61,227 bases of DNA from Oligoflexia bacterium (GTDB lineage: Bacteria > Bdellovibrionota > UBA1018). A program made the position numbers and the translations under genes. The stretch is taken from contig CAIRTR010000130.1 of the NCBI GenBank assembly GCA_903881565.1, forward strand, positions 1-61,227, in the 5' to 3' direction. Below, piece after piece: positions 1 through 61,227 of this stretch. The notes beneath the pieces are model-generated. The model had not been told where the DNA came from and did no database searches. It saw only the letters and a list, made by a program, of their open reading frames with translations. Numbering within the stretch: the stretch's first letter is position 1; each line of letters opens with the position of its first letter.

Positions 1-1
1 A

Positions 2-559
2 GGCTCTGGAGCACCGGGAGTAGCCGACTTAAACGACTGGTATGGCATCTGGGCCGACGGCAAGCTCAGCGTCGCTTTTGGATTCAACCCCAAGACCAAC
101 CGCTACACCCTTCCCCGCGGTCAAGACTATGGCCGCATCGACCAGAAACTCACTTTTGCCGAGGGCGAAGAATCCAAGCTCATGACAGATGAACAGCTCT
201 TTGCGATGAGCAAGAACTCCACCTACCCAGACGTTTTCTTTCGGGCCCGCACCTCGCTTGCCCCGATTGGCGCCGAGTACCCCGCCGACATCATGATCTC
301 TTTTCGTGCAGGCTTTGTGTCAGTCGGTTTTCGGGTGCCTGGCAAAGAAGACATTGCAACAGCGAGCTTTCATGGCGCCATGAGCGATCTAGGCTCAACC
401 GGAATCCTGCTTTCAACCGAAAGAGAGATTCCGGATGCAGTAAGATCCGATACGCTACTTGATCTTTTCCCCAAATTAAAAGAGCATAACATCTCACTAG
501 GGACGACGTTCGTTCCAGGAGATGCGAATGCCCTTTTGGATTACTCAAAGACTAAATAG
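2..559 (+). CDS. 5'-truncated CDS, open to the window edge. Tentatively the C-terminal part of an alkaline-phosphatase-superfamily / NPP-like hydrolase.
   Basis: The frame of ORF 182..559 stays open back to nt 2 (GSGAPGVADLNDWYGIWADGK...). The segment SFHGAMSDLGSTGILLSTEREIP resembles the C-terminal G-x-HG metal-ligand region of type I phosphodiesterase/nucleotide pyrophosphatase-like enzymes. Family call is by eye only. Confidence 0.45.
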   Translation, partial: GSGAPGVADLNDWYGIWADGKLSVAFGFNPKTNRYTLPRGQDYGRIDQKLTFAEGEESKLMTDEQLFAMSKNSTYPDVFFRARTSLAPIGAEYPADIMISFRAGFVSVGFRVPGKEDIATASFHGAMSDLGSTGILLSTEREIPDAVRSDTLLDLFPKLKEHNISLGTTFVPGDANALLDYSKTK

Positions 560-1373
560 TGCAACTATTTCCGCGGCAATTCTTTGCACACTGGTCCCAT
601 TGGCCGCTTTTGGCGCGCCCCGGCTTCGCGTCGTGACGTTCAACCTCTACAACCGCCCCTACGAGCGCGCCGCTCGAATCGAAAACGCACTTCAACTATT
701 AAAAGAGGAAAAAGCAGACGTGATCGCCCTCCAGGAGATCGCCAAAGGCTGGATTTTAGCAGGCGACCCTTTTGAAATTCTTAAAGAAGGGCTCCAGATG
801 TTTTCTGTGCGGTATTGGCACGAAGAAAACTTAGGAATTTTCAAGACGGGGCTGGGACTTCTTTCGCGCTACCCCATTGATTCGTCTGAGTATCATGACT
901 TCAAGGATCATCAGTGCTGGGACACTAAAGGCTATCTCCGGGCCGAGATTGCAACCCCCTGGGGCCCTCTCCAAGTCTACAACCTTCACATGGCTTCAAC
1001 TCAAAATGAAAGAATCAAAACAAGCGAGTTCAATGAACTTGCCGCTTTCGTTGAAACGACCTCAAAAAAGCAGCCGGTGCTTATTCTTGGCGATTTTAAT
1101 CAAGAGGCACAGACCCCCGTTTTTCAAAATTTTGTGACAAAGCTCAAAACCCATTCTCTCTATGAACTCTTCAAGCCCACAAATACCTGGACCCCTAAGT
1201 ATGAAGATGAATGTGATGGACCCAAAGGCGAGCTCATCGATCACATTTTAGCCATCCCAGGAGAGCGCGCAAAGATCCAGTTTTTGGATGGAAAAGTCAT
1301 CAAATCAGACCGTAATCCCCACCCCTCGGATCATTGTGCAGTGAGGACTGATCTCACTTTTGTTTCGCAATAA
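522..1373 (+). CDS. Endonuclease/exonuclease/phosphatase (EEP) family protein, secreted
   Basis: N-terminal signal-like segment. EEP motifs appear in order: VVTFNLYN, DVIALQEI, NLHM, LGDFN, DHILA, SDHCAV. Confidence 0.85.
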   Translation: MRMPFWITQRLNSATISAAILCTLVPLAAFGAPRLRVVTFNLYNRPYERAARIENALQLLKEEKADVIALQEIAKGWILAGDPFEILKEGLQMFSVRYWHEENLGIFKTGLGLLSRYPIDSSEYHDFKDHQCWDTKGYLRAEIATPWGPLQVYNLHMASTQNERIKTSEFNELAAFVETTSKKQPVLILGDFNQEAQTPVFQNFVTKLKTHSLYELFKPTNTWTPKYEDECDGPKGELIDHILAIPGERAKIQFLDGKVIKSDRNPHPSDHCAVRTDLTFVSQ

Positions 1374-2577
1374 GCTCAGAGATCACTTTGCCAGGGCCTT
1401 GTGGTTTTAAACCAAAAAGGGCTTCAACGGTTGGACGAATATCCAGGTGATTAATGGGGCGTCCCGGCCCGCCCTTGATGAGCTCAGGCTTTGTGCGCGT
1501 CAAGTTGTTTCGACCATAAATCCAAACTCGATCAGATCCCGCAATCCCTGAGCCGTGCCCAATCCATTCGCCTTTCAAGCCTCTTCCGTGATCAGTTGTG
1601 AGGAGGATGGTCGTCGACTCTCCGTATTCTTTCATCCCATCCACGGTTTCGACCAGCGTGCGCATCGCTTGATCATAGAAGCGCAGGCTCTTGATGTACT
1701 CTGAATATTTGTTCAGATGTCCGAGTTCATCAGCATCATCAAAAGAAATAAACATGAAACGCGGTTCATGTTTTTTCAGATATCGTAAGGCATGTCGAAA
1801 AGTATAGCGGTCAAACCGTGCATCAGACCAAGGAGGAGCATCCTTGGCTTGCTCCCGATTGATCGCCGCGAGTTCTTCGTCACTTCCACCATCCGCGAGA
1901 TCTTTGATGCCGGTATTGACGAAAGATTTACCCTCTTCGTGTTCCACTGCGAGTGCAATCTTTTCCCACGATGCAATCGTCACCACCTCATCATGAGTGA
2001 ATTCGGCGCCATTCGCATCTACCAACCGCTCTTGAAGCGTCGTCACAGGCACCCGACCACAGGAGTTGCTGATGCAAGGCTGAGTCGCACCTGCAAAGAT
2101 ACTTTGATAGGCTGGGAGACTTTTCCACGAAGGATTTGCAACACGCACATCATCGCCGCGATCGAGGTTGCCCCATAAAAATCCCTGGGTAAGGGCTTTG
2201 CCTTTGAGCCACTCGAAAAAGGGGGCCGTTTCTTCGGCGTTGAGGGCCGCCCCTAAATCAGGATCGATTCCACGAAAAACCTCCTGCCAGCGGACGCCAT
2301 CGACCATAACTAAGATCACATTTGCGATCGAAGGATCGAGCCATTCAGTGGCGAGCTCAGCAGGAATACCAGAAGGAATCGAAGAGGCTAGCGATGCCGG
2401 CGTACGACCTTGCGCTAAAGACTGCGCTTCGACTCGCGCGCGAAGCTGCTCAATTTTTGATTTGTTTCGAGAGCCACTAAAGGCCAGAGCAAAAGTTGCG
2501 CTCAATAAAACCGCGCACGTAAAAACTAATAAAACACACCTTGAGCGCGACAAGCATCCATGTTTGTTCGGCATCAC
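1354..2577 (-). CDS. Alkaline phosphatase superfamily (type I phosphodiesterase/NPP-like) protein, secreted
   Basis: Signal peptide present. ILVMVDGVRWQEVF is metal-site-like, followed by FISFDDADELGHL and LLTTDHGRG, which are typical of AP-superfamily metalloenzymes. Confidence 0.8.
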   Translation of the reverse strand: MMPNKHGCLSRSRCVLLVFTCAVLLSATFALAFSGSRNKSKIEQLRARVEAQSLAQGRTPASLASSIPSGIPAELATEWLDPSIANVILVMVDGVRWQEVFRGIDPDLGAALNAEETAPFFEWLKGKALTQGFLWGNLDRGDDVRVANPSWKSLPAYQSIFAGATQPCISNSCGRVPVTTLQERLVDANGAEFTHDEVVTIASWEKIALAVEHEEGKSFVNTGIKDLADGGSDEELAAINREQAKDAPPWSDARFDRYTFRHALRYLKKHEPRFMFISFDDADELGHLNKYSEYIKSLRFYDQAMRTLVETVDGMKEYGESTTILLTTDHGRGLKGEWIGHGSGIAGSDRVWIYGRNNLTRTKPELIKGGPGRPINHLDIRPTVEALFGLKPQGPGKVISELIAKQK

Positions 2578-2687
2578 TCCCCCTACATATATTTTAGCTA
2601 CGGAAACATCCTGTTTGCCGCAGTCTAGATATAAGGTTAACCCGGGGGAAATGCGCGTGTCACGCGATTATAAGTCAGGCGAAACCG

Positions 2688-3233
2688 TCAAAATTCTTTC
2701 AGGGGTGGAAGCTCCAGCGCAATCGATTTGCCAAGATCAGGGAGAGCGTCCCCCATTTGGGAGAACGGTACGCCAGCAAGTGCCAGTACTTTCTTCTGTA
2801 TTCGACACTCTCGGGAGAAAGTATCGCCTAAACCTTCATCTTCATTATAGACCAGATCGTAGATCCGTTTGCGAAACCAACCCGCGTTTCGACCGATAAC
2901 GACCCGTGCCATTCGTCGAAGTTTTTTAGCCAAAAAGATCGATTGTCTTTGCCCAGGGCCTGTAAAATCAATGAGCAGATCCACATGCGTGGGACACTCG
3001 GCCCCCGTACTCTTACCTTGTGTGTTTGCGAAAAACACGGCGGCGTCGGGATAGGCGAGATGAATCTTCTGCCTTAAGGCCTCAATATCAAAAACCAGCC
3101 CCCGCGCTGACAAAATCACAAGGACCGTTCGAACGCCTGGAATTCTTCGTGAGAGTGTTTTTTCATATTCCGCAATTTGCGCGAGAACCGAAGCCGATTC
3201 TTTATCTAACCCCAATTGAAGATCCGTCGTCAT
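2688..3233 (-). CDS. Hypothetical protein
   Basis: 181-aa ORF with protein-like composition. Its start overlaps the stop of the upstream gene 3230..3604 by 4 nt (ATGA-type overlap at 3230..3233). No family recognised. Confidence 0.55.
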   Translation of the reverse strand: MTTDLQLGLDKESASVLAQIAEYEKTLSRRIPGVRTVLVILSARGLVFDIEALRQKIHLAYPDAAVFFANTQGKSTGAECPTHVDLLIDFTGPGQRQSIFLAKKLRRMARVVIGRNAGWFRKRIYDLVYNEDEGLGDTFSRECRIQKKVLALAGVPFSQMGDALPDLGKSIALELPPLKEF

Positions 3234-3604
3234 GGTTCAAGGGGTATCACGTCAGACGCTCCACGATCAAGAGCCGAAGATCCAGCCTGAACGCCTGCAA
3301 GATAGCAGTCTGAAGTTTCATAGCTATTTGCACCTTGAAACCCGGCTTGATAACCTTCATCAAAACTCTTGGTGCACCCAAACTCACCTTGCCGCGCAAC
3401 CGCAGCGCCTTCTCGAACACCTAGGCGATAGCACTGTTCATGAAGCGTGGGTCTCAGATTCTTGCCGCGAAAGCCCGCTTCAATTCCCTGTCCGTAGCTG
3501 TCATAGGCTGCACCGAGACCACAAAGAGGCAGAAGTGGGTTTCGCGCAGCGTATACGGTAGTGATCGAAAAACTAAGTAAGAGTGCCAATAAAAACTGCT
3601 TCAT
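3230..3604 (-). CDS. Small secreted Cys-containing hypothetical protein
   Basis: The ORF extends to 3622, but the ATG at 3604 gives MKQFLLALLLSFSITTVYA, a clear signal peptide. The mature part has 6 Cys and repeated GxQAGF-like segments. Confidence 0.55.
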   Translation of the reverse strand: MKQFLLALLLSFSITTVYAARNPLLPLCGLGAAYDSYGQGIEAGFRGKNLRPTLHEQCYRLGVREGAAVARQGEFGCTKSFDEGYQAGFQGANSYETSDCYLAGVQAGSSALDRGASDVIPLEP

Positions 3605-3715
3605 AACGCAATGCAATAACATAGTATTTTGGCAATATCCAGCTTAGAAATCGCAGTCCGCTTTACGCCTTGGAACCTGCGGCGCAGCTAAGATATGATG
3701 ACAAAAGGAGACACT

Positions 3716-4390
3716 ATGGACACCAAAAAGCACAATAAAATCGCAGTCATACTCTGTGGAAGCGGGTTCAAAGACGGAAGCGAGATCCGCGAATCTGTGG
3801 CCGTGCTCTGGGCTTTAAGCCAACACCCCGTAAAGGTCCAATGTTTTGCACCCGACGCCAACCAAGCGGACGTGATCAATTGTCTCACTGGCGAAGCAAT
3901 CAAGGGCGAAACTCGAAACATGCTCGTCGAATCCGCTCGCATCGCCCGCGGTGAGGTCTTGCCACTTTCGAAACTTGACGCATCAGAATTCTCAGCCCTC
4001 ATTTTGCCTGGAGGATTCGGAGCCGCAAAAAATCTTTGCAGCTTTGCTTACAAGGGCACCCAGGGAGCCACTCGACCCGAGCTTCAAAAGATTTTAGAGA
4101 AATTTCATTCTTCCCAAAAACCCATCGGCGCAATCTGCATCGCCCCCATGATCCTTGCCCTGGCTTTCCCGGATCGCCGATTTGAACTCACCGTGGGCCC
4201 CAAAAGCGAAGCCGCCGACACGATCGAGAAGTTGGGCCACCGCCATATTGAATGCCGCGCCAATGAGTCGCATGTTGATGTCGCTCATAAAATCATCACT
4301 ACGCCTGCCTATATGATCGATGAGGCCCCCTTGCACGAGATCTTCACAGGGATTCAGCACCTCGTGGGCGAAGTGGTGTCGATGATTTAG
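3716..4390 (+). CDS. elbB: Isoprenoid biosynthesis glyoxalase ElbB (DJ-1/PfpI superfamily)
   Basis: KIAVILCGSGFKDGSEIRESV...CFAPD...DVINCLTGEA...LILPGGFGAAKNL...ITTPAYM is collinear with E. coli ElbB. AAGGAG lies 6 nt upstream of the ATG at 3716 (the ORF track starts at 3695). Confidence 0.9.
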   Translation: MDTKKHNKIAVILCGSGFKDGSEIRESVAVLWALSQHPVKVQCFAPDANQADVINCLTGEAIKGETRNMLVESARIARGEVLPLSKLDASEFSALILPGGFGAAKNLCSFAYKGTQGATRPELQKILEKFHSSQKPIGAICIAPMILALAFPDRRFELTVGPKSEAADTIEKLGHRHIECRANESHVDVAHKIITTPAYMIDEAPLHEIFTGIQHLVGEVVSMI

Positions 4391-4809
4391 TAGTCTCCGC
4401 GGGAGACTTTGCGAAGACTTTTCTTTTGCGAATGCAGGCTTTTTGCCTCTTTCGCTTTGCGCTTGCTCGAAAAAGAGGGCCGAGATTTTTTACGCGCTTT
4501 CGGAACAAAAGCCGCGGCAACGAGCAAGGCTTTTAACTTCTCTAGGCAGTCATCACGATTCATACCCTGATCTCTAAACCGGTCGCTGGAAACAATGAGA
4601 TCCCCATTGCGCGTGAGCTGATTTTCGAGTTTGCCCATCAAGCGTGCGCGCGTATCGAGCGAAAGGCTCGGACTGGTCAAAAGGCTCCAGCGAAGAACAG
4701 CTTTGCTATTCACTTTATTGACGTTCTGTCCGCCGGGGCCGGAGCTTCGCACGAATGAAAATTCAAATTCCGACAAGGGGATTTGAATAAACGGAGTAAT
4801 CAAGAGCAT
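4387..4809 (-). CDS. arfB: Alternative ribosome-rescue factor ArfB (peptidyl-tRNA hydrolase, YaeJ)
   Basis: RF-1-domain GGQ motif (SSGPGGQNVNKVNSKAVLRW) followed by a basic C-terminal tail, about 140 aa, as in E. coli YaeJ. Confidence 0.9.
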   Translation of the reverse strand: MLLITPFIQIPLSEFEFSFVRSSGPGGQNVNKVNSKAVLRWSLLTSPSLSLDTRARLMGKLENQLTRNGDLIVSSDRFRDQGMNRDDCLEKLKALLVAAAFVPKARKKSRPSFSSKRKAKEAKSLHSQKKSLRKVSRGDY

Positions 4810-4866
4810 GGATCTGTCGTATCAACTCGGGTAGGATCAAAGCAACGAGGAACTGAGAGGAACGCC

Positions 4867-5229
4867 ATGCCAAAAGACACTCGCCTAGTCTACTCCACGG
4901 ACCCTGCGCTAAATGTCAAATGCGACAAATGCAAAGAGCTGCGCTCCGAATGCACCTGCGTCGCCCAGGACAACCCCCGTACTTACAAATTTGTAGCCAA
5001 TATCCGAATGGAAAAGTCGGGACGCAACGGCAAAACGGTTTCCGTGATTGCGGAGCTGCCCAAGAACGAATTGTTCTTAAAAAATCTTACGACACTGCTC
5101 AAGAAGAAGTGCGGTTCGGGCGGCACCTACCTCATGGATGGCAAAGAAGGCGTCATCGAAATCCAAGGCGACAAACGGGACCTCATTCGACAGTTACTTG
5201 CGAAAGAGGGCATCAAGACGAAGGGGTAG
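4867..5229 (+). CDS. yciH: Translation initiation factor SUI1-family protein YciH
   Basis: LVYSTDP...GRNGKTVSVI...LLKKKCGSGGT...GVIEIQGDKRDLIRQLL matches E. coli YciH. The internal ATG at 4867 removes the overlap with the divergent arfB. Confidence 0.9.
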   Translation: MPKDTRLVYSTDPALNVKCDKCKELRSECTCVAQDNPRTYKFVANIRMEKSGRNGKTVSVIAELPKNELFLKNLTTLLKKKCGSGGTYLMDGKEGVIEIQGDKRDLIRQLLAKEGIKTKG

Positions 5230-5304
5230 CGTCAATTTAATCTCAGGTTCCTTTAACGAGGGTTTGCGTTACCATTACTGAATGCCAAAGGAAGGGACCC
5301 CCAT

Positions 5305-5967
5305 TTGAGCCCAAATCCAAAAGTCCTAATCATTGACGACAGTCCTTTTGATCGCGAACTAATGAAAGCCGCCCTTAAAGGGAACGGATTTGATGTGACG
5401 GAGCTCAGTACCCCTTCGAACTGTCTGAATCATATTGCCGCGGAAAAGCCTGATCTTGTCTTACTCGACATTATGATGCTCGATATGGATGGGATTACCG
5501 CACTCAAACACATTCGCACCAAGCACGATCATCTCACTCTTCCTGTCATCATGGTCACCTCGCTCACAGACTCTGCTGAGGTCATCGCGGCACTTAACAT
5601 GGGCGCAAATGATTATATCACCAAACCCGTTCAATGGGACGTGGCCTTACGAAGAATCCAAACCCACCTCACAATCTGCGAGCAGGCGCGCGCGATGTCG
5701 CAAGCTAAAGAAACTGCAGCCGTTCAAGCCATGATCGTCACTTTTAATCACGAAATCAACAACCCGCTGGCCATTGCCTGCTTTACGGTCGAAGCGCTCA
5801 AGGCAAAATACAGCGACGATCCCAGCATCAGTTCACTGGAGGCAACACTTGATCGCATTGCGGACATTGTGAAAAAAATTGATCGCGTTCTCGAAACCGG
5901 ATCGTTCGAATACGCGAAGTACGGTCAAAATGCACAGATGATCGACCTAAAAAAAGAAAAGCCCTAA
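5305..5967 (+). CDS. Response-regulator receiver domain fused to a HisKA-like H-box/dimerisation segment, with no ATPase domain
   Basis: Canonical REC residues are present (IIDDS, LLDIMMLDMDG, VIMVTS, YITKP), then FNHEINNPLA (H-box-like). TTG start at 5305 is preceded by AAGGAAGGG; no in-frame ATG would preserve the REC N-terminus. Confidence 0.85.
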   Translation: MSPNPKVLIIDDSPFDRELMKAALKGNGFDVTELSTPSNCLNHIAAEKPDLVLLDIMMLDMDGITALKHIRTKHDHLTLPVIMVTSLTDSAEVIAALNMGANDYITKPVQWDVALRRIQTHLTICEQARAMSQAKETAAVQAMIVTFNHEINNPLAIACFTVEALKAKYSDDPSISSLEATLDRIADIVKKIDRVLETGSFEYAKYGQNAQMIDLKKEKP

Positions 5968-5975
5968 GCTAAATC

Positions 5976-7274
5976 CTAAAATGAAAAATGTCGAATATCG
6001 TAGAGCGCCTTCTTAAGCTCCGATCTGAAATCAGGATGAGCAATCGCAATCAGCGCCTCACCCCGCTCGCGTAATCCCATACCGTGAAGATTGACGGCAC
6101 CAAACTCCGTAACCACCCAATGAACATGACCCCGCGTTGTCACCACCCCTGCCCCAGGCTTCAGTGCCGGCACAATTCGAGACAGTTTCCCAGACGAAGC
6201 AGTAGCGGGCAGCGCGATGATGGGTTTTCCACCCTTAGAAAGGGCAGCTCCATGAATAAAATCCATTTGGCCACCAATCCCTGAAAAAATCTTATGACCA
6301 ATGGAATCGGCACAAACCTGTCCCGTCAAATCGATTTCGATGGCGGAGTTGATCGCAACCATCTTGTCGTTTCTGCGAATAGCCGCCGTATCATTCGTGC
6401 GATCACAAGGGTGAAACTCGACATTCGGGTTATCATGCACAAAATCGAAAACAACTTTAGTTCCCACGACAAAACTCGTCGTGATTCTTCCCGGGTGCAC
6501 CGCCTTGAATCGATTCGTGATCACTCCCGCATCAACCAGCGCCACGAGATTATCGGAAAACATCTCAGTATGAATTCCTATGTCGTTCTTATTTGTGAGG
6601 CGGCTTAACACCGCATTTGGAATTCCCCCAATCCCCATCTGTAGACAAGAGCCATCTTCAACCAAATGAGCGATGGACTCCCCAATTTGCGCTTCAACGG
6701 GGGTTTCTGGCGTTAATGCAGCTGAAATGAGCGGCCGATTGGAATGCATAAACGCATGCACCCGATCGATATGAACGAACGAATTGCCATGAGTCCGTGG
6801 CATCTGGTCATTAATCTCCGCAATAATATATTTTGCCGAATCAACGGCAGCCTTTGCCGTATCCACTGACGTACCAAGCGTGCACCAACCGTGACCATCC
6901 GGTGGGGAAAGCTGTACGATCGCCACATCCAATGGAATTTTCTGCGACGTAAAGAGATTGGGAATATCCGACAAGAAAATGGGGACGAAATCCGCGCGAC
7001 CTTCTTCAATAGGCTTTCGTAAAGAAGCTCCCGTAAAAAGCGAAACTGAAAAAAATCGGCCCTCTTGACTCACATCTGCGAAGCGACAAGGTCCATTCGT
7101 ATGAAGGTGATAAAGCCTCACGCCCTCTAGCCCAGGTTTGTCACAAAGGGCCTCAATCAAAGGAGTGGGCGTGGCTGCGGCGCCGTGAATAAAAACGCGC
7201 ATGCCACTTTGAATTACTTCTACAGCATCTGAAGCACTTACAGCTCTCGGTTCCCAAGCTCTCGTGTATCGCAT
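5976..7274 (-). CDS. Acetyl-CoA hydrolase/transferase family protein (4-hydroxybutyrate CoA-transferase-like)
   Basis: 432 aa. N- and C-terminal CoA-transferase family regions are present (IHGAAATP, EINDQMPRTHG, LQMGIGGIPNAV, GSGGQMDF-like SGIGGQMDFIHGA). Confidence 0.9.
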   Translation of the reverse strand: MRYTRAWEPRAVSASDAVEVIQSGMRVFIHGAAATPTPLIEALCDKPGLEGVRLYHLHTNGPCRFADVSQEGRFFSVSLFTGASLRKPIEEGRADFVPIFLSDIPNLFTSQKIPLDVAIVQLSPPDGHGWCTLGTSVDTAKAAVDSAKYIIAEINDQMPRTHGNSFVHIDRVHAFMHSNRPLISAALTPETPVEAQIGESIAHLVEDGSCLQMGIGGIPNAVLSRLTNKNDIGIHTEMFSDNLVALVDAGVITNRFKAVHPGRITTSFVVGTKVVFDFVHDNPNVEFHPCDRTNDTAAIRRNDKMVAINSAIEIDLTGQVCADSIGHKIFSGIGGQMDFIHGAALSKGGKPIIALPATASSGKLSRIVPALKPGAGVVTTRGHVHWVVTEFGAVNLHGMGLRERGEALIAIAHPDFRSELKKALYDIRHFSF

Positions 7275-7352
7275 GATGAAATCTCCTCGTTAGGTATGAG
7301 TTGGAGTAATCACCCTGCACTGTAGTTCAAAAATTTGAAAACCGCCTCAAAA

Positions 7353-8624
7353 TTAGTGTGAAATTCCGAACCATGCCTTGAGATATGCACCCTCGGTAAA
7401 ACTCGATAGCACCGGATGATCTGGGCTCTGAGAGCCTCGCCCGATCCATGACACGCTCGCACCGTGACGTTGCGAAGCCTTTGCAAGGGTGGCCACAAAG
7501 TCACTTTCAGGCAGTAGTCCCGAGCACGAACAACTGATCACGCCGCCGCCGCGCCTAATTAAGCGAAACACTTCTGTATTTAATTTCAGGTAGGCATGAG
7601 TGCCCGTCGGAATATCTTTACGCGACTTGATCAAAGCAGGCGGATCGCAAACGATCAAATCAAATTCTCCTTTGGGCCAAGAGGCAAGATCTTTAAGCAC
7701 ATCCGCCTTGGCAGTCTTAAAACTAATTTTATCAAGATTTCGGGCGGTAAAGTCTAGAGCTTTTTGCGAAGCGTCGACCGCAGTCACTTCGACTGAAACG
7801 CCCTGCTTCACTAGGCTGCGCGCAAGCGAAGAACTCCACTGACCGACGTAACAACAAAGGTCCAAGATTTTAAGCGGGCGCTTGCCAAGCTCGAGCCCTT
7901 CGGCAAACGCGCGCCCAAAAAGCTCTACGCCTTTTTTGATGTTCGAGGCTTGGTCCAGGAAAAATCCTGTCTTTTGACCATTAATGAGATCGGTCCAAAA
8001 CAGGTGCTCACCCACTTTGATTTGAGTCTCTTCGAGGTGAGCGAATCCGGCTTTTCTGAAAACTTGAGGTTCTTGTTCAGTGAGGCCTTCAAGCTTTCGA
8101 ACGCCCATATCATTGCGGAGGACGATTGCGGTTTGAGACCAGGGAGTTTGGAAGAGGTTTTCGCCCACGAGCTTTTCGAGGGCCTCAATGATCGCGGGAA
8201 TTCGGACATCGATTCCGGCGGTGTGCGCTTGGATTACTAGGACCTGGCCTTGATCTGTTTTGTATCGATCGATGACGAGTCCGGGCAGTTGATCGGATTC
8301 ACCAAAGCATGCGCGAAAACTGGAGGCTTGGAGGCCAGCACTAATCCGGAGCGTGATGGCCTGCCGGAGCTTTTGAGTGAAGGCCTCGACTGAATCCGGA
8401 GTCTTGAGCTCGGGATCGCGCGTGAGTTCGCGAAAGGCGATCAGCGAATGGGGATTGCCATAACCGCGGGCCAGAAACCCGCCGCTGGGATCACGAAGCT
8501 CGACGAGGGCGCCGGGCTCGAGACCTTTAGGTGATTCCAAAATTTCATTGGAATAAACCCAAGGGTGACCTTGGCGGAATCGGCGGTCGGAGTTTTTTCG
8601 GAAATGCCAGATGTGTGGGGTCAT
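7353..8624 (-). CDS. rlmI: 23S rRNA (cytosine-C5)-methyltransferase RlmI-like, class I SAM-dependent
   Basis: N-terminal PUA-like region (GHPWVYSNEI), central KTGFFLDQ, SAM fold (LDLCCYVGQWS, DPPA), C-terminal PVLSSFTEGAYLK. Collinear with E. coli RlmI. Confidence 0.85.
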   Translation of the reverse strand: MTPHIWHFRKNSDRRFRQGHPWVYSNEILESPKGLEPGALVELRDPSGGFLARGYGNPHSLIAFRELTRDPELKTPDSVEAFTQKLRQAITLRISAGLQASSFRACFGESDQLPGLVIDRYKTDQGQVLVIQAHTAGIDVRIPAIIEALEKLVGENLFQTPWSQTAIVLRNDMGVRKLEGLTEQEPQVFRKAGFAHLEETQIKVGEHLFWTDLINGQKTGFFLDQASNIKKGVELFGRAFAEGLELGKRPLKILDLCCYVGQWSSSLARSLVKQGVSVEVTAVDASQKALDFTARNLDKISFKTAKADVLKDLASWPKGEFDLIVCDPPALIKSRKDIPTGTHAYLKLNTEVFRLIRRGGGVISCSCSGLLPESDFVATLAKASQRHGASVSWIGRGSQSPDHPVLSSFTEGAYLKAWFGISH

Positions 8625-8917
8625 GGAGTTCTTTTATCCGGAAAGGGGGGCGATTCCAAGCGCGGGGTGGCCTGGCGCGCCGAATTTCCGAAATCGTGAA
8701 GAAAATGCCCGAAGGGTGCAGGGCTAAGGCCAATAACTTCAGTATTTGAGAAGAAACTCGCCGCAGGGTTCGCCCGCAAGCGAAAACAAATGAGCGTGTG
8801 CAAATCATGGATTCCATGCGAAGGCTCCTTCGTAGACATGTGCAAGCCCATTAACTTCTTGTTGATGCGAGCAATCCCCGCATATTTAAATGCCCCTGGA
8901 TGCCTTAAAGTCATCAT
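8621..8917 (-). pseudogene. Possible truncated HD-domain phosphohydrolase remnant (98-aa ORF)
   Basis: SHGIHDLHTLI...(about 30 aa)...GHFLHDFGN resembles the H...HD first half of an HD domain. The second half is absent because the ORF ends in an ATGA overlap with the rlmI start. It may also be a spurious ORF. Confidence 0.3.
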
Positions 8918-8922
8918 CGAGT

Positions 8923-9219
8923 TCAGGGATGAGAGATAATTGCGATAATCGTAATTACACTCTTACCAGGTCCATAGTGCCAGAATATGCGATAAGCTGC
9001 AGGCGTGTTATTCTCGGCATAAGCTTCAAAAATCTCTTCGCTGTTAGGTCCCATCAGAGATGAGTATTTGTGAGTATTGAGCCCTTTATGACGAGGATTC
9101 ACTTCGAGATCCCCTAAAGCCTTGCGAACCGCCTTGAGACGTTTTCCCAAACTCCGATCCTTTTCGAGCGTTCGCAGATTTGAATCCGCTTCAGTCGTGA
9201 ACTTAAGCTCAAAAAACAT
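8923..9219 (-). CDS. Type II toxin-antitoxin system toxin, RelE/ParE-superfamily-like
   Basis: 98 aa, immediately (6 nt) downstream of the antitoxin gene. N-terminal MFFELKFTTEA and C-terminal YRIFWHYGPGKSVITIIAIISHP are typical of RelE/ParE-fold toxins. Confidence 0.7.
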   Translation of the reverse strand: MFFELKFTTEADSNLRTLEKDRSLGKRLKAVRKALGDLEVNPRHKGLNTHKYSSLMGPNSEEIFEAYAENNTPAAYRIFWHYGPGKSVITIIAIISHP

Positions 9220-9225
9220 TAGGCG

Positions 9226-9540
9226 TTATTCGTCTTTCTCGTCAGACTCATCTGGCTCACCAGACTCTGCGGCATATTTTGCAAAAGATCCCCGCGCCTT
9301 TACTTCGCCCTTGGCCGAATCAATAAGGCCTCGCTTTACACTCGCAAATGCCGTCTTATTTCCAAATAACCATTTCTCTCGAGCCGGAATCTCTACCATG
9401 GGCTCCAGCAACACTGCCCCATTCGATTGCTCAGTGACGCAAAAACTACTGACCCCTTCAGCAAACCTTCCCAAAGCGATTCTCCCTTTTGAATCCGGCC
9501 GAAGCTGAACTGACTTCTTGGTTGCGAATGATCGCGGCAT
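9226..9540 (-). CDS. AbrB/MazE/SpoVT-type antitoxin with acidic C-terminal tail
   Basis: LRPDSKGRIALG swapped-hairpin-like N-terminus, EKWLFGN...ALASVKRGL-type middle region, acidic tail ESGEPDESDEKDE. Lies upstream of the toxin in the same operon. Confidence 0.75.
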   Translation of the reverse strand: MPRSFATKKSVQLRPDSKGRIALGRFAEGVSSFCVTEQSNGAVLLEPMVEIPAREKWLFGNKTAFASVKRGLIDSAKGEVKARGSFAKYAAESGEPDESDEKDE

Positions 9541-9587
9541 AGAATCGACTCCCTAAGATCCATTATAACTGAATGTGGGAAATCAGT

Positions 9588-9616
9588 AAAGTGGGATATA
9601 CCACAAATCCCACTTT
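9588..9616. promoter_or_regulatory. Perfect 10-bp inverted repeat (AAAGTGGGAT-N9-ATCCCACTTT), candidate TA operator
   Basis: Read directly from the sequence, 48-76 nt upstream of the antitoxin start. A related half-site GTGGGAAAT lies at about 9575. Function is inferred from the autoregulation typical of type II TA operons. Confidence 0.4.
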
Positions 9617-9740
9617 AGCCATCTCTGTGTTATGAAACGTATTTTATCAGAACGCCTGACTCGATACAGGCTGTGCCCTCAGCTACCCGACAAAACCCTT
9701 GCGCTTATCACGCCCAAGATGCGATTTAACACCCACAACT

Positions 9741-11240
9741 ATGCACCCTTCACTCAACTGGAAAGAGATCGCTCACCTCGCCCAAACGACTCTCCCGAAA
9801 ATCAAGGGCCAGTTCGTGGACCGCGTCTTCGTGCCTGCGCGCCCGAGACATCCTCAAGGATTTGTGAAATCCGAATGGGTCTTGCGCCTCAGTTCGTGCG
9901 AGCTTTTTATTAGCGTTCGCCCCCAGACCGCCTTTTTTGCACTCGCACCACTTAAGACTTTCAAGCCGGCCCGCGAAGCTTCGCGTTCCGCTTTTGATCT
10001 GGCACTCGCAAAACACCTCGCGGGCTCTAAGCTCTTGGACTTGAGGGCCCTGGACCAGGAACGAATGGCGATCTTTACCTTTAGTTGTGATCAACCCCAA
10101 ACAGAGCTGGGATTGTTTCTCAACCTGATTCCCGCATCGCCCGAAGCGCTTCTTGTCTTGGATCGACCGGAGAATTTGCACGCCGGAAACTTTAGCAACG
10201 TCTTATCTCGCACGAAAACTTTGGACGAAAAAATCCGCTCGAACTTCGAAGTTCCGAAAGGGAAACCCGCCCCGCAAGACCTGCCGCTTCGGCCGCAAAC
10301 CGCAACCCCTGAACTCTTTTTCAAGTTTGTAGAGCAAGAGCATCTTACGGAAGTTCTAAAACTTCGCATTCAACGAGCGACGCAAATACTCAAGCACCAA
10401 ATCAAAGACTGCGAAACCGGACTTCGACAAGCGCAAACGGGTCTAAGAGAGGCCCAAACAGAGCCAGATTGGCGGAAACTGGGCGCGCTGCTCACGCAAG
10501 TTTTACATGACCCGCCCCCTCTGGAGAGGGCCAGCGCCAAAAGCAAATACCCCGATATTCGCCGCGTACATGATTTCGCAACCGACACGCTCATCGAGAT
10601 CCCGTGCGATCCAAAACTCGATGCAAAAGACCAGGCTGCGCGCTACTATGCAAACTTCAAACGAACGAAAAAGCGGATCGAACTAGGAACAATGCGGATC
10701 GAGGACTTTTCCCAGAAACTCATCCGCCTCAAGAAACTCGAGAAACTTGAACTGCCCCCTGGTGAATGGAGCACCCTAGAATCTCTCGAATCAGAACTGG
10801 GACTTGGCGGCGATCTTCAAGGGAGTGCCAAGGCAAAATCCGAAGAAGACACCCACCCAGGCCGCGCCTTTAATTCGCATGATGGCTGGCTTATTCGAGT
10901 CGGGCGAAACAAAGATGAAAACCTAGAACTCACGGTGAGATTAGCAAAAGGCAACGACCTCTGGCTTCATCTGCGCGGCAAACCCGGCGCCCATGTGCTC
11001 ATCCCCTGCCGCTCCGGAAAATCCGTTCCGCTTGAAACGCTCTTAGATGCTGCTCACCTGTGCGTTTATTACAGCGGCGGCAAAGATGCCGGGAAGGCCG
11101 AAGTCGACTACACCTTCCGAAAACATGTTAAGCGGATCAAAGGCTCCGACGAAGTCACTTACACCCAAAACCGAACCCTCTCGATCGATCCGGACCCCGT
11201 CCGTCTTCAACGCCTCTTATCTCAGTATGCAAACACCTAA
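9741..11240 (+). CDS. NFACT-family protein (RqcH/FbpA-like) with NFACT-R/DUF814 domain
   Basis: C-terminal GRNKDENLELTVRLAKGNDLWLHLRGKPGAHVLI...YYSGGKDAGKAEVDYT is the NFACT RNA-binding (DUF814) signature. A coiled-coil middle region is present. The start is taken at MHPSLNW; the ORF track starts at 9699. Confidence 0.8.
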   Translation: MHPSLNWKEIAHLAQTTLPKIKGQFVDRVFVPARPRHPQGFVKSEWVLRLSSCELFISVRPQTAFFALAPLKTFKPAREASRSAFDLALAKHLAGSKLLDLRALDQERMAIFTFSCDQPQTELGLFLNLIPASPEALLVLDRPENLHAGNFSNVLSRTKTLDEKIRSNFEVPKGKPAPQDLPLRPQTATPELFFKFVEQEHLTEVLKLRIQRATQILKHQIKDCETGLRQAQTGLREAQTEPDWRKLGALLTQVLHDPPPLERASAKSKYPDIRRVHDFATDTLIEIPCDPKLDAKDQAARYYANFKRTKKRIELGTMRIEDFSQKLIRLKKLEKLELPPGEWSTLESLESELGLGGDLQGSAKAKSEEDTHPGRAFNSHDGWLIRVGRNKDENLELTVRLAKGNDLWLHLRGKPGAHVLIPCRSGKSVPLETLLDAAHLCVYYSGGKDAGKAEVDYTFRKHVKRIKGSDEVTYTQNRTLSIDPDPVRLQRLLSQYANT

Positions 11241-11532
11241 TTGGTTTCGGGAAACGCCCGAGGGAATTATCCTCCTGCTTTATATTCAGCCCCGTGCTTC
11301 CCGCACCGAAATCGTAGGCTTGCATGGAGAACCTCCTCGACTCAAGATCCGCATTGCGGCTCCACCGGTTGAAGGAGAAGCCAACGAAGAAGTCGTGAGG
11401 TTCCTCAAGAAGACCCTCAAAATTCCGAGCTCCCAGATTATTATTTTGCGAGGAGATACCGGGAGAAACAAAGAAGTCTTATGCAAAGGCATAAAAGCCG
11501 AAGCGCTCAACCTACTCCACAAAGTTTCTTAA
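11227..11532 (+). CDS. yggU: DUF167 family protein YggU
   Basis: LLLYIQPRASRTEIVGLHGEPPRLKIRIAAPPVEGEANEEVVRFL...RGDTGRNK matches the YggU pattern. The ATG at 11227 overlaps the upstream stop by 14 nt. Confidence 0.85.
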   Translation: MQTPNWFRETPEGIILLLYIQPRASRTEIVGLHGEPPRLKIRIAAPPVEGEANEEVVRFLKKTLKIPSSQIIILRGDTGRNKEVLCKGIKAEALNLLHKVS

Positions 11533-12948
11533 CACGTACTCCAATGCTTCATCTTTGGTCGTAAGCTTTCCCTCAAGCGTCAGATCATCTATTTTGCGCA
11601 AAATTCCCGAAAACTCAGGCCCTGGACTAAAACCCATTTGGATCAGATCTTTTCCATCAACAAGTTTCATGGACTTAAGATCCGCACTTTTACCCTTCGC
11701 CTTCATTTCAAGCCAACGTGAATGGCAAAACTCATAAGCGGCAAGGTTTCCATCGGAGACCGTGGCATCAGCCCCATGAAACGCCAGCAACTCTTCAAAA
11801 TGAGGCTCACGAATAAAGCGCTGCAGGGTCGCCTCGCGCATCTGAAAAGCCCCGCGGAACTTCAAATGATCGCCTACAATGGCTGCCGTGCGTGCGACCT
11901 GTTCAGAAGAAAATTTAAGCCTGATTCCGACTTCGCGCACAGCCTCTGCGCTTTCAAGCTCATGGTTCTGGAAACTCTTTCCGCCCGTTTTCCTAAAAAC
12001 AATCGGCTTTCCAATATCATGCAGCACCGACGCCCAAGCCAAGGCCTCACTTCGATGTGGATTTAATTGCGCCACTCGGGCAACGACTCTCAGCGTATGT
12101 TTCCACGGATCCCCTTCGGCTTTAAGCTTTCGCAGACTCTCAAGCTCCGGCAACACATAATTTAGCAATCCATATTCATGCAAAGCCAACAAGCCTCGAT
12201 CCGGGTGAGGTCCCAGGAAAAGCAGCGTTAACTCATCACGAACGCGCTCAAAACTGATTCGGGTAATGAGCCGCGCATGCTTTTTTAATGCCTCACTCGT
12301 TGCCTTCTCGATGCCAAACCCCAAGGCCACACTCAAGCGAATAGCCCGAAGCAACCGCAACGCATCCTCGCGAAAGCGTTCATTGGGCACCCCAATGGCG
12401 CGAATGACGCCGTTCTTGAGATCGTCAACACCTCCCACGGTATCTAGGATGCGCCCCGACTTTGGATCGTAAAAAAGGGCATTCACCGTAAAATCCCGAC
12501 GAGCGGCATCCTCCGCAGGCCCGGAAAGCTTTATCTGTTTAGGATGGCGGTGATCCTCATACTCAAGATCCTCTCTGAAACTTGCAATCTCCAAAGGAGG
12601 GACATCCACCTCTCGAACGGGAACCTTTAAAACACCAAATGCCTTACCGACTGTGACGGCATCTAAGAATAATTCCTGAATTTCGTCGGGCGTCGCACTC
12701 GTCGCAATGTCATGGTCCTTGGGTTCTCGACGCAGCAAAAAATCGCGAACACTCCCACCCACAAGGTAAGCCAAATGCCCCGCCCGATCCAATTGTTCTA
12801 AAGCGCGTTTAACATAGGTGGGAAGTGGAAAGGGCCGGTCAATCCGGATCCACTTCGAGCTGCTCACCATTAAGCTGGTACTTGCTTCGGATGACCGTGT
12901 CCGCTTCAAAGCGGTTGCGCGCTTGGGTACCTTCGGTTTCTTTGTCAC
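11512..12948 (-). CDS. cca: CCA tRNA nucleotidyltransferase with HD domain
   Basis: LVGGSVRDFLL, RDFTVNAL and RAIRL head-domain motifs, then an HD region (VLHDIGKP). The true start may be the ATG at 12870, because the first about 36 codons overlap ORF 12839..13117. Confidence 0.85.
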   Translation of the reverse strand: MTKKPKVPKRATALKRTRSSEASTSLMVSSSKWIRIDRPFPLPTYVKRALEQLDRAGHLAYLVGGSVRDFLLRREPKDHDIATSATPDEIQELFLDAVTVGKAFGVLKVPVREVDVPPLEIASFREDLEYEDHRHPKQIKLSGPAEDAARRDFTVNALFYDPKSGRILDTVGGVDDLKNGVIRAIGVPNERFREDALRLLRAIRLSVALGFGIEKATSEALKKHARLITRISFERVRDELTLLFLGPHPDRGLLALHEYGLLNYVLPELESLRKLKAEGDPWKHTLRVVARVAQLNPHRSEALAWASVLHDIGKPIVFRKTGGKSFQNHELESAEAVREVGIRLKFSSEQVARTAAIVGDHLKFRGAFQMREATLQRFIREPHFEELLAFHGADATVSDGNLAAYEFCHSRWLEMKAKGKSADLKSMKLVDGKDLIQMGFSPGPEFSGILRKIDDLTLEGKLTTKDEALEYVLRNFVE

Positions 12949-13117
12949 CGGTTTTTCCGCCTTTCTTTCGATTCTTGCTCGGCTTCACTGCCACGTCCGC
13001 TGAAGGCTTCTCGGCCAACACAGCCTGCGACTCTGCTTGGGCATTTGCCGGCACAGGCTCTTCGGCAAAACACATATCGGCCCCGAGGAAACTAAACCAT
13101 AAGAGGAAAATACCCAT
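12839..13117 (-). CDS. Small secreted lysine-rich hypothetical protein
   Basis: 92-aa ORF with a signal-like N-terminus (MGIFLLWFSFLGADMCFA), between ftsK and cca on the same strand. It overlaps the annotated-length cca N-terminus. Confidence 0.4.
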   Translation of the reverse strand: MGIFLLWFSFLGADMCFAEEPVPANAQAESQAVLAEKPSADVAVKPSKNRKKGGKTGDKETEGTQARNRFEADTVIRSKYQLNGEQLEVDPD

Positions 13118-13125
13118 AAAACATC

Positions 13126-15708
13126 TTACCTCATCAAAACTTCCCGGGGACGAGCGCCATCAGCGGGGCCTACGATTCCTCGGTTTTCCATTGTTTCAAT
13201 CAACCGCGCTGCGCGGTTGTAGCCCACTTTAAAGTGGCGCTGCAGATAACTTGCTGATGCATGCCCCGAAGTTTTCACCAGTTCAACGGCTTCCCCAAAA
13301 AGCTCGTCATCTTGATCTTCGACACTCTCGCCATTCTCTTCATCTTCTTCATCCGAGATCAGAATTTCGTTTCGATAATTGGGCTTGCCCTGCGATTTCC
13401 AAAATGCGGTGACCTTATTAATTTCATCATCATCCAGATAAGCCCCGTGCAATCGAACTGATTGTGAAACACCCGGGGGAATAAACAACATATCCCCTTG
13501 TCCCAAGAGCCGCTCTGCTCCGGCCCGATCCAAAATCGTTTTCGAATCGACGTAACTTGCCAGCTGAAAAGAAACCCGCGATGGAAGATTGGCTTTGATC
13601 AAACCGGTAATAACGTCGGTAGAGGGACGCTGGGTCGCAACCACAAGATGAATTCCGGCGGCGCGCGCTTTTTGGGCAATCCGGGCAATTGAGATTTCAA
13701 CTTCTTTTTTTGCAATCATCATCAAATCCGCAAGCTCATCAATAATGATCACGATATAAGGAAGCTTTCCAACCTGCGGCACGCCTTGATCATCCGGCTC
13801 AAAAGCTTCCATCCAATCCGACGAATTCATTTTGATGGGAAGCATCTCGGCATCTTCTTCTTCGGAAAGTAGCAGATCGTGGACCGCGTCCGCCCCCAGA
13901 TCCTGAACTTTCTGATTGAAACCCGCTAGATTCTTGGCCCCGATTTTCGCCAGGATTCGATAACGACGATCCATTTCGCGCACGGCCCATTTTAGGGCGG
14001 TGGCGGCTTCTTTGGCGTCATCAACGACTGGAAGCAAGAGATGGGGAACATCTTGATAAGAGCGAAACTCAATGAACTTTGGATCCACTAAGATCATGCG
14101 AAGCTCATCGGGCGTGAAGCGATAAAAGAGCGAGCAGATCAGGCCGTTCATGAAAACGGATTTTCCAGAACCCGTTTGACCGGCGCACAAAAGATGCGGC
14201 ATCCGGCCTAAATCTGACAAGAACGGTTGCCCCCCAATGTCTTTCCCCATGACCAAGGGAATAGCGTGGCGAGATCCTTGAAAATCAGTTTGCTGCAAAA
14301 ACTCGCGCATGAAGACCATTTCGCGATGATCACTTGGAATCTCAATCCCCACGACCGATTTACCCGGCAAGGGAGCCAGGATGCGAACACTTTGCGCTGA
14401 CAACGCCATTGAAAGATCATCGGCCAGCGCCGCGATTCGAGAAACCTTCACACCCGGCCCAGGGCGAAATTCATAAAGCGTGATCACCGGCCCTGGACGT
14501 ACTGCAACCACCTCACCACCAATTCCGAAGTCCGCAAATTTTTGCTCAAGTATCTTGGAATTCTTAAGCAGCTTGTCTTTATCAATCAAAGATTCCGATT
14601 TAGGCGGTTTCCGCAAAAACTCGATCGTGGGCAACTTCCATGCTCCGCGTCTGCTCTTAATAGAACTTTTGGGGACGACATCGGAGGAGCGTTTTGAATG
14701 ATCATGGGCCAGGATTTCAGGGACATTTGTTGAGGTTTGCTCCGCCGGCCTGGACTTGGGCTTCTCAAGCTCCGGTAAAACATTGGGGGCCTCAGACGTA
14801 GTTAACGGCGCAGTAAGGGCAGCCGGAGGAGGCAATGGCCTGCTCTCCAGTTCAATGATCGTCTCTTCTTTCCTTTTGTCAGCCGCGCCATCAGGGGGAA
14901 TTGCGGTAGAAATCACTTTAGTTGCCGAAACCGTTTCGCGCCTTTCACGGGCCTTGCGGACCGCCGTTTCAAATAGCTTTTGAATCCCATCACCAAGGGC
15001 ATGCGCCGCGCGCATGAAGAAAATGCCTAAGAAATAGATTGCGTAAGCGCCTGCAATTCGGAGGAGTCGAAAACCACCTTTGAGAAGCGCAAAACCGACA
15101 ATGCCCATTGCCTTTAGAACTCGCGCTCCCGCTCGCGCCACACTAAAAGGCGTTGCGAAAGCAAAGGCCAGGCAAAAAACCAGAAGAGAAACAATTGAAG
15201 AACCCAGGGGATTAAATTGTTTGAGCAACCCTTCGGCCACCCAGCTTCCGGCAATTCCGCCGGTCAGCAAAAGACTCCCACCTAACGGCCAATACTTCCA
15301 CTGGAGACCCAGAAAAACAGTGAGCCCCATGACGGCCACAGACATCCCACCTAAGGTTCCAAAAACCCGCAATCCCCCCTCACGTCGATGAATTGATGCC
15401 GTGATGAAAAAAAGTGCCGCAGGGAGTAGAAACGATCCCATCCCGAAACACTGCAGTAACGCCGCAGCGAGATAAGCCCCCACTCGACCGCATGCGTTTT
15501 GCACCCCCGCATGCGTACTTGTAAAAAGTGAAGGGTCAGAAGGGTGAAACGTTAGCATCGCGCATAACGTAAATATACCCAGCGCGAAAACCAAAATACT
15601 TGCGCCCTCAACCCAAAGTGATTTTCCATTTGCCTTAGAGGAATTCTGTCTGCTTTCCATATTCCTATGGTACATGGGGATTGATGACTCAGAAAGTAGT
15701 TTTGGCAT
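13126..15708 (-). CDS. ftsK: DNA translocase FtsK
   Basis: N-terminal multi-TM region, Pro-rich linker, motor domain with Walker A (GQTGSGKS) and Walker B (IIIDELADLM), C-terminal gamma winged-helix (SASYLQRHFKVGYNRAARLIE). Alternative starts are at 15675 and 15660. Confidence 0.95.
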   Translation of the reverse strand: MPKLLSESSIPMYHRNMESRQNSSKANGKSLWVEGASILVFALGIFTLCAMLTFHPSDPSLFTSTHAGVQNACGRVGAYLAAALLQCFGMGSFLLPAALFFITASIHRREGGLRVFGTLGGMSVAVMGLTVFLGLQWKYWPLGGSLLLTGGIAGSWVAEGLLKQFNPLGSSIVSLLVFCLAFAFATPFSVARAGARVLKAMGIVGFALLKGGFRLLRIAGAYAIYFLGIFFMRAAHALGDGIQKLFETAVRKARERRETVSATKVISTAIPPDGAADKRKEETIIELESRPLPPPAALTAPLTTSEAPNVLPELEKPKSRPAEQTSTNVPEILAHDHSKRSSDVVPKSSIKSRRGAWKLPTIEFLRKPPKSESLIDKDKLLKNSKILEQKFADFGIGGEVVAVRPGPVITLYEFRPGPGVKVSRIAALADDLSMALSAQSVRILAPLPGKSVVGIEIPSDHREMVFMREFLQQTDFQGSRHAIPLVMGKDIGGQPFLSDLGRMPHLLCAGQTGSGKSVFMNGLICSLFYRFTPDELRMILVDPKFIEFRSYQDVPHLLLPVVDDAKEAATALKWAVREMDRRYRILAKIGAKNLAGFNQKVQDLGADAVHDLLLSEEEDAEMLPIKMNSSDWMEAFEPDDQGVPQVGKLPYIVIIIDELADLMMIAKKEVEISIARIAQKARAAGIHLVVATQRPSTDVITGLIKANLPSRVSFQLASYVDSKTILDRAGAERLLGQGDMLFIPPGVSQSVRLHGAYLDDDEINKVTAFWKSQGKPNYRNEILISDEEDEENGESVEDQDDELFGEAVELVKTSGHASASYLQRHFKVGYNRAARLIETMENRGIVGPADGARPREVLMR

Positions 15709-16628
15709 ATGATATTGGGGGAACTAAGGTCGCCGTCGGAGCCGTCAGTGGAACCGGCAAAGTCTTAGAAGAACTTCGCCTCCCCGTGGGAACCGCTCGG
15801 GGCAAAACTGCCGTCATCCAACAGCTTGCGAACCTGGGAAAAGGGGTTATCAGCCGATATCCCGCTATAAAAGTGGCAGGAATCGCCTCTGCCGGCCCGT
15901 TGGATCCTATTCGGGGCGTACTCTTGGATCCCACAAACTTTGGAATTCCAAAAAAGGGCGGCTGGGGAGAAGTCCCACTTGCGCACCTTCTGGAAAAGAA
16001 ATTGGGCATTCCCGTTCTCCTTGAAAATGATGCCGCAGCGGCCATATTGGCGGAACATTGGAAGGGCGCGGCGCGCGGATACGATAACGCCATGATTTTG
16101 ACGCTCGGAACAGGACTGGGAACGGGTGTCATCGCCAACGGAAAACTGGTTCGCGCAGGACGGCACATGCACACCGAAGCGGGGCATGTGATCCTCAACT
16201 ATCAGGACATGAGCGCCCCCTGCGGATGTGGAAACTTTGGCTGCGCTGAAGCGTATTTGTCGGGAAGAAATTTTGCACTTCGATACCAGAAGAAAACACG
16301 AAACTCCAAAATCACGGCGCCGCAAATCGCCGACCTGGCCCGACGAGGAGATCGCGCAGCACTTCAAGCCTTTGAAGAGTATGCCGAGACAATGGCGGTG
16401 GCGATCGCAAGTTATGTGGTGCTGTATGCACCCGAAATTGTAGTTCTTACCGGGAGTTTTGCAGAAACTGCGGATTTATTTTTGAAAAGAACTCAAACAC
16501 TTCTGAAGGCCCTTCTCAAACGCAGACGTGAAGGAATCGACTTCATGCCTAAAATCATGGTGTCAAGTTTGCAAAACCAGGCGGGCCTTATAGGTGGCGC
16601 GTACGTGGCGCTGCATCGAAAAAGTTGA
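15684..16628 (+). CDS. ROK family sugar kinase (glucokinase-like)
   Basis: VLAYDIGGTKVAVG ATP-binding N-terminus. ROK zinc motif HV...CGCGNFGCAEAY. Confidence 0.85.
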   Translation: MTQKVVLAYDIGGTKVAVGAVSGTGKVLEELRLPVGTARGKTAVIQQLANLGKGVISRYPAIKVAGIASAGPLDPIRGVLLDPTNFGIPKKGGWGEVPLAHLLEKKLGIPVLLENDAAAAILAEHWKGAARGYDNAMILTLGTGLGTGVIANGKLVRAGRHMHTEAGHVILNYQDMSAPCGCGNFGCAEAYLSGRNFALRYQKKTRNSKITAPQIADLARRGDRAALQAFEEYAETMAVAIASYVVLYAPEIVVLTGSFAETADLFLKRTQTLLKALLKRRREGIDFMPKIMVSSLQNQAGLIGGAYVALHRKS

Positions 16629-16692
16629 CAGGCGGCTTATTTCGTTCAAGCTTAAGAGAAGCGCTATTTATACAAACAGGAGACTCCGTCAA

Positions 16693-17700
16693 ATGAACCG
16701 CTCACTCATTTTCCTATTATCAGTTTTCGCTCTCATGACTTTGAGTTTTGAAAATCCAGTCTTCGCATCCCGAGCACGGGAGGTGGCGCTCGGTACCGGT
16801 GACGCTGGATTAGTCCTCAACGGAGGGAGCCTGTATTACGACACCGAATATAACATTTTCTACAATCCCTCTTACATTAATGATTTTAAGAATTTTGGGA
16901 TTATCGAGAAATCCAATTTCCCAGGCCTCACCGCTCAGGGCGGTTTCATCAACTCTATTTTCAATTTTAGCTTTGGCCTCTATATGAATCGCCGGCAAGC
17001 CATCAGCGAAAACTATGCCTCGGCCAACGACATGCGCCCATTTGAAATTCTGCTGGGCTCTGACATGGGCGTAAAATGGGGCGTTTCGCTGGAGACGGCC
17101 GGTTTTTCTACCGCAGAAAAATCGGATGCCGACATGACTTTGCGAGGGGGTATTCAATTTGCGGAATTTGAGCCCTTCTTTTCCTACAAACTCAAAGGAA
17201 CGGAGCGAATTGTTGCCGACAACACCTACAAAGGTTGGTCTCTTGGAACGCGCTACAAATGGGGCGAATGGGTGCCCTATGTAGCTTATCGATCCATGGA
17301 AACGAACGGAATTCTGAGCCGATCCTTTGGCACAGGGATCGCTCGCAATGCGAAACTTGCGGAAGGAATTAAAACCAATACCGCTGTCGGATTTTTTCGC
17401 TCAACCGGTCAGAGCCGTTCTATTGTTCCTCTAGACTTCTCAGTCGAAGCCGACCCAGTCGTTTGGCTCACTCTCAGAGCAGGAATCTCGTATCGAATTT
17501 TCGATCGGGTAGGCGAGCAAAGTCAGTTCGATACCACCACAGGCCGCCTGGGTGCAGGGTTTCACGTGGGACGCGCAACCTTTGATTGGACGGTCGGGCG
17601 ATCGGTCTGGGGAGCAGAAGGCACGACATCCGCCGATCCTCAGACGTTTGATTTAACGTCAGGGTTCTTTACAGCGGCTTCGATGATGTTCAACTGGTAA
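16693..17700 (+). CDS. Predicted outer-membrane beta-barrel protein
   Basis: AGGAG lies 8 nt upstream of the ATG at 16693. Signal peptide (MNRSLIFLLSVFALMTLSFENPVFA), alternating beta-strand-like sequence, C-terminal aromatic end ...MMFNW. Confidence 0.6.
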   Translation: MNRSLIFLLSVFALMTLSFENPVFASRAREVALGTGDAGLVLNGGSLYYDTEYNIFYNPSYINDFKNFGIIEKSNFPGLTAQGGFINSIFNFSFGLYMNRRQAISENYASANDMRPFEILLGSDMGVKWGVSLETAGFSTAEKSDADMTLRGGIQFAEFEPFFSYKLKGTERIVADNTYKGWSLGTRYKWGEWVPYVAYRSMETNGILSRSFGTGIARNAKLAEGIKTNTAVGFFRSTGQSRSIVPLDFSVEADPVVWLTLRAGISYRIFDRVGEQSQFDTTTGRLGAGFHVGRATFDWTVGRSVWGAEGTTSADPQTFDLTSGFFTAASMMFNW

Positions 17701-17710
17701 TGCCTGCGGT

Positions 17711-18151
17711 TTAGAACTTCGCCGAGCCCGTCCCAATTGTTTTCCCATTGAGCCTGACTTCATAATGAATCTTGGCCGATTTTGCGATCATCGCACTCAC
17801 GCCACAATATTTCGTTTGAGAGAGCTCTACCGCTCGCATGAGTTTGTCTTCAGGCAAGCTAGGTGAGGTCACGTTATAAATGAGGTGAACCGTCTCAAAA
17901 ACCGAGGGTTCTCCCTTGGTCGTCTGCGCGTCGGTTTCAATGGAGATTCCCGTGAATTCGGCCCGCATCTTATTCAGTACATAAGCGACGTCCATCCCCG
18001 TGCATCCGGCGAGGCCAGCGAGCACAAGTTCCTTAGGCGTCGGTCCTAAGTCATCGCCCCCGGATTCGGGTTTGACATCCATCGGCACTTTATTGCCTCG
18101 AATATCAGCTTCAAAACTCATTTTATTCTGCCAAGTGAGTGTCAAGTTCAT
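17711..18151 (-). CDS. OsmC family protein (peroxiredoxin-like)
   Basis: 146 aa. GP(T/S)P.EL...L..C and a C-terminal TKYCGV-type Cys pair are characteristic of OsmC/Ohr. Confidence 0.85.
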   Translation of the reverse strand: MNLTLTWQNKMSFEADIRGNKVPMDVKPESGGDDLGPTPKELVLAGLAGCTGMDVAYVLNKMRAEFTGISIETDAQTTKGEPSVFETVHLIYNVTSPSLPEDKLMRAVELSQTKYCGVSAMIAKSAKIHYEVRLNGKTIGTGSAKF

Positions 18152-18228
18152 GGCGGCAGTTTACCGCAAGAATATTTTAGAAAGCAAGTCCTCATGTTTC
18201 AGGATACTGTTGAAAGAGGGAGAGAATC

Positions 18229-19578
18229 TTGAAAGTTAAAAGAGCGTCCGCAATTCTTGGCGTTGGACTTTTTGTTATCTCCCTTCCCTGCCTTGGCGAT
18301 ATCCCGAGTAGATGCCTCAAGAACAAAGTTCATGGCCTGCTGATGAATGAAAAAGCCACCGACAGCGGCCGCGAATATCATCTGGCCGAAGACTCGTACC
18401 CCTTTTCCAATCCTCATGGAAACTTCGTGGCTGAAGTGGGTAAAAATGTTGATTTCACTCTTGCGAGCAAACCCGGAATAAGAATGATTGGACAGGTTGA
18501 AAGAGTCTATTTGAACGACCGTGGCGAAATGGTATCCGTGCGCCTTCTTGTCCCTAAGGCTGCCGTAAACGGGGGCGGCTTAGAGTCTCGGATCTTTACT
18601 CCCGACCGCATCACCTCCTGGAGCACCACGGGCTTGGCGAAGAAACGTATGGATTTACTTTTAGCGGAGCGCCCCTCTCCTCACTCTGAAGCCACGGTTG
18701 TGATTCGCCAACCAAACGAGACTCAGTATCTTGAAAACGTCGCAAAAAAAGAGGCGAATGAAAATTTTTCAGCACGACTAAAGGCGGAGCGGGCCCAAAT
18801 TCCAGCCGAAATGGCGATAGATGCCAGGCAGTTGGATATGGCATGGAGAGATTCGCTTTCCGAGATTCAAAAGAAGGCGTTTCTTGAAAACCTGCGGATT
18901 CAAGACAAAAAGATGGCGAGATTTTTGGGGTTAAAGGACCCGGCACAAACAACTGCACTTCAAGCCGCATTTGCGGAAAAGCCGACGCCGGATTTTCTCG
19001 TGGCACCCTTTACAATTGAAACCCTCCCGGGAAAAACGCTCACAATGACAAGGCGTCAGGATTCACGTAATGGCTGGTGGTACGAGGCAACCTACAAGGA
19101 GATTAAACCCGGAAACAAATTCGCAGTCTTTCCGATCACTGAGCCCAAGAACCTGAACGCGCTTCTACCCGGACTTCTTGCTGTTTCTAAGAAAATGGGC
19201 GCTTCAGGTTTTCGTTTGGGAGCATCGCCCTCAAACATATTCCGATCCGACCCCATGGCTGTTTACTTTGAGAGTTTGGAAGCTGCACAAAACTACGCCC
19301 GCGCCATCTCGCACTACCTTGCGGCCGAAAAGAAGGGCTCATCAACGGTGCCAGAAGGTATGGGCACTGCCGCTCCTTCGGTTGGAATCGGGATTGAAAG
19401 CCTAACTCACAGCCCGGCAGATCATGCACCCCATCTGAAAATGGTTGAAGAAGCGAAGATTCGCGCGGAGCTAAAATGCAAAGGCGTCACTAAGTGCATC
19501 TGTGAGGAGTTTGCGCGCATCGGTCTCAATTCAGAAACTTTGCGACCACTTCCTGCCGGACAATTCAGTTGTCAGTGA
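18229..19578 (+). CDS. Secreted hypothetical protein (TTG start)
   Basis: GAGGGAGAG lies upstream of the TTG at 18229. Signal-like N-terminus. The C-terminal half (KFAVFPI...GFRLGASPSNIFRSDPMAVYFESLEAA) is faintly reminiscent of HopA1-type effector-family proteins, but that is not a secure call. Confidence 0.6.
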   Translation: MKVKRASAILGVGLFVISLPCLGDIPSRCLKNKVHGLLMNEKATDSGREYHLAEDSYPFSNPHGNFVAEVGKNVDFTLASKPGIRMIGQVERVYLNDRGEMVSVRLLVPKAAVNGGGLESRIFTPDRITSWSTTGLAKKRMDLLLAERPSPHSEATVVIRQPNETQYLENVAKKEANENFSARLKAERAQIPAEMAIDARQLDMAWRDSLSEIQKKAFLENLRIQDKKMARFLGLKDPAQTTALQAAFAEKPTPDFLVAPFTIETLPGKTLTMTRRQDSRNGWWYEATYKEIKPGNKFAVFPITEPKNLNALLPGLLAVSKKMGASGFRLGASPSNIFRSDPMAVYFESLEAAQNYARAISHYLAAEKKGSSTVPEGMGTAAPSVGIGIESLTHSPADHAPHLKMVEEAKIRAELKCKGVTKCICEEFARIGLNSETLRPLPAGQFSCQ

Positions 19579-19590
19579 TCTGATCCACGC

Positions 19591-20685
19591 TCAAAGATAA
19601 TAGTGTAGCTGCAGCGTTACGTACTCACTCCAATCGAGCGGAAACGAGGGCAACTTCTGGCGCTGCCAAAGCAAGTTGAATTCAAAATGGGGTCGAGGAA
19701 AAAACTGAGTCCCGAAACCATACGCCCCAAACTGTGTGCGTGAATCCAGAAAATCCTGGCGAGCCGCCTCCTGCTCCACATAGAACACAAGTCCCTTCAG
19801 GGGTTCGTAATTGAGCTGATTCAGAGTCGAAAACCCATTCTTCGAGCGATCGCCATCGGAAGATCTTTTCTGAAGCATGAGCTCCGACATCAAAACGAGT
19901 TTAGGCGTGAAACCCAAAACCGCAAACGGGCCACCGACTTGTCGACTAAACGCAGTTTTCGTCCCAGCGTAGTAACTTAGCCCGACTTGGAAACGATCCC
20001 AGAAGGCCATCGCAGGCCGAACAGAAATTCCCTTTTCGGCATCCAACGCCGAATCATCAGGACGCCCCAGGTTTCCCGTCAAAAAGGTCGAAAACTGCTC
20101 ACCCAACCACGCGGCCTCAACATTATAACTCTCACTGCCTTCGTCCCATCCCAAGTGACGCTGAATTGATGAGCGATGATCAGGAGCCATCAGTCCAAAT
20201 GCCTGTTGAAACCTCCCGGCCCGAAAAGAGAGTTCGTCAGTAGGGCGGTAGTTGATATAGTGCCTGCGCGATTGAGCTTCCTTATTATAAAGACCAACCA
20301 TCGCATCCGCGGTCCAAGGTCCCACCACTGCCGCCGCTTCAACGTCCGCCTGCATAAACAAGAATCGTCCGTTACGAACTTGGGGTGTATCTCGATAAAT
20401 CCCGACGGATCTGACATCACCACCCAGGCGTAACCATCCGGGAGCAGGAACTGCGCCGTAGAGAAAAGCCCCTTCGTTTTCGCGTCCAGCGCTGCTCATA
20501 AGCGTTGTTGAAAGTTGTCTCCCATAGGGGGTCAAAACACCACTGCCGCTGGGACTCACGTGACAAGCAATACAATTCACGTAACCGTGCCGGACGAATT
20601 CAGTAAAAGCATGCGCGTTCGGCGCGACCGCCGCCAACAAGACGACCAAAAAAAAGTGAAACTGAAACTTTTCTCGCAACAACAT
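19591..20685 (-). CDS. Predicted outer-membrane beta-barrel protein with N-terminal CxxCH haem-c motif (cassette 1)
   Basis: Signal peptide ends ...NAHA. The mature N-terminus is FTEFVRHGYVNCIACH (CIACH at 20560..20574). About 320 aa of strand-like sequence follow, ending LQLHYYL. Paralogue of 42049..43197. The start overlaps the YceI stop by 1 nt (TGATG). Confidence 0.7.
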   Translation of the reverse strand: MLLREKFQFHFFLVVLLAAVAPNAHAFTEFVRHGYVNCIACHVSPSGSGVLTPYGRQLSTTLMSSAGRENEGAFLYGAVPAPGWLRLGGDVRSVGIYRDTPQVRNGRFLFMQADVEAAAVVGPWTADAMVGLYNKEAQSRRHYINYRPTDELSFRAGRFQQAFGLMAPDHRSSIQRHLGWDEGSESYNVEAAWLGEQFSTFLTGNLGRPDDSALDAEKGISVRPAMAFWDRFQVGLSYYAGTKTAFSRQVGGPFAVLGFTPKLVLMSELMLQKRSSDGDRSKNGFSTLNQLNYEPLKGLVFYVEQEAARQDFLDSRTQFGAYGFGTQFFPRPHFEFNLLWQRQKLPSFPLDWSEYVTLQLHYYL

Positions 20686-21323
20686 CAGTGTGCTCCCGCC
20701 GCAGCGGCTACGGGCGCATCAAAATGCACGGTGACCGTGACGATCTCGGCAACAGTGATTCCGGCAAAGCTTGGAATCTCAATTTTAAAATCACTGAGCT
20801 TAAGCGGGAACTCTGCATCCACTACAAAGTTTTTTTCCTTCTCTACAAGCTCCGCGTCGCCTTCAACTCCATGCGTGACTCCATGAAAAGTCAAATCACC
20901 CTTAAAATGAACTTTGCCTTTAATTGGGGAAGAATCGGGAAGAGCAAGATCGGCGAACTTAAGTTCTGCTTGAGGAAACTTTGGAACTTCAAAATATTTT
21001 TCCTTCATGTGCTCTGTGCGCGTATCAATGCCTGTGTCGAGAGTAGCGAGATCAAATTTCACTGCACCTGCAGCCAAGGGTTTGCCACTTGCGCGACTGA
21101 TCGTCACCACGCCCTCGGGAGCAACTCCCTTGCCACGAATGCGTAGAGCACTGGGTCTCCCAATAGCGAGGAACTCGACTGAGCCACTGGTTTTCTGAAT
21201 CCTCACTTCAACCGGCGTGCCAGAAGGCACGCCTACGGGCGCGGCCACCTGGGCGGCAAAAGAACTCAAAGAAAAACCAAAAACCAAAACCGGGAAAATA
21301 GACTTAATCATTTTTTGCTCCAT
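20685..21323 (-). CDS. YceI-like family protein, secreted (cassette 1)
   Basis: Signal peptide present. GSVEFLAIG...FDLATLDTGIDTRTEHMKEKYFEVPKFPQAELKF...GDLTFHGVTH matches the YceI-like lipid/polyisoprenoid-binding domain pattern. Confidence 0.85.
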   Translation of the reverse strand: MEQKMIKSIFPVLVFGFSLSSFAAQVAAPVGVPSGTPVEVRIQKTSGSVEFLAIGRPSALRIRGKGVAPEGVVTISRASGKPLAAGAVKFDLATLDTGIDTRTEHMKEKYFEVPKFPQAELKFADLALPDSSPIKGKVHFKGDLTFHGVTHGVEGDAELVEKEKNFVVDAEFPLKLSDFKIEIPSFAGITVAEIVTVTVHFDAPVAAAAGAH

Positions 21324-21669
21324 TCTTGATCCAAAGGTAGATGGCTAAAATTTCATCATCGCTCAACATCGGTGCAAGCGGTGGCATCGATCCGTCGCTG
21401 ACGACTGTGTAGAGGTGACTTTTTTCAGGATCCCCGACCCGCACAGTCTCAAGAAGTGCGTGATGACTTGAGAAACTATCTTCGCCACCGCCTCCATGAC
21501 ATTGGGAACATTTGGGCAAGATGATGTGGTCTTGAATAGAAGTATAAGTCGCCTGCACGACAGACTCGGCACTAAGCTCTTGATTTTTGAGCGTATACCC
21601 ACAGCCACATCCGAAAACCGCTAGCCCTAAAACGAAACCAAATAACGGCAAGTATTTGAAATTTAGCAT
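21304..21669 (-). CDS. Small mono-haem c-type cytochrome domain lipoprotein (PSCyt1-like; cassette 1)
   Basis: The ATG at 21669 is preceded by AAGGTGG. Lipoprotein-like LAVFGCGCG. CSQCH, then VGDPEKSHLY...GSMPP...LSDDEILAIYLWIKNGA is the Planctomycete-type cytochrome C (PSCyt1) domain pattern. Confidence 0.75.
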   Translation of the reverse strand: MLNFKYLPLFGFVLGLAVFGCGCGYTLKNQELSAESVVQATYTSIQDHIILPKCSQCHGGGGEDSFSSHHALLETVRVGDPEKSHLYTVVSDGSMPPLAPMLSDDEILAIYLWIKNGAKND

Positions 21670-21688
21670 CTTTCCCACCTTAGCTCCC

Positions 21689-21705
21689 TGCCATTTTAAA
21701 TGGCA
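21689..21705. promoter_or_regulatory. Perfect 17-bp palindrome TGCCATTT-T-AAATGGCA in a divergent promoter region
   Basis: Read directly from the sequence. It lies 20 nt upstream of the cassette-1 cytochrome start and about 70 nt upstream of the divergent gene at 21777. Function unknown. Confidence 0.35.
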
Positions 21706-21776
21706 AGGGACTTTGAATATTTCTCACACCCAGGAGGTTGACAGCAGTAACTCACAGTGTTAAACGCACAGCAACA

Positions 21777-22847
21777 ATGAAGCACTTACACACCTTTATA
21801 AGCCCAAAGGCCATGGCCCTTGGATTTGCTCTCAGCGCTCTCCTCTTGGAATCATCGCGGACCTATGCGTTTGAAACTGACCAGCTCTCGGAGAGAAACG
21901 TAAATCCGTTAGACTCAAGTGAGCGCATCAACAGCTACGCCAATAAATTTTTGGAAGAGTGCCGCGTTAAAACTAACGAAGACATTCAAGATGCCTGGTT
22001 TGACTGGAGCGACGAAAAGATTTCTGACAAATTTCGCAAATGCGTTTTTAAAGCCAATCCTTTTAGTTTTCACTACTTCGGGGCACGTGTCGAAGTCTGG
22101 ATGAGAACCGATCTTGAAAATCACGGCTACGCTGTGGGCTCCGGGAGCGATAAGGAAAAAAACATTTACGGTGATTTTCGAAGCGCCTACCATTTTTTTC
22201 ACCCCTGGCATCCAAGCCCTCTTGTGTTTGAGTTCGCTCGGTTAGTATCGGGCGAGCTTTCCTCCCCGACTTTTGTTTCGAAAGAAATCCGCTTTGGCGC
22301 AGACAAGTTGAGCCATCTTTTTCGTTTGGGCTATAAATACTGGGATAAGAGTGATCGGGGACTTAACGACGCTGATGCGATTCACTTCGGCACAAAAACA
22401 GAGCTAGGGATGCTGGGGCGCCGAGGAATTGGCGTTTTCTCCTACGCCGATCTCTCTGCTAACTACTCGGGCTACCTATTCTACAAAAACATGATCGCGT
22501 CCGTCGAAGACCCCGCTTGGCTGACACACACGTTTCACTACGGAATCGTTTGGAACATTGGAAAGAACCTTCCCCAAATTGAACTTATTCGTGCGTTCAA
22601 CCTTGCGGATTACGCCACCCAGGACTGGGATGAGTACCTGAACCCATCGGTGTACGTTCCTTCGCTTCAACGATCCGTAACCCAGCACTTACAAGAGCAT
22701 CGCCTCGAAATCTGCTCACAATTCAAAGATTGGAAATCTTCGAATGCCACGCCTTTGAAGCCGCTCAGAGAGAAGCCTCAGTACGTGGATCTTGCGATTG
22801 CGCCGCCGCAGGTTGATCCCTTTAAGGTAGAAGCGCTCTGCGAATAA
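21777..22847 (+). CDS. Secreted hypothetical protein
   Basis: MKHLHTFISPKAMALGFALSALLLESSRTYA is a signal peptide. 356-aa ORF, no family recognised. Confidence 0.65.
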   Translation: MKHLHTFISPKAMALGFALSALLLESSRTYAFETDQLSERNVNPLDSSERINSYANKFLEECRVKTNEDIQDAWFDWSDEKISDKFRKCVFKANPFSFHYFGARVEVWMRTDLENHGYAVGSGSDKEKNIYGDFRSAYHFFHPWHPSPLVFEFARLVSGELSSPTFVSKEIRFGADKLSHLFRLGYKYWDKSDRGLNDADAIHFGTKTELGMLGRRGIGVFSYADLSANYSGYLFYKNMIASVEDPAWLTHTFHYGIVWNIGKNLPQIELIRAFNLADYATQDWDEYLNPSVYVPSLQRSVTQHLQEHRLEICSQFKDWKSSNATPLKPLREKPQYVDLAIAPPQVDPFKVEALCE

Positions 22848-22851
22848 GCGC

Positions 22852-24195
22852 ATGACAAAAGTGCCGCCTCGCAAAGTTAAGAAACTAAAAAAAATCCGCG
22901 AAGGCGCGCTTTCCAGAAGCTGGGCTCTCGCTAAGGTTTCGATGGCCGCGGGAGCCAAGGCGGCGTCTCATGCCGTGGGCACAGTGTTCTCCACGGAGGC
23001 TGATCAGCCCGATCGCCTCAAAGCGCTGTTGATGTCTCAGGTTGATTTACTGACCCGCGAATTAGGGCAGCTCAAAGGCAGTGCGATGAAGGTCGGGCAG
23101 ATGCTTTCGATGTACGGAGAGAAGTTTCTTCCACCCGAGGCAAATGCCTTACTCAAGTCTCTCCAGAGCCAGTCTCCTCCGCTCGAATGGGAAGCCATTG
23201 AAAAAGTATTGCGACGACAGCTCAGCATTAAGCAGCTTGCGCTTCTTGACGTTGACCCTGAGTCCATGGCAAGCGCTTCGCTTGGGCAAGTGCACCGCGC
23301 GCGGGTCAAGTCGAGCGGCAGATGGCTTGCCATGAAAATCCAATATCCGGGAGTGGATCAAGCGATCGAAGGCGATTTGAAGGCGTTGCGCTCGTTGTTG
23401 ACGTTGGCTAAGTTGATTCCGCGAAATATTGCGACCGATGAACTGTTTAAAGAAGTTCGGCAGATGCTTCATCAGGAGGTGGATTATTCTCGTGAGCTTG
23501 AACTCACTCAGGAGTTCCGTGCGGCGCTGAAGGATGACCCCCGCTTCATTATTCCAGAGCCGTTTCCGGAATTTTCGAGCTCAAGAGTTTTGACGACAAG
23601 CTTTGAGGAAGGAATCGCTGTCGATAGCCCGGAGATATTGGCACTCCCCCAGGAACGACGAAATGCCATAGGAGCTCTCGCACTTGATCTGTATTTTAAA
23701 GAGATCTTCACCCTCAAAATGATGCAGACGGATCCGCACTTCGGAAATTACCGAATCCGCTTGGGCACGAACGGTGAGCCTGATCGGATGGTGCTCTTTG
23801 ATTTTGGGGCCGTTAGAAAATTTCCACAGTCATTTTTAAAACCCTATTATGCGATGATTAAGGCCGCAGCTAACAAGGATAAAGAGGGCCTCCTGAAGGC
23901 GTCACGTCAGCTTGGATTTTTGGAAGAGGGAGATCCCGTAGAGCTTGATGAATATTTTGCTGAACTTGTTTTCTTGATCACCGAGCCTTTTAACGGCGAG
24001 TATGATTGGGGCGGTAGTGACTTACCTCAGCGCGTGGCGACCAAGGCTGGGCAGATGGCTTTGAAATTCAAACTCCGGGCTCCACCGCGAGAGATTTTGT
24101 TTTTGGATCGAAAAATGGGAGGAGTTTTTATTTTACTTTCGGTCCTTCAAGCACGTTTTGATGCGAGACCAGTGTTGGAGCCGTATCTGGTGTGA
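22852..24195 (+). CDS. ABC1/AarF/UbiB-family atypical kinase
   Basis: KVGQMLS, ASLGQVHRARV...AMKIQYPGV and TDPHFGNY (HPGN-like) motifs of the ABC1 kinase family. Confidence 0.9.
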   Translation: MTKVPPRKVKKLKKIREGALSRSWALAKVSMAAGAKAASHAVGTVFSTEADQPDRLKALLMSQVDLLTRELGQLKGSAMKVGQMLSMYGEKFLPPEANALLKSLQSQSPPLEWEAIEKVLRRQLSIKQLALLDVDPESMASASLGQVHRARVKSSGRWLAMKIQYPGVDQAIEGDLKALRSLLTLAKLIPRNIATDELFKEVRQMLHQEVDYSRELELTQEFRAALKDDPRFIIPEPFPEFSSSRVLTTSFEEGIAVDSPEILALPQERRNAIGALALDLYFKEIFTLKMMQTDPHFGNYRIRLGTNGEPDRMVLFDFGAVRKFPQSFLKPYYAMIKAAANKDKEGLLKASRQLGFLEEGDPVELDEYFAELVFLITEPFNGEYDWGGSDLPQRVATKAGQMALKFKLRAPPREILFLDRKMGGVFILLSVLQARFDARPVLEPYLV

Positions 24196-24285
24196 TTTGG
24201 GGTCACTGTGAAATCCGGATATCGGGGTGGGGCCGACCACCAATAACTCTTTGCATTAGATTTATGCCAAGTTTCTACCGCTGTC

Positions 24286-24426
24286 CTAAAATCGGACAAA
24301 GTGAATGAAAACCAAACCAAGCAGTTCTCTTCGTGAGAGCCCTTGGTAACCACAAATCCAGGTTTTTTGTTTAAGTTTCTCTAGCGCGATCCGACGAGGA
24401 TAACAGTACTGTTTGTTATCTTTCAT
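24286..24426 (-). other. 46-aa small ORF (below the ORF-track cutoff) with a perfect Shine-Dalgarno sequence. Coding status uncertain.
   Basis: My own translation of the minus strand gives AAGGAGGTGATCCAA-ATG, then MKDNKQYCYPRRIALEKLKQKTWICGYQGLSRRELLGLVFIHFVRF-stop. No homology recognised. Confidence 0.25.
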
Positions 24427-24434
24427 TTGGATCA

Positions 24435-24459
24435 CCTCCTTTCCTACCGGGAAAGGGGG
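24435..24459. promoter_or_regulatory. Hairpin overlapping the Shine-Dalgarno sequence of the small ORF
   Basis: Plus strand reads CCTCCTTTCC-TACCG-GGAAAGGGGG (10 pairs including one G-T). On the minus-strand RNA this gives 7 bp, a C-A mismatch, then 2 bp, pairing CCCCCUUUCC with GGAAAGGAGG. Confidence 0.35.
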
Positions 24460-24570
24460 TAGATCCTTCTACTCTGCTTGGTTTGGCGAAGGATGCAGAG
24501 CAAAATCAATACCACTTTAGAGACCCATTACTTCGAAAGGTAAAGGACCTAAATGTGATACAGTAGGCGC

Positions 24571-25110
24571 ATGCTATCCATACACCAGGCACAGATTTGC
24601 GACATTCCAGCACTATACAATCATTTAAAACGGCACGACCTCGAGTCCGGAACCAGTGGCGATCTCATTTTCGCGCCCTTTGAAGAACCGTGGAGTCGCC
24701 TTGAAGATGATCTGCTCAAAGAGAAAAAAGAGAAATGGCAGAAACATATCACTGAGGTTGGCTGGGAGCGCTGTTGGGTTGCTTCAGACGAGCTGGGCAT
24801 TTATGGTGAAATCAAATTAGTCCAGCAGCCGCCACTCCGCACTTCGCTTCATCGTGCCACCGTGATGATGGGAATTGAGCGCCCTTATCGTGCACTGGGT
24901 TTGGGCTCACAACTCATGAAGGCGGCTTTGGAATGGGCGAAAGAGCAGCCCTCTCTCGAATGGCTAGAGTTGGGTGTTTTCGCACATAATGAGCCAGCGA
25001 TTCGGCTATACGAGAAATTCTGTTTCCAAGAGGTAGGACGTACTGTTGATCTTTTTCGTGTCCACGGTAACAAAATCGACGACATTCACATGACCCTGCA
25101 GCTTCCTTGA
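24571..25110 (+). CDS. GNAT family N-acetyltransferase
   Basis: Acetyl-CoA-binding motif A region RALGLGSQLMKAALEWAKEQ, followed by NEPAIRLYEKFCFQEVG. Confidence 0.85.
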   Translation: MLSIHQAQICDIPALYNHLKRHDLESGTSGDLIFAPFEEPWSRLEDDLLKEKKEKWQKHITEVGWERCWVASDELGIYGEIKLVQQPPLRTSLHRATVMMGIERPYRALGLGSQLMKAALEWAKEQPSLEWLELGVFAHNEPAIRLYEKFCFQEVGRTVDLFRVHGNKIDDIHMTLQLP

Positions 25111-25361
25111 AAACTGAAGTACTGAAAGAATGTCCAATACTCACAAGAGATTTGGGGGAGATTTAGCGGGGTTATTTCCTGGTGGAACTAGTGGACCGAG
25201 GGGTCTTAACCTTGATGATGGCACGGTGGTCATTCAAATAATGACTCCCTTACAAACAAAGCGTGATTCCCTCATTAAAAAACAACCACGTTTGAAATTC
25301 TTTTTTCTCATTTGCCTTTGTGTGGGCTGATGACTTAAATTAAGAAAGTGGAGTCATTCTA

Positions 25362-25921
25362 ATGATTATGAAAAAGCTCATCGGTCGTGAACGGATAATC
25401 TTTTTGTTTGGAGCAATAATAGCGTTCTTTCTCCATGATGCACAAACAAGATTACAGATTTCCTATAATACACTATTTTTAGTCCGAATTTATCTGTGGT
25501 CGGCAGTTCTTGTCATTCCTATAGGGGTTCTGTTTTTTTCCTAGTGTCGAGAGCGTATGGAAATGAGTTTGATTTTTGGATTTCTGTTGCCTATTTTCCT
25601 CTGATTGTTTCTTTTGTACTGCTTTTTAGCTGTGCGATAATGCTTATTAACGTAAAGTTTGACAGCTCTGTTTCTCGCTCGGTAAAGTCGCTAGTTGTTA
25701 AGCGGTATGGGTATCAGTACTCCCGGCACAATTATGGGCCGAAACAGTACCAAGTAGAAATTCAAAGCTGGTTACCCCAACGCGTTTTTGAAGTTTTCTT
25801 GGTAAAATACGCTATTTATAAGGATTTGAGACCTCAAGAAAGTTCGATCTCATTTTCGGTACATTTAGGGGCTCTTTCTTTGCCCTGGGTTGATAAAATT
25901 GCGGTGTCGGGGTCCCAGTAG
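25362..25921 (+). pseudogene. Membrane protein gene split by a frameshift at a T7 homopolymer (ORFs 25362..25544 and 25496..25921)
   Basis: The two ORFs overlap in adjacent frames. Adding one T to the T7 run at 25533..25539 joins ...PIGVLFF to FLVSRAYGNEF..., giving a protein of about 186 aa with several hydrophobic helices. The second ORF otherwise needs a GTG start with no visible RBS. Confidence 0.45.
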
Positions 25922-26136
25922 CGCCAAATTTCACGTGATGACGATTCTTTTGTTTCGGCATTAAGCAGGAAACTTGAGGCCCCTATCAGAGGTTCATCAA
26001 CCTAATACTAAAAAGCCGAATGACAGACACTTAAGCGCTTTAACGCCGACCCCACACAAACTGAAAGAACGCGAACAACCCCAGCCCCACATTTCTTGTG
26101 ATTAAGTGCCAAGCTATCCTAATCTGCTGCGGCACT

Positions 26137-26508
26137 CTAAGCGAGTTTCAAGCCCACACTTGAAAAGTGTCTGAAGTCATCGTCGTTCGAAATCAGCTTT
26201 GCCTTGTGATCCAAGCATGTCTGGGCGATAAGGCAGTCCATGGTCCTCGCCTTAAGCCCTTTTTCTAGGAGGGTATTTCGCAAAAAGCCAACCCGCTCCC
26301 AATATTCATTCAAAATTTCAAGCCTAGGAAGCTGGATCAAATTCTGCTTGTCCTCTTTGCTCAGTGTCTTCGAGGCCAAAAGCTCGCAAAGCACTGGAGG
26401 CGACATGAATAGTATCTTCGCCTGAAGGGCTTCTCCAAGAATTTCGACTTCTCGCATTTTTCTGCCTTGGTAGAAATTGATCCAAGTCGAGGTGTCTGCA
26501 ACAATCAT
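26137..26508 (-). CDS. vapC: Type II toxin VapC (PIN domain ribonuclease)
   Basis: MIVADTSTWINF (first acidic PIN residue), E at ...CELLA, and ISNDDDF. 4-nt overlap with the upstream antitoxin gene. Confidence 0.85.
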   Translation of the reverse strand: MIVADTSTWINFYQGRKMREVEILGEALQAKILFMSPPVLCELLASKTLSKEDKQNLIQLPRLEILNEYWERVGFLRNTLLEKGLKARTMDCLIAQTCLDHKAKLISNDDDFRHFSSVGLKLA

Positions 26509-26723
26509 CTTTCGTCCCGATCTTTTCGAGACGCCTTAAGATCAAGACCGATGCCCTTTGGGTATTTACCTTTGGCCCTGAGGAGACTGTCATAGACACT
26601 CTGAGCAGCAACCAATTCCAGACCCCGTCTTAACGTACGAGTTAAGCCCTCGCCTGTTGCCTCCATGGCTCTCTCCAGGAGTTCTTCGGGTAAGTTCGCA
26701 GTGATCTTTCGTTCAGCCTTCAT
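26505..26723 (-). CDS. vapB: VapB-type antitoxin (RHH/DUF2191-like)
   Basis: MKAERKITANLPEELLERAMEATGEGLTRTLRRGLELV is the type II antitoxin pattern. The start is taken at the internal ATG at 26723. Confidence 0.7.
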   Translation of the reverse strand: MKAERKITANLPEELLERAMEATGEGLTRTLRRGLELVAAQSVYDSLLRAKGKYPKGIGLDLKASRKDRDER

Positions 26724-26777
26724 ACCATACAATATACCATATAGGTAAGCATTAGTCAATACGGCTTAATCGCGTAA

Positions 26778-28604
26778 CTACCGCCGCTTCGAGCTCCCTT
26801 TTCCGCCCCTGCGGCCCCCCCGAAACGGCTGAAGCATCGTCTGCTGCAAACGCTTCTCCCGCGGATCCTTCGCCACGTGCAACTCACGCCCCGAGGCCGG
26901 ATCAATTCCCGTCCAATACATCGCGCTCGCGAGCGCCATCGGCGAGGGAATAAATCCCTGCACCTGCTGCAACTTCCAATTCTCGCGCTTCACCCAATCA
27001 TGAACAGATGCCATCTTCTCAGGCGTCGTCCCTGGAAAACCCGAAATAAAATACGGCACCAAAAACTGTTCCTTGCCCGCCTCGCGCGAGATCGTATCGA
27101 ACTCGCGCCTGAACTGCTCAAACAACTCAAACCCCGGCTTCTTCATTAACCGCAACACTTCAGGATCCAGGTGCTCGGGAGCTACCTTAAGATGCCCCCC
27201 CACGTGGTGAGACAAAAGCTCCCGCATATACGCAGGACTCGTCAGCGCTAAATCGTAGCGCAAACCACTAGCCACAAAAACTTTGCGCACCCCTTTGACT
27301 TGCCGAGACTTCTGAAGCAACTCCACTTGCGGACCATGGTCAGTGATCAAATGAGGGCAGATCCCAGGGAAAACACACGACAATTTTCGACACTTGCTCT
27401 GAATCAGAGGGCTCTTGCACCGCAGCTTGTACATGTTCGCTGTGGGGCCACCCAAATCCGAAACAATGCCCTTGAATCCCTCGACCGCAGACAACCCACC
27501 TAACTCTTTCAAAACAGATTCTTCAGAACGAGACTGTACGACCCGCCCCTGGTGCAACGTGATGGCGCAAAACGAACAGCCGCCAAAACACCCTCTATTC
27601 ACGGTCACTGAAAAGCGGATCATCTCAGCTGCCGGAATTTTTTCTTTATATTTAAAGTGAGGCTCTTTTGTAAACGGCAACTCATAAAGGCGATCCAGCG
27701 CTTCGGTTGAAAGCGGTAACGCCGGGGGATTCACAACCACGGCTTTGGAACCATGATACTGAATCAAAGTCTTTGCGTTAAAAGGATTAGACTCCAGCTC
27801 AATAAAATACGCAGCGCGTGCGAATTTTTTCTTACTCTCTCTCACTTCTTCATAAGACGGCAGCGTCAAGCGATGTTCAATCGTGCGCGCTTCGTCTTTA
27901 GTCCAAATCGCGGCAATTCCTCGCTCTTTTTTTAGAACCTCAAGCGCCCCGTGAGTTGCGCCTTCGCCCCCTAAGCGCCTGGCTTCTGACAACTCTTTGG
28001 CAATCCGAAGCGCCTGCTGCTCGCCCATCCCAAAAACAAACAAATCTGCCGAGCAATCCACAAGAAGCGAGGGCCGCACGCGATTCTGCCAATAATCATA
28101 ATGCGCAAGCCTTCGAAGCGAAGCTTCGACGCCGCCAGCGATCACCGGCACGCCAGGAAAAGCTTTTCGCGCAAGATACGAATACGTCATTGTCGAATAC
28201 TCAGGCCGATACCCCGCCCAGCCTCCGGGGGCATACATATCATCGGAGCGGGGCTTCTTGTTGGCAGTGTAAAGATTGATCATCGAATCAACCACCCCGG
28301 CACTGACGCCTACGAACAGTCTGGGCGTTCCCATGCTTCGAAAACACTCTAAGGATTCAATCTCAGTTGCCGCAGGTCGTGGAGCAGGCTTGGTCCCATG
28401 AAATCCCGGGAAAATAGGTTGTGCAAGTATGCCGACCTTGTAGCCTTCTTTCATCAGAACGCGCGCTAAAAGTGGAATCCCGAAACTCGGATGATCGACG
28501 TAGGCATCCCCGCTCACGAGCAGAATATCAAGTTCGTCCCACCCGCGAGCGTTCATCTCTTCGCGACAGGTCGGAACAAAGCGGGTTAAATCGGGATTGG
28601 CCAT
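26778..28604 (-). CDS. ygiQ: YgiQ family radical SAM protein (UPF0313)
   Basis: N-terminal ILLVSGDAYVDHPSFG, radical-SAM cluster motif GCFGGCSFCAITLHQG, basic C-terminal tail. About 600 aa, as for YgiQ. Confidence 0.9.
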   Translation of the reverse strand: MANPDLTRFVPTCREEMNARGWDELDILLVSGDAYVDHPSFGIPLLARVLMKEGYKVGILAQPIFPGFHGTKPAPRPAATEIESLECFRSMGTPRLFVGVSAGVVDSMINLYTANKKPRSDDMYAPGGWAGYRPEYSTMTYSYLARKAFPGVPVIAGGVEASLRRLAHYDYWQNRVRPSLLVDCSADLFVFGMGEQQALRIAKELSEARRLGGEGATHGALEVLKKERGIAAIWTKDEARTIEHRLTLPSYEEVRESKKKFARAAYFIELESNPFNAKTLIQYHGSKAVVVNPPALPLSTEALDRLYELPFTKEPHFKYKEKIPAAEMIRFSVTVNRGCFGGCSFCAITLHQGRVVQSRSEESVLKELGGLSAVEGFKGIVSDLGGPTANMYKLRCKSPLIQSKCRKLSCVFPGICPHLITDHGPQVELLQKSRQVKGVRKVFVASGLRYDLALTSPAYMRELLSHHVGGHLKVAPEHLDPEVLRLMKKPGFELFEQFRREFDTISREAGKEQFLVPYFISGFPGTTPEKMASVHDWVKRENWKLQQVQGFIPSPMALASAMYWTGIDPASGRELHVAKDPREKRLQQTMLQPFRGGRRGGKGSSKRR

Positions 28605-28628
28605 TATGTTTCCGTCATACCATTTTTG

Positions 28629-30308
28629 TCAGCTTAATCCGATAATATTCCCGGCCGAATCGAGGTCGATTTTATGAGCGGACGGCACCTTAGGCAGTCC
28701 AGGCATTGTCATAATACTCCCACAAATCATGACCACAAACTCCGCGCCAGCTGACAGCCTAACTTCGCGAACATCCACCGTGTGTCCTGAGGGCGCTCCG
28801 CGAAGATCCGGGTCAGTCGAAAAAGAATACTGGGTTTTGGCCACACAGACCGGAAACCCACCAAAACCTTCTTTTTGAAGGCGGGCGATCTCTTTTTTCA
28901 CCGAAGAAGACGCGGTCACCTGCGAGGCGCCATACATTTTCTTGGCAATCGTCTCCATCTTCTCCCAAAGAGTGGCGGAGTCCTCATAAAGAAACCGAAA
29001 GTTCGTGGTGTTCTTTTCAATCGTTTCGACGACCGTGCGCGCAAGCTCTTCAGCCCCGGCACCGCCATCCGCCCAGTGAGTCGCTAGCACCACTGGCACC
29101 CCCTGAGAGGAGAACAGCTTTTGAACTTGGGCAATCTCGGCTTGTGTATCCTGGGTAAATCGATTAATCGCCACAACGCACGAAAGTCCAAAGTTCTCGC
29201 GCATATTGCGAACATGTCGATCGAGGTTGGTGAGACCTTTTTCGAGAGCTCCCAGATTTTCGTTGCCGAGATCTTTGAGATCCACGCCGCCATGAAACTT
29301 CAACGCGCGAATGGTTGCGACCACGACAACCATAGAGGGACGAAGCCCTGACTTTCGGCATTTGATATCCAAGAATTTCTCAGCCCCCAAATCTGCGCCG
29401 AACCCCGCTTCGGTCACAACATAATCGGCGAGTTTTAAGGCTGTCCGAGTTGCAATCACAGAGTTACACCCGTGCGCGATATTCGCAAATGGGCCACCAT
29501 GTATGAGAGCGGGCGTATGCTCAAGGGTCTGCACAAGGTTGGGCTTCAAGGCGTCTTTTAGCAAGACGGCCATCGAACCATGGGCATTGAGTTCCCGCGC
29601 ACGAATGGGCTTCTGAGCACGGCTATAACCGACAATGATATTCCCGAGCCGTTCTTTTAAGTCTGTCAGCGAGTTAGCGAGACAAAATATCGCCATCACT
29701 TCTGAGGCCACCACAATATCAAAGCCATCTTGCCTTGGAAACCCATTAGGTACCCCGCCCAGACCTACCGTCACTTCCCGAAGGGCGCGGTCATTCAGAT
29801 CCACCACCCGACGCCAGGTAATCCGCCGAGTATCAAAAGCCAGTTCATTGCCATGATGGATGTGATTATCAATCAAAGCCGCCAACAAATTGTTAGCTAG
29901 GGCAATTGCCCCAAAATCTCCCGTAAAATGAAGGTTAATCTCCTCCATCGGAATGACTTGCGCAAAGCCCCCGCCGGTTGCGCCACCCTTCATCCCAAAG
30001 ACGGGGCCTAGCGATGGTTCCCGCAGACAGATCATCGTCTTTTTTCCAATGCGCTTAAGGGCATCGCCCAAGCCAATGGTGGTCGTGGTTTTCCCCTCTC
30101 CTGCCGGCGTCGGACTAATCGCTGTCACCAAGATGAGCTTGCCATCGAGGCGAGTAGGCTGATTCAGGCTCCCCACGAACTCATACGAAAGCTTTGCCTT
30201 GGTATGGCCATACGGCTCTAATGCTTCTTCGGGAATGCCGATGGATTTTGCAATTTCAGTAATGCGCTTGGTTTTCGCCGCACGGGCGATATCGATATCT
30301 GTGAGCAT
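28629..30308 (-). CDS. fhs: Formate--tetrahydrofolate ligase
   Basis: [11 protein letters not shown]..., [18 protein letters not shown]-loop, and [14 protein letters not shown] are diagnostic for FTHFS. The start is taken at the ATG at 30308. Confidence 0.95.
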
Positions 30309-30379
30309 GTGAACAGTGTAATACAAAGCCTGATCTTTTGCATTGCACATCCTTTAAGCCTCAAGGATACTAATGACAG

Positions 30380-31189
30380 ATGACCCAAGATGACTCGCCT
30401 CGGAAACCACTCGATCCTCAAGGCAGTAAGTATAAAGGTATTGCCGGACTGTATGAATCCCTTTTGCGACGATTCAAAAGGCTGATGCATGCCCTTACGC
30501 TCTTGCCCCTTTATGCAATTGCGGCCCTTTGTCTTGGAATTTCAGCTGCCCCTGGGGTTGCGGTTTTCAGTTGGATAAACGAAGCCTTTGCCACCTCTAC
30601 TCCATTTATTCGCTACGGCGCGATAGGGATCGGCATTGCCAGCGCATTTTTCGCCTTTGGTTTCACCCTCATTTTTGTCGCGCCCCTTCTGAACTTCGTT
30701 TTGCGAACCAGCCCTCGGCCCTTCCGCGGTCCGTATTACTCCGTGGATTTTCTGCGTTGGTACATTCACAACGGACTTACCTATTTGGTTAGATACACCA
30801 TTCTAGATTTCATCACGCCAACCCCGTTTAACCTCATGTTCTATCGGATGATGGGAATGAAGATCGGGAAAGACGCCCAAATCAACTCCTCAAACATCTC
30901 TGATCCTGCACTCATCGAACTCGGTGATCGCGCCACCATTGGGGGCTCCGCAACCATCGTTGCCCACTATGGAGTCGGCGGGTTTCTCGTGATTTCGCCT
31001 GTCAAAATTGGCGCAGGCGCTACCTTAGGGCTTCGTGCGATTGTCATGGGCGGCGTCGAAATTGGCGAGAATGCAAAGATTCTGCCTAACTCGGTGGTAC
31101 TCCCAAAAACGAAAATCCCTGCGGGCGAAACCTGGGGTGGCATCCCCGCCCGCAAGATTGAACTCCGAGATCTTAGGACTCAAGACTAA
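30380..31189 (+). CDS. Membrane-anchored hexapeptide-repeat (left-handed beta-helix) protein, putative acyltransferase
   Basis: Hydrophobic helices in the N-terminal 170 aa. The C-terminal part has hexapeptide-like repeats (IELGDRATIGGSATIV...VKIGAGATLGLRAIVMGGVEIGENAKILPNSVV). Confidence 0.7.
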   Translation: MTQDDSPRKPLDPQGSKYKGIAGLYESLLRRFKRLMHALTLLPLYAIAALCLGISAAPGVAVFSWINEAFATSTPFIRYGAIGIGIASAFFAFGFTLIFVAPLLNFVLRTSPRPFRGPYYSVDFLRWYIHNGLTYLVRYTILDFITPTPFNLMFYRMMGMKIGKDAQINSSNISDPALIELGDRATIGGSATIVAHYGVGGFLVISPVKIGAGATLGLRAIVMGGVEIGENAKILPNSVVLPKTKIPAGETWGGIPARKIELRDLRTQD

Positions 31190-32550
31190 CTCTCTTCGTC
31201 GTCCTCATCCACTTCCGCATAAGCTTCTTCGGCTTTTTCTGAAAGCGTGTCGAAGAGTTCCTTTTTATCAGGAAAAAAGGTTCTCGCATTCACGAGCAGC
31301 TCATCAATGCTCTCTTTCCTTCGATTGGACTCAATAGAACGCAAAATAACGATCTCATAGAGTCGGACATCTTTGACCTCCATCTTGATCAGGTCCATCC
31401 CCGCCTGGAGCGCACGGCCCGCATCATTCTTGATGTGCTGCAGTTCAAGTTCTGCGAGCCTGATCTCCTTCGTATCTTTCATTTCGGTAGGCAGCTTTTT
31501 ATAAAGTGCTTCGGACTCTTCTTTAAGGCCGGAACTCAGAAGTGCAAAAAGAATCTCCTTCAAAATAGCAGGTTTACTTCGGGCCAGAGTCTCTGCTTTG
31601 CTCAGAGCATTGACACCGTCGCCGGTCTTACCTTCCTTCAGAAAATATTTTCCCGCCATCACCAATCCAGCCGCCACGGAGTTCTGCAGGATGGGATCTT
31701 TAACTTCTAAAGTGGAAAGCACATCATAATAGCCCAAGATGTCGTCGTACTTTTTATTGTGGACGCAGAGCAAAACGAACTGCGGAATCCGCTCCGGACT
31801 CACCGGAAATTCTTTGGATAACACCGCCGCCACTTCATAGGCTCGACTAAACTCTTTTTGCTCGAAAAGAATTTCAAATAAACCTGTCAGGCACTTAAAG
31901 TGTTTTGGGTCTTTCGCCAAGCCCGCCTCAAAACATCCTTTTGCAGACGCGGCATCCCCAACTTTTCGATGGCACATGCCCGCAAAATAGCATGCCAAAG
32001 AAGGAGAACTGTCGAGCGTCTGTGCCGCTTCAAAAATCTTAATCGCATCGGGAAACTTTCCCTCTGCCATCGAGATTTTCCCTTTTTCAAGGATCTGCTG
32101 GTATTTGCTGGGAGTGAGCTTGCCAGAAACAATTTCCACAAACTTGTCTTGAAGAGCCGCCATGTTGAAGGGGCGAATGACCAAGCCATCAAAATCCCCC
32201 TCCGCAACCTGAGAAGCGATAGAGGGCGAATTTTTTTCAGAGAGCAAAAGAAAAATAGTATCCAAGCTGCTTGGATTTCGTTCGCGCTGCAACTTCAAGA
32301 GCTCAACAGCCGTGTGACCCCCAAATTCATATTCAGAAACAATAATCTCAAAAACACTCTTTCCGACCTTATCCATCGCTTCGGCAAAGGATTCAGCAAT
32401 ATCAACATTGGAACTTTTGATCCCCAAAACGCCCAACATTTTGCGCGCAGCAACCCGACTCGAGGAGTTGGGATCCACGACAAGTCCTCGGCGGCTTTCC
32501 ATAAAGTCCAAGAAAGATTTATTTTCCTTGGCGCGTGCATCAAACATCAT
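31186..32550 (-). CDS. Atypical (pseudo-)receiver domain protein with TPR-like repeats
   Basis: The N-terminal REC-like fold aligns to CheY with D57 replaced by E (IIVSEYEFGG), DD replaced by DP, and K109 replaced by R (LVIRPF). The C-terminal about 300 aa is helical repeats with TPR-like spacing (...AIKIFEAAQTLD...AGMCHRKVGD...CFEAGLAKDP). Confidence 0.75.
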   Translation of the reverse strand: MMFDARAKENKSFLDFMESRRGLVVDPNSSSRVAARKMLGVLGIKSSNVDIAESFAEAMDKVGKSVFEIIVSEYEFGGHTAVELLKLQRERNPSSLDTIFLLLSEKNSPSIASQVAEGDFDGLVIRPFNMAALQDKFVEIVSGKLTPSKYQQILEKGKISMAEGKFPDAIKIFEAAQTLDSSPSLACYFAGMCHRKVGDAASAKGCFEAGLAKDPKHFKCLTGLFEILFEQKEFSRAYEVAAVLSKEFPVSPERIPQFVLLCVHNKKYDDILGYYDVLSTLEVKDPILQNSVAAGLVMAGKYFLKEGKTGDGVNALSKAETLARSKPAILKEILFALLSSGLKEESEALYKKLPTEMKDTKEIRLAELELQHIKNDAGRALQAGMDLIKMEVKDVRLYEIVILRSIESNRRKESIDELLVNARTFFPDKKELFDTLSEKAEEAYAEVDEDDEES

Positions 32551-32553
32551 GCC

Positions 32554-32946
32554 TCACTCCTTAATCATCTTGAAAATCTTGTTAACGCGCGCCTGGCGCC
32601 TCACAAAACTCGCGGTAAACTTGTGCCACTCACTTTCAGTATACTGAATAAATTCGACAGTAATCATTGTGGACTTTTTTCCAACATGTTCAAGGTCGAT
32701 CACCTTGCCCGTCGCACGAAAGAAAATATCTTTCGATGTTGCAATCTCCAACAATAAGCTGTGTCCCAATGAGCATGACAACCGTGGAACCCGAAGGGTA
32801 ACCTTCTTGTCAGCAAACTCAACAATTTCAACCTCGGCATTGGGTTCCAATTGGGTCTTGGTCGTGGTATTAGCAAAATGTACCGAATACCCGAGTTCCT
32901 GAAAATCCTCAGCCCTTAGTTTTATGACTGCCGTTGAGGGACTCAT
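32554..32946 (-). CDS. Hypothetical protein (possibly a degenerate PilZ-like beta-barrel)
   Basis: The ORF lies 3 nt downstream of the pseudo-receiver gene. It is beta-rich, with no clean RxxxR / DxSxxG motifs. The start is taken at the ATG at 32946. Confidence 0.5.
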   Translation of the reverse strand: MSPSTAVIKLRAEDFQELGYSVHFANTTTKTQLEPNAEVEIVEFADKKVTLRVPRLSCSLGHSLLLEIATSKDIFFRATGKVIDLEHVGKKSTMITVEFIQYTESEWHKFTASFVRRQARVNKIFKMIKE

Positions 32947-32992
32947 ATTGTCTCTTATTCTCCGGCTAACTCGCCCAGGGAGCAAGCAAAAC

Positions 32993-33472
32993 ATGGACAA
33001 GCCACTTAAAGATTCCCCAGGACTTCAACAGACTTTCGCACCCCATAGCACTTGCTTTGGCTGCGGGCCCGCAAACTTAAAAGGTTTGCGCATTTCGAGC
33101 CATGTCGAGGGCGAAGAAGTCGTGGCCGTCTGGAAACCCCAAGCTCATCACGAAGCCTTTCCAGGCATGCTCAATGGGGGCATTATTGGCTCTCTTTTGG
33201 ATTGCCATTCGAATTGGACAGCCGCTTACCATCTTATGAAAAAGGCGGGACTTGATACGCCCCCTTGTACCGTGACTGCGGAGTATGCGATCAAACTTCA
33301 TCGACCAACTCCATCACAGGCGACGGTCCGGCTTTCCGCCAAGATTGTAGAATCACGAGAAGATCGTGCAACAGTAGAAGCAACCCTCTCTGCGGGCGGA
33401 AAAGTGTGTGCTACATGTCGAGGAACATTTGTCGCAGTGAAACCAGGACACCCCGCTTACCACCGCTGGTGA
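32993..33472 (+). CDS. PaaI-family hotdog-fold thioesterase
   Basis: CFGCGPAN...GLRI..., HEAFPGMLNGGIIGSLLDCHS, and C-terminal GTFVAV are typical of the PaaI/YbgC-like thioesterase pattern. Confidence 0.8.
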   Translation: MDKPLKDSPGLQQTFAPHSTCFGCGPANLKGLRISSHVEGEEVVAVWKPQAHHEAFPGMLNGGIIGSLLDCHSNWTAAYHLMKKAGLDTPPCTVTAEYAIKLHRPTPSQATVRLSAKIVESREDRATVEATLSAGGKVCATCRGTFVAVKPGHPAYHRW

Positions 33473-34680
33473 GCGCGCAGAAGTTTTCGAGCTTTCCTAA
33501 AATAGGTGTCAAATTTTTGATGCATCTTCTGCCATGGATTCGCCCATGAGAGACCGGGCAGCAGCAGTCCGTGACACAATGCCAGTACACCTTGAATATC
33601 CGTTCGGTGTACAAATTCGGGAGCAGGCCCGGACAACCCTCGCGAGTCAGGCCCGCCTTCGATGCTTTGATTATGATAGTTGCCAAGAGGCACCGAAATC
33701 CCTACACACGCAAACCCATAAGCCATCGCGCCAGAAGCCTCACAGGTGCCGCCATCCATGAGCTTCACCTGATGGGCGCCCGGCAAAACGGTGTTTGCAA
33801 CTTCGCGAAAAACTCGAAGAGCGTCAGGATCAAAAACAGTCGAGCGATCCCCTAAACGCACAACGGGACCTTTCCCAATCACGGCTCCCGCAAGCGCGCG
33901 CGAAGTTTCAATGCTTACAACAATGAAGTTCCGCTTAGCCGCTTGAAGCCAACCCAACTGAAAATGCCCAATCGCACCAATGAGACCCACTTCTTCAGCG
34001 CGAGTCAGAATGCCTAAAAATGGAGGGCGATTCTTAAGTTTCGTCTTCCAAAGATCTAACGCCGTTGAAACAATCGTAAATACGCCGACCAGATCATCGG
34101 CCGCCTTCGTGTAGATGAGCTGACCTGTTTGCCAGACGGGTTTTCGAAAGGCAAAGCCGCCGAAAAAATCCGTGGCCTTAACCTTCTGATCATTTTTGAA
34201 AACGACCCCGGCTTTATCGATCGAAAGGTTGTGAATGTTTTTCACCTTCTTCGCAAACACGACATTCTGAAAAGTCCCGTACTCTACGGGCCCAGCCCCC
34301 GAGGAAAGCCAAACCTTTGAGCCGTTCAGGCGCCGCGTAGGAGAGCCGCCAAACCATTTTACTTCAAGCTTGCGCGGGGTTTTCCACTTGATGCCATGAA
34401 AACCGGGGTGATCCAGATGAGCCATGAAAATCCGCACCGGTTCGGAGGACTTCTTAGCTAAAAGCGCCCGATATTGCGAAGCAGAACTGACGCCGACAAC
34501 GATGTTTCCAGAGGGGTCGTAAAAGTAGGGCACGCCGCCCTCCTTCAACACCCTTGAGATCAAACTCACCATCTGCCCTTCACGATACGGGGCTGAGGGG
34601 GTCGAGAGGATTTCCTTCAGAAGCTGGTCACGAAAGTCTTTCGACCTTTTTGACGATTTTTTTTGCAGCTTTTTAGGCAT
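33457..34680 (-). CDS. M42/M28-like metallopeptidase-family hydrolase
   Basis: FMAHLDHPGFHG and TRAEEVGLIGA (metal-ligand-type motifs), plus a C-terminal NYHN region. Sub-family not resolved. The start is taken at MPKKLQ. Confidence 0.65.
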   Translation of the reverse strand: MPKKLQKKSSKRSKDFRDQLLKEILSTPSAPYREGQMVSLISRVLKEGGVPYFYDPSGNIVVGVSSASQYRALLAKKSSEPVRIFMAHLDHPGFHGIKWKTPRKLEVKWFGGSPTRRLNGSKVWLSSGAGPVEYGTFQNVVFAKKVKNIHNLSIDKAGVVFKNDQKVKATDFFGGFAFRKPVWQTGQLIYTKAADDLVGVFTIVSTALDLWKTKLKNRPPFLGILTRAEEVGLIGAIGHFQLGWLQAAKRNFIVVSIETSRALAGAVIGKGPVVRLGDRSTVFDPDALRVFREVANTVLPGAHQVKLMDGGTCEASGAMAYGFACVGISVPLGNYHNQSIEGGPDSRGLSGPAPEFVHRTDIQGVLALCHGLLLPGLSWANPWQKMHQKFDTYFRKARKLLRAHQRW

Positions 34681-36061
34681 TTTTCTCCCACATCCGGTTT
34701 TGCTTGAGCAGATCAAAGACCTCTTTCAGAATGCCAACCACATTATCCAGGGTCTGTGAGTCAATCGACATAGCAGGCTGAAGTCTGAATTTTGGCTCGT
34801 AAGACATCGTCAGCAAGCCACGTTTCACGCACTCATCAAAAATCCAATGAGTCACTGTTTTGGAAATCGCTTCACGCGAAGTCTTGTCGCGAACAAATTC
34901 AACCGCCAAGAACAAACCCTCACCTCTGACTTCGCCGATAAACGGATACTCATCAACCATGGCCTGCAAGCGCTTCAGGAGATGCTCACCCATTTTGCGT
35001 GAGTTCTCGACCAGTCCTTCTTCATCAATGATTCGCAATGCCATCGCGCCCGCGGCGCTCACCAGGGGATTGCCGCCGTAACTTGAAGAAGAACCCGAAG
35101 GCTTCGCCCAAGGTTGCGCGTTTGCAATTTCGTCTCGGACGATGAGACCGCTGACAGGGACGCCGCCTCCGAATTGTTTTCCAATGGTGACCATATCGGG
35201 CTTCACGCCTGAGTGCTCGATGCCCCAGAATTTTCCGGTGCGACCAAAACCTGTGATCATTTCGTCTGCAATCATCAAGGCGCCAAATTCATCGGCCATG
35301 GAGCGTACGGCGCCCAGGAATTCTTTCGGGGGAATAATGTTTCCCGCTGATCCCTGCATCGGCTCCACAATAAACGCTGCAATTGCGCCTGACGTGTTGG
35401 CTTTGATCTGCTTACGGGCCAATTCGGCGCAACCGATTCCGCAAGTTGGGTAAGTCGCCTTTAGGGGACAACGATAGCAATAGGCATAAGGGGCAATGTG
35501 GGAACCCGGAACCATCGGTCCCAGCTTTTCTTTAAAGTCTGATCCCATGAGCGAGAGCACGCCCATTGTTTTACCATGAAAGCCGCCCCAAAAACTCACG
35601 AATTCGTATTTGCCAGTGTAACATTTGGCAAGTCTCAAAGCCGATTCAACCGCTTCGGCGCCGCCTGAATATAGCTGAGTACGAAAAACGCCAGGAGCGG
35701 GACGATGCTCAGCGATGCGCTCCAAAAGTTCCACACGAGGTTCAGAGGTAAAGCTGCCTACCGAAAGCTCCGCCACTTGATCTTGTAACGCCTTGACGTA
35801 GCGAGGGTGAGAGTGTCCAAGACCGTTCACTCCGATTCCTCCGATGACATCCAAAAAGGTGTTGCCGTCAACGTCCGTGAGTGCGCTGCCGCGTCCTTTT
35901 TTGACCACGATGCCTGCCATTTGCGCAAACCGCTGAAGCCCGGGTGCTACGACTTTGCTCTCGCGCTCAATGAGCGCCTTGCTCTTGGGACCTGGAATTG
36001 CGGTCTTGAGTTCTGGTTTCTGATTAACGGGTTGTCCGATTTTACGTTCTGTTTCACTCAT
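34673..36061 (-). CDS. Class III pyridoxal-phosphate-dependent aminotransferase (GabT/ornithine-aminotransferase-like)
   Basis: FLDVIGGIGVNGLGHSHP, SGGAEAVESALRLA, MIADEMITGFGRTGK and TIGKQFGGG (PLP lysine) are present. Confidence 0.9.
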   Translation of the reverse strand: MSETERKIGQPVNQKPELKTAIPGPKSKALIERESKVVAPGLQRFAQMAGIVVKKGRGSALTDVDGNTFLDVIGGIGVNGLGHSHPRYVKALQDQVAELSVGSFTSEPRVELLERIAEHRPAPGVFRTQLYSGGAEAVESALRLAKCYTGKYEFVSFWGGFHGKTMGVLSLMGSDFKEKLGPMVPGSHIAPYAYCYRCPLKATYPTCGIGCAELARKQIKANTSGAIAAFIVEPMQGSAGNIIPPKEFLGAVRSMADEFGALMIADEMITGFGRTGKFWGIEHSGVKPDMVTIGKQFGGGVPVSGLIVRDEIANAQPWAKPSGSSSSYGGNPLVSAAGAMALRIIDEEGLVENSRKMGEHLLKRLQAMVDEYPFIGEVRGEGLFLAVEFVRDKTSREAISKTVTHWIFDECVKRGLLTMSYEPKFRLQPAMSIDSQTLDNVVGILKEVFDLLKQNRMWEKNA

Positions 36062-36098
36062 AAATTTTACTCCTCTAATTGGCCTCTAGTTTTCTGAA

Positions 36099-36503
36099 TC
36101 ACTTGAAAACGTAATAGCGATGCAGGGGGAAATTAAAGAAAATCCCCACCGCAATCGACGCTCCCAACACTGAAATTGAATAATGAAGATGCCCAAACTC
36201 CGTAAGTCCATAAGTCGCCCCGGTATTCATCAAAAGGCTCGCACCCGAAATCAGCGAGTACCGAAGGGCCTGGCGGGCCCACCTCTGATGGAAGGCCGCA
36301 AAACTCCAATGCCGATTGAGCAAAAAATTCGTAAGCGCCCCAAGGGCAGCGCCCGACGCCGTTGCCGCAACGTACCAAACATGAAAGATCTCTACGAGTA
36401 AGAAAAGCAGGCCAAAATCCACCGCCGTCGCGACCGCAGAAGAAACCTGCGCGCGATTAAAGGACTGAAAAAAACTCGGGCGGTAAATACCAGTTGAATT
36501 CAT
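36099..36503 (-). CDS. GtrA family membrane protein
   Basis: 134 aa with four hydrophobic helices and the FLLNRHWSF motif. Confidence 0.8.
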   Translation of the reverse strand: MNSTGIYRPSFFQSFNRAQVSSAVATAVDFGLLFLLVEIFHVWYVAATASGAALGALTNFLLNRHWSFAAFHQRWARQALRYSLISGASLLMNTGATYGLTEFGHLHYSISVLGASIAVGIFFNFPLHRYYVFK

Positions 36504-36526
36504 TTGGAATTTCCACCCTTACCACT

Positions 36527-37441
36527 TTAGGAGCGTCGTTTCAATGAAGCTCCTATGGTCGGGCCAACAAGGGCAAAAAGAACCCCTGCAAAGACGAGTA
36601 AACTCGAAAAAATCGTCCTTGGGGTCACGATTTCTCCCTTCCAGGCCCATGCCAACAGACTGGCCACGACGGGTTGGAGATAAATAAACAGTGCGACCGA
36701 AGAGGGAGACGCTTTAGCCAGTGCCCAGTTATTTAAGAAATAAGTAAGCAGCGTTCCCCCGAGAATTGCAAACGCCATGGCAGCCCACAAACCGCTGGTG
36801 AGTTCAGGGGGTTGAAAATGAGCCCAATCAGGGAGCGCCAAAATCCCAAGCCCCACACTGCCATACATGAAAAGCCAGGAGGTCGTCCAGAACCGGTCAT
36901 AGGTTTGAAGAAACTTTTTCCCGTAAGAAAGAAAAAAGGCGTAACTCAAGCAATTCAAGAGCGTTAAAAGGTCCCCTACAGCCGTCTTGTCGGACAGCGT
37001 GAAGGTCTCGATGTTTCGTAGCAGCAACACACCACTGAACGCGAAAACAAAGCCCACACCCTTGTAACGGGTGAACGGCTCCTGCCCTCGCAACGTCACC
37101 ACGAGCAAGGTGAAGATGGGGATCATCGTGTTGAGAATCGCGCTATTGGTCGGAGTTGTGTAGTGAAGACCCACCAAAAAAGAAGCCTGGTTAATCACAG
37201 TTCCAAGGAGTGCCAACCCGATCAGAGGGACAAAAAACCGACGATCCATTGACGGATGCTTTCGCCGGGTCAAAAGTGCGATGCTCACCATCAGCACCGA
37301 AGAGATGATAATTCGCAGGCTGGCCCACAAAAGGGGCGGAAAGACTCCGACCACAATCTTCGAAACGACGTAATTCACCCCAAAAAGGATTTGAATGAGA
37401 ATAAGGGCCGCAATAACTAAGGGTGAATTTTGAGTTCCCAT
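36527..37441 (-). CDS. EamA/DMT superfamily transporter
   Basis: About 10 hydrophobic helices in two EamA-like halves. Confidence 0.85.
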   Translation of the reverse strand: MGTQNSPLVIAALILIQILFGVNYVVSKIVVGVFPPLLWASLRIIISSVLMVSIALLTRRKHPSMDRRFFVPLIGLALLGTVINQASFLVGLHYTTPTNSAILNTMIPIFTLLVVTLRGQEPFTRYKGVGFVFAFSGVLLLRNIETFTLSDKTAVGDLLTLLNCLSYAFFLSYGKKFLQTYDRFWTTSWLFMYGSVGLGILALPDWAHFQPPELTSGLWAAMAFAILGGTLLTYFLNNWALAKASPSSVALFIYLQPVVASLLAWAWKGEIVTPRTIFSSLLVFAGVLFALVGPTIGASLKRRS

Positions 37442-37493
37442 GTGACTTCTTAAGAATAGTGGTAAACTCTAATTACCGAAAGGAAGATTTTGA

Positions 37494-38840
37494 ATGAGAA
37501 GCTTTCTTCTTCTTTGCTTAGGCCTAATCACTTTTGCGACTCCACAGGCTTTTGCGAGTCCCCTAACACTCCCTCACTCCGTTATTTCTGATCTGCTATC
37601 AGAGTCTGTTCCTACCGCCTTTCCCCCTATCGACTTTCAGGCCGGAGATTTTGCCATTGAATGGGACAAATCCGCGCCCCAGGGCGTGCGTGCGTTTATC
37701 GAAAAACGAAGCATCCAATGGGTTCGTGTCAGTGAAATGCTGGTCCTGCCTCGGGCACGCCTCGCCGTTGAAGTCGATGGCGCCGAAAGCGGTCGCGCGC
37801 AAACCGGTGGCGGCACTCAATCGTTCGAGATTCAAGGAACGACCGGAAAAGCCTTCATCGCTGTGGCTCTCCTCTCGGGCCCAAAAAACCCGATCGATTT
37901 GAGCTGGACTCGTGCGGGCAAAAGGGAAACCGCTCGTGCGTTCATCAAATTCAAACCGCGAAGTGAGCTTAAGCCACCTTACCTGTTTTTGGACCATACA
38001 TGCTCACGCTTCGGTGTGAGCGCTAAAGTTGCGCAGTTTCAGTCCGATCAATGGGTTTTCGTCAGTTGTCGTTTTGCCGAAATCGAATCGGAGCATCATC
38101 GCTCGCAGGGACTCGAACTTTTTGTCTTTTGGGATGGCGTAGGTGAAACGATTAACATCGGAGGCCAACCCACACCGCAGACCTCTGACTCCGAATGGAC
38201 CCTCAGACTTCGCTCCGCTCCTGGCAGCATTCGGCTTGGTGCGGGACAAACCGATTTCACCCTCTCCTATTTTGCACAGGAGAATTGGCATCGCGGAAAC
38301 ATCGCGCTCGGCATTGGCCCTTACGCCTATTCATTTTCCGGAGCAGGACAGGACTTTTCGACCTGGACACTTTTTCCGACCGTCTACCTTTCCTACTTCA
38401 TTACCGAATCCATGCGAATGGTAACCTTCGGTGCAAGTCACGCCAGCTCGCGCGGCAATACGGATCTCGGAGTTTATCTGAGTACTGAATACGGCAAAAT
38501 TCTCGACAAACGCGTCACAATCAATCTGATGTTGGGTGGCCACCTCATTGGTTTCAAATCCGAGGGCCAATATTATCTGCGCGTCGGAGCACCCCAAGGC
38601 ATGGAAGTCGTCGTATCCGATGTTTTTGGCGCTGGCCACAATCTGATGTTGGGCGGTTTCATTTATCCCATGATCTCTGGAAAATCCTATACGAATGTCT
38701 GGCTTCGTTGGGGCACTTCGCAACTTTTCGGAGAGTTCAACTACATTGCCTGGGATGAAAAGGTTTACGAAAACCCATTCGCCTCACATAGCGTGGGGTT
38801 AACGATAGGGTTTCCGCTGAGTTTTGCGAAGTTTCTGTAG
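37494..38840 (+). CDS. Secreted hypothetical protein, possible outer-membrane protein
   Basis: Signal peptide (MRSFLLLCLGLITFATPQAFA). The C-terminal half has strand-like alternation and ends ...FPLSFAKFL. Confidence 0.65.
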   Translation: MRSFLLLCLGLITFATPQAFASPLTLPHSVISDLLSESVPTAFPPIDFQAGDFAIEWDKSAPQGVRAFIEKRSIQWVRVSEMLVLPRARLAVEVDGAESGRAQTGGGTQSFEIQGTTGKAFIAVALLSGPKNPIDLSWTRAGKRETARAFIKFKPRSELKPPYLFLDHTCSRFGVSAKVAQFQSDQWVFVSCRFAEIESEHHRSQGLELFVFWDGVGETINIGGQPTPQTSDSEWTLRLRSAPGSIRLGAGQTDFTLSYFAQENWHRGNIALGIGPYAYSFSGAGQDFSTWTLFPTVYLSYFITESMRMVTFGASHASSRGNTDLGVYLSTEYGKILDKRVTINLMLGGHLIGFKSEGQYYLRVGAPQGMEVVVSDVFGAGHNLMLGGFIYPMISGKSYTNVWLRWGTSQLFGEFNYIAWDEKVYENPFASHSVGLTIGFPLSFAKFL

Positions 38841-38927
38841 AGGGACTCGAATGTTTAAAATATCCAATAATTTCGCGCCCTTCAAGTCTTGAACCGATTT
38901 TGATCAAGGCTTGAAAACACTGCAGCT

Positions 38928-40247
38928 GTGCGCTATACTAAACCTATGATTACCCAATCTTGGCTCCATTCATCTGATTGGGCTAAATCGGATCCGCATT
39001 TAAAGAAATATCACGCACAATCCTTTAAGCGAGCTAGCCTCCCACTCGATCCCGCACCGGGAATTCATACTTTGCTTGGTCCCAGACGAATCGGAAAATC
39101 AACTCAGTTTAAACTTTGGATCCAGGAACTCCTCACTTCCCGGCGTATTGCAGGCGAGAAAATCGTCTACTTGGACGCCGAGCGTTTCGAAAACTGGAAA
39201 GAACTCTATCAGACAATTGCGCCTTTTGAAAAATGCGTTCTCTTTATCGATGAAGTAACGGCACCAAAAGACTGGGAGCGCGCCCTAAAGATTTTTGCCG
39301 ACGAAGGAAAAATAGAAACCACCTGCATTTGGATAACGGGTTCGAATGCATTTGCGTTGAAAAACTCAGGCGAGAGGCTTCCAGGACGCAGAGGAAAGGG
39401 GCTCATACTGAGAGACGCAGAACTGCTCCCTCTCACATTCAAAGAGTTTCATCACGTCATGACCGTCAATACCCCACCGTCATCTGCTACTCAATCCTTT
39501 GAGAAGTTTTTAAGATGGGGTGGCTATCCGGCCTCCGTTTCTGAATGCCTGGACCACGAATCATGCTCGACCGATTGGCTTCAAGAATTGTTGGATGTCG
39601 TCTTGGGTGAAGCGAGTCGCATGCATCGCTCCCCTCGCCTCACGGCAGCCTTAAGTGAACGAATTTGGATTAATCTCACACAAAGAACGAGCTATCACGC
39701 GATTTCAAAAATGATTGATGCAGGTTCACACCCCATTATTCGTCAATATATCGAAATTCTAGAAGGCTGTTACACCTTGATCACAGCCGAGCGATTCAAT
39801 CCAAAGACCAAAGGCGGAGTCCTAAAAAAGGAAAAAAAATTCTACTTCTTGGACCCCCTTGTGATGCACGCCCTTGTTTCTTATGCCCAACAAGGGCGCC
39901 TGGACCCGGATTGGCTTAAAACCCAGATTGAAGAGCCGAGCAAGAAGGGGTTACTCATTGAGAACGTCGTAGCCTCAGAGCTTCGAAAAAAGAATTTTGT
40001 GTTTTATTACGATGAGGCCTATGGAGGAGAAATTGATTTTGTCCTCCCCTTTCAACCCGAACTCCCTGCCATCGAAGTAAAGCTCAGCATGCCCTCACTG
40101 AGCGAAATTCGGCCAATGACGGCATACCCCAAGGGGGAAGTCTGGGTCTATCGTTGGATGAATCCAACCTCGAAGGACGGCGAGAGAATAACTAAGATTG
40201 GCGAAACAAAGGTGTGCTCACTTGTGGATCGTTTGTTGGAGTTATAG
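38928..40247 (+). CDS. AAA-type ATP-binding protein with DUF4143-like C-terminal domain
   Basis: LLGPRRIGKST Walker A, LFIDEV Walker B, and FLRWGGYP plus C-terminal EIDFVL are typical of the AAA_14/DUF4143 family. GTG start. Confidence 0.8.
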   Translation: MRYTKPMITQSWLHSSDWAKSDPHLKKYHAQSFKRASLPLDPAPGIHTLLGPRRIGKSTQFKLWIQELLTSRRIAGEKIVYLDAERFENWKELYQTIAPFEKCVLFIDEVTAPKDWERALKIFADEGKIETTCIWITGSNAFALKNSGERLPGRRGKGLILRDAELLPLTFKEFHHVMTVNTPPSSATQSFEKFLRWGGYPASVSECLDHESCSTDWLQELLDVVLGEASRMHRSPRLTAALSERIWINLTQRTSYHAISKMIDAGSHPIIRQYIEILEGCYTLITAERFNPKTKGGVLKKEKKFYFLDPLVMHALVSYAQQGRLDPDWLKTQIEEPSKKGLLIENVVASELRKKNFVFYYDEAYGGEIDFVLPFQPELPAIEVKLSMPSLSEIRPMTAYPKGEVWVYRWMNPTSKDGERITKIGETKVCSLVDRLLEL

Positions 40248-40380
40248 GTCAAAGAATCAGGTGCACTTACCCCACAATGCACTTTATCTAGTACACATTT
40301 ATCACCGTTAAGTTTCGGATAAGAAGTTCAAATCGGCACAACTCTGCAACTTTCTTGAATTCGAAACGTATTCTGCTGCA

Positions 40381-40396
40381 TGGCACGTGCGTTGCT
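40381..40396 (+). promoter_or_regulatory. Sigma54 (-24/-12) promoter TGGCACG-N4-TTGCT
   Basis: Read directly: TGGCACGTGCGTTGCT, with GG at 40382-83 and GC at 40394-95 (GG-N10-GC spacing). It lies 67 nt upstream of the ATG at 40463, and GGAG lies 7 nt before the ATG. Confidence 0.6.
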
Positions 40397-40462
40397 TTAA
40401 CACTGAACAAGTAAAGCGCTGCTTGGTTAAAAAAACACCCCAAACAAACACGGAGTAAATTA

Positions 40463-41437
40463 ATGAAAAAATACGGAACTATTTATCTCGAAATTATTAC
40501 CCTCACCCTCATTGCCCTTGCGCTTCCCACTGCCTGTGGCCAGCCCTTAGGCGGAAGTTCTGGAACAAATCCCACAGGCGCCGATGCAAGTACGGTCAAT
40601 TTCGGCCTACTTGCTCAAAACGTATTACAATCCAAGTGTACCACTTGCCACTCAGGGACTGGAGCTTCAGCAGGAGTTGATCTATCATCCTACGAGAGCA
40701 CCATGAAAACCGGGTCAGTCGTCGCGTATTACCCGGAGAAAAGCAGTCTCTATACCTCGACAAACTCAGGCTCGATGCAGCGAGGAGGCAGTCCGCTTTC
40801 GAAAACCGAAATCCAATACATTTACAATTGGATCAAGGCCGGAGCGCCAAAAGATGCCCTCGCTTCAAACGCATCTCCAGAAGGCACGACCTCAACGAGC
40901 TCCCCTCAGACCGCTCCCAGTGTAGGTTCTGAACCTACAGGGCTTCCCGTTTGTAAAGTCGACTCAAATTCGAAAACCAAACCCCGCGATAGAAATAGAG
41001 GGAAGGGCGAGGACAGCGACAATGACGACGAGGACAAGAATGATTTAGTCGAAACTGGAGTCACTCCAAACTGTGTACCTTCACCACTCCCGGCTCCAAG
41101 CCCGACAGCATTACCAAGCCCCACCCCAGTCCCAACACCAACACCAACGCCGACTCCTACACCAACGGCCGCCGCGACCTTCACCCAAGTGTTCAGCACC
41201 ATCGTGAAACCAAAATGCGCCACCTGTCACACGGGTTCCGGCTCTCCAATGGGTTATGATTTATCTTCTTACGCCCAAGTCATGGCAACGGGGAGTGTCG
41301 TAGCCGGCAGTGCGAGCGGAAGCCGTCTCTACACCTCGACGTCATCGGGCTCAATGCCTCCTTCAGGCACAAAACTCTCGGCCACTGAACTCAAGCTGAT
41401 TTCGGATTGGATCAACAGTGGCGCAGCCAATAACTAA
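40463..41437 (+). CDS. Lipoprotein-like di-domain c-type cytochrome (two PSCyt1-like domains joined by a low-complexity linker; cassette 2)
   Basis: Signal peptide plus ...LPTAC. CTTCH (40637..40651) and CATCH (41216..41230) are each followed by G-SVV..G....S-LYTST-SGSM...G-LS..E......WI..GA. The linker spans aa 133-238. Confidence 0.8.
   Translation: MKKYGTIYLEIITLTLIALALPTACGQPLGGSSGTNPTGADASTVNFGLLAQNVLQSKCTTCHSGTGASAGVDLSSYESTMKTGSVVAYYPEKSSLYTSTNSGSMQRGGSPLSKTEIQYIYNWIKAGAPKDALASNASPEGTTSTSSPQTAPSVGSEPTGLPVCKVDSNSKTKPRDRNRGKGEDSDNDDEDKNDLVETGVTPNCVPSPLPAPSPTALPSPTPVPTPTPTPTPTPTAAATFTQVFSTIVKPKCATCHTGSGSPMGYDLSSYAQVMATGSVVAGSASGSRLYTSTSSGSMPPSGTKLSATELKLISDWINSGAANN
41123..41167 (+). repeat. 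Thr-Pro codon microrepeat (TPVPTPTPTPTPTPT) within the cytochrome linker
   Basis: ACC CCA GTC CCA ACA CCA ACA CCA ACG CCG ACT CCT ACA CCA ACG, read directly. Coding low-complexity region. Confidence 0.8.
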
Positions 41438-41465
41438 ACCAAACAACAAAATGGAGAAATCAATA

Positions 41466-42086
41466 ATGCAGAATCAGAAAATAGATTGGATCACGAAACT
41501 CACCTTCACTTTATGGATAGCGGGAAGCTTCACCTCGAGCCTCGCTGCCCTTCCTCAGAAACAAAGTTGGAATCTCGATCCCACCAAAGACGAGGGAAAA
41601 GTTGAGTTTGTCGCAATCGGCAAACCCAGCCTGCTTAAGATTCACGGCGTTGGCGCAGCCCCTAAAGGAAACTTCGCCATCCAAGGATCTTCTGTCTCGG
41701 GCCGCGTCGAATTCGCCTTGCAAACCCTCGATTCAGGAATCGAAATGCGCGACAAGCACATGAAGGAGAAGTACTTGGAACTTGAAAAGTTTCCGGTCGC
41801 GACGCTTGAAATCAAAAACCTCATTTTGCCGCGGCCCGCACCTGAGGGAGATTTCGCAATGGAAGGGGTCGCTTTTGAAGGTCCTTTGACACTGCATGGA
41901 TTAACAAAACCTGTAAAAGGAACAGCCAAGATTGCCCGCGCGGGCGGCCAAATGTTAGTTGAAGCGGAGTTCGGTTTAAAAATTACGGACTTCGCAATAC
42001 CCATCCCGAACTTTGCCGGCATTGCGATAGCCGATGAGGTGAAAATTCATGTGGAATCAAAAGCAAGCAAGGTGGCTTCAAAATGA
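41466..42086 (+). CDS. YceI-like family protein, secreted (cassette 2)
   Basis: GGAGA lies 7 nt upstream of the ATG at 41466. GKVEFVAIG...LQTLDSGIEMRDKHMKEKYLELEKFPVATLEI...GPLTLHGLTKPV. Paralogue of 20685..21323. Confidence 0.85.
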   Translation: MQNQKIDWITKLTFTLWIAGSFTSSLAALPQKQSWNLDPTKDEGKVEFVAIGKPSLLKIHGVGAAPKGNFAIQGSSVSGRVEFALQTLDSGIEMRDKHMKEKYLELEKFPVATLEIKNLILPRPAPEGDFAMEGVAFEGPLTLHGLTKPVKGTAKIARAGGQMLVEAEFGLKITDFAIPIPNFAGIAIADEVKIHVESKASKVASK

Positions 42087-43197
42087 ACTGACCTCCACCC
42101 TAGTCATCGCCCTAACCATCACTCTCGGAGTGGCCACCCATCCCTCCGAGAGTTTTGCTTTTCCCGAAATGGTCAGACATGGCTATCAAAACTGCACGGC
42201 TTGCCACATCAGCACGAATGGCGGAGGCATCCTCACTCAATATGGCCGAGCTTTGTCTCGCGAAGTGATGAGCAGCTGGGGACAAGAGGGAGAAGAAAAT
42301 TTCCTCTATGGCGCAATTCCCCCTGTTAACTGGCTGGCACTTGGCGGTGATGTACAAACACTAAACATCACGCAACAAGACCGAGCTCCTCAGAGCCGTT
42401 TTATTCTGATGCACGCGGATCTTGAAGCTGCAGTGAACGTCGGCCAATTCACAGCAACCGGAACGCTGGGTTTGCTTGATAGCGCCATATTTCCAGAAGG
42501 CAATCATCTTATTAGCAGGCGCCACTATCTACGCTATCATCCAACAGACGAGCTCTTCTTTCGCGCCGGTCGCTTTAACCAAGCTTTTGGAATCAATACG
42601 GCCGAGCACGCGATGGTCACTAAACGAAGCTTAGGCTGGGACGAGGGATCGGAGTCCTATAATCTTGAAGGCTCGTGGATCGGTGAAAAGGTGAACGTTT
42701 ACGTCACCGGCAACTTTGGCAGACTCGACTCACCAAAGTTGAATCGTGACGTCGGAGTGACTGGAAGTTTAGCCTACGCGGCCGCAGAGAAAATAAAAAT
42801 AGGGAGCAGCTACTACTATGGAACTAACGATTTTGCTCGTCGAAATATTTTGGGTGGCTGGGGGATTGTTGGATTTACAAAAAAGATCGTTCTCCTGGGG
42901 GAATACGATCTTCAACGCTACTTCGCCGCCACAGCCATAGATCCGCAATGGGGATCAGTCGATTATCTCAAACTCGACGGCGAAGTCTTGCGTGGATTGC
43001 ATGTCTTTGCCACCCAGGAATACGCACAACTGAACTTCCTTGATAGCAATACCCAAACTTATGTTTATGGCATCGGAACCCAATTCTTTCCGCGGCCCCA
43101 TTTTGATTTTCAATTGGTTTTTCAAACGCGAGACAACGTCGGGACCGGTCTAGGGTTCAAGAACTGGGTGTTCTTCCTGCTTCATTATTATCTTTAA
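42049..43197 (+). CDS. Predicted outer-membrane beta-barrel protein with N-terminal CxxCH haem-c motif (cassette 2)
   Basis: GAGGTGA lies 6 nt upstream of the ATG. The signal peptide ends ...ESFA and the mature N-terminus is FPEMVRHGYQNCTACH (CTACH at 42193..42207). Strand-like sequence runs to the C-terminal FFLLHYYL. About 60% identical by eye to 19591..20685 over the first 65 or so mature residues. Confidence 0.75.
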   Translation: MWNQKQARWLQNELTSTLVIALTITLGVATHPSESFAFPEMVRHGYQNCTACHISTNGGGILTQYGRALSREVMSSWGQEGEENFLYGAIPPVNWLALGGDVQTLNITQQDRAPQSRFILMHADLEAAVNVGQFTATGTLGLLDSAIFPEGNHLISRRHYLRYHPTDELFFRAGRFNQAFGINTAEHAMVTKRSLGWDEGSESYNLEGSWIGEKVNVYVTGNFGRLDSPKLNRDVGVTGSLAYAAAEKIKIGSSYYYGTNDFARRNILGGWGIVGFTKKIVLLGEYDLQRYFAATAIDPQWGSVDYLKLDGEVLRGLHVFATQEYAQLNFLDSNTQTYVYGIGTQFFPRPHFDFQLVFQTRDNVGTGLGFKNWVFFLLHYYL

Positions 43198-43206
43198 GCC
43201 TAACGG

Positions 43207-44889
43207 CTAGTGACAGCGATCGCACCCACCGATACTACCCACACCATGTTGATAATATCCTTTTTTCCATGGCTTGGAGTTCTGGTGGCAAAAGAGACAA
43301 TCTCCCGCTTTCGCGTGCGAAAAATGATGTTCGCCCAATTTAGTAGGACGCTCTACCTCATGGCATTCCCCACAGTTACGTTTGGGAGCCGGATTGTGCC
43401 CGAAAACCGCGCCCGACCAATTTGGGGCGGCCTTCTTATGGCATCCGATGCAGTCTCCCGATCCAAAAGTCTCATGATCAAATCGCTTGACGACGCCGAT
43501 CGGAGCTCCCGTGTTATGACAAGGAAAGCAAGACGCTTCGAGCGTGCCGCCGGCTGAATGCTGAAACTTCCAATTCGAAACGCCGGAGTTCTTGGACACA
43601 TGACAAAGATTACAATCTTTGTCGCCAAAATGGCTCAAAACGGTAGGCTTAGGTGCTGAAGGATTAACGGTTGGGAAAATAGTTTTGTCTGGCCGTTTCT
43701 GCTCATGACAATTCGAACACGTTTTCAAAGTCGAATTTTGAGCAGGATGAGGACTCACGGCTTTCCAACTTTTCCCCACTTCCAAATGGCATCCCAGACA
43801 ATCCACGCTGCCATAATGCGAAGATACGGGCCGGCGCGCCTCATGGCAGCTTGCACACTCCGAGAGGCCCCTGGGATGAACATAAACCGTGCGACTCCAA
43901 GGCTGATTAAATTGATGACAGCTCAGGCAATCCCCAGCCTTCTGATGCGAAAATCCATGTGTGACTGCAGGTGGGCGATTCGCTTCGTGGCATGGCAAAC
44001 AAGATTGCACCGGTGCCGGATCATGTTTGAACACGCCCCCACTCCACACCTTGCTGTCCTGGTGACACTTGAAACAATCTCCGGCTCCGAAAACCTGATG
44101 AGTAAAGCGCCCGATCATCGCCTCAGGGCGTTTATCCGCATGACAAGGCAAACAGGATTTCAGGGAATTCTGATTTGCCGAGTGGGTGTAAACGAATTTG
44201 CCACCTTCAACCGTCCGAGACTCGTGACAAAGAATGCAATCATCCGCACCAAAGTGCCCGGGCTGCTTCTGCGTCACTTGCGGTCTATCGCGCTCATGAC
44301 AGCCGTTACAATTTACGGGGACTGGATTGTTCTGGGGATGAGGTGAACTTGTCGACTGCGCCCAACTCCGAGTTGAGTCAAGGTGACAGCTTGCGCAGTC
44401 CTGCCCGGCAAAATGATCCGGCGATTTTCTGCGAGACTCATGGCACGGCAAGCAGGTCGCTATCGAGCGAAGTTCAAAATTCTTATGCGTAAAACGAAAT
44501 CCGACATCCTGATTTTGACCCGCTTCATGGCAAGAAAAGCAATCTTGCTTACCGAAATGTTCGGGCTTCGGCCGATTGACCTCGTGACATAAAACGCAGG
44601 AACTCGGCAATGGCTTATGAGTGAAGTTCTGTAAGGCTTTCCAACTTGGCCCGATTCTGTGGCAAATCGCGCAGTCCGCGCTTTGCCCATGGGGAACACC
44701 CGCAACCGGCGCGGGGCGAAGGGTTTCGTGGCAACTTGAGCAAGACTGTTCCGCCACGATCGCATGAGAAAACTTCGCTACTTTTGATGCTTCATTTGTG
44801 ACCGCAGGCTGTTCTAAAAAGTTACACCCCTGAGAAAATATCCCAGACAAAAAGAGCGCGACTAATGCGGCTGAAACCCAGATTTTCAT
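43207..44889 (-). CDS. Multihaem c-type cytochrome with 21 CxxCH motifs, lipoprotein-like signal
   Basis: I counted 21 CxxCH motifs in 560 aa. Ten tandem dihaem units follow the pattern CxxCHExxRP...HFGxxDCxxCH (Paired_CXXCH-like). The last motif, CDRCH, is the C-terminus. The N-terminus is MKIWVSAALVALFLSGIFSQGC. Confidence 0.9.
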   Translation of the reverse strand: MKIWVSAALVALFLSGIFSQGCNFLEQPAVTNEASKVAKFSHAIVAEQSCSSCHETLRPAPVAGVPHGQSADCAICHRIGPSWKALQNFTHKPLPSSCVLCHEVNRPKPEHFGKQDCFSCHEAGQNQDVGFRFTHKNFELRSIATCLPCHESRRKSPDHFAGQDCASCHLDSTRSWAQSTSSPHPQNNPVPVNCNGCHERDRPQVTQKQPGHFGADDCILCHESRTVEGGKFVYTHSANQNSLKSCLPCHADKRPEAMIGRFTHQVFGAGDCFKCHQDSKVWSGGVFKHDPAPVQSCLPCHEANRPPAVTHGFSHQKAGDCLSCHQFNQPWSRTVYVHPRGLSECASCHEARRPVSSHYGSVDCLGCHLEVGKSWKAVSPHPAQNSTLKTCSNCHEQKRPDKTIFPTVNPSAPKPTVLSHFGDKDCNLCHVSKNSGVSNWKFQHSAGGTLEASCFPCHNTGAPIGVVKRFDHETFGSGDCIGCHKKAAPNWSGAVFGHNPAPKRNCGECHEVERPTKLGEHHFSHAKAGDCLFCHQNSKPWKKGYYQHGVGSIGGCDRCH

Positions 44890-45737
44890 TTAATCTCTTG
44901 AAAGCGCAGCGCACTCAAACCTTTGAGATCCACTTGGCTGGTGTAATAATAGAGCTTAATGAGACCATAGGTATCGGCGCAAAGGGCTTCATCCCAGTTT
45001 TTGATGCACTGATCTTCTTGCTCAGGAGTCGCATACTCAGGAGAGTCAAAAGCGCGTCTCACACTGAAACGCTCCTCGTTTGAGCAATCCTTTTCGGTTT
45101 TTGCATCGACCGTGTTTCCGTTGATCAAAAGAAAATCATCATCCTTACAGGCTCCCTCAGGAACCAGCAAATTGAACGCCGTTTCAAATCGCGCCATTCC
45201 CAATTCGACTCCGATAGCCGAATCCCCAGCGCCCAGATCTAAAATGTGAATTCCGTTATGAGACAAGAAACGAGCAGCGGCGCCGTAAATAAAGCCAATG
45301 GTGGCATTGATTCCTGTAAAATGTCCTGAAAAATCCCCGACCGTTTTGCCGTTAAGATGAGTGACGCTCATACTAAAATTACGAGTTTCTGTAAGAAAGC
45401 CGACACCGGTTCCAAACCCCGGGAGTCCGCGCATGTTAAAAGCGATTCGGTAATTCACGCCCACTTTCGGGCTTTCGCATTCCAAAAAAAACTGAAATTG
45501 ATCAAAGGTGACGCCGCCAATTACGGCGGCACCACTGGATTGAATTCCTAAGCTGCCATGATCATAACTCCGGATTTTGCATGATTCGTAGGGAAGTATC
45601 CCTGGATGAGCTTTGCCCCACAGTGAACCCTTGATGGGAAGATACTCTTGAGGCTCGTCAGCAAAGACGTGAAAAGAGGTAAGACTCAGGAACAAAACTG
45701 ATAGTAACTGTACAAATTCAGTCGAACGGTATTTCAT
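44886..45737 (-). CDS. Secreted hypothetical protein, translationally coupled to the multihaem cytochrome
   Basis: Its stop overlaps the cytochrome ATG (4-nt overlap at 44886..44889). MKYRSTEFVQLLSVLFLSLTSFHVFA is a signal peptide when started at 45737 (alternatives are 45761, or the GTG at 45863). Gly-rich beta-like core, Cys-containing C-terminal region. Confidence 0.6.
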   Translation of the reverse strand: MKYRSTEFVQLLSVLFLSLTSFHVFADEPQEYLPIKGSLWGKAHPGILPYESCKIRSYDHGSLGIQSSGAAVIGGVTFDQFQFFLECESPKVGVNYRIAFNMRGLPGFGTGVGFLTETRNFSMSVTHLNGKTVGDFSGHFTGINATIGFIYGAAARFLSHNGIHILDLGAGDSAIGVELGMARFETAFNLLVPEGACKDDDFLLINGNTVDAKTEKDCSNEERFSVRRAFDSPEYATPEQEDQCIKNWDEALCADTYGLIKLYYYTSQVDLKGLSALRFQEIK

Positions 45738-45865
45738 ACAGCGAGAGGCATACCCCTTCATGGCTGTGCGCGTCAAGCCAATTAAACCCTCCTGGATGAA
45801 TCTGCACCCGTTGTTCAAATTTTGCTTTTCTGTTCTAATGACCGAGGAACAGATGAAAAACACGG

Positions 45866-46675
45866 ATGGGAGCGCAAGCTTTGAAATTGATTAAGATTTT
45901 AACTAAGGTGGGTTTTATTCTCCCATTGCTTGTTCCCTCTGATTTAATCGCCCAAGAACTTTCGGCCCCCTTAGACGGCCCCCATAGCCCCTACACCGAC
46001 TGGACCATAAAGGCCGCCACTCACTGGCCGCCACCCTGGCTCAGTTTCGCAAAAATCGAAGGCACCCCCGTTCAACTCGAGCTCATCGAGACCCAAGGCA
46101 ATGAGTTCTACATCGGCGTACAGCAACTCATGTGGGTGAACGCTTCGCTCGAGAGCGTCGAGGCCGTTCTGGATAACTTCAAAGGCTACCAGGAGATTTT
46201 TCCAGATCTAGATGACGTTCACGTTGTATCGCGCGCCGGAAACACTTTTGTCACATTTTGGGAGCAGCATATTCCGGTCTTCTTTGTGCCCAATGTGAAA
46301 TTTGAAATGAACTACGTCGTGGAAAAATCAAACCCCGATCGAACGATTTATCGCTACCAGCTTAAAAAAGGCGAGCATATCAAGAAGAACGACGGCCTGA
46401 TTGTGATCGAACGAGACAAAGCGCCGGACGGAAAGGCGCTCACACGCTACAGCGAATTCGATTTTTATGACGCCGATTGGGGGCCCCTCAAGACCTTCGC
46501 GCCCGGCCGCATCTGGAAAGACAGCGTGGAGGGAATCTACGTTTCCGACTTGGCCGTAAAACTCAAAGCCGAAAACCCCACCTGGCCCAATAAAAAGGTC
46601 AAAGAAGAAAGCGCGAAGTTAATGGAGAAGAACCCGATAGACGCTGTGTTGAAAGTACGAAAGAAAGCGCCTTAG
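45866..46675 (+). CDS. Secreted hypothetical protein, possibly SRPBCC/START-like lipid-binding fold
   Basis: Signal-like N-terminus. LESVEAVLDNFKGYQEIFPDLDDVHVVSRAGNTFVTFWEQHIPVFFVPNVKFEMNY resembles the start of START/SRPBCC domains. The fold call is tentative. Confidence 0.55.
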   Translation: MGAQALKLIKILTKVGFILPLLVPSDLIAQELSAPLDGPHSPYTDWTIKAATHWPPPWLSFAKIEGTPVQLELIETQGNEFYIGVQQLMWVNASLESVEAVLDNFKGYQEIFPDLDDVHVVSRAGNTFVTFWEQHIPVFFVPNVKFEMNYVVEKSNPDRTIYRYQLKKGEHIKKNDGLIVIERDKAPDGKALTRYSEFDFYDADWGPLKTFAPGRIWKDSVEGIYVSDLAVKLKAENPTWPNKKVKEESAKLMEKNPIDAVLKVRKKAP

Positions 46676-46677
46676 TC

Positions 46678-47721
46678 CTACTTATAATTCCGCTTCCCGT
46701 TCCCCAATACGAGCTGAAACGAATAGTCGCGCGCATTGGTTCCGTCCGAGGTTTTGAATTCAGAGGTAATATCCGTCCCCAAAAAGGTGTGCTCCGTCGT
46801 CTGAGGAACCCACGCCGAACAATTGTCACTGCCATTAAGGGTCTCTGCAAAAACGCCCCTATCCCCAAAGACCAGCGCCTCATGATCGCGCATCGAGATG
46901 TCCCCGAAAAGTCTGGACATCACCCAATCGCGTGAGCCTTGAAGAATGCCGATTCTGAAATCAGGATGTTTTGCACACACGCGAGGCACAACCCAAGACA
47001 TGTTCCCCTCCCCGTGTTCGACTCTTCTTCCCACCTGCGAAAGTGCATCCGAAAAATCAGCCACGTATTGATCCGAAAACTTGTCCCAGAATTTAGGACC
47101 AAAATGAAGTCCCGGCGCATCGGCAATCATCACACGCTTTTGCCCCGCATGAGGAGGACCCAAGACATCCTTCACACTTTGAATGTGGTACATCAGGGCG
47201 ATCGCCCCAGCAGAGACTCCGTAAAGCACCACTTCGCGAGAAGCCGGAAGGTCCATGATCTTCTGATCGACGATCAGCTGCAAACTTCGCTTCACCTGAT
47301 CAATGCCCTGATGATGCACGGTCACACCAGGCGCATACTCCACCGTATGTTGCCCCAGGAAAACGTCGCCGGTGCAATAGGGAAAATAGGCGACTGAATA
47401 ATCAAAGATGGGACTCTTGGTTTGATCCGTTGAGAGAATCCCTCCCGCTTGGTCCAGAGGGATAATCTCAAAAATATTTGTCAGCGGCGTGGGTCCCACG
47501 CAAGTCGCTGCACTCCAGCAGGCACCGCCACCCATGAAATAGAAGGCCACCTTCTCGCGGTTTCCTTTGCGAAAATACATCGAATAGGGCGCACCATCTC
47601 CACAGACTGCCCCGGGAACCGGGACCTTCTCCCATGAACCCGTCAAAGGACTCCCACCCGCATTCGCGGTGGCACCAAAGGAAAGCAGAAACAATACAGC
47701 ACAGTAAAAAGATGATTTCAT
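46678..47721 (-). CDS. Pectin-acetylesterase/Notum-like family esterase, secreted
   Basis: Signal peptide present. FYFMGGGACWSAATC and the YGVSAGAIA nucleophile-elbow-like motif are characteristic of the PAE family. Confidence 0.65.
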   Translation of the reverse strand: MKSSFYCAVLFLLSFGATANAGGSPLTGSWEKVPVPGAVCGDGAPYSMYFRKGNREKVAFYFMGGGACWSAATCVGPTPLTNIFEIIPLDQAGGILSTDQTKSPIFDYSVAYFPYCTGDVFLGQHTVEYAPGVTVHHQGIDQVKRSLQLIVDQKIMDLPASREVVLYGVSAGAIALMYHIQSVKDVLGPPHAGQKRVMIADAPGLHFGPKFWDKFSDQYVADFSDALSQVGRRVEHGEGNMSWVVPRVCAKHPDFRIGILQGSRDWVMSRLFGDISMRDHEALVFGDRGVFAETLNGSDNCSAWVPQTTEHTFLGTDITSEFKTSDGTNARDYSFQLVLGNGKRNYK

Positions 47722-47805
47722 CGAAATCCCCTCCCTAGGAATTCAACTGCATGCCTTACTCGTTAAGGACCCCGACCAAGGAAGGTCCCCAAAGAGCGCA
47801 GAAAA

Positions 47806-49461
47806 CTATTCACGAACTGCGTACGAATCAATATGAAAGCCAAACTCTTCGTTCTCGGAATCCGAACGCAAACTAATTTCCACCGTATCGCCTTCAATAG
47901 GACGACTCCAAACAGCGCCCTGATTGCGATTAAATGACTCGATAAATTTTTGATTTGCTCCACGAATAATCACGCCATCCATGCGCTCGGCGGTGACTAA
48001 GTTGCTAAAATGGACCTTGATAAACTTCGCCCCGGGATGTGTGATCTTCCAAGTCTGATTTGAAAGCGCAGGATAGGGATGGGGTGAATCTGCTTCGTAA
48101 CTGACATGTTTCCAGCCATCAGGATCCGAAACAACAGGAGTCTGAATGTTCATCAACGCATTATAAAGATTCAGGCGTCCACCACTGGCGACCCGATCTT
48201 GTAAAACAAAACGGTGATCCACCGTCGCCATCAAACGTTCTTTGACTTCAAGCGCACTTAAGCCCTGCGCGCTCTTGAGCAAAGCGGCTGCGCCCGCAAC
48301 ATGGGGACACGCCATCGAAGTTCCACTCATGCTCTTGTATTGTCCGTCTTTAAAGTCGCTCCAAATATTCAGCCCCGGTGCCGCGAGATGAACGCTGGTT
48401 GGACCCCAACTTGTGAAAATCGTGACGTCATCATTGCTATCGGTTGCCGCCACCGAAATGATATTGGGAACCTGATAACTTGCAGGATACGTAGGTTCGG
48501 TATCATTGTTATTGTGATCGTTTCCTGCGGCCGCAACGTAAATGATTCCACGTTTGTTGGTTTCTTCGATCACTTCCAAGAACGCTTTTGAAAATCCGTC
48601 CCCGCCCCAGCTGTTGCTCATCACATCAGCCTTGTTGATCATGGCGTATTCGGTGGCGAGGATTCCGTTCTCTAACGTCCCGTCGCCGCCTGCGCCCAAA
48701 AATTTAACCGGCATAATTTTGACGTTTGGAGCAATCCCCATGATGCCCACGCCATTGTGAGCGCCAGCAATCACGCCCGCGCAATGCGTTCCATGGCCCA
48801 TGTCATCGTTGGGATTTGCACTTTTGCTATAGAAGTTCCAACCGTGCTGATCGTCGATATAACCGTTGCCGTCGTTATCAATTCCGTCAGCACCGCTAGC
48901 CCCCCCTGTCGGAATTTCGCCAGGGTTTGTCCAAATATTATTCACAAGATCAGGGTGGGTAAGATCCACGCCCGTGTCAATGACTGCGACCACGACGTTA
49001 TCTCGGCCCTTTGAAATATCCCACGCGCGTTGCGCTTCAATGGACTTCAAGCCCCACTGTTTATCAAAAAGCGGGTCAGGAGCTGTTTCCAAGGCATTTC
49101 CCAATGCGTGGTAGATAAAGTTAGGTTCAATGTATTCAATGAGACCACTTTTCTCGTACTGGGCAATCGTATTGCTCAAGGCCATTCCCGTGCGAAGTGC
49201 CTCGGGCAGACGAATCACTTGAAACTGTTTAAAAACGCGAAAATCCGAGCGCGCCTCAACTCCAAGTTGAGTATGGAGTGTGCGCAGCGCCGCAAGGTGT
49301 AACCCTTTTGTCTGCTTGAGTCGAACCACATATTCGCCTGGAACAGCCTCAGGGGCCTTATGCAAAGCGCGACGGTTTTGAGAGACCAACCCCAAAGACG
49401 ACACCAAAATAATTGAAAATAGCCCGAAAAGGACGACGCGCTTGCGAAAAGTAGATTTCAT
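47806..49461 (-). CDS. S8 family serine peptidase (subtilisin-like) with I9 propeptide and a C-terminal beta-sandwich domain
   Basis: Catalytic triad motifs VAVIDTGVD, HGTHCAGVIAG and SGTSMACPHVAGAAALL. The C-terminal about 110 aa is CUB/PPC-like. Confidence 0.9.
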   Translation of the reverse strand: MKSTFRKRVVLFGLFSIILVSSLGLVSQNRRALHKAPEAVPGEYVVRLKQTKGLHLAALRTLHTQLGVEARSDFRVFKQFQVIRLPEALRTGMALSNTIAQYEKSGLIEYIEPNFIYHALGNALETAPDPLFDKQWGLKSIEAQRAWDISKGRDNVVVAVIDTGVDLTHPDLVNNIWTNPGEIPTGGASGADGIDNDGNGYIDDQHGWNFYSKSANPNDDMGHGTHCAGVIAGAHNGVGIMGIAPNVKIMPVKFLGAGGDGTLENGILATEYAMINKADVMSNSWGGDGFSKAFLEVIEETNKRGIIYVAAAGNDHNNNDTEPTYPASYQVPNIISVAATDSNDDVTIFTSWGPTSVHLAAPGLNIWSDFKDGQYKSMSGTSMACPHVAGAAALLKSAQGLSALEVKERLMATVDHRFVLQDRVASGGRLNLYNALMNIQTPVVSDPDGWKHVSYEADSPHPYPALSNQTWKITHPGAKFIKVHFSNLVTAERMDGVIIRGANQKFIESFNRNQGAVWSRPIEGDTVEISLRSDSENEEFGFHIDSYAVRE

Positions 49462-49702
49462 AACCCCTCCTTGAGTTTATGTCCCATGCACAGATTGAAC
49501 CTATTCTTGCATCGATATGGGGCTTTGAAAAGCCCTACTAGGCAAAAAACTCCAATATCCGCCATTATCCACAAGTAGAATGTCACTAGCCGCGGACTAA
49601 TCTTTCAAGATACAATCATGAGATACAGGAAGTAGTGACTAGCAGTGGTGCATTAAGCGCCGCATTTAACTCCGCGGTTAACTCCATGGATGGGGGAGAC
49701 TC

Positions 49703-52399
49703 ATGAAATATCGTTTTGCTTTTCAACTTATGTTCTTCATTGCATCGGTCACCGCACCGGCGCTCGCATTTTTCACAATGCAAGGATGCAGTTCAAATCT
49801 ACTGCCGGATCAAATCCCAAATTTGATACCTAAACCCGCAGATCCGCCTCCGGCGCGAATCGACAATCCTGATCCTACGTCCTCTCCTCTTATTATCGAA
49901 CCCATCGCATCTCCCGATCCTCTCCCTACTTCTGAACCCATTGCAACACCGCTGCCTTCACCCTCTGGCCCTCAGTGCTCCACGCAGATTCTCGATTACG
50001 GACAAAAAGGGGTGCTCGCTACCGTTGCGCGCGGGACTTCATCGGATATCAAGATCCTCCCCGGGAGTTCTTGGATCGGCGTCGCCTATACAGACCCGGG
50101 AGCATTAAGCCTCAAATTTGCTTATGGCAAAGGCAGCGGTTTTCAAACCGAAGTCGTCTCAGGCGATGGCAATGCCCGCGATGTCAAACTGGGTTTCTTC
50201 ACTTCGGGAAGACCCATCATTATATGGTCTCAAAATACGGCATCTGGCTCCTTCCTCAAGGCCGCCTTTCGAAACGCGCCCGTAGGTGAAGCGGGAGACT
50301 GGTCTGCAGCCGTTCTCGAAACATCATCTCTCTCCGCACTAGCCGATTCGAAGTACGCGGCCGTGGAACTTGCGATCAGCGCTCAAGATGACCTGCTCTT
50401 CTCGTTTGTCTCAAACACCAAACAAGGTTGGCGGGCACGATTTGGCTCCTGCCTCGCGCCTTGCAAAGCGCCGCATGAGATCAACCTTATCGCCGCAATC
50501 CAAGACAAACCTTCGTTAGAACAAAGAAGTTCAGGCGCCGCATGGATCATCCCAAAAAGCGGAATCTCCTATCCCGCAATCACCTATTCGCTTGAGCACT
50601 CAACGGTGCTTTCGACCTGTACCGAAAGTCTCGAAAATTGTTTCAACACTCATGGCGACACCCAGGCTTGGCGACACCTCGAAGTTTCACCCGCCGCGAG
50701 TGTGACGAGCAACCTCTGGATGGAGCGCTCGAAAAAAATCGAACCCCTTCGAATTGCGATGAATAGCCCACAAGAAGGACTGCAAGTCGCGGAACTTGAG
50801 GCTCGCTGCGTGGACGATTCTTTCCAGGGCGCTCCATGTGCCATCAGGAAAAAGACGATCACCTCAGATCCCAAAATCGGAAACCGCTGGGTTAAAATAT
50901 TGCGAGACGATAATAGCAAATTTCACCTCACAGCTAATGAAGGAAACAAGGGGATATCGTATTTCAATTCTTCCAAGAGGGACCTGACAAAAGCCTGGAA
51001 CACACCGACGGAACTCGACTCTTCGGGATTCTCTGACCAAAGCCAAGGGGGAGCCGTTTTTGGTGAAGGCAAGAAAACGATCTTGATAAGCTACGGAATC
51101 AACGCCGCCCCCTACGACCTTAGACTCGGCGTGCTTGCAGATCCCAGCGCTCCCTCCGGCACAAAGCCCAGCCTTTCGAGTTACAGCGCGCGCGCGGTCG
51201 ATCTGACAGGTGGAATGCAACTCTCCGCTCGCAACGCCCAACGAAAACTCATCAGCACCCATCTTTCCGAAACGGGAGCCATGGGCGTCGCGTACATCGA
51301 TTATTCTTCGGGATCTGCTCGGCAGGGAAAGCTCAAATTTGCTTATCAAGATCCGGCTTCGAACTGGCAATCTTTCTCACCTCCGGTGAGCGTTAGCCCC
51401 CAACAACCGGTTCTGAAGTTTGATTCCCAGAATCATCCTTGGATTGGCTACTACGACTCTGGCGACAATCTGTTCCACCTTGCCACGCGCGCTCCTTTGG
51501 AGGCGCATGAAGAGACTTCGCCCTGGAGCGTTTTTGAATTTCCCTTCAGACCGGGCCCAGAAGCTCCACTTCCCGCATCCAATGAAACTGCCTTGGTTTT
51601 CGAATCCAGCACGGGCCACCCACTTCCGATGCTCATCGTGATTGATAATTCCACTGTGAGAGCTAAAACTCTTCGAGCTGCGCATCTGGATCCTCAGACA
51701 GGTAATTGGTCTTGGACTGGAGCCGCAGGAAAAATCAAAATTCTCAGCGATCGAGGAGCAACGCATCTGAGTGCCGATGTCGACCTCACTGGAAACATCG
51801 GAGTGAGTTACTATGACCTCGACACTCACCTGCTCATGTTTAGCTCTTACAATTCCAAATTAGACCAGTGGCGGGCGCCACGGGCAATCAGCGCAGTCTA
51901 TCAAGGCGCCGGAGCCCACCTTCGCTTACATCCCGAGACTTTAGAACCCATGATCAGTTTCTATGATCGGGTTTCAGGCGAGCTTCTGTTTGGACATTGC
52001 AGAGCATCCCTTGAGGATTGCTCAACCGAAGCACCCTGGGAAATAACGGTTGTGGATTCGGCAAGTGGGATCGAAGGTATCCCTCGTGAGAGTGAGTCTT
52101 TGCTGGAAGCCTCTTTAGATTTTGACACACAGGGTTCCCCCCTCATCTTTTACCCCCGGGGCCAAGCGACCCAGGGCGCCCTGATGAAGGCGCGCCGAAT
52201 AAGCCCTCAGAGTGGCAGCTTTGAACTCTCGACCGTTTTCGAGGGGCAAAATACGCAGCTAAGCGGCACGCCTCTCATGCATTTTGCCCTATCCGGATGG
52301 AACGTGGCCGCCGCCGCCCGCCCCTTCTTTGGCTTTGGTGCATTTTTCGTTGGACCCGGAAACTGGCTTTACGGTACACGATGTGGAGATGAATTTTGA
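49703..52399 (+). CDS. Large (898-aa) lipoprotein with a Pro-rich linker and internal beta-propeller-like repeats
   Basis: Signal plus lipobox (FFTMQGC). The linker is P/S/T-rich. Recurrent strand motif: GVAYTD..., GVAYIDYSS...KLKFAYQD, IGYYDSGDNLFHLA, GVSYYDLDTHLLMFS, ISFYDRVSGELLFG. Confidence 0.8.
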   Translation: MKYRFAFQLMFFIASVTAPALAFFTMQGCSSNLLPDQIPNLIPKPADPPPARIDNPDPTSSPLIIEPIASPDPLPTSEPIATPLPSPSGPQCSTQILDYGQKGVLATVARGTSSDIKILPGSSWIGVAYTDPGALSLKFAYGKGSGFQTEVVSGDGNARDVKLGFFTSGRPIIIWSQNTASGSFLKAAFRNAPVGEAGDWSAAVLETSSLSALADSKYAAVELAISAQDDLLFSFVSNTKQGWRARFGSCLAPCKAPHEINLIAAIQDKPSLEQRSSGAAWIIPKSGISYPAITYSLEHSTVLSTCTESLENCFNTHGDTQAWRHLEVSPAASVTSNLWMERSKKIEPLRIAMNSPQEGLQVAELEARCVDDSFQGAPCAIRKKTITSDPKIGNRWVKILRDDNSKFHLTANEGNKGISYFNSSKRDLTKAWNTPTELDSSGFSDQSQGGAVFGEGKKTILISYGINAAPYDLRLGVLADPSAPSGTKPSLSSYSARAVDLTGGMQLSARNAQRKLISTHLSETGAMGVAYIDYSSGSARQGKLKFAYQDPASNWQSFSPPVSVSPQQPVLKFDSQNHPWIGYYDSGDNLFHLATRAPLEAHEETSPWSVFEFPFRPGPEAPLPASNETALVFESSTGHPLPMLIVIDNSTVRAKTLRAAHLDPQTGNWSWTGAAGKIKILSDRGATHLSADVDLTGNIGVSYYDLDTHLLMFSSYNSKLDQWRAPRAISAVYQGAGAHLRLHPETLEPMISFYDRVSGELLFGHCRASLEDCSTEAPWEITVVDSASGIEGIPRESESLLEASLDFDTQGSPLIFYPRGQATQGALMKARRISPQSGSFELSTVFEGQNTQLSGTPLMHFALSGWNVAAAARPFFGFGAFFVGPGNWLYGTRCGDEF

Positions 52400-54854
52400 A
52401 ACATGGTTCAAAGACTTACATCCTGAAATCCCGATCCCTGGAGCGCAGGCCATCCTTCGACTCACCGCCGAAGATGCCACCATACCCTTCATTGCGCGCT
52501 ATCGAAAAGAACAGACGGGCAACCTGGATGAAGTCGCCATCAAAAACGTCATCGAAGGCAAAGAGACTTATGACCAGGTCATCAAGCGACAAGCCTTTAT
52601 TCTAGGGGAGATTGAGCACCAGGGAAAACTCACGGACGCGCTCAAAGAGAAGATCTCCACTACGTTCCGACTTGAGCTCTTGGAAGACCTTTATCTTCCG
52701 TACAAACAAAAGCGCAAATCCAAGGCGACACTTGCCAAAGAAGCGGGCATTGGACCTCTGGCGGATTGGATCTGGGATTGCGGCCACGGGACCCAGAAGC
52801 CTGAAGAAGGCCAAACTCTAGAGCTTTGGGCCTATACCTTTCATAACGATAAACTAGGATTTTTGGACGCTGCCGCAACCCTGGCGGGCGCGCAGGAGAT
52901 CTTGATCGAACGCTTGACTGAAACCCAAGAGCTTCGCGAAGCCGTTCGGATCAAGTATTTCCGCAAGGGCTTCATCGTCACCACCAAGGGGTCAGGGGCA
53001 AAACCTGCCAGCAAGTTTGAAAACTATTTTTCGTATCGTGAAGCCGCTCACTCTCTGAAGCGGCCTGAGAACTCGCATCGCTATCTCGCACTTCGCCGAG
53101 GCTGGATGGAAGAAGAGCTCTCTTTATCCATCGGGGGCGCGCACGAAGAAGAACCTTTTGATACCGACCTCCTCCAGTTATTTGAGAGTACCGCATGTAC
53201 GGTGCACGACTCGGTCGGCGCTCAGCTTTTAGCAAAAGCCGCACGGCTTGCGCTCAAAGCCCACGTCATTCCAAGTATCGAAAACGAACTTCATAAAGCG
53301 CTTAAAGAGATCGCGGACCTTGCCGCCATTGAAGTCTTTTCCGAGAACGTCCGCAAACTGTTGCTCGCGGCCCCTTTCGGCGCGAAACCCGTACTGGGCG
53401 TGGACCCCGGAATTCGAACCGGCTGTAAACTCGCCATTGTTGATGAAACCGGTAAATACATCGCTAGCGCCGTAATCTATCTCCATACGGAAGCGGGCAA
53501 AGAAAAAGCTAAAACCGTTATCCCTGAAGTCATAAAAGTCGGAAAAATCTCGGCTGTAGCCGTCGGAAATGGAACTGCCGGCCGCGAGACGGAGCAGTTT
53601 TTTAGAGACGCCCTTAAAGCTGTCGACATTGATGTTCCAGTGGTCATGGTGAATGAAGCAGGCGCCAGCGTTTATAGCGCAAGCGATGTCGCACGCGAAG
53701 AGTTCCCGGAACTCGACGCGACGATTCGCGGCGCTATCTCGATTGCGCGTCGGCTACAAGATCCTTTGGCCGAGCTCGTAAAGATCGATCCCAAGAGCAT
53801 CGGGGTTGGGCAATATCAACATGACCTCTCTCCTCCCGCCTTGAAGCGCAGTTTGGATTTTGTCGTCGACTCTTGCGTGAACCGAGTGGGCGTCGACATC
53901 AATACAGCCTCTCCCTACTTACTTTCCCACGTATCCGGAATTGGCGACGGACTGGCGCGTTCGATTGTTCAGCATCGCAACGAAAAAGGAATCTTCAAGA
54001 ATCGGAACATGCTTCAAGAAGTCGCCCGCTTCTCGAAAAAGACATTCGAGCTTGCAGCGGGTTTTCTTCGCGTTCCTCAATCTGAGAATCCTCTGGATAA
54101 TACGGGCATTCATCCCGAGCGCTACTCGCTCATTGAATCGCTAGCCGAGCGTCATAAAAAATCAATTCCCGACCTCTTGGGTCGCGGAATTGGCGTCCTT
54201 AAGTCCGACCCGCAGTTTCGCGCCGAAGCCGGTGAGTTCACATTTGATGATATTCTCAAAGAACTTGAGAAACCCGGACGCGATCCACGAGATTCGTTCG
54301 TGGTCTTCCAGTTTCGCGAAGACATCCATGAACTCAAAGATCTCACGCCTGGAATGATTTGCCCGGGCATTGTCACCAATGTCACAAATTTCGGCTCCTT
54401 TGTTGATATCGGTGTCCATCAAGACGGCCTCGTTCATGTTTCGCAAATGGGCGACCGAGGGAGTAAAAATCCTCTGAGTCCCGGAGAACACGTCCGGGTC
54501 AAAGTTCTTGAAGTTGATTTGGAGAAGAAGCAGATTTCGCTTTCAATGCGTCAGACCGCTGAACATTCTCGCGCGCAAGCGCACGCGCGTGCCGATACGC
54601 GTGGGAGTACTCGTGCGGATACGCACGTGCGCAACGAGCGCTCGCCCAGAACTGCGGCAGCCCCCAGAATTTCGCCTCCCGCTCCCCGGCTCGCGATGCC
54701 GGCTGCCCAGGTGCAACCCTACAATGGACCGCCGATCAAGATTACACCAAGAAGTGAAATGAAAAACGATCGCCCTGCGCGCGGGCCGCGACCGGCCTTC
54801 ACGAATAACGCGTTTGCTGCACTGGCCGCTTTAAAGAAAGATCTGAAAAAGTAA
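52389..54854 (+). CDS. tex: Tex-family transcription accessory protein (YqgF-like, HhH and S1 domains) with a basic C-terminal tail
   Basis: IPFIARYRKEQTG, LGVDPGIRTGCKLAIVD (YqgF/RuvC-like), INTAS...LLSHVSGIG (HhH), GIVTNVTNFGSFVDIG...GLVHVSQM (S1). The ATG at 52389 overlaps the upstream stop by 11 nt. Confidence 0.9.
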   Translation: MNFETWFKDLHPEIPIPGAQAILRLTAEDATIPFIARYRKEQTGNLDEVAIKNVIEGKETYDQVIKRQAFILGEIEHQGKLTDALKEKISTTFRLELLEDLYLPYKQKRKSKATLAKEAGIGPLADWIWDCGHGTQKPEEGQTLELWAYTFHNDKLGFLDAAATLAGAQEILIERLTETQELREAVRIKYFRKGFIVTTKGSGAKPASKFENYFSYREAAHSLKRPENSHRYLALRRGWMEEELSLSIGGAHEEEPFDTDLLQLFESTACTVHDSVGAQLLAKAARLALKAHVIPSIENELHKALKEIADLAAIEVFSENVRKLLLAAPFGAKPVLGVDPGIRTGCKLAIVDETGKYIASAVIYLHTEAGKEKAKTVIPEVIKVGKISAVAVGNGTAGRETEQFFRDALKAVDIDVPVVMVNEAGASVYSASDVAREEFPELDATIRGAISIARRLQDPLAELVKIDPKSIGVGQYQHDLSPPALKRSLDFVVDSCVNRVGVDINTASPYLLSHVSGIGDGLARSIVQHRNEKGIFKNRNMLQEVARFSKKTFELAAGFLRVPQSENPLDNTGIHPERYSLIESLAERHKKSIPDLLGRGIGVLKSDPQFRAEAGEFTFDDILKELEKPGRDPRDSFVVFQFREDIHELKDLTPGMICPGIVTNVTNFGSFVDIGVHQDGLVHVSQMGDRGSKNPLSPGEHVRVKVLEVDLEKKQISLSMRQTAEHSRAQAHARADTRGSTRADTHVRNERSPRTAAAPRISPPAPRLAMPAAQVQPYNGPPIKITPRSEMKNDRPARGPRPAFTNNAFAALAALKKDLKK

Positions 54855-54912
54855 ACGAGCGACAAGAGAAAACGCTCCCCCTCTTTCATAATTCCACGTA
54901 GCATCTTGGATT

Positions 54913-55476
54913 ATGCAATCCTTGTTTAATAAAGTAAGCGAACCTCAGCATTTTTCAGAAATTTACCGGCTCTTTTGGAAACCCGTTCTTTACTTCGTGT
55001 CCAGGCGGGTCAGAGATATCGCGATCGCCGAAGAGCTGACGCAGGAGATCTTTCTCAAGGTTTTTCGCTTCAGCACTTCTTTTACGCACGGCAAGGCTTT
55101 CAAACCCTGGCTCTGGACGATCGCCCGCAACACGATTAACGACTGGAACCGGGGACGGAAAACTGAACCCGCCGCCCCTGCGCCAGTAGTCGCCAGCACT
55201 GAAGCCGCCTCTTCATTAGTGGTCGAGATTCCTTGTCATCGTCCCAATGCGGAAACGTTGCTTCTTGAACGTGAGAAAAAGACTAAACTGCATCAATGGA
55301 TCTCCTCCTTGCGCGGGACCCAAAAACAGGTTCTCCTTTTGCGCCTCGTCCACCAGCTCTCCAATGAGGCCATAGCAGAACACATGGGTCTGAGCCTTTC
55401 GGCGGTAAAAAGCCTAATCCATCGGGCGATGCACACCAAAGGGGCCTCAATCATCCCCGTTGAAGTCCTTGACTAA
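54913..55476 (+). CDS. ECF-type sigma-70 family RNA polymerase sigma factor
   Basis: Region 2 (AEELTQEIFLKVF...FKPWLWTIARNTINDW) and region 4 HTH (LSNEAIAEHMGLSLSAVKSLIHRA). No adjacent anti-sigma ORF is evident. Confidence 0.85.
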   Translation: MQSLFNKVSEPQHFSEIYRLFWKPVLYFVSRRVRDIAIAEELTQEIFLKVFRFSTSFTHGKAFKPWLWTIARNTINDWNRGRKTEPAAPAPVVASTEAASSLVVEIPCHRPNAETLLLEREKKTKLHQWISSLRGTQKQVLLLRLVHQLSNEAIAEHMGLSLSAVKSLIHRAMHTKGASIIPVEVLD

Positions 55477-55593
55477 CCTCTAGTCACCCCACTAAGGAGT
55501 TGGCAAACCCAGTTCCTCTATAGGAGGTCAGTCAGAATTACTTAGTGTTTTCAATGCCTTATTTTTGGCCCGCCCCTTGCTTTACATAGGGGT

Positions 55594-56313
55594 ATGGAAA
55601 CACAAACGAGAAAAACAATAGGTGCATGGATTCTTATTTCTCTCCCGGTAACCTTGGCAAGCTTCTCGGCCGCAGCGGCCCCTGCAGTGGACACTGGCAC
55701 CCCTCGCGAACATCGTGTTGCCCACGCCCGGGAACTTCTGGGCGGCACCTACAGCCGAAGCGTCGTACGCCAGTCGGAACGCCTTGAGAACGTCGAAACT
55801 TTTGTAGCGAAAGTGACCCAGCGGGCCCTTCGAGGCAAATGGGCTCGTTATGCTCCGGTGGTCGCGAAGACAATTTTAGAAGAAAGCGAAAACTACGGCT
55901 TTGATCCTATTTTCTTGATGGCCATGATTGAAAACGAAAGCAGCTTCCGTCCCGATATGCGTGGCGACGCGGGCGAAATCGGTCTCATGCAAATCTTGCC
56001 GAACACGGGAAAATGGATTTCTCAAAAAGCCCATCTCCCTTGGAATGGAAAGAAAACTCTCGAAGATCCTGTGGCCAACATCCGCCTTGGAGTCGCCTTC
56101 ATCTCCATGCTTCGTGAACAGTTCGACTCTCACGGCAGACTCTACATGGCTGCCTACAACATGGGCGCCCGCAATGTTCATAAGGCATTGGGGAAAAAGA
56201 TCATGCCCAAAGAATACCCCCGTCGCGTGATGCAACGCTACATTCGGTTCTACTCTGAACTGAGCATCGGCCAACCGGTTCTTACCCGATCCCGAACCCT
56301 GGCTTCAAACTAA
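55594..56313 (+). CDS. Lytic transglycosylase (SLT domain) protein, secreted
   Basis: Signal peptide present. Catalytic ENESSF...GEIGLMQI...AYNMG motifs of SLT family 1. Confidence 0.85.
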   Translation: METQTRKTIGAWILISLPVTLASFSAAAAPAVDTGTPREHRVAHARELLGGTYSRSVVRQSERLENVETFVAKVTQRALRGKWARYAPVVAKTILEESENYGFDPIFLMAMIENESSFRPDMRGDAGEIGLMQILPNTGKWISQKAHLPWNGKKTLEDPVANIRLGVAFISMLREQFDSHGRLYMAAYNMGARNVHKALGKKIMPKEYPRRVMQRYIRFYSELSIGQPVLTRSRTLASN

Positions 56314-56375
56314 CCGTTATTCCAATAAGTTTTCTCTTGAAGATTTGTCCCCGACAAGCGAAGTCTTGAACCTCA

Positions 56376-58268
56376 ATGTCAGAAAGTGCAAGCACGCATA
56401 AGCGCTCAACACTCGCAAAACTTTCCTTAGGCGCCTTGGGCGTCGTCTACGGCGACATTGGCACCTCGCCGCTTTATTCGATTAAAGAATGCTTTTCGCC
56501 CGCACATGGAATCCCGCTCACCTCTCAGCATGTCCTGGGGATTCTCTCGCTGATCTTCTGGTCACTCACTTTGGTCGTCTCGATCAAGTACCTCATTTTT
56601 ATTTTGCGAGCAGACAACAGAGGAGAAGGTGGAATTCTGGCCCTCCTGGCGCTGCTGATCCCGAAACTCCAATATGGCAAAGGGAATTCCAGATCCTGGC
56701 TCGTGCTACTCGGACTTTTTGGCGCCGCCCTTTTGTATGGCGATGGAGTCATCACGCCCGCGATCTCAGTGCTCAGCGCGATTGAAGGACTGCAAGTGGC
56801 TACGCCGCGCTTTCAGCCTGTTGTGGTTCCGCTAACGATCGCAATTCTCGTTGGGCTTTTTTGGTTTCAAAAAAGAGGAACCACGAGCATTGGGAACGTT
56901 TTCGGCCCCATGATGATCGTTTGGTTTTTAACCATTGCCACAACAGGGGTCCCCTGGATTTTCAAACATCCGGAAATTCTACAGGCGATCTCTCCGCACT
57001 ATGCTTTTTTGTTTCTCACGAGCCATGAGATTCATGGTTTCTTTGTTCTCAGTGCCGTCGTGTTGTGCATTACCGGAGGAGAAGCTCTCTATGCGGACAT
57101 GGGGCATTTTGGAAAAGGCCCCATCCAGATGGGATGGTTTGGCATCGCTTTCCCGTGCCTGCTCTTGAACTATTTCGGACAGGGCGCATACATTCTCGCT
57201 TCGGGTGCTGAGGGAACGGTAAACCCCTTCTTCGGAATGGTCCCCTCCTGGGGCCTCTATCCCATGGTCGTCGTATCAACGATGGCGACTGTGATCGCCT
57301 CTCAAGCTTTGATTTCTGGAGCGTATTCTCTGACCCAGCAAGCGGTGCAATTGGGCTATCTTCCGCGCGTGGTCATCACGCACACCTCTCGAAGTACTGA
57401 GGGGCAAATCTACGTTCCCACCGTGAACACGCTCCTCATGCTCGCTTGCGTGAGCCTGGTCTTAGCATTTCAGGAGTCCAGTCGCCTTGCGGCCGCCTAC
57501 GGAATCGCTGTGACCGGAACAATGGCCATCACCTCGTTGCTATTTTTCACGGTAGCGCGAAAGCTCTGGAACTGGCCTTTGCCTTTGGCGTTAGCTGTGG
57601 TGGGCATTTTTCTCGCCGTCGATTTGGCCTTTTTTTCTGCCAACATCATCAAGATTGTTGAAGGCGGATGGGTTCCTCTGGTTATCGCTATTTTGATTTT
57701 TTCATTGATGACGACTTGGAAATGGTGTCGCGAGGTTGTTTCTCAAACCCTCATGAAACTTGCCATTCCGATCTCTGAGTTTCTCAACACAATTGAGCAA
57801 AAGTGCATGACCCGAATCAAGGGAACAGCAGTCTTCATGACGCTTAACCGGGACATCGCTCCGTCGGTGTTACTGCTCCACTTCAAGCACAATCAGGTTT
57901 TACACGAGCGCGTGATCCTGCTTTCGATTCTAACGAAAAATGAACCCGAAGTTGACCCCAAGGATCGCGTCCGAATCACGGACTTAACTCAAGGCTTCGT
58001 CAAGGTGATCGCGCTTTATGGTTTTATGGAAACTCCCGATATCAGAGAAGTTCTTAAACTCTGCCAGACTTCGGGACTCGAAATTGACGAAGCAAATCTC
58101 AGCTACTATCTGGGCCGAGAAATTTTTCTAGCCGATGGTGATTCTGACATGCCCATGTGGCGCAAGAAACTCTTCATAGCGCTCTCCAAGAACGCACGAT
58201 CTGCCACCGAGTTCTTCAGACTACCTCCCGATCAGGTCATTGAATTAGGATCCCAAATAAGCATTTAA
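56376..58268 (+). CDS. kup: Potassium transporter Kup (KUP/HAK/KT family)
   Basis: LGALGVVYGDIGTSPLY, NRGEGGILAL and GGEALYADMGHFG are diagnostic. 630 aa with a cytoplasmic C-terminal domain. Confidence 0.95.
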   Translation: MSESASTHKRSTLAKLSLGALGVVYGDIGTSPLYSIKECFSPAHGIPLTSQHVLGILSLIFWSLTLVVSIKYLIFILRADNRGEGGILALLALLIPKLQYGKGNSRSWLVLLGLFGAALLYGDGVITPAISVLSAIEGLQVATPRFQPVVVPLTIAILVGLFWFQKRGTTSIGNVFGPMMIVWFLTIATTGVPWIFKHPEILQAISPHYAFLFLTSHEIHGFFVLSAVVLCITGGEALYADMGHFGKGPIQMGWFGIAFPCLLLNYFGQGAYILASGAEGTVNPFFGMVPSWGLYPMVVVSTMATVIASQALISGAYSLTQQAVQLGYLPRVVITHTSRSTEGQIYVPTVNTLLMLACVSLVLAFQESSRLAAAYGIAVTGTMAITSLLFFTVARKLWNWPLPLALAVVGIFLAVDLAFFSANIIKIVEGGWVPLVIAILIFSLMTTWKWCREVVSQTLMKLAIPISEFLNTIEQKCMTRIKGTAVFMTLNRDIAPSVLLLHFKHNQVLHERVILLSILTKNEPEVDPKDRVRITDLTQGFVKVIALYGFMETPDIREVLKLCQTSGLEIDEANLSYYLGREIFLADGDSDMPMWRKKLFIALSKNARSATEFFRLPPDQVIELGSQISI

Positions 58269-58383
58269 CGCGATAAGTCACGACCGAAATCCCCCTTTAT
58301 TGCATTGTGCAGTACTTTTCACTATGCAAACGCCTGAACCTGGCATTGACTGTGGCGACTTTTAACAGTGCTTGGAGGGATTT

Positions 58384-60549
58384 ATGTTTAGTTCCAAAAT
58401 GCTCACCGTTCTCGGTTTTTTGGCTTTTTCAGCAACAATGAGCTTCGCAGGTGACACCCTTCACCTCCAGGTCGGCAAACGAAAGCTCCAGCCGTTTTCA
58501 GTCAACGGATTCTCCCTCTTTTCCCAACAGCAGTTCAACGTACAACCCAACATGAATTCGACGCTGAAAAAAACTTTTGTCGTTCAATTCAAGAATCGGG
58601 TAAGCGAAAATCAAAAGGACACGCTTCTCAAGCAAGGCATCGAAACCAAGCGCTATCTGCCTGATGATGCTTTAATCGTGCAAGGCACGGCGGATGCGGT
58701 GCTGCTTGCAGGAACCACGAACGCAGAGATTCACGGAATTTCTGTTTTTGAACCCGAATGGAAAATCAGTCGCGAACTTTCAAGCCCCCGCGCCCACGCA
58801 AGGCATGCCCAGCAGATATTGATTTCAACTTTAAACAAAGGTGAAGCCAAAGCTGTGGCCCGCGCGCTTAAGTCCTCAGCCGAAATTAGAGTTCTTTTTA
58901 TAGGCTCGCAAGACTTAGTCGTTGAGTGCCACCTCGAGTCTCTGCAGAAGATCGCGCAACTTGATGAGGTCGAGTGGATTCAGAAACTCCCGGTCCTCGA
59001 GAGTTTGGATTTTAATCCCGAATTTACCTCAAAATTGGATGACCCCAATGCCAGTCCCAGTGGCGAAACACCTCCTCCTACTCCTCCTGAGTTAAACGGC
59101 TATGAATCCGGAACCAAAATCATGGGATTTGAAGCAGCCTGGGCCCGTGGTTTTCATGGCGAAGGCCAAACCGTCGGAATGGCTGACACCGGTGTCGACA
59201 CTGGAAACCTCAGAGCCCTTCACCAAGATCTCGGCGGCGTGACTGCAGGCTTTGCGCTCGGCATGGGCGGCGATAGCTGGGAAGATCCTAATGCTCACGG
59301 CACCCACGTTTGCGGCTCCGTCATCGGATCAGGTCGCGCATCTGAAGGCCACATCCGCGGCGGAGCTTACGCTGCGTCGATGGTTGTTGAAGGCCTCTGG
59401 AGTCCGATTCTCAATAACCTCGCATTTGACCAAGATGCGAATAGACTTTTTGGAACGGCATTTAAGGCTGGCGTTCGCATTCACACCAACTCTTGGGGGA
59501 ACCCTTCCAATCCCGGCGCCTATGATTCGCTCGCTTCACGCGTGGATGAATACCTCTGGAACAACCCCACAATGCTTGTGCTTTTTGCAGCAGGTAATGG
59601 CGGCCAAGACCTTAATAAAGATGGCCGAATTGATGAAGGCTCCATTCTTACGCCCGGAACTGCCAAAAACGTGCTGACCGTCGGCGCATCGGAAAACCTT
59701 TTTTCGGGCGGCGGAATCCAAGCTCCTCTTGGAAAACTCAAAGGAGGAATGGAAAAGTGGGGAGTGGCCCCACTGGTTACGGACCTCCTTTCGGACAACC
59801 CAGATGGTCTCGCCGCATTCAGCTCACGCGGTCCGACCTCCGATGGCCGCATCAAGCCAGAGATCGTCGCTCCCGGCACCAACATCGTAAGCACCCGCTC
59901 ACACCACAAAGATGCCACGGCACTTTGGGGAATCTACAACGCTGAATACCTCTACTCAGGCGGGACATCAATGGCAACTCCTCTGACTGCCGGTGCAGCT
60001 GCGGTCGCAAGACAGTATCTCATGAGCAAGCGCAATCAGGGCGATCCCTCGGGCGCACTTGTCAAAGCGGCAATTTTACATACAGCTAAAGATCTTTATC
60101 CAGGCCAATACGGAACAGGTCCTACGCAGGAGCTCCCAAAACCTCGTCCCAATGTTCATGAAGGTTATGGCCGAGTCGATATGGATTTGATGACCAACCT
60201 CCCTGCCAACACTTCGATCATTGATGACAAGGCGGGGGCAGGACTTAACGAAGAGAAGTCGATTGCCTTCACACTTAAAACCGCTGGAGGAATTCGCGCC
60301 ACCCTCGTCTACACCGATGCTCCCGGCGCCGCTTCTTCGAGTAAACTTCTGGTCAATGATTTGGATCTACAAATAACGGGTCCTACGAAAAAAATATCGA
60401 GCTTGGGCGATCACACGAACAACAACGAGATGATCGAAATGAAAAACCTCCAACCGGGAACCTACAAAGTTTCGGTGATGGGGATTAATATTCCACAAGG
60501 CAAGAACGGGAAACAACCCTACGCTTTGATCGTCAGCGAGACACACTAA
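58384..60549 (+). CDS. S8 family serine peptidase (subtilisin-like) with propeptide and C-terminal PPC/P-domain-like region
   Basis: GGAGGG lies 6 nt upstream of the ATG at 58384. Signal peptide present. Triad motifs MADTGVDTGN, HGTHVCGSVIG and GGTSMATPLTAGAAAV. Confidence 0.9.
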   Translation: MFSSKMLTVLGFLAFSATMSFAGDTLHLQVGKRKLQPFSVNGFSLFSQQQFNVQPNMNSTLKKTFVVQFKNRVSENQKDTLLKQGIETKRYLPDDALIVQGTADAVLLAGTTNAEIHGISVFEPEWKISRELSSPRAHARHAQQILISTLNKGEAKAVARALKSSAEIRVLFIGSQDLVVECHLESLQKIAQLDEVEWIQKLPVLESLDFNPEFTSKLDDPNASPSGETPPPTPPELNGYESGTKIMGFEAAWARGFHGEGQTVGMADTGVDTGNLRALHQDLGGVTAGFALGMGGDSWEDPNAHGTHVCGSVIGSGRASEGHIRGGAYAASMVVEGLWSPILNNLAFDQDANRLFGTAFKAGVRIHTNSWGNPSNPGAYDSLASRVDEYLWNNPTMLVLFAAGNGGQDLNKDGRIDEGSILTPGTAKNVLTVGASENLFSGGGIQAPLGKLKGGMEKWGVAPLVTDLLSDNPDGLAAFSSRGPTSDGRIKPEIVAPGTNIVSTRSHHKDATALWGIYNAEYLYSGGTSMATPLTAGAAAVARQYLMSKRNQGDPSGALVKAAILHTAKDLYPGQYGTGPTQELPKPRPNVHEGYGRVDMDLMTNLPANTSIIDDKAGAGLNEEKSIAFTLKTAGGIRATLVYTDAPGAASSSKLLVNDLDLQITGPTKKISSLGDHTNNNEMIEMKNLQPGTYKVSVMGINIPQGKNGKQPYALIVSETH

Positions 60550-60570
60550 GCTTCACAGCAAAGGAACGTC

Positions 60571-61137
60571 ATGCTTGAAACAATCCTAAGTTCCTTTGCC
60601 GTCGTCGCACTAAGTGAGATGGGGGATAAGACCCAGCTCCTGGCGTTTTCACTTGTCGCACGCTTCAAGAAGCCCGTCCCCGTTTTAGCCGGGATTTTTG
60701 TCGCAACTATCTTGAATCATCTCCTCGCCGCGTCCGTCGGCTCATGGGTTGCAGCCCAGGTTACTCCGCGAACGATTGCATTCGTCCTCGCCGCCGTCTT
60801 TATCGCCTTCGGGTTCTGGACACTGAAACCCGACACCCTTGATGAGGACGAGAAAAAAGAAGGAAAATGGGGCGCGTTTGTCACCACGACGTTTTTATTT
60901 TTCTTGGTTGAGATGGGAGATAAAACTCAACTCGCGACAATCGCGCTCGCAGCACGCTATGGCAATATTCTGTGGGTCACTTTCGGCACAACTCTGGGCA
61001 TGATGTTCTCAGATGGGATTGCGGTTTTCTTGGGCCACAAGTTTGCGCATCAAGCGCAGCATCCGTTGATTCGCTGGAGTGCCGCGATTCTGTTCTTTGG
61101 GTTTGGGGTAGCGTCGTTGGTGAGCGCGGTAAGGTAG
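60571..61137 (+). CDS. TMEM165/GDT1 (UPF0016) family cation transporter
   Basis: Two copies of the E-x-GDK-T signature (SEMGDKTQL and VEMGDKTQL) in a 6-TM protein. Only 21 nt separate it from the peptidase stop. Confidence 0.9.
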   Translation: MLETILSSFAVVALSEMGDKTQLLAFSLVARFKKPVPVLAGIFVATILNHLLAASVGSWVAAQVTPRTIAFVLAAVFIAFGFWTLKPDTLDEDEKKEGKWGAFVTTTFLFFLVEMGDKTQLATIALAARYGNILWVTFGTTLGMMFSDGIAVFLGHKFAHQAQHPLIRWSAAILFFGFGVASLVSAVR

Positions 61138-61227
61138 CGCGACCCGAGGTCTCCCGGCTTGTAGCGGGGTAGGGCGTATGCATGGAACTTCTCAAAGAGC
61201 GAAGTTAGGTAGCTACCCTAGGGTATG

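Follow-up and report, generated by a model that had tools for sequence, protein, structure and literature searches.

The 61,227-nucleotide stretch of DNA analysed here (the window), from an Oligoflexia bacterium of the phylum Bdellovibrionota, carries what by its sequence are two old, intact copies of one three-gene operon. The operon encodes a cytochrome c lipoprotein, a YceI-family lipocalin and an outer-membrane barrel that, on structural modelling, shares its architecture with Cyc2, an iron oxidase found in Acidithiobacillus and in neutrophilic iron oxidisers. Gene order and predicted proteins mark it as a conserved operon across Bdellovibrionota. The barrel is probably a distant homologue of Cyc2 and belongs to a separate, more compact and unnamed family. 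We infer that its probable role is electron transfer between a metal ion and the periplasm. The reading as a whole, a Cyc2-like conduit encoded by a conserved Bdellovibrionota operon that would oxidise a reduced metal cation, either Fe(II) or Cu(I), has in our estimation an even chance of being correct. The two cassettes, hereafter copy A and copy B, comprise the following open reading frames (ORFs):

21304..21669, minus strand: copy A gene 1, mono-haem class I c-type cytochrome lipoprotein (cytochrome A), 121 aa (ORF, Pfam)
20685..21323, minus strand: copy A gene 2, secreted YceI-family lipocalin (YceI A), 212 aa, or 208 aa from ATG 21311
19591..20685, minus strand: copy A gene 3, predicted outer-membrane fused monohaem cytochrome-porin (barrel A), 364 aa (ORF, structure model)
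40463..43197, plus strand: copy B cassette, same gene order
40463..41437, plus strand: copy B gene 1, di-haem cytochrome c lipoprotein (cytochrome B), 324 aa (ORF, Pfam)
41418..42086, plus strand: copy B gene 2, YceI-family lipocalin (YceI B), 222 aa (Pfam, alignment)
42049..43197, plus strand: copy B gene 3, predicted fused monohaem cytochrome-porin (barrel B), 382 aa, paralogue of 19591-20685

The copies lie 18.8 kb apart on opposite strands, in divergent orientation and with the gene order kept, in agreement with a sequence-only reading of this DNA that had described an inverted second cassette about 19 kb away. All three copy A frames it had listed are present, that of barrel A with the C-terminus LQLHYYL, and so are the overlaps on which it had based translational coupling. 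Cytochrome A and YceI A overlap by 20 nt if YceI starts at ATG 21323, and by 8 nt (ATGATTAA) if it starts at ATG 21311, the start used by public gene calls; YceI A and barrel A share 1 nt (TGATG).

The frame of cytochrome A is open back to a GTG at 21678 (21304..21678). The ATG at 21669, which gives the 121-aa protein, has an AGGTGG Shine-Dalgarno sequence 5 nt upstream and is also the start chosen in public gene calls. The protein carries CSQCH, a GSMP methionine motif and a lipobox-type cysteine after the signal helix, and is single-domain, as had been proposed. The accompanying label 'PSCyt1-like' holds in Pfam for copy B and fails for copy A: the sole match of cytochrome A is Cytochrome_CBB3 (PF13442) at 27.0 bits, exactly the cut-off of 27 for this class I family, while cytochrome B, likewise class I, matches both Cytochrome_CBB3 (37.6 bits) and PSCyt1 (PF07635, 35.5 bits). 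Cytochrome B consists of two class I domains with an acidic, Pro/Thr-rich linker of about 110 aa in between, and cytochrome A aligns with these domains at 41% over 78 aa and 31% over 124 aa. The nearest named family to both proteins is NCBIfam NF047812 (LIC11213 family lipoprotein), and neither is a member: against its cut-off of 100 bits, cytochrome A scores 39.2 bits and cytochrome B 86.5 bits over two domains. The mono-haem form is common in the cassettes of other genomes, and an L-x-[SAG]-C lipobox is present in nearly all cassette-linked cytochrome homologues.

Both second genes belong to the Pfam YceI family (PF04264, cut-off 23.7 bits), YceI A with 70.6 bits (E=2.4e-19) and YceI B with 67.2 bits. 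The two are 40% identical over 213 aa (E=2e-44), so that their homology, suggested earlier by eye, stands on a formal alignment. The solved structures nearest to YceI A are the Burkholderia lipocalin BcnB (5ixg) and HP1286 (3hpe). YceI proteins bind ubiquinone-8 and pair with cytochromes in other systems (PMC9113575, PMC8981238), and YceI lipocalins together with a cytochrome partner constitute a conserved detoxification system (PMC9113575).

The third gene encodes the barrel. In barrel A the signal peptide ends with AHA, immediately before F, and the mature N-terminus reads FTEFVRHGYVNCIACH; in barrel B it ends with SFA, again before F. A CxxCH segment of about 60 aa is followed by a beta-barrel, which the AlphaFold2 model of barrel A predicts to have 16 strands (pLDDT 85.7, pTM 0.83). 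The two barrels are 45% identical over 362 aa (E=8e-105). This alignment covers the whole protein, which disposes of the concern that the similarity is confined to signal or low-complexity regions, and a formal recount of the first 66 mature residues returned exactly the 41 identities that had been counted by eye. Pfam and NCBIfam scans of both barrels matched no family, and there was no match to phosphate-selective porin O/P (PF07396) in either; a distant relative, P0116, alone carries a precomputed PF07396 match. The family to which they belong comprises 2301 clusters at 50% identity, has neither a Pfam nor an NCBIfam model, and has a median length of about 368 aa. All 245 full-length members examined have exactly one N-terminal CxxCH (median position 33) within the 36-residue signature A[FY]PE[ML][VI]RHGYxNCxxCHVSPxGGGxLTxYGRxLS, the C, C and H of which are invariant throughout. 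Searching PDB sequences with the family profile gave only insignificant cytochrome c6 and OmpX matches. A tblastn search with barrel A against 72,556 plasmids, among which Burkholderia and Ralstonia replicons were of interest for Cyc2, gave no relevant match.

To the window we added 80 related loci, giving 82 barrel genes. YceI lies directly upstream on the same strand in 66 of the 82, usually with a 4-nt ATGA overlap, and 46 show the full order cytochrome-YceI-barrel, in support of the earlier proposal that the three genes form a functional unit. Across the 80 loci and the window, YceI recurs as a neighbour in 72 loci and cytochrome c in 58, and any other family in at most 13 loci. The recurrent unit is thus the cassette itself. 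Genomes of predatory and magnetotactic Bdellovibrionota carry it in one or two copies each.

FG-2, the nearest relative, originates from a ferruginous spring and encodes oxidases of the cbb3 and bd types (PMC13200544). Its orthologues of the copy A genes are 66-81% identical, with dN/dS of 0.12 for YceI and 0.20 for the cytochrome and no frameshifts, and copy A is thus under purifying selection. The view that copy A is a decaying duplicate of the cassette at 40-43 kb can draw on its one-domain cytochrome, the lack of a recognisable promoter consensus and the missing multihaem neighbour (see below). However, its three intact frames align end to end, the dN/dS values are those of constrained genes, the mono-haem cytochrome is widespread elsewhere, and gene calls in independent public assemblies include these genes. 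Copy A is therefore not a pseudogene, which had been named as one way in which the earlier reading could fail, and we regard decay as barely credible. The duplication itself is old, since copies A and B fall into different clades and each groups with genes of other genomes. Copy B is only the 66th among the database relatives of copy A, on which ground a recent tandem-type duplication was rejected.

The relation of the barrels to Cyc2 was examined against Cyc2PV-1 and 119 relatives, fetched via the mass-spectrometry peptide table of the Cyc2 paper. Cyc2 is defined by a single CXXCH near the N-terminus, the motifs AXPXFAR[Q/K][T/Y] and PXL, and a length of at least 365 aa (most at least 400), and OprO and OprP are the templates reported for its structure; its biochemical hallmarks are Fe(II) oxidase activity and a haem potential near +200 mV (PMC8406198). 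Both window barrels have a signal peptide and a single N-terminal CxxCH. Foldseek searches with the barrel A model returned 16-strand porins as best matches, OprP (2o4v) ranking third and OprO (4rjx) tenth. A Cyc2PV-1 model made by the same method has helices around CxxCH and 16 strands and matched the same porins; comparison of the Cyc2PV-1 and barrel models places the first strand at residue 84 versus 85. Aligning the barrel family with Zetaproteobacterial Cyc2 by hhalign gave a probability of 80.2% (E=1.4e-5) over 84 columns, all in the haem segment. Here the two families have the same residues at the same distances from CxxCH (A at -12, P at -10, a hydrophobic residue at -8, R at -6) and a common downstream L-[TN]-x-[YF]-G-R. 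Cyc2 proteins score at most 22 bits against the barrel-family HMM and other CxxCH ORFs at most 6.7 bits, values far below database-wide significance; conversely, barrel B is the top-scoring member of the barrel family against the HMM of Cyc2 cluster 1, at 15.3 bits. Global hhalign gave no score. A relaxed local alignment is colinear, the barrel part contributes nothing to it, and the probable homology rests on about 80 N-terminal residues.

In place of AXPXFAR[Q/K][T/Y] the family has A[FY]PE[ML][VI]RHG in the same register, with A, P and R kept and F-A and [Q/K][T/Y] replaced; barrel A reads AFTEFVRHG here and barrel B AFPEMVRHG. The PXL motif, found in Cyc2 four residues after CXXCH, gives way to CH-V-S-P-x-G-G-G-x-L, with P at +3 and L at +9 from the histidine, and barrel B is without this P (CHISTNGGGIL). 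At 364 and 382 aa the window barrels are smaller than nearly all Cyc2 proteins and were scored as too short for that family. The family thus shares with Cyc2 of A. ferrooxidans, Cyc2PV-1 of Mariprofundus and Cyt572 of Leptospirillum the Sec signal, the one CxxCH and a porin of the 16-strand OprO/OprP class. It differs in being 60-70 residues shorter with short loops, in having [ML][VI]RHG and SPxGGGxL instead of FAR[Q/K][T/Y] and PXL, and in a barrel sequence that has no detectable similarity. Co-transcription with a periplasmic c-type cytochrome has a parallel in Acidithiobacillus cyc2-cyc1. The Cyc2PV-1 locus, however, has neither YceI nor an adjacent cytochrome, so the partner set differs between the cassette and Cyc2; the cassette family is, moreover, restricted to Bdellovibrionota and linked to a YceI lipocalin. 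Our literature search found no paper combining YceI with Cyc2, and the FG-2 paper (PMC13200544) makes no mention of Cyc2.

General diffusion porins resemble the barrel at a similar structural score. The third gene might accordingly encode a plain cation porin, its CxxCH being structural or holding a haem for storage or uptake, and its co-transcription with two periplasmic proteins a matter of chance that involves no electron transfer. We consider this very improbable: all 245 members examined keep the C, C and H, inside a conserved 36-residue signature, linkage to a c-type cytochrome lipoprotein recurs in 58 loci, and the haem segment is closer to Cyc2 than to other CxxCH proteins.

On the Cyc2-like reading, a small reduced metal cation would enter the pore of the barrel, where a haem held in or under the barrel would oxidise it. 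The analogy with Cyc2 suggests Fe(II) as this cation, and the genomic neighbourhoods described below suggest Cu(I). The membrane-tethered cytochrome c would take up the electron and pass it to a terminal oxidase, for which relatives offer cbb3 and bd. YceI, the family of which carries ubiquinone-8 or other polyisoprenoids, would act as a lipid-cofactor carrier or as a second periplasmic relay.

Parts of this arrangement have counterparts in known systems. In LcoA-BcnA and E. coli yceJ-yceI a secreted YceI lipocalin is likewise co-transcribed with a cytochrome, and the family is implicated in envelope redox chemistry. The partners in the cassette, by contrast, are c-type cytochromes of the periplasm and outer membrane rather than an inner-membrane dihaem b561, and a barrel is included; a scan of ORFs around both cassettes and of the recurrent neighbour families of the 80 loci turned up no cytochrome b561. 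Cellvibrio Cbp2D and Cbp2E also combine a YceI-like quinone-binding module (X158) with mono-haem c-type modules for electron transfer outside the cytoplasm. Each of these is one secreted protein of several domains, carbohydrate-binding modules included, and feeds lytic polysaccharide monooxygenases, whereas the modules of the cassette are separate proteins and are joined by a porin. Like MtrAB, MtoAB and PioAB, the cassette pairs an outer-membrane barrel with c-type haem, an arrangement that in those systems moves electrons across the outer membrane. They, however, have a 26-strand barrel around a separate decahaem protein, a combination not seen in the cassette with its 16 predicted strands and one fused haem motif.

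The surroundings of the two copies contain the following further features:

40381..40396, plus strand: sigma54-type -24/-12 consensus TGGCACGTGCGTTGCT, perfect, 67 nt upstream of cytochrome B
43207..44889, minus strand: periplasmic multihaem cytochrome, 560 aa, 21 CxxCH, convergent with barrel B
44886-45863: unannotated secreted protein, 325 aa, co-directional with the multihaem cytochrome
21689..21705: palindrome TGCCATTT-A-AAATGGCA, 20-36 nt before the start codon of cytochrome A, within a short intergenic stretch between divergent genes
17711..18151, minus strand: OsmC-family peroxiredoxin-like gene downstream of the copy A cassette (Pfam OsmC, 74.3 bits)

The TGGCACGTGCGTTGCT element is the sole zero-mismatch sigma54 match in the window. 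Two one-mismatch matches inside the YceI A coding region were set aside, their number being within chance expectation. In the copy A intergenic region (21679-21777) neither a sigma54 nor a sigma70 consensus was found. The palindrome there is a candidate operator and was not found upstream of the FG-2 orthologue. The multihaem cytochrome matches Cytochrome_C7, Cytochrom_CIII and Paired_CXXCH_1 in Pfam, with a sub-threshold match to DmsE-family decahaem proteins. It is absent at copy A and in all 80 related loci, and its restriction to copy B, together with that of the sigma54 promoter, is borne out at the level of sequence as the earlier reading had it. Linkage of the cassette to OsmC is kept at the orthologous FG-2 locus, and OsmC lies nearby in one further locus (L002), few loci overall. 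The two copies are thus differently wired, copy B with a sigma54 promoter, a di-haem cytochrome with a long linker and a 21-haem neighbour and copy A with none of these and linked to OsmC, which suggests that they are used under different conditions.

Copper genes (CsoR, CopA-type ATPase, multicopper oxidase) surround the cassette in 13 of the 80 related loci (16%). They include CsoR with the C-H-C fingerprint, P1B ATPases with the CPC motif, multicopper oxidases and a cupredoxin protein, and sometimes form one apparent operon with the cassette, as in L049. A P-type ATPase in L002 was rejected as a copper pump, being a type II ATPase without the CPC motif, and was dropped from the count. Within 5 kb of either window copy there are no iron or copper genes. 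A subset of cassettes thus sits in copper clusters and not, as with Cyc2, in iron-oxidation contexts. A role in Cu(I) oxidation would parallel that of CueO in copper homeostasis (CsoR-CopA, CueO/PcoA), from which the cassette differs in that its proteins have no Pfam-recognised copper-binding domain. We found no paper joining YceI with CsoR and copper, and a search for YceI and 'copper resistance' returned nothing relevant.

Electrons could also flow in the reverse direction, through an outward conduit that gives them to an extracellular or pore-bound acceptor such as Fe(III) or Cu(II), whether in assimilation or in anaerobic respiration. Copy B, with its sigma54 promoter and adjoining 21-haem periplasmic cytochrome, would fit such a conduit, as would the long linker of cytochrome B, which could span the periplasm; FG-2 and a second relative, FG-1, carry MtrAB-like operons attributed to iron reduction (PMC13200544). 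However, the characterised fused monohaem cytochrome-porins are oxidases or electron-uptake proteins (PMC8406198), neighbours such as multicopper oxidase and CopA speak for detoxification in which the metal is oxidised and exported, not reduced, and neither copy A nor any of the 80 related loci has the multihaem neighbour. We think outward flow quite unlikely.

A different explanation sees the cassette as a defence of the envelope against lipid peroxidation. The quinol or isoprenoid of YceI would scavenge lipid peroxyl radicals, as with BcnA, c-type cytochromes would replace the b561 partner LcoA as re-reductant, and the barrel would be the point in the outer membrane where the lipocalin or its hydrophobic ligand docks or leaves. 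Such a lipocalin and cytochrome detoxification system is known (PMC9113575), and BcnB is the solved structure nearest to YceI A. The OsmC gene after copy A, retained in FG-2 and near in L002, fits too, and the CsoR neighbours suggest copper, a driver of oxidative damage, as the signal. Yet the invariant Cyc2-like haem motif on a porin is left unexplained, no cytochrome b561 is encoded among the ORFs of at least 90 aa scanned near both copies, and OsmC linkage is confined to few loci. We judge this defence role unlikely.

Returning to the Cyc2-like conduit, a more specific version would have the haem-porin oxidise Cu(I), or both Cu(I) and Fe(II), during passage through the outer membrane, with a YceI-bound isoprenoid quinone and the tethered cytochrome c carrying the electrons through the periplasm and the two copies specialised by metal or by oxygen regime. 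This is speculative and rather improbable. If true, a Cu(I)-oxidising cassette would be a cytochrome-based counterpart of CueO, and its YceI would carry the first example of a soluble, protein-bound quinone that shuttles electrons in the periplasm.

Cyc2 is the main genetic marker for inferring microbial iron oxidation in genomes and metagenomes. As the clade described here fails the motif and length filters in use for Cyc2, a large sister family in Bdellovibrionota would be invisible to them, and the fused cytochrome-porin design would have a wider distribution than has been assumed, extending beyond lithotrophic iron oxidisers. YceI lipocalin, lipoprotein cytochrome and barrel together make a defined and testable three-protein module that would span the periplasm, for which the association with copper clusters raises Cu(I) as a possible substrate. 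In predatory and magnetotactic Bdellovibrionota the module points to an unstudied redox function of the envelope. The barrel family is common in predatory, heterotrophic lineages, where lithotrophic iron oxidation is not expected.

The sequence-only reading had described three consecutive genes on the minus strand, and our ORF list reproduces both the frames and the sequences that it quoted:

21304..21678 (ORF; likely start ATG 21669), minus strand, copy A cytochrome c
20685..21323, minus strand, copy A YceI
19591..20685, minus strand, copy A barrel (fused monohaem cytochrome-porin)

For the cytochrome, ATG 21669 is the most likely start codon, judging from the AGGTGG ribosome-binding site 5 nt upstream and from the use of the same codon in independent public assemblies; gene calls in public assemblies give 121 aa (cytochrome), 208 aa (YceI) and 364 aa (barrel). 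The cytochrome and YceI genes overlap by 20 nt if YceI starts at ATG 21323 and by 8 nt if it starts at ATG 21311, and YceI overlaps the barrel gene by 1 nt (TGATG). A second cassette had been claimed as well, and when the window is searched by tblastn with the three proteins, a single further copy appears, at 40463..43197 on the plus strand (copy B). In pairwise alignments the two barrels are 45% identical over 362 residues (E=8e-105) and the two YceI proteins 40% identical over 213 residues (E=2e-44), while the single-domain cytochrome A matches the two domains of cytochrome B at 41% over 78 residues and 31% over 124. Since the barrels align end to end, the similarity extends beyond signal or low-complexity regions; the by-eye count of 41 identities in 66 barrel positions is exact. 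The paralogous cassette is real and its interpretation sound.

The closest public locus to copy A is that of Bdellovibrionota bacterium FG-2 (L001). The two share the gene order cytochrome-YceI-barrel-OsmC-porin, with amino-acid identities of 66%, 73%, 80-81% and 92% for the first four genes in order; the linkage of the downstream OsmC gene to copy A is thus conserved in FG-2. Decay of copy A into a pseudogene, which would have undermined the original interpretation, is ruled out: all its frames are intact, and dN/dS against the FG-2 orthologues is 0.12 for YceI and 0.20 for the cytochrome (for the barrel dN is 0.14, with dS saturated). The FG-2 genome comes from a ferruginous spring and belongs to a magnetotactic member of the Bdellovibrionota class UBA1018. 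Its genes include those for cbb3 and bd oxidases as well as an MtrAB-like operon; Cyc2, the fused cytochrome-porin iron oxidase, goes unmentioned in its published description (PMC13200544). The remainder of the window is ordinary chromosome, encoding FtsK, poly(A)/CCA polymerase, formate-tetrahydrofolate ligase, Tex, Kup and subtilases. A 449-aa ORF (18229-19578, plus strand), likewise called in public assemblies of the contig and without a Pfam or NCBIfam match, lies between barrel A and OsmC. Only 9 bp separate these two genes in FG-2, so the ORF was either inserted in the lineage of the window or deleted from FG-2.

How widely is the cassette conserved? A scan of one genome per species yields 159 barrel relatives, and we took neighbourhoods from the best 80 of these. 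The best 80 come essentially all from Bdellovibrionota (Bdellovibrionales, Oligoflexia, Bacteriovoracaceae and Pseudobdellovibrionaceae), with one probable misbin. Cassette genes were identified in these loci by ORF calling followed by iterative search, giving 82 barrel ORFs, including two from the window and one split gene. YceI is immediately upstream on the same strand in 66 of the 82, mostly with a 4-nt ATGA overlap, and the complete cytochrome-YceI-barrel order is found in 46. When all genes within 5 kb of the barrel are clustered, the only recurrent families are the barrel (80 loci), YceI (72) and the cytochrome (58), the next family reaching just 13. This recurrence, together with the full order in 46/82, supports the earlier proposal that the three genes form a functional unit. 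The cassette cytochromes carry one or two haem domains, occasionally three or four, and almost every locus shows the L-x-[SAG]-C lipobox that marks them as lipoproteins.

One family present in 13 loci (fam208; e.g. L003 716-1405 and L044 4071-4673) is a secreted protein of about 200 aa without a Pfam or NCBIfam match. In most of these loci its gene immediately precedes that of cytochrome c on the same strand. The window lacks it, and the protein may be an optional fourth member of the cassette. The split barrel gene (locus L057, 5914-7051, on a 2.98-Mb contig) is broken into two frames that overlap, the first of 109 aa and containing the CxxCH, the second of 303 aa, and reflects either a sequencing frameshift or a genuine pseudogene.

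The two copies in the window are distant relatives within this family. The copy B barrel (P0066) ranks only 66th among the relatives of copy A: its identity to barrel A is 45%, versus 46-82% for proteins of other organisms. A neighbour-joining tree, with long branches and no support values, places copy A with L001, L002 and L006, and copy B with L020, L028 and L027. The 80 loci include at least five further genomes with two copies. Judged from these sequence comparisons, the duplication is old.

We found no Pfam or NCBIfam model matching either barrel. The family is nonetheless large: in a profile search of 1.84 billion representatives, 2301 clusters reach E≤0.001 and 722 reach E≤1e-30. Exactly one CxxCH is present in each of the 245 full-length sequences examined, and further cysteines are typically absent; the motif lies right after the signal peptide within the signature A[FY]PE[ML][VI]RHGYxNCxxCHVSPxGGGxLTxYGRxLSxE. 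Residues M111, H170 and H333 are invariant too, and one of them might serve as sixth haem ligand. An AlphaFold2 model of the barrel built on a 45-sequence alignment (pLDDT 85.7, pTM 0.83) shows a roughly 60-residue haem segment and, after it, 16 strands, and Foldseek against the PDB matches it to 16-strand porins, with OprP third and OprO tenth. Some members (P0319, P0334, P0378) carry a low-complexity insertion of 30-40 residues between the haem segment and the first strand, which fits a two-module build with a variable linker.

This architecture is shared with Cyc2, described as a signal peptide, a single CXXCH and a 16-strand porin modelled on OprO/OprP (PMC8406198). For comparison we retrieved the Mariprofundus representative Cyc2PV-1 (P0121, 436 aa) by the peptides in Table S1 of PMC8406198, along with 119 Zetaproteobacterial relatives, of which 36 were aligned for a profile. 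Profile-profile comparison gives a probability of 80.2% (E=1.4e-5) over a stretch comprising the last part of the signal peptide, the whole haem segment and strand one; the barrel part contributes no score. The haem segments, AIPAFARQTGAACLSCHFQTF--PALNAFGRAF in Cyc2 and AFPEMVRHGYVNCTSCHVSPsGGGvLTxYGRxL in the barrel family, have A at -12, P at -10, a hydrophobic residue at -8 and R at -6 in the same register. HMM-to-sequence scores are weak (at most 22 bits) but clearly exceed those of other CxxCH proteins from the same loci (at most 6.7 bits) and of shuffled controls. Modelled by the same method, Cyc2PV-1 has 16 strands and helices flanking the CxxCH and matches the same porins; its first strand begins at residue 84, versus 85 in barrel A. 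However, where Cyc2 has the strict motif FAR[Q/K][T/Y] the family has [ML][VI]RHG, the PXL motif is displaced, and the window barrels are shorter than or close to the 365-aa length filter. Because of these departures from the strict definition, we treat the barrels as a distinct family that would work like Cyc2, going by sequence and models, and not as Cyc2 members as defined; the two probably share a common ancestor. YceI and a neighbouring cytochrome are both missing from the Cyc2PV-1 locus, which makes this partnership specific to the barrel family.

YceI proteins are eight-stranded lipocalins that bind ubiquinone-8 or other polyisoprenoids in solved members; genetic coupling or fusion links them to cytochrome b561 (LcoA-BcnA), and the Cellvibrio protein Cbp2D joins YceI to c-type cytochrome domains that donate electrons extracellularly (PMC9113575, PMC8981238). 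The nearest solved relatives of YceI A are BcnB and HP1286. The literature searched revealed no link between YceI and Cyc2. The cassette could instead be a lipid-peroxide defence module built around this lipocalin, a reading we consider rather unlikely. Most likely it encodes a haem-porin of the outer membrane that, like Cyc2, would oxidise a reduced metal cation and send the electrons towards the respiratory chain. The parts of the cassette, their order and conservation, the fold and the motif are shown; we infer that a metal cation would be oxidised at the outer membrane and that the electrons would pass via the tethered cytochrome c and a YceI-bound lipid cofactor. That the same conduit runs outward seems slightly less probable still than the defence module. 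For the proposed oxidase, analogy with Cyc2 suggests Fe(II) as a candidate substrate. An ABC1/UbiB-family atypical kinase is encoded on the opposite strand about 1.2 kb from copy A (22852-24195, plus strand), a linkage not kept in FG-2. The ABC1/UbiB family is linked to isoprenoid quinone biosynthesis, and this neighbour is possibly relevant to a quinone-binding YceI.

The gene neighbourhood suggests Cu(I) as another possible substrate. Near the cassette are CsoR-type repressors with the Cu(I)-type C-H-C fingerprint (9 loci), CPC-motif P1B ATPases (4 loci, one protein above the NCBIfam copper-ATPase cut-off), multicopper oxidases (6 loci) and an ankyrin-cupredoxin protein (6 loci). Jointly, copper genes occur in 13/80 loci from several clades, including those nearest both window copies; as a genome usually carries few copper genes, this is probably well above chance. 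Locus L049 (2386-9374) has the co-directional string CsoR-fam208-cytochrome-cupredoxin-YceI-barrel-CopA, and the other copper contexts (L036, L064, L072, L004, L025, L009, L010, L005) are co-directional in some cases. Neither window copy has copper-type neighbours.

Finally, the two copies differ in their wiring, which makes differential regulation plausible from the sequence. As the sequence-only reading had noted, a sigma54 consensus and a multihaem operon are found only at copy B. The consensus is perfect, lies 67 nt upstream and is the sole zero-mismatch match in the window; the cytochrome is di-haem, its linker being acidic, Pro/Thr-rich and some 110 residues long, and a 21-haem cytochrome operon is convergent with the cassette. 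In copy A the cytochrome is mono-haem, and its short divergent intergenic region, common to the cytochrome and ORF 21738-22847, contains no recognisable promoter consensus. This region does contain a 17-bp palindrome, TGCCATTT-A-AAATGGCA (21689-21705), just upstream of the cytochrome start, which is not conserved upstream of the FG-2 orthologue. The apparent two-gene operon convergent with barrel B (43207-45863, minus strand) encodes a 325-aa secreted protein with no family match and then a 560-aa cytochrome with 21 CxxCH; none of the 80 related loci contains a homologue of either. An AAA_14/DUF4143 ATPase gene (38928-40247, plus strand) lies immediately upstream of the sigma54 promoter. Between the copies, G+C drops to 0.445 at 24001-26600 versus about 0.50 elsewhere, in a stretch containing a GNAT acetyltransferase gene (24571-25110) and small ORFs.

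Follow-up and report, generated by a model that had tools for sequence, protein, structure and literature searches.

Three adjacent genes, encoding a cytochrome c lipoprotein, a YceI-family protein and a monohaem cytochrome-porin, form the real unit at this locus, and the data support the cytochrome c/YceI/haem-barrel set as a genuine, conserved and unannotated module across the predatory Bdellovibrionota. This cassette probably mediates electron transfer in the cell envelope, with a Cyc2-type fused cytochrome-porin as its central component. The stretch of DNA analysed (61,227 nucleotides; hereafter the window) carries two copies. In cassette 1, on the plus strand, gene i (40463..41437) encodes a dihaem c-type cytochrome of 324 aa and probable lipoprotein. 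The initial annotation described it as lipoprotein-like with two PSCyt1-type mono-haem domains, and this description held: a Cys follows the signal sequence, the two CxxCH motifs are CTTCH and CATCH, and two PSCyt1/Cytochrome_CBB3-type domains (Pfam Cytochrome_CBB3, E = 2.9e-9; PSCyt1, E = 1.5e-8) are separated by a Pro/Thr/Asp-rich linker. Two stretches of the protein also match NCBIfam LIC11213_lipo, under the family cutoff. Gene ii (41466..42086, plus strand; alternative starts 41451 ATG and 41418 GTG) encodes a secreted YceI-family lipocalin, as had been proposed, with a match to Pfam YceI (PF04264) at E = 2.2e-18 and 67.5 bits (cutoff 23.7) and distant matches to the solved YceI proteins 3hpe, 7bwl and 1y0g. 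Gene iii (42049..43197, plus strand), which shares a 38-nt overlap with gene ii, encodes a predicted fusion of a monohaem cytochrome with a 16-strand outer-membrane porin. All gene coordinates reported earlier, together with this overlap and the 4-nt overlap and 9-nt gap described below, were reproduced, and the interpretation given with them is supported in part.

The product of gene iii carries a single CxxCH behind a signal-like, Sec-type N-terminus, and this motif begins 12 residues past the predicted cleavage site. The barrel predicted in the initial annotation was recovered in an AlphaFold2 model as 16 beta-strands spanning residues 96-381 (pLDDT 82, pTM 0.77); Foldseek matched it to 16-strand porins (OmpT/OmpU/OprP/OmpF; E about 1e-11), and the top PDB structural matches were likewise 16-strand porins, OprP (2o4v) among these. 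The N-terminal haem segment of about 50 residues was modelled at pLDDT <50, and the position of the haem is therefore a guess. A check for an already characterised family returned no match in Pfam or NCBIfam even at E<=10; weak matches to Porin_O_P occurred in 13 of 34 family members. The family comprises 2,357 representatives (50% clustering), was found in a genome scan in Bdellovibrionota alone, where it is common in non-magnetotactic members, and bears the signature [FY]PE[ML][VI]RHGY...CxxCHxSPxGGGxLxxYGR. Residues M121, H187 and H351 are each at least 98% conserved among 240 members, and H187 sits in an L3-like beta5-beta6 loop of the model. The short, low-confidence N-terminal segment would suit an ordinary diffusion porin in which the CxxCH binds a metal or forms a disulfide instead of attaching haem c. 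This reading is hardly credible, however, since exactly one C-x-x-C-H is present in all 240 full-length members, with a conserved flanking block, linkage to c-type cytochrome genes is constant, and Cyc2, which is arranged in the equivalent way, is a haem-binding Fe(II) oxidase (PMC8406198).

Synteny was counted over 80 species-level Bdellovibrionota loci. The YceI gene adjoins the barrel gene in 71 loci, and in 64 it is the codirectional gene immediately upstream. A cytochrome c is encoded no more than 3 kb from the barrel in 54 loci; co-occurrence of these genes, raised as a question in the initial annotation, is thus widespread. Clustering of neighbours gave a core of precisely the cytochrome c, YceI and barrel genes. 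The module cytochromes carry one or two haem motifs, usually with a lipobox (a lipobox-like motif was present in 34 of 52 gene i homologues), and the YceI stop falls <75 nt ahead of the codon for the mature N-terminus of the barrel in 40/57 loci. In 10/80 loci the cassette has a CsoR-type repressor or a heavy-metal P-type ATPase gene nearby, a weak hint of metals, and in 5/80 a Peripla_BP_2 gene (siderophore/cobalamin-type binding protein). Such metal-homeostasis and binding-protein neighbours are consistent with a role in iron acquisition or handling, in which the haem-porin would be a ferric reductase or Fe(II) gate setting the redox state of iron across the outer membrane, for assimilation or for magnetite formation in magnetotactic relatives, with the cytochrome c giving or taking electrons. 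Redox-gated uptake would be a natural task for a porin whose channel holds a redox centre, and the nearest relative, FG-2, a member of the Bdellovibrionota that has cbb3 and bd oxidases, is magnetotactic and comes from an anoxic ferruginous spring. We nevertheless regard this role as quite unlikely: no TonB-dependent receptor, Feo or Ftr-type transporter was found among the recurrent neighbours in the 80 loci, and the family is widespread outside the magnetotactic lineages.

A second, paralogous cassette, missed in the initial annotation, lies on the minus strand at 19591..21669. It encodes a monohaem c-type cytochrome and probable lipoprotein of 121 aa (21304..21669; Cytochrome_CBB3, E = 5.6e-6; one CxxCH; N-terminus ...AVFGCGC), a YceI-family protein of 212 aa (20685..21323; PF04264, E = 2.4e-19) and a monohaem cytochrome-porin of 364 aa (P0048; 19591..20685), with the YceI gene overlapping the cytochrome gene by 20 nt and the barrel gene by 1 nt. 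The two barrels are 45% identical over 362 aa (E=8e-105), and that of cassette 2 is 81% identical to its orthologue in Bdellovibrionota bacterium FG-2, where the context is collinear. Two loci of the cassette were likewise found in each of five MAGs. Genes for OsmC (peroxiredoxin-like) and an ABC1/UbiB-type kinase flank cassette 2; neither is among the recurrent neighbours at other loci. No multihaem gene lies beside cassette 2 in the window.

Cassette 1 does have such a neighbour. A 560-aa c-type cytochrome is encoded convergently on the minus strand (43207..44889), its stop separated from that of gene iii by 9 nt (43198..43206). It contains 21 CxxCH motifs, exactly as first counted, spaced 19-35 aa, and matches Cytochrome_C7/CIII/Paired_CXXCH, with a DmsE-family match below cutoff and no sequence relative in the PDB. 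An ORF overlapping the start of this gene by 4 nt (44886..45737, minus strand) encodes a secreted protein of 283 aa that matched only itself among 5.8 billion proteins, had no Pfam or NCBIfam match, and gave an unusable single-sequence AF2 model (pLDDT 37). The ORF for a secreted protein at 45866..46675 (plus strand) was confirmed, although its SRPBCC-like assignment is weak (Polyketide_cyc2, E=4e-4; 21 bits, cutoff 27.4). The initial annotation had suggested that the barrel, YceI, small cytochromes and 21-haem lipoprotein may make up one integrated conduit; extended to the secreted partner and SRPBCC protein, this reading would accord with their proximity across the 9-nt convergent gap, with the nature of the products as secreted redox or lipid-binding proteins, and with the proposal that relatives use iron as an electron acceptor via multihaem systems. 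However, the 21-haem, 283-aa and SRPBCC-like genes were present in 0 of the 80 related loci, an ORF with at least four CxxCH motifs was near the cassette in just 2/80, the 283-aa protein is an orphan, and cassette 2 lacks a multihaem neighbour; moreover, cassette 1 and the 21-haem operon are convergent and therefore transcribed separately. An integrated conduit is very improbable and, given this lack of co-occurrence, largely refuted: the three added genes are not parts of the system, and the 21-haem operon is a separate, organism-specific feature next to cassette 1.

Upstream of gene i, a sigma54-type -24/-12 element, TGGCACGTGCGTTGCT (40381..40396, plus strand), matches TGGCAC-N5-TTGCW perfectly. 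Neither strand of the 61-kb window has another zero-mismatch sigma54 site. The element sits 67 nt ahead of the gene i ATG (40463), and no sigma70-like match was found in the intergenic region upstream of this gene. In L003, the closest relative of cassette 1, the element is 15/16 identical including the spacer, with unalignable flanks; L003 alone among the related loci has a perfect site, and relaxed matches across the family were at background level. The consensus site reported initially therefore stands, but sigma54 control as a property of the system does not, and the promoter is lineage-specific rather than family-wide. In agreement with the initial annotation, no sigma54 activator was found, a GAFTGA-type signature being absent from every frame of the whole window. 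In the host organism, cassette 1 would be transcribed from this promoter and would therefore be expressed conditionally via an enhancer-binding protein.

If the cassette is an electron-transfer module, the barrel would reside in the outer membrane with its covalent haem in or at the pore mouth, and the sixth ligand could be M121, H187 or H351. With a small redox-active solute reaching this haem, single electrons would pass between the haem and the periplasmic lipoprotein cytochrome c, which in turn would link to the respiratory chain; the related FG MAGs are reported to have cbb3/bd oxidases and a cytochrome c pool. The overlapping reading frames may lead to YceI and barrel being made in a fixed ratio. 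The ligand of YceI would be a UQ-8-type isoprenoid quinone or a different polyisoprenoid lipid, and the protein may act either as a second, two-electron/one-electron redox buffer beside the haems or as a lipid chaperone required at the barrel. Fe(II) is the leading candidate substrate, given the parallel with Cyc2 and the origin of the nearest relative in ferruginous sediment. However, most members of the gene iii family belong to lineages without a known iron-oxidising lifestyle, and Bdellovibrionota MAGs are generally interpreted as organoheterotrophic predators.

Like MtrCAB, MtoAB, PioAB and Geobacter Pcc, the cassette combines a barrel with c-type haem in what is here a proposed trans-outer-membrane electron conduit. 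Those systems, however, place a 26-28-strand haem-free barrel around a separate decahaem or larger cytochrome, whereas the cassette has 16 strands, one fused haem segment and no conserved multihaem partner. The view in the initial annotation that known conduits rely on a haem-free barrel is contradicted by Cyc2, a fused monohaem cytochrome and 16-strand porin that serves as the Fe(II) oxidase of Acidithiobacillus ferrooxidans, Mariprofundus ferrooxydans PV-1, Gallionellaceae and Chlorobi, and for which OprP is the reported template (Keffer et al. 2021, PMC8406198). The pathway model runs from outer-membrane Cyc2 through the periplasmic dihaem Cyc1 to the oxidase (PMC7029218); gene i also encodes a dihaem cytochrome c. 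The gene iii family and Cyc2 share a signal peptide, mature Pro +2, Arg +6 and CxxCH at +12..16, an OprO/OprP-like 16-strand porin (predicted here), a neighbouring periplasmic mono- or dihaem cytochrome c gene and, often, multiple copies per genome. Despite this resemblance in architecture, the gene iii family is a separate, undescribed family. The defining Cyc2 motifs AxPxFAR[Q/K][T/Y] and PxL(+4) occur in 0/240 members, which have three more residues after the haem site and a length of about 365-380 aa, compared to 414-496 aa for Cyc2; FeGenie at default settings reports zero iron genes in FG-2, though FG-2 carries the cassette. HMM searches between the two families reached at most 13.9 bits in either direction, which is not significant. 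Comparison by hhalign gave 66-73% probability with signal peptides included; for the mature regions, P=0.009. The cytochrome segment gave P about 1e-6, mostly generic CxxCH signal: the observed score was 28-29, flank-shuffled controls with CxxCH fixed gave 23 +/- 2-3, and a segment of an unrelated cytochrome c reached 28.9. Specific sequence homology was not demonstrable, as the controlled profile comparison did not rise above the generic cytochrome signal.

YceI separates the two systems further: it is encoded in 0/81 canonical Cyc2 loci, against the 71/80 of the gene iii family, and its role therefore cannot be borrowed from Cyc2. YceI proteins bind UQ-8 or polyisoprenoids and cooperate with haem proteins (PMC9113575, PMC8981238). 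In the LcoA-BcnA system, comparable to E. coli yceJ-yceI, a cytochrome b561 and a YceI lipocalin detoxify peroxidation (Naguib et al. 2022, PMC9113575); proteobacterial BcnA, whose gene is linked or fused to that of a haem protein, guards membrane lipids against peroxidation and is proposed to act through a UQ-8 redox cycle (PMC9113575). In the cassette, too, the genes for a secreted YceI lipocalin and a haem protein are coupled, and the idea of a YceI-bound isoprenoid quinone redox-cycled by its haem partner can be applied to both. It is possible, though unlikely, that the cassette is an envelope antioxidant system. Ubiquinol carried by YceI would then quench peroxyl radicals of lipids, or other oxidants, in the outer membrane, and the lipoprotein cytochrome and haem-porin would take the place of cytochrome b561 in recycling the quinone. 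The position of YceI as the tightest-linked partner of the barrel, with overlapping frames, and the OsmC and ABC1/UbiB-type kinase genes beside cassette 2 are consistent with this role. Canonical Cyc2 oxidases also manage without YceI, so that on this view the YceI link points away from plain Fe(II) oxidation. However, the genes flanking cassette 2 do not recur, and no b561 gene occurs in the cassette or among its recurrent neighbours in the 80 loci. LcoA is an inner-membrane dihaem b-type protein, while the cassette pairs YceI with c-type proteins, one a lipoprotein and the other fused to an outer-membrane porin. The LcoA-BcnA model has no need of a haem-bearing pore barrel, and the YceI of the cassette shows only distant relatedness to BcnA-type proteins (E about 1e-2 with PA0423 and with E. 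coli YceI).

The pairing of YceI with a cytochrome has precedents both in LcoA-BcnA (PMC9113575) and in Cbp2D (PMC8981238). Cbp2D and Cbp2E of Cellvibrio japonicus and Saccharophagus degradans combine an X158 YceI-like UQ-8 domain with X183/X132 c-type cytochrome domains (Branch et al. 2021, PMC8981238). They are single secreted multidomain proteins with carbohydrate-binding modules that feed LPMOs, whereas the cassette, which has no CBM or LPMO context, consists of separate proteins and an outer-membrane barrel; common to both is a YceI-like, quinone-binding module together with monohaem c-type modules in extracytoplasmic electron transfer, as proposed here for the cassette.

All of the sequence features listed by the initial annotation were recovered in the ORF map and sequence of the window. 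Within cassette 1 (40463..43197, plus strand), gene (i) (40463..41437, plus strand) encodes a protein with two CxxCH motifs that matched Cytochrome_CBB3 and PSCyt1, and it also gave two matches to the NCBIfam LIC11213 lipoprotein model, both of which fell under the cutoff of that model. Gene (ii) (41466..42086, plus strand) encodes a YceI protein (PF04264, 67.5 bits versus a gathering cutoff of 23.7), and gene (iii), encoding the barrel protein (42049..43197, plus strand), overlaps gene (ii) by 38 nt. On the minus strand, convergent with cassette 1, the gene for a 560-aa multihaem cytochrome with exactly 21 CxxCH motifs (43207..44889) overlaps by 4 nt the upstream ORF for a secreted protein of 283 aa (44886..45737). 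The barrel and 283-aa proteins had zero Pfam or NCBIfam matches, even at E<=10, so that the check proposed in the initial annotation turned up no described family for the barrel in these two libraries. The gene that it called SRPBCC-like is present (45866..46675), but the SRPBCC match was sub-threshold. An Rfam scan of the whole window returned zero matches. Nearby, the plus strand encodes two large secreted proteins with no Pfam match, one of 448 aa (37494..38840) that ends in SFAKFL and is possibly a further outer-membrane barrel, and one of 898 aa (49703..52399) that is a probable lipoprotein; neither gene is kept beside the cassette in other loci. Two secreted subtilisin-family proteases (47806..49461, minus strand, and 58384..60549, plus strand), of which Pfam Peptidase_S8 was confirmed for the latter only, fit a predatory Bdellovibrionota genome.

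A homologue search with the barrel protein returned 216 matches, every one labelled "hypothetical" and derived from Bdellovibrionota/Oligoflexia MAGs, and an exhaustive profile search yielded 2,357 representatives (50% clustering), among which 747 scored E<=1e-30; the best 150 of the 2,357 matches were all members of the barrel family. Judged by sequence, the barrel protein is a member of a large, widespread, undescribed and unannotated family. Plasmid tblastn matches were discarded as spurious; the Fischerella match runs on the strand opposite to the annotated gene. By inspection, the signal peptide consists of a basic n-region, a hydrophobic core and an A-x-A-type site preceding FPEMVR, and it is conserved in alignment A1. 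Importantly, each of the 240 full-length members contains a single CxxCH, within the first 110 residues in 239, and this motif sits in the conserved block [FY]PE[ML][VI]RHGYxNCxxCHxSPxGGGxLxxYGR. The conservation anticipated for the haem motif is therefore complete, and a reading in which the CxxCH is not a haem site is scarcely credible, even with low model confidence for the haem segment (residues 31-60). The AlphaFold2 model of the protein (34-sequence alignment; pLDDT 82, pTM 0.77) has 16 strands across residues 96-381, so that the proposed barrel is borne out as a predicted 16-strand porin; three residues of this part, M121, H187 and H351, are conserved in at least 98% of the 240 members. 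The top Foldseek matches of the model in the PDB, at E about 1e-11 to 1e-9, were the 16-strand porins OmpT/OmpU, OprP (2o4v, E=1.3e-10) and OmpF/OmpC. Pfam Porin_O_P matched weakly in 13 of 34 members, and a PDB sequence search with the barrel gave nothing useful.

A genome scan with one genome per species produced 152 confirmed loci, and the following counts are from the best 80 of these, almost all of which are labelled Bdellovibrionota or carry older or generic names. The YceI gene adjoins the barrel gene in 71 of the best 80 loci and lies immediately upstream on the same strand in 64, a gene (i)-type cytochrome c is encoded within 3 kb of the barrel gene in 54, and both partners are present in 49; these counts substantiate the co-occurrence that had been put forward for testing. 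Unsupervised clustering of all flanking ORFs gave a core of exactly the barrel, YceI and cytochrome c genes (80, 72 and 59 loci, respectively). Furthermore, the YceI stop codon is less than 75 nt ahead of the codon for the mature N-terminus of the barrel protein in 40 of 57 loci, and the overlap or abutment of these two genes is thus conserved. Haem number among the partner cytochromes ranges from one to three, with a lipobox-like motif in about two thirds, and no other part of the module varies as much as this protein. In two loci the cytochrome is enlarged, with 4-5 CxxCH motifs (L011, 761..2488, minus strand; L078, 5562..6968, plus strand), and in two others (L001 and L002) it bears a TIG (Ig-like) domain. 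A secreted protein of 209 aa with no assigned function recurs near the cassette in 13 of the best 80 loci.

The 21-haem operon did not share in this conservation. Genes for the 21-haem, 283-aa or SRPBCC-like proteins were found in none of the best 80 loci, and any ORF with at least four CxxCH motifs lay nearby in only two. The CxxCH motifs of the 560-aa cytochrome are regularly spaced at 19-35 aa, about one haem per 27 residues, in repeats of the type CxxCHE..RP....HFG..DCxxCH; its N-terminus (...IFSQGC) is a doubtful lipobox, and PDB sequences offered nothing useful. The 283-aa protein has no homologue among 5.8 billion proteins, its sole match being itself, and a single-sequence AlphaFold model of it was unusable (pLDDT 37). 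The base composition of the operon shows no sign of a foreign island. An integrated system that includes this operon, as initially proposed, is very improbable, its genes being absent from all 80 related loci; the 21-haem cytochrome is a neighbour unrelated to the cassette.

About 20 kb from cassette 1 lies a further, paralogous set of cytochrome c, YceI and haem-porin genes, cassette 2 (19591..21669, minus strand). Within it are encoded a monohaem cytochrome c of 121 aa that is a probable lipoprotein, a YceI protein of 212 aa (20685..21323, minus strand; PF04264, 2.4e-19, 70.6 bits) and a barrel protein of 364 aa with 45% identity to that of copy 1 (19591..20685, minus strand); it has neither a multihaem neighbour nor an upstream sigma54 site. 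Of the best 80 of the 152 loci, roughly half resemble copy 1 more closely and half copy 2, and five MAGs contributed two loci apiece. Two copies in a 61-kb window and two loci in each of five related genomes suggest that the module matters to these predators. The window derives from ENA metagenome assemblies. At 71-79% nucleotide identity, its positions 10118..21633 are collinear with a contig from Bdellovibrionota bacterium FG-2, and the copy 2 barrel shares 81% identity with its FG-2 orthologue. FG-2 is the MAG of a magnetotactic bacterium placed in class UBA1018 ("Bdellonasia") and was recovered from a spring that is anoxic and ferruginous; its genes include an MtrAB-like operon as well as oxidases of the cbb3 and bd types (PMC13200544). 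A 411-aa ORF (18343..19578, plus strand) that matches nothing in Pfam immediately adjoins the gene for the copy 2 barrel; the FG-2 contig (L039), collinear in other respects, lacks this ORF at the matching place, which indicates an insertion/deletion difference between the genomes.

Cassette 1 is preceded by TGGCACGTGCGTTGCT (40381..40396), a perfect sigma54 -24/-12 consensus (TGGCAC-N5-TTGCT) and the sole zero-mismatch sigma54 site on either strand of the window. The first ATG follows 67 nt past this element, and the intergenic region contains no sigma70-like match. A perfect element upstream of the cassette recurs in L003 alone, the locus most closely related to cassette 1, where 15 of 16 positions are identical, spacer included, and the promoter flanks cannot be aligned outside the element; a one-mismatch site precedes the cassette in L047. 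Judging from this site, cassette 1 is probably under sigma54 control in this lineage. With relaxed matches at background (4 observed versus 2.8 expected) and the perfect site found only in L003, sigma54 control as a module-wide trait is ruled out; the sigma54-driven operon originally described therefore stands for the site before cassette 1 but not as a property of the module. The initial annotation also saw no sigma54 activator gene, and six-frame translations of the window contained no GAFTGA, ESELFGH or GE[ST]G[TSV]GK motif; the gene for the enhancer-binding protein of cassette 1 may lie in another part of the genome.

On balance, we favor a mechanism in which the single haem of the barrel would relay electrons across the outer membrane in the manner of Cyc2, the periplasmic lipoprotein cytochrome c would partner this haem, and YceI would be a stoichiometric accessory that binds quinone or isoprenoid. 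By analogy and habitat, Fe(II) is the favored substrate. A CsoR/RcnR-type metal-sensing repressor (L005, L029, L004, L007, L047 and L051) or an HMBD-domain P-type ATPase for heavy metals (L008, L042, L051, L063 and L066) is encoded within 5 kb of the cassette in 10 of the best 80 loci, and these neighboring genes are a weak hint at metal. Iron acquisition or redox gating by the cassette is improbable. The main rival is an envelope antioxidant system like LcoA-BcnA with c-type replacing b-type haem, which we regard as unlikely. YceI-haem partnerships are already known outside the cassette: BcnA (YceI) acts with cytochrome b561 LcoA in lipid-peroxyl detoxification, for which a UQ-8 redox cycle was proposed (PMC9113575), and Cbp2D carries a UQ-8-binding X158 domain joined to two c-type cytochrome domains (PMC8981238). 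In solved YceI homologues, an 8-strand lipocalin barrel binds UQ-8 or a polyisoprenoid (PMC9113575, PMC8981238), and the cassette YceI, a distant family member, resembles 3hpe, 7bwl and 1y0g only distantly in sequence. Cassette 2 is flanked by genes for an OsmC-like (peroxiredoxin-type) protein (17711..18151, minus strand) and an ABC1/UbiB-type atypical kinase (22852..24195, plus strand). The latter family is linked to ubiquinone biosynthesis, and the two genes are suggestive of a quinone or oxidative-stress theme; they are not among the recurrent neighbors at other cassette loci. Unlike LcoA-BcnA and yceJ-yceI, the cassette genes and their recurrent neighbors include no b561, and the linked cytochromes are c-type.

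In a bolder form of the Cyc2-type relay, a quinone-loaded YceI would be the obligate third component between the cytochrome c and the Cyc2-like haem-porin, making a novel conduit class of the Bdellovibrionota. We hold this to be doubtful; if true, a protein-carried quinone would ferry electrons at the outer membrane, and supposedly strictly organoheterotrophic predators, magnetotactic ones included, would gain a capacity for oxidizing Fe(II) or other metals or for quenching radicals, through a conduit invisible to current marker-gene surveys such as FeGenie. To our knowledge, electron transfer at the outer membrane is seldom ascribed to predatory bacteria. The YceI family is found everywhere and little is yet understood about it, and a YceI that is near-obligate to, and translationally coupled with, an outer-membrane haem protein would be a new and tractable setting in which to test whether YceI-bound quinone is redox-active.

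The cassette has a clear known analogue in Cyc2, in which a signal peptide and one CxxCH precede an OprO/P-like porin of 16 strands, and for which Fe(II) oxidation has been demonstrated (PMC8406198). The assumption that the barrels of known conduits are free of haem was thus mistaken, and haem-bearing barrels have precedent. Like Cyc2, the barrel family has an N-terminal signal peptide (by inspection), a single CxxCH near the N-terminus and a predicted OprO/OprP-like porin domain of 16 strands, and in both the mature N-terminus, x-P-x-hydrophobic-x-R, is followed by five residues and the CxxCH at the same spacing. A periplasmic cytochrome c gene also adjoins the barrel gene, as in the Cyc2 to Cyc1 to oxidase model (PMC7029218). 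Published criteria for Cyc2 (Keffer et al. 2021 / FeGenie) include a length of at least 365 aa, AxPxFAR[Q/K][T/Y] upstream of the haem site, PxL 4 residues past CXXCH, and Fe(II) oxidase activity with a redox potential of about +200 mV (PMC8406198). Unlike Cyc2, none of the 240 barrel members has the upstream motif, the window protein reading AFPEMVRHG, with only A, P, R and the spacing to Cys in common; nor does any have PxL, the family reading CHxSPxGGGxL, with Pro at +3 in 220 of 240, and the window barrel CHISTNGGGIL. Copy 1 is 382 aa long and copy 2, at 364 aa, is one residue short of the length criterion.

For sequence comparison, Cyc2 N-termini were fished with a padded motif probe, which found short or partial proteins only, and loci were then fetched from metagenome contigs; the resulting reference set is 62 complete proteins of 414-496 aa that satisfy the published criteria, whereas the listed barrel members are mostly 355-380 aa. 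An HMM of these 62 proteins against the barrel family, and the reverse, was insignificant (<=13.9 bits). With hhalign, the families aligned at 66-73% probability (P about 3-6e-5) when the signal peptides were kept in and not otherwise, versus P=0.009 for the mature regions and P=0.024 for the barrels alone, and a deep alignment of the cytochrome segment gave about 90% probability (P about 1e-6). Shuffling the flanks with CxxCH fixed scored 23 +/- 2-3 versus 28-29 observed, and the cassette's own unrelated cytochrome c scored 28.9 against the barrel N-terminus; the 73% and 90% values were therefore rejected as homology, being mostly signal peptide and generic CxxCH signal. By its shared layout, the barrel protein appears to work like Cyc2 and may be a very remote relative, but it should not be classed in the Cyc2 family. 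One canonical Cyc2-type gene (N-terminus IPAFARKYNVACSACH), fragmented in its assembly, lies on metagenome contig ERZ25039551 contig_4751 (L083, 5001..10189) just upstream of COX2/COX1 cytochrome oxidase genes, recalling the A. ferrooxidans rus operon.

Cyc2 is the chief marker gene for mapping microbial iron oxidation. Because the 2,357-cluster family fails the Cyc2 motifs and default-setting FeGenie found no iron gene in the cassette carrier FG-2 (PMC13200544), environmental surveys would be blind to a whole phylum if this family handles iron. The cassette differs further from MtrAB/PioAB-type conduits, which pair a large, haem-free barrel of 26-28 strands with an adjacent periplasmic decahaem cytochrome; its own barrel is predicted to have 16 strands, carries a haem motif and has no conserved multihaem neighbor. 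Among 81 loci with canonical Cyc2 (421 kb), not one encoded YceI or a cytochrome of the gene (i) type, and our literature search found no paper that joins Cyc2 with YceI, or YceI with Bdellovibrio. Altogether, the unit of cytochrome c, YceI and haem-barrel genes first described is upheld, but the 21-haem partnership and the claim of an unprecedented haem-barrel are not; the unit is narrowed to three genes but is present twice, and it has a distinctive YceI partner.

Follow-up and report, generated by a model that had tools for sequence, protein, structure and literature searches.

A gene encoding a protein with 21 haem-binding motifs

What role might a protein with 21 haem-binding motifs have in a member of the Bdellovibrionota, a phylum best known for its aerobic predators? 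This question is raised by an open reading frame at 43207..44889 on the minus strand of the window (the whole 61,227-nucleotide stretch of Oligoflexia DNA analysed here). The frame starts with ATG, ends with TAG, and encodes 560 amino acids over 1,680 bp with neither a frameshift nor an internal stop. The calculated mass of the mature product is approximately 59 kDa, or approximately 72 kDa with 21 haems. Exactly 21 non-overlapping CxxCH motifs were found in the 560 residues, one per 26.7 residues, in agreement with the count of the initial annotation; in 10,000 shuffles of the residues, the motif count averaged 0.26 and never exceeded 3. These motifs contain 42 of the 43 Cys residues, the remaining one being Cys22, and the protein has 45 His but only 2 Met residues. 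No CxxxCH, CxxxxCH, or CxxCK variant was present in the 560 residues. The base composition around the gene showed no anomaly, and a promoter and terminator scan gave no signal above the shuffle expectation. Together with the Pfam matches given below, the reading frame, motif count, and shuffle control indicate that 43207..44889 is a genuine gene, whose product carries 21 CxxCH motifs.

The protein begins with MKIWVSAALVALFLSGIFSQGC. Its sequence and the family alignment point to a signal peptide followed by the putative lipidation residue Cys22 (MKIWVSAALVALFLSGIFSQG-C; 44824..44889, minus strand). Of ten aligned family members, at least 90% retain Cys22, and homologues have LQGC, GSGC, or LSGC at the position of FSQG-C. 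Relative to the lipobox [LVI][ASTVI][GAS]C, FSQG-C is atypical at positions −3 and −2, so the signal may instead be cleaved by signal peptidase I. The lipoprotein signal (FSQGC) noted in the initial annotation is plausible given the conservation of Cys22, though its lipobox is non-canonical.

Predicted haem ligation and the C-terminal motif

A His residue is located 6 to 11 residues upstream of every CxxCH motif (21 of 21), so that the unit H-x(5-10)-CxxCH occurs 21 times. In the homologue alignment, all of the Cys residues and many of the upstream His residues are invariant. This pattern fits bis-His haems. AlphaFold2 prediction of the full-length protein from a 10-sequence alignment gave a pLDDT of 38, which was unusable; a 120-residue, five-haem C-terminal fragment predicted from 35 aligned repeat segments reached a pLDDT of 60, with values below 50 for the last 22 residues. 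A Foldseek search of the PDB with the low-confidence model returned no matches. Since no usable model was obtained, the ligands were assigned from the sequence pattern.

The protein ends with ...GGCDRCH, and, as had been noticed initially, the final five residues (556–560) form motif 21, CDRCH, immediately before the TAG stop (43207..43224, minus strand). Reading through this stop revealed no more cytochrome-like sequence. The candidate sixth ligand of the terminal haem is His548. The chain is able to stop on a CxxCH because its sixth ligand would lie upstream and nothing downstream is needed. In class III cytochromes c3 and c7, too, the sixth ligands are located upstream of their motifs. A C-terminal CxxCH is not unique to this protein, since the homologues P0008, P0025, and P0032 likewise end exactly on the motif.

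A haem site at the extreme C-terminus and a 'spare' His before motif 1 are also what would be expected of a head-to-tail cytochrome filament, in which His42 of one subunit ligates haem 21 of the next; His ligation of haem between subunits is known from OmcS-type nanowires. However, the one-to-one pattern of upstream His residues closes all 21 sites in cis, a lipid anchor at a distance of 20 residues from His42 would stand in the way of polymerisation, and no OmcS, OmcE, or OmcZ chain was found among the PDB sequence and profile matches at E values up to 1. A filament is therefore extremely improbable.

Repeat architecture

The units alternate between two flavours and form ten A-B dihaem modules of 46–63 aa with pairwise identities of 27–50%. 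The pattern CxxCHExxRP ... H[FY]GxxDCxxCH ... W ... [FY]xH, which had been described earlier, holds across the ten-module alignment. The whole protein scored 59.8 bits against Paired_CXXCH_1 (PF09699; gathering cut-off, 20.6 bits), and all ten units matched this model when they were cut in the shifted B-to-A register. These single units scored 12.3–22.9 bits over model positions of approximately 1–40, and only two of the ten exceeded the cut-off. PF09699 and TIGR01905 describe the doubled CXXCH domain, which multihaem cytochromes of the Geobacter and Shewanella types contain; it is defined only by its motifs and has no assigned function. Compared with the 41-position PF09699 model, the 21-haem protein has ten head-to-tail copies after one extra single-haem unit.

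At a higher level, phmmer and blastp revealed two copies of an eight-haem super-repeat on the minus strand: copy 1 at 43888..44484 (residues 136–334, motifs 5–12) and copy 2 at 43261..43872 (residues 340–543, motifs 13–20). A phmmer search of the C-terminal half against the whole protein gave an E value of 3e-48, and the copies share 42% identity over 206 aa by blastp (E = 4e-54). DNA-level repeats in the gene are short, degenerate, and confined to CxxCH codons; the repeat is old and no artefact of assembly. The eight-haem units of five proteins gave a long-branched tree with no resolution, which shows only that the internal duplication is old. These results bear out the initial reading, in which a Paired_CXXCH-like unit was duplicated serially.

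The polymeric c7 of Geobacter (dodecahaem GSU1996) and the c3/c7 cytochromes also have approximately 27 residues per haem, bis-His ligation with upstream ligands, and tandem duplication, as is predicted here. Unlike in the c7-type proteins, the periodicity of the 21-haem protein is one or two haems rather than a three-haem domain (approximately 70 aa), and a putative lipoprotein anchor is added.

Family membership and homologues

The 21 CxxCH motifs and the N-terminal signal peptide place the protein among the c-type multihaem cytochromes. In addition to PF09699, it matched the Pfam families Cytochrome_C7 (PF14522; 72.6 bits, gathering cut-off 24.8), class III cytochrome c (CIII, PF02085; 66.6 bits, cut-off 22.9), and c3_2 (56.2 bits, above the cut-off). 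No equivalog or subfamily cut-off was reached in the NCBIfam search, so the protein has no functional equivalog there. The scores were 61.6 bits for the DmsE/MtrA decahaem model TIGR03508 (cut-off, 192.2; partial match, residues 114–303), 30.1 bits for the OmcA/MtrC decahaem model TIGR03507 (209.3), 15.2 bits for the cytochrome c7 model NF043011 (equivalog cut-off, 120), 32.3 bits for the hexadecahaem HmcA model NF045713 (equivalog cut-off, 400), and 22.1 and 20.9 bits for the NrfB models NF008659 (184) and TIGR03146 (166.6), respectively.

The homologues (P0002–P0019) are uncharacterised lipoproteins of Oligoflexia/Bdellovibrionales MAGs with 37–41% identity over approximately 90% of the length, and carry 16–36 haems, mostly in even numbers. 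The 21-haem protein resembles this family (e.g., the protein of Bdellovibrionales bacterium GWB1_55_8) in both cassette types, the lipobox Cys, and the haem density. On the other hand, typical homologues end in a ...GxCxxCHxxxRSW tail, which is missing here, and are encoded in a five-gene operon with Fer4/Pyr_redox, membrane protein, 450-aa protein, and second cytochrome genes, neighbours that the copy in the window does not have. A paralogue in the same genome, on contig C199, is 34–38% identical to the 21-haem protein and is found in such an operon, in the order Fer4/Pyr_redox, 26-haem lipoprotein, membrane protein, 447-aa protein, and 21-haem cytochrome; this operon is also present in two other MAG lineages. 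The gene in the window is thus an orphan paralogue of the five-gene-cluster lipoprotein cytochrome.

Comparison with solved structures

The single sequence reached only NrfB in a PDB search, and weakly; the putative MtrA chain was detected only with the repeat profile. The best match of the repeat profile among solved structures was 6r2q_A (E = 3e-7, in four stretches). This 333-aa chain is presumably MtrA of the Shewanella MtrCAB complex, and chain C of the same entry is an OmcA/MtrC decahaem cytochrome. OcwA, c554, MtrC, and NrfB followed, with E values of 1e-4 to 3e-3 for OcwA and MtrC and 0.003–0.005 for NrfB. The likeness to the MtrA/DmsE family and pentahaem NrfB (PDB 2OZY) lies in a tight linear haem chain, little secondary structure, and Paired_CXXCH-type spacing; the role of these proteins, to which that of the 21-haem protein is likened, is pure electron transfer. 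In contrast to MtrA (10 haems) and NrfB (5 haems), the protein has 21 haem sites and would be a lipoprotein, neither soluble nor inserted in a porin, and, unlike the situation for DmsE/MtrA, no gene for an MtrB-family porin adjoins its gene.

With MtrC/OmcA of Shewanella, OmcB of Geobacter, and OcwA of Thermincola (PDB 6I5B), the protein appears to share an N-terminal lipid anchor and many bis-His haems. By analogy with these surface lipoprotein cytochromes, it is possible that it acts as the outer partner of MtrAB. It differs from the MtrC/OmcA/OcwA type in having no beta-barrel flavin-binding domains.

Since parts of the protein weakly resemble NrfB, NrfH, and c554, it could alternatively feed electrons into an enzyme as its input arm, or itself reduce a soluble substrate (e.g., nitrite, sulfite, hydroxylamine, or tetrathionate). 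Such a role is very unlikely: the protein has no CxxCK and no motif without an upstream His, the mature chain is all repeat with no non-haem domain, every enzyme-family score fell far below its cut-off (for NrfB, 22 vs 184 bits), and no catalytic subunit gene was found nearby.

Neighbouring genes

The upstream gene (44886..45737, minus strand) encodes a 283-aa secreted protein and overlaps the 21-haem gene by 4 bp (ATGA), with which it is probably co-transcribed. No Pfam or NCBIfam match was obtained for this protein, only weak echoes of DUF992 and COG5400. A word-index search returned only the protein itself, whereas an exhaustive HMMER search found 42 remote homologues, which make up a small family, as yet unnamed, that shares the motif PLxGSxWAKxHPGxLPYExC; contrary to the initial statement, the gene is therefore not without a recognisable family. 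It has no paralogue in its own genome. None of five homologue contexts contained a cytochrome gene, and no homologue of the 21-haem cytochrome has a neighbour like the 283-aa gene. Its suggested role as a partner or chaperone thus receives no comparative support. A match with the 285-aa membrane protein encoded in the clusters of the cytochrome homologues was considered and rejected, the two being non-homologous.

The convergent gene (42049..43197, plus strand) ends 9 bp from the stop of the 21-haem gene and encodes a putative one-haem beta-barrel whose single CxxCH lies close to the N-terminus; no Pfam family matched it. It is the last gene of a cytochrome c/YceI/haem-porin operon and has more than 200 homologues, mostly in Bdellovibrionales/Oligoflexia. 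The published Cyc2 motifs are AxPxFAR[QK][TY]-x5-CxxCH and PxL (PMC8406198); at the site of the former, this haem-porin reads AFPEMVRHG-x3-CTACH, and the PxL motif was not found in it. The likeness to Cyc2 is thus confined to the architecture. Its adjacency to the 21-haem gene is not conserved, as the 21-haem homologues occupy other contexts. The haem-porin was also compared with a 462-aa protein encoded in the clusters of those homologues, to which it proved unrelated. The 21-haem gene thus shares no operon with a porin, a quinol dehydrogenase, or another cytochrome, and its sole coupled neighbour encodes an unrelated secreted protein.

Host genome and variability of the locus

The initial annotation suggested that a protein of this kind would be unexpected in an aerobic predator-type host. 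At least 22 ORFs of the host genome contain four or more CxxCH motifs, approximately 240 motifs altogether, and this genome is the richest in PF09699 matches among 61 relatives; the gene is therefore no oddity, and any surprise sits at the level of the lineage and not of the gene. For cytochrome maturation by System II, CcsA (PF01578, 94.6 bits) adjoins ResB/CcsB (PF05140, 68.3 bits) on contig C115, and CcmE was not found in the host genome. A gene for an MtrA-like decahaem cytochrome adjoins that for a 780-aa MtrB_PioB porin (213 bits) on a contig other than that of the 21-haem gene, and two multihaem cytochrome-NrfC-NrfD modules are present. A toolkit for extracellular electron transfer (EET) also occurs in approximately one-sixth of the host's 60 family- and order-level relatives. 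The shared components are MtrAB, NrfCD-type modules, System II maturation, and the conserved five-gene cluster, in which two giant cytochromes are linked with an Fe-S flavoprotein of the cytoplasm.

The 21-haem gene is absent from a same-genus genome, and is thus dispensable for the genus. On the syntenic contig of that genome, which is only 2 kb long, an unrelated divergent gene takes the place of the 283-aa and cytochrome genes. This suggests that the locus is variable, the exact insertion boundary aside.

These observations are relevant to the idea of a redundant and possibly silent orphan paralogue, derived by duplication of a cluster-type gene and drifting at a variable locus with no function of its own. 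The difference at this locus in the same-genus genome is consistent with this idea, as are the detachment from the five-gene cluster that holds the paralogue and the absence of the short tail (…xxxRSWxx) present after the final CxxCH of typical homologues. Nevertheless, all 21 CxxCH motifs and all 21 upstream His residues are intact in an uninterrupted frame that overlaps start-to-stop with the upstream gene. Furthermore, the eight-haem halves have diverged to 42% identity, yet every ligand has been kept in both, which argues for long purifying selection. Silent drift is quite improbable, though less so than an enzymatic role.

Proposed function

The 21-haem protein is probably an electron wire of an ordinary type, though an uncharacterised one. 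From its sequence, we consider it probable, though by no means certain, that it serves as a passive bis-His envelope electron conduit within the EET network of the host. The haem-wire/EET role proposed initially is thus the best reading, in a genome that has MtrA/MtrB, CcsBA, and NrfCD-type modules. For its haem loading, bis-His ligation, lipidation, location, and direction of electron flow, we infer the following. A c-type cytochrome consisting almost wholly of 21 consecutive one-haem units would be exported by Sec and probably lipid-anchored. Each CxxCH would bind haem covalently and provide the fifth ligand, with the upstream His providing the sixth, and all 21 haems would be low-spin bis-His electron-transfer centres. 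Packed at approximately 27 residues each, the haems would form a continuous MtrA/NrfB-like chain, which may relay electrons between periplasmic or inner-membrane quinol-oxidising cytochrome modules and an outer-membrane MtrAB-type conduit or external acceptors.

A large charge capacity would be expected of 21 bis-His-type haems, and the protein could instead be an electron store or redox buffer (a 'capacitor'), or a periplasmic sink detoxifying metals or oxidants, rather than a respiratory link to external acceptors. The gene stands alone with no porin or quinol-dehydrogenase partner, and the same-genus species manages without it, both of which would suit such a store. However, the operons of other family members also encode an oxidoreductase, a membrane protein, and another large cytochrome, an arrangement with the look of a through-conduit, and the genome has MtrAB. 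We regard a storage or detoxifying role as unlikely.

A stricter version of the envelope conduit is a fixed, lipid-anchored wire that bridges the periplasm and joins inner-membrane NrfCD-type quinol dehydrogenases to outer-membrane MtrAB. In MtrA, ten haems span approximately 8 nm; with MtrA-like haem spacing, the 21-haem chain would be roughly 16–18 nm long. To our knowledge, no static single-polypeptide wire spanning the periplasm has been demonstrated so far. This version is doubtful, about as much so as a role in storage.

Significance

At the level of the gene, this adds another large modular multihaem cytochrome to a type that is common in metagenomes and whose general function, the movement of electrons along stacked haems, is already understood. 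With 21 complete His...CxxCH units and little else, it offers a compact natural template for studying and engineering long haem wires, and its upstream-ligand layout provides a simple rule for cytochromes that end on a haem-binding motif. In the literature searched, the sole report of EET machinery in the phylum concerns MtrAB homologues in magnetotactic members (PMC13200544). A periplasm-bridging wire, if real, would be the sign of a Bdellovibrionota-related clade that lives by respiring minerals or electrodes. Should these bacteria use minerals in respiration or trade electrons with other cells, the ecology of a phylum noted for predation would prove wider.

Sequence of the 21-haem cytochrome gene

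The 21-haem cytochrome gene (43207..44889, minus strand) consists of 560 codons from an ATG start to a TAG stop, and its product contains exactly 21 non-overlapping CxxCH motifs, in agreement with the initial annotation. Since 10,000 residue shuffles of the protein gave a mean of 0.26 and a maximum of 3 CxxCH motifs, a chance origin is excluded. No CxxxCH, CxxxxCH, or CxxCK variant was detected in the protein. Its 43 Cys residues comprise 42 within the CxxCH motifs and Cys22, and there are 45 His and only two Met residues. The C-terminal five residues were confirmed to be CDRCH: the 3' end of the gene reads TGC GAT CGC TGT CAC TAG, and translation beyond the TAG gave no cytochrome-like sequence. 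DNA-level repeats were short and degenerate and were confined to the CxxCH codons. The repeats in this gene are thus of old origin and unlikely to be an artefact of assembly.

The N-terminal sequence is MKIWVSAALVALFLSGIFSQG-C. In the lipoprotein signal proposed earlier, positions −3 and −2 of the lipobox depart from the usual residues, but at least 90% of the family retain the Cys (homologues read LQGC, GSGC, LSGC, or LGGC). The protein is likely lipidated at Cys22, the putative site, and a signal peptidase I cut after SQG is a conceivable alternative. The mature chain has 539 aa (about 59 kDa, pI 8.4), with a predicted mass of about 72 kDa when 21 haems are attached.

Repeat architecture and proposed haem ligation

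Cutting the protein at the odd-numbered motifs produced ten modules of 46-63 aa with pairwise identities of 27-50%, and the aligned modules fit the previously described pattern CxxCH-E-x-x-R-P ... H-[FY]-G-x-x-D-CxxCH ... W ... [FY]-x-H. The register of Paired_CXXCH_1 (PF09699) is the other one, which runs from the His before an even-numbered motif to just past the next odd-numbered motif. In this register, all ten units matched model positions of about 1-40 with scores of 12.3-22.9 bits (two of the ten alone exceed the 20.6-bit cut-off; the whole protein scored 59.8 bits), so that the proposed Paired_CXXCH-like repeat unit holds after the register shift. The layout is then a lone single-haem unit with ten Paired_CXXCH_1 units behind it, and the tenth of these reaches the C-terminus. 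In addition, an 8-haem super-repeat made up of two types of four-haem cassette was found at residues 136-334 and 340-543 (phmmer E 3e-48; blastp 42% identity over 206 aa, E 4e-54). Among homologues, the copy numbers of these cassettes vary, having been amplified to different extents.

Every one of the 21 motifs is preceded, 6-11 residues upstream, by a His residue (H42, 67, 91, 111, 135, 159, 184, 212, 236, 264, 289, 315, 338, 358, 381, 420, 444, 472, 498, 525, and 548 for motifs 1-21, respectively), and many of these are invariant in the family alignment. Because these residues and the motifs account for 42 of the 45 His residues, the elementary unit is H-x(5-10)-CxxCH, present in 21 copies of two alternating flavours. 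The sixth haem ligands of class III cytochromes c3 and c7 precede the motifs. Were the ligands placed likewise here, all 21 haems could be bis-His ligated in cis, and no residue would be needed past the last CxxCH. Such putative ligand pairing is a simple explanation for a C-terminus that ends on a CxxCH motif.

Homologues and similarity to characterised cytochromes

A search of 5.8 billion clustered proteins returned 71 matches in total, and the closest non-identical relatives showed only 37-41% identity. The homologues are unnamed or "hypothetical", and their named sources are Bdellovibrionales and Oligoflexia MAGs. They carry 16-36 CxxCH motifs at a density of one haem per about 27-32 residues, and their N-termini resemble those of lipoproteins. 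At most a few residues separate the final CxxCH from the C-terminus, typically as ...GxCxxCHxxxRSWxx, and three of them (P0008, P0025, and P0032) also end exactly on the motif. A pattern scan of GTDB species representatives found three loci only, in Oligoflexia bacterium LJ_bin-4497, which belongs to the same GTDB family as the genome studied here, Bdellovibrionales bacterium GWB1_55_8, and an uncultured Bacteriovoracaceae. Only 5 of 61 genomes (the window's own and 60 relatives) gave a match at E up to 1e-10, and none was found in the same-genus genome. In one homologue (P0007, 910 aa), about 20 haem units are fused to some 400 C-terminal aa of non-haem sequence, in which a PF07603-type (DUF1566-like) domain and fibronectin-like repeats occur; this suggests that the variant is displayed at the surface and resembles an adhesin.

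The gathering cut-offs of the Pfam models Cytochrome_C7, Cytochrom_CIII, Paired_CXXCH_1, and Cytochrom_c3_2 were exceeded. None of the NCBIfam models reached its cut-off; the scores were 61.6 bits vs 192.2 for DmsE/MtrA (TIGR03508), 32.3 vs 400 for HmcA (NF045713), 30.1 vs 209.3 for OmcA/MtrC (TIGR03507), 22.1 vs 184 for NrfB (NF008659), and 15.2 vs 120 for cytochrome c7 (NF043011). A PDB search with the single sequence found NrfB only (E 0.005). A profile of 35 repeat segments matched best, in four stretches, chain A of 6r2q (E 3e-7), followed by OcwA (6i5b), cytochrome c554, MtrC, and NrfB. Chain A is a multi-CxxCH protein of 333 aa, and the name given to chain C is that of a decahaem cytochrome of the OmcA/MtrC family; since 6R2Q is the Shewanella baltica MtrCAB complex, chain A was taken as MtrA. 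Its PDB molecule name, "Cystathionine beta-synthase", is apparently a mistake of deposition or labelling.

The nanowire subunits OmcS, OmcE, and OmcZ were absent from the PDB matches, and a polymerising filament is a highly improbable form of this protein. The haem-wire reading of the initial annotation stands in that the protein is predicted to work like an MtrA/NrfB-type linear haem chain; as judged from sequence, it is outside every characterised family. An AlphaFold2-type prediction gave a pLDDT of 38 for the full-length protein and of 60 when a deeper alignment was used for a 5-haem fragment, and Foldseek found no match in the PDB with the predicted model. The low confidence is attributed to the prediction of a haem-dependent fold without haem.

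Genes adjoining the 21-haem cytochrome gene

The upstream gene (44886..45737, minus strand) encodes a 283-aa protein with a signal peptide and overlaps the start of the 21-haem gene by ATGA; the two genes are likely co-transcribed. The 283-aa protein had no match in Pfam or NCBIfam, and a word-index search found only itself. An exhaustive HMMER search found 42 remote homologues of 225-350 aa among 1.8 billion proteins, which have in common a Cys pair, a C-terminus of the form ...L.F.KI, and the N-terminal motif PLxGSxWAKxHPGxLPYExC, rich in invariant positions. These form a small, very divergent family without a name, and similarity to DUF992/COG5400 (PDB 5uc0) is faint only. Near its C-terminus, the copy in the window alone carries an insertion of about 60 aa that is acidic and rich in Cys. 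A partner or chaperone role had been suggested for this protein. In five homologue contexts, its neighbours were a serpin-like lipoprotein, rpsO-pnp, unknowns, DUF1579, and CHAD, with no cytochrome; conversely, no 283-aa-type neighbour was seen beside the cytochrome homologues in the contexts examined. The suggested role thus finds no support in these comparisons.

At the matching position in the same-genus genome (contig C299, 1172-2002), a different secreted-protein gene, which has no homologue in the window's genome, adjoins a conserved 269-aa SRPBCC-like gene. The locus of the two-gene unit made up of the 283-aa and 21-haem genes is therefore a variable one. The base composition around the 21-haem gene is unremarkable.

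Downstream lies a convergent operon encoding a dihaem cytochrome c lipoprotein, YceI, and a one-haem beta-barrel (42049-43197, plus strand). The stops of the 21-haem and beta-barrel genes are 9 bp apart; because no terminator-like hairpin was found in this gap (43198-43206), transcripts from each side would enter the opposite gene as antisense. The beta-barrel has more than 200 homologues, mostly in Bdellovibrionales and Oligoflexia, and was in no case seen next to homologues of the 21-haem gene. The signature of Cyc2 is AxPxFAR[QK][TY]-x5-CxxCH with a downstream PxL motif (PMC8406198). The beta-barrel agrees with Cyc2 in architecture, but it reads AFPEMVRHG-YQN-CTACH at the signature position and lacks PxL, so that the resemblance to Cyc2 is confined to overall design.

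Electron-transfer genes of the host genome

The host assembly (4.56 Mb, 323 contigs, 98.75% complete, 50.4% G+C) contains at least 22 ORFs with four or more CxxCH, about 240 motifs in total, and the largest haem counts include 26, 21, 21, 19, and 17. It has 41 PF09699 matches, the highest number among the 61 genomes searched. Such matches occur in 21 of these genomes, and in about ten relatives they number ten or more. The earlier inference that such a cytochrome would be unexpected here, made for the case of an aerobic predator-type host, is not supported. A literature search on multihaem cytochromes of Bdellovibrionota themselves found no paper, and the two papers containing both terms refer to the phylum only incidentally; MtrAB homologues have been reported in magnetotactic Bdellovibrionota (PMC13200544).

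A respiratory island is located on contig C115 of the same genome (about 9.4-39.7 kb; loci L021/L022). It includes CcsA and ResB, indicating System II maturation, and no CcmE was found across the genome. An MtrA-like decahaem gene (312 aa) lies directly upstream of an MtrB_PioB porin gene (780 aa, 213 bits), accompanied by 17-haem and 7-haem cytochromes and by two multihaem/NrfC-like 4Fe-4S/NrfD modules, which are typical of quinol:cytochrome oxidoreductases.

A 26-haem lipoprotein with 34-38% identity to the 21-haem cytochrome is encoded on contig C199, in an operon of five overlapping genes (locus L016, 6459-14114). The gene products are, in order, a cytoplasmic Fer4 and Pyr_redox_2/3 flavoprotein (468 aa), the 26-haem lipoprotein, a polytopic membrane protein (277 aa) without a Pfam match, a secreted, possibly barrel-forming protein (447 aa) without a Pfam match, and a 21-haem cytochrome (633 aa). 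Operons of this type, also seen at L001 (4622-12544) and L003/L004, enclose the homologues P0004 and P0006 in other MAGs; at least two MAG lineages besides that of the host have one. The operon resembles an undescribed type of conduit that would lead all the way from the cytoplasm to the outside. Because the paralogue resides in this conserved, conduit-like cluster, the window gene is an orphan paralogue of the lipoprotein member. A promoter and terminator scan at its locus was at background level. That the gene is a redundant or silent paralogue is improbable.

Proposed role of the 21-haem cytochrome

The protein would be exported by Sec, lipidated at Cys22, and loaded with haem by the CcsBA system present in the genome. 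The 1:1 His pattern, the paucity of Met, and the similarity to MtrA/NrfB suggest that, once folded, it would carry its 21 haems, all low-spin and bis-His, in one unbroken chain. The predicted chain has no catalytic site, so electrons would only be passed or held, and a function as an enzyme or enzyme arm is very improbable. Holding electrons, as a store or buffer, is unlikely, though less so than the other alternatives. The most economical role, and a fairly probable one, is that of a relay in an extracellular-electron-transfer network, because the genome has MtrAB, NrfCD-type modules, and many periplasmic cytochromes. Two sites are conceivable for the relay: the outer membrane on its periplasmic side, or the surface of the cell, where it would be an outer partner like MtrC. 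Taken alone, the 21-haem cytochrome gene is of moderate-to-low interest; the stronger leads are the C199 five-gene cluster and the extracellular-electron-transfer toolkit of the lineage.
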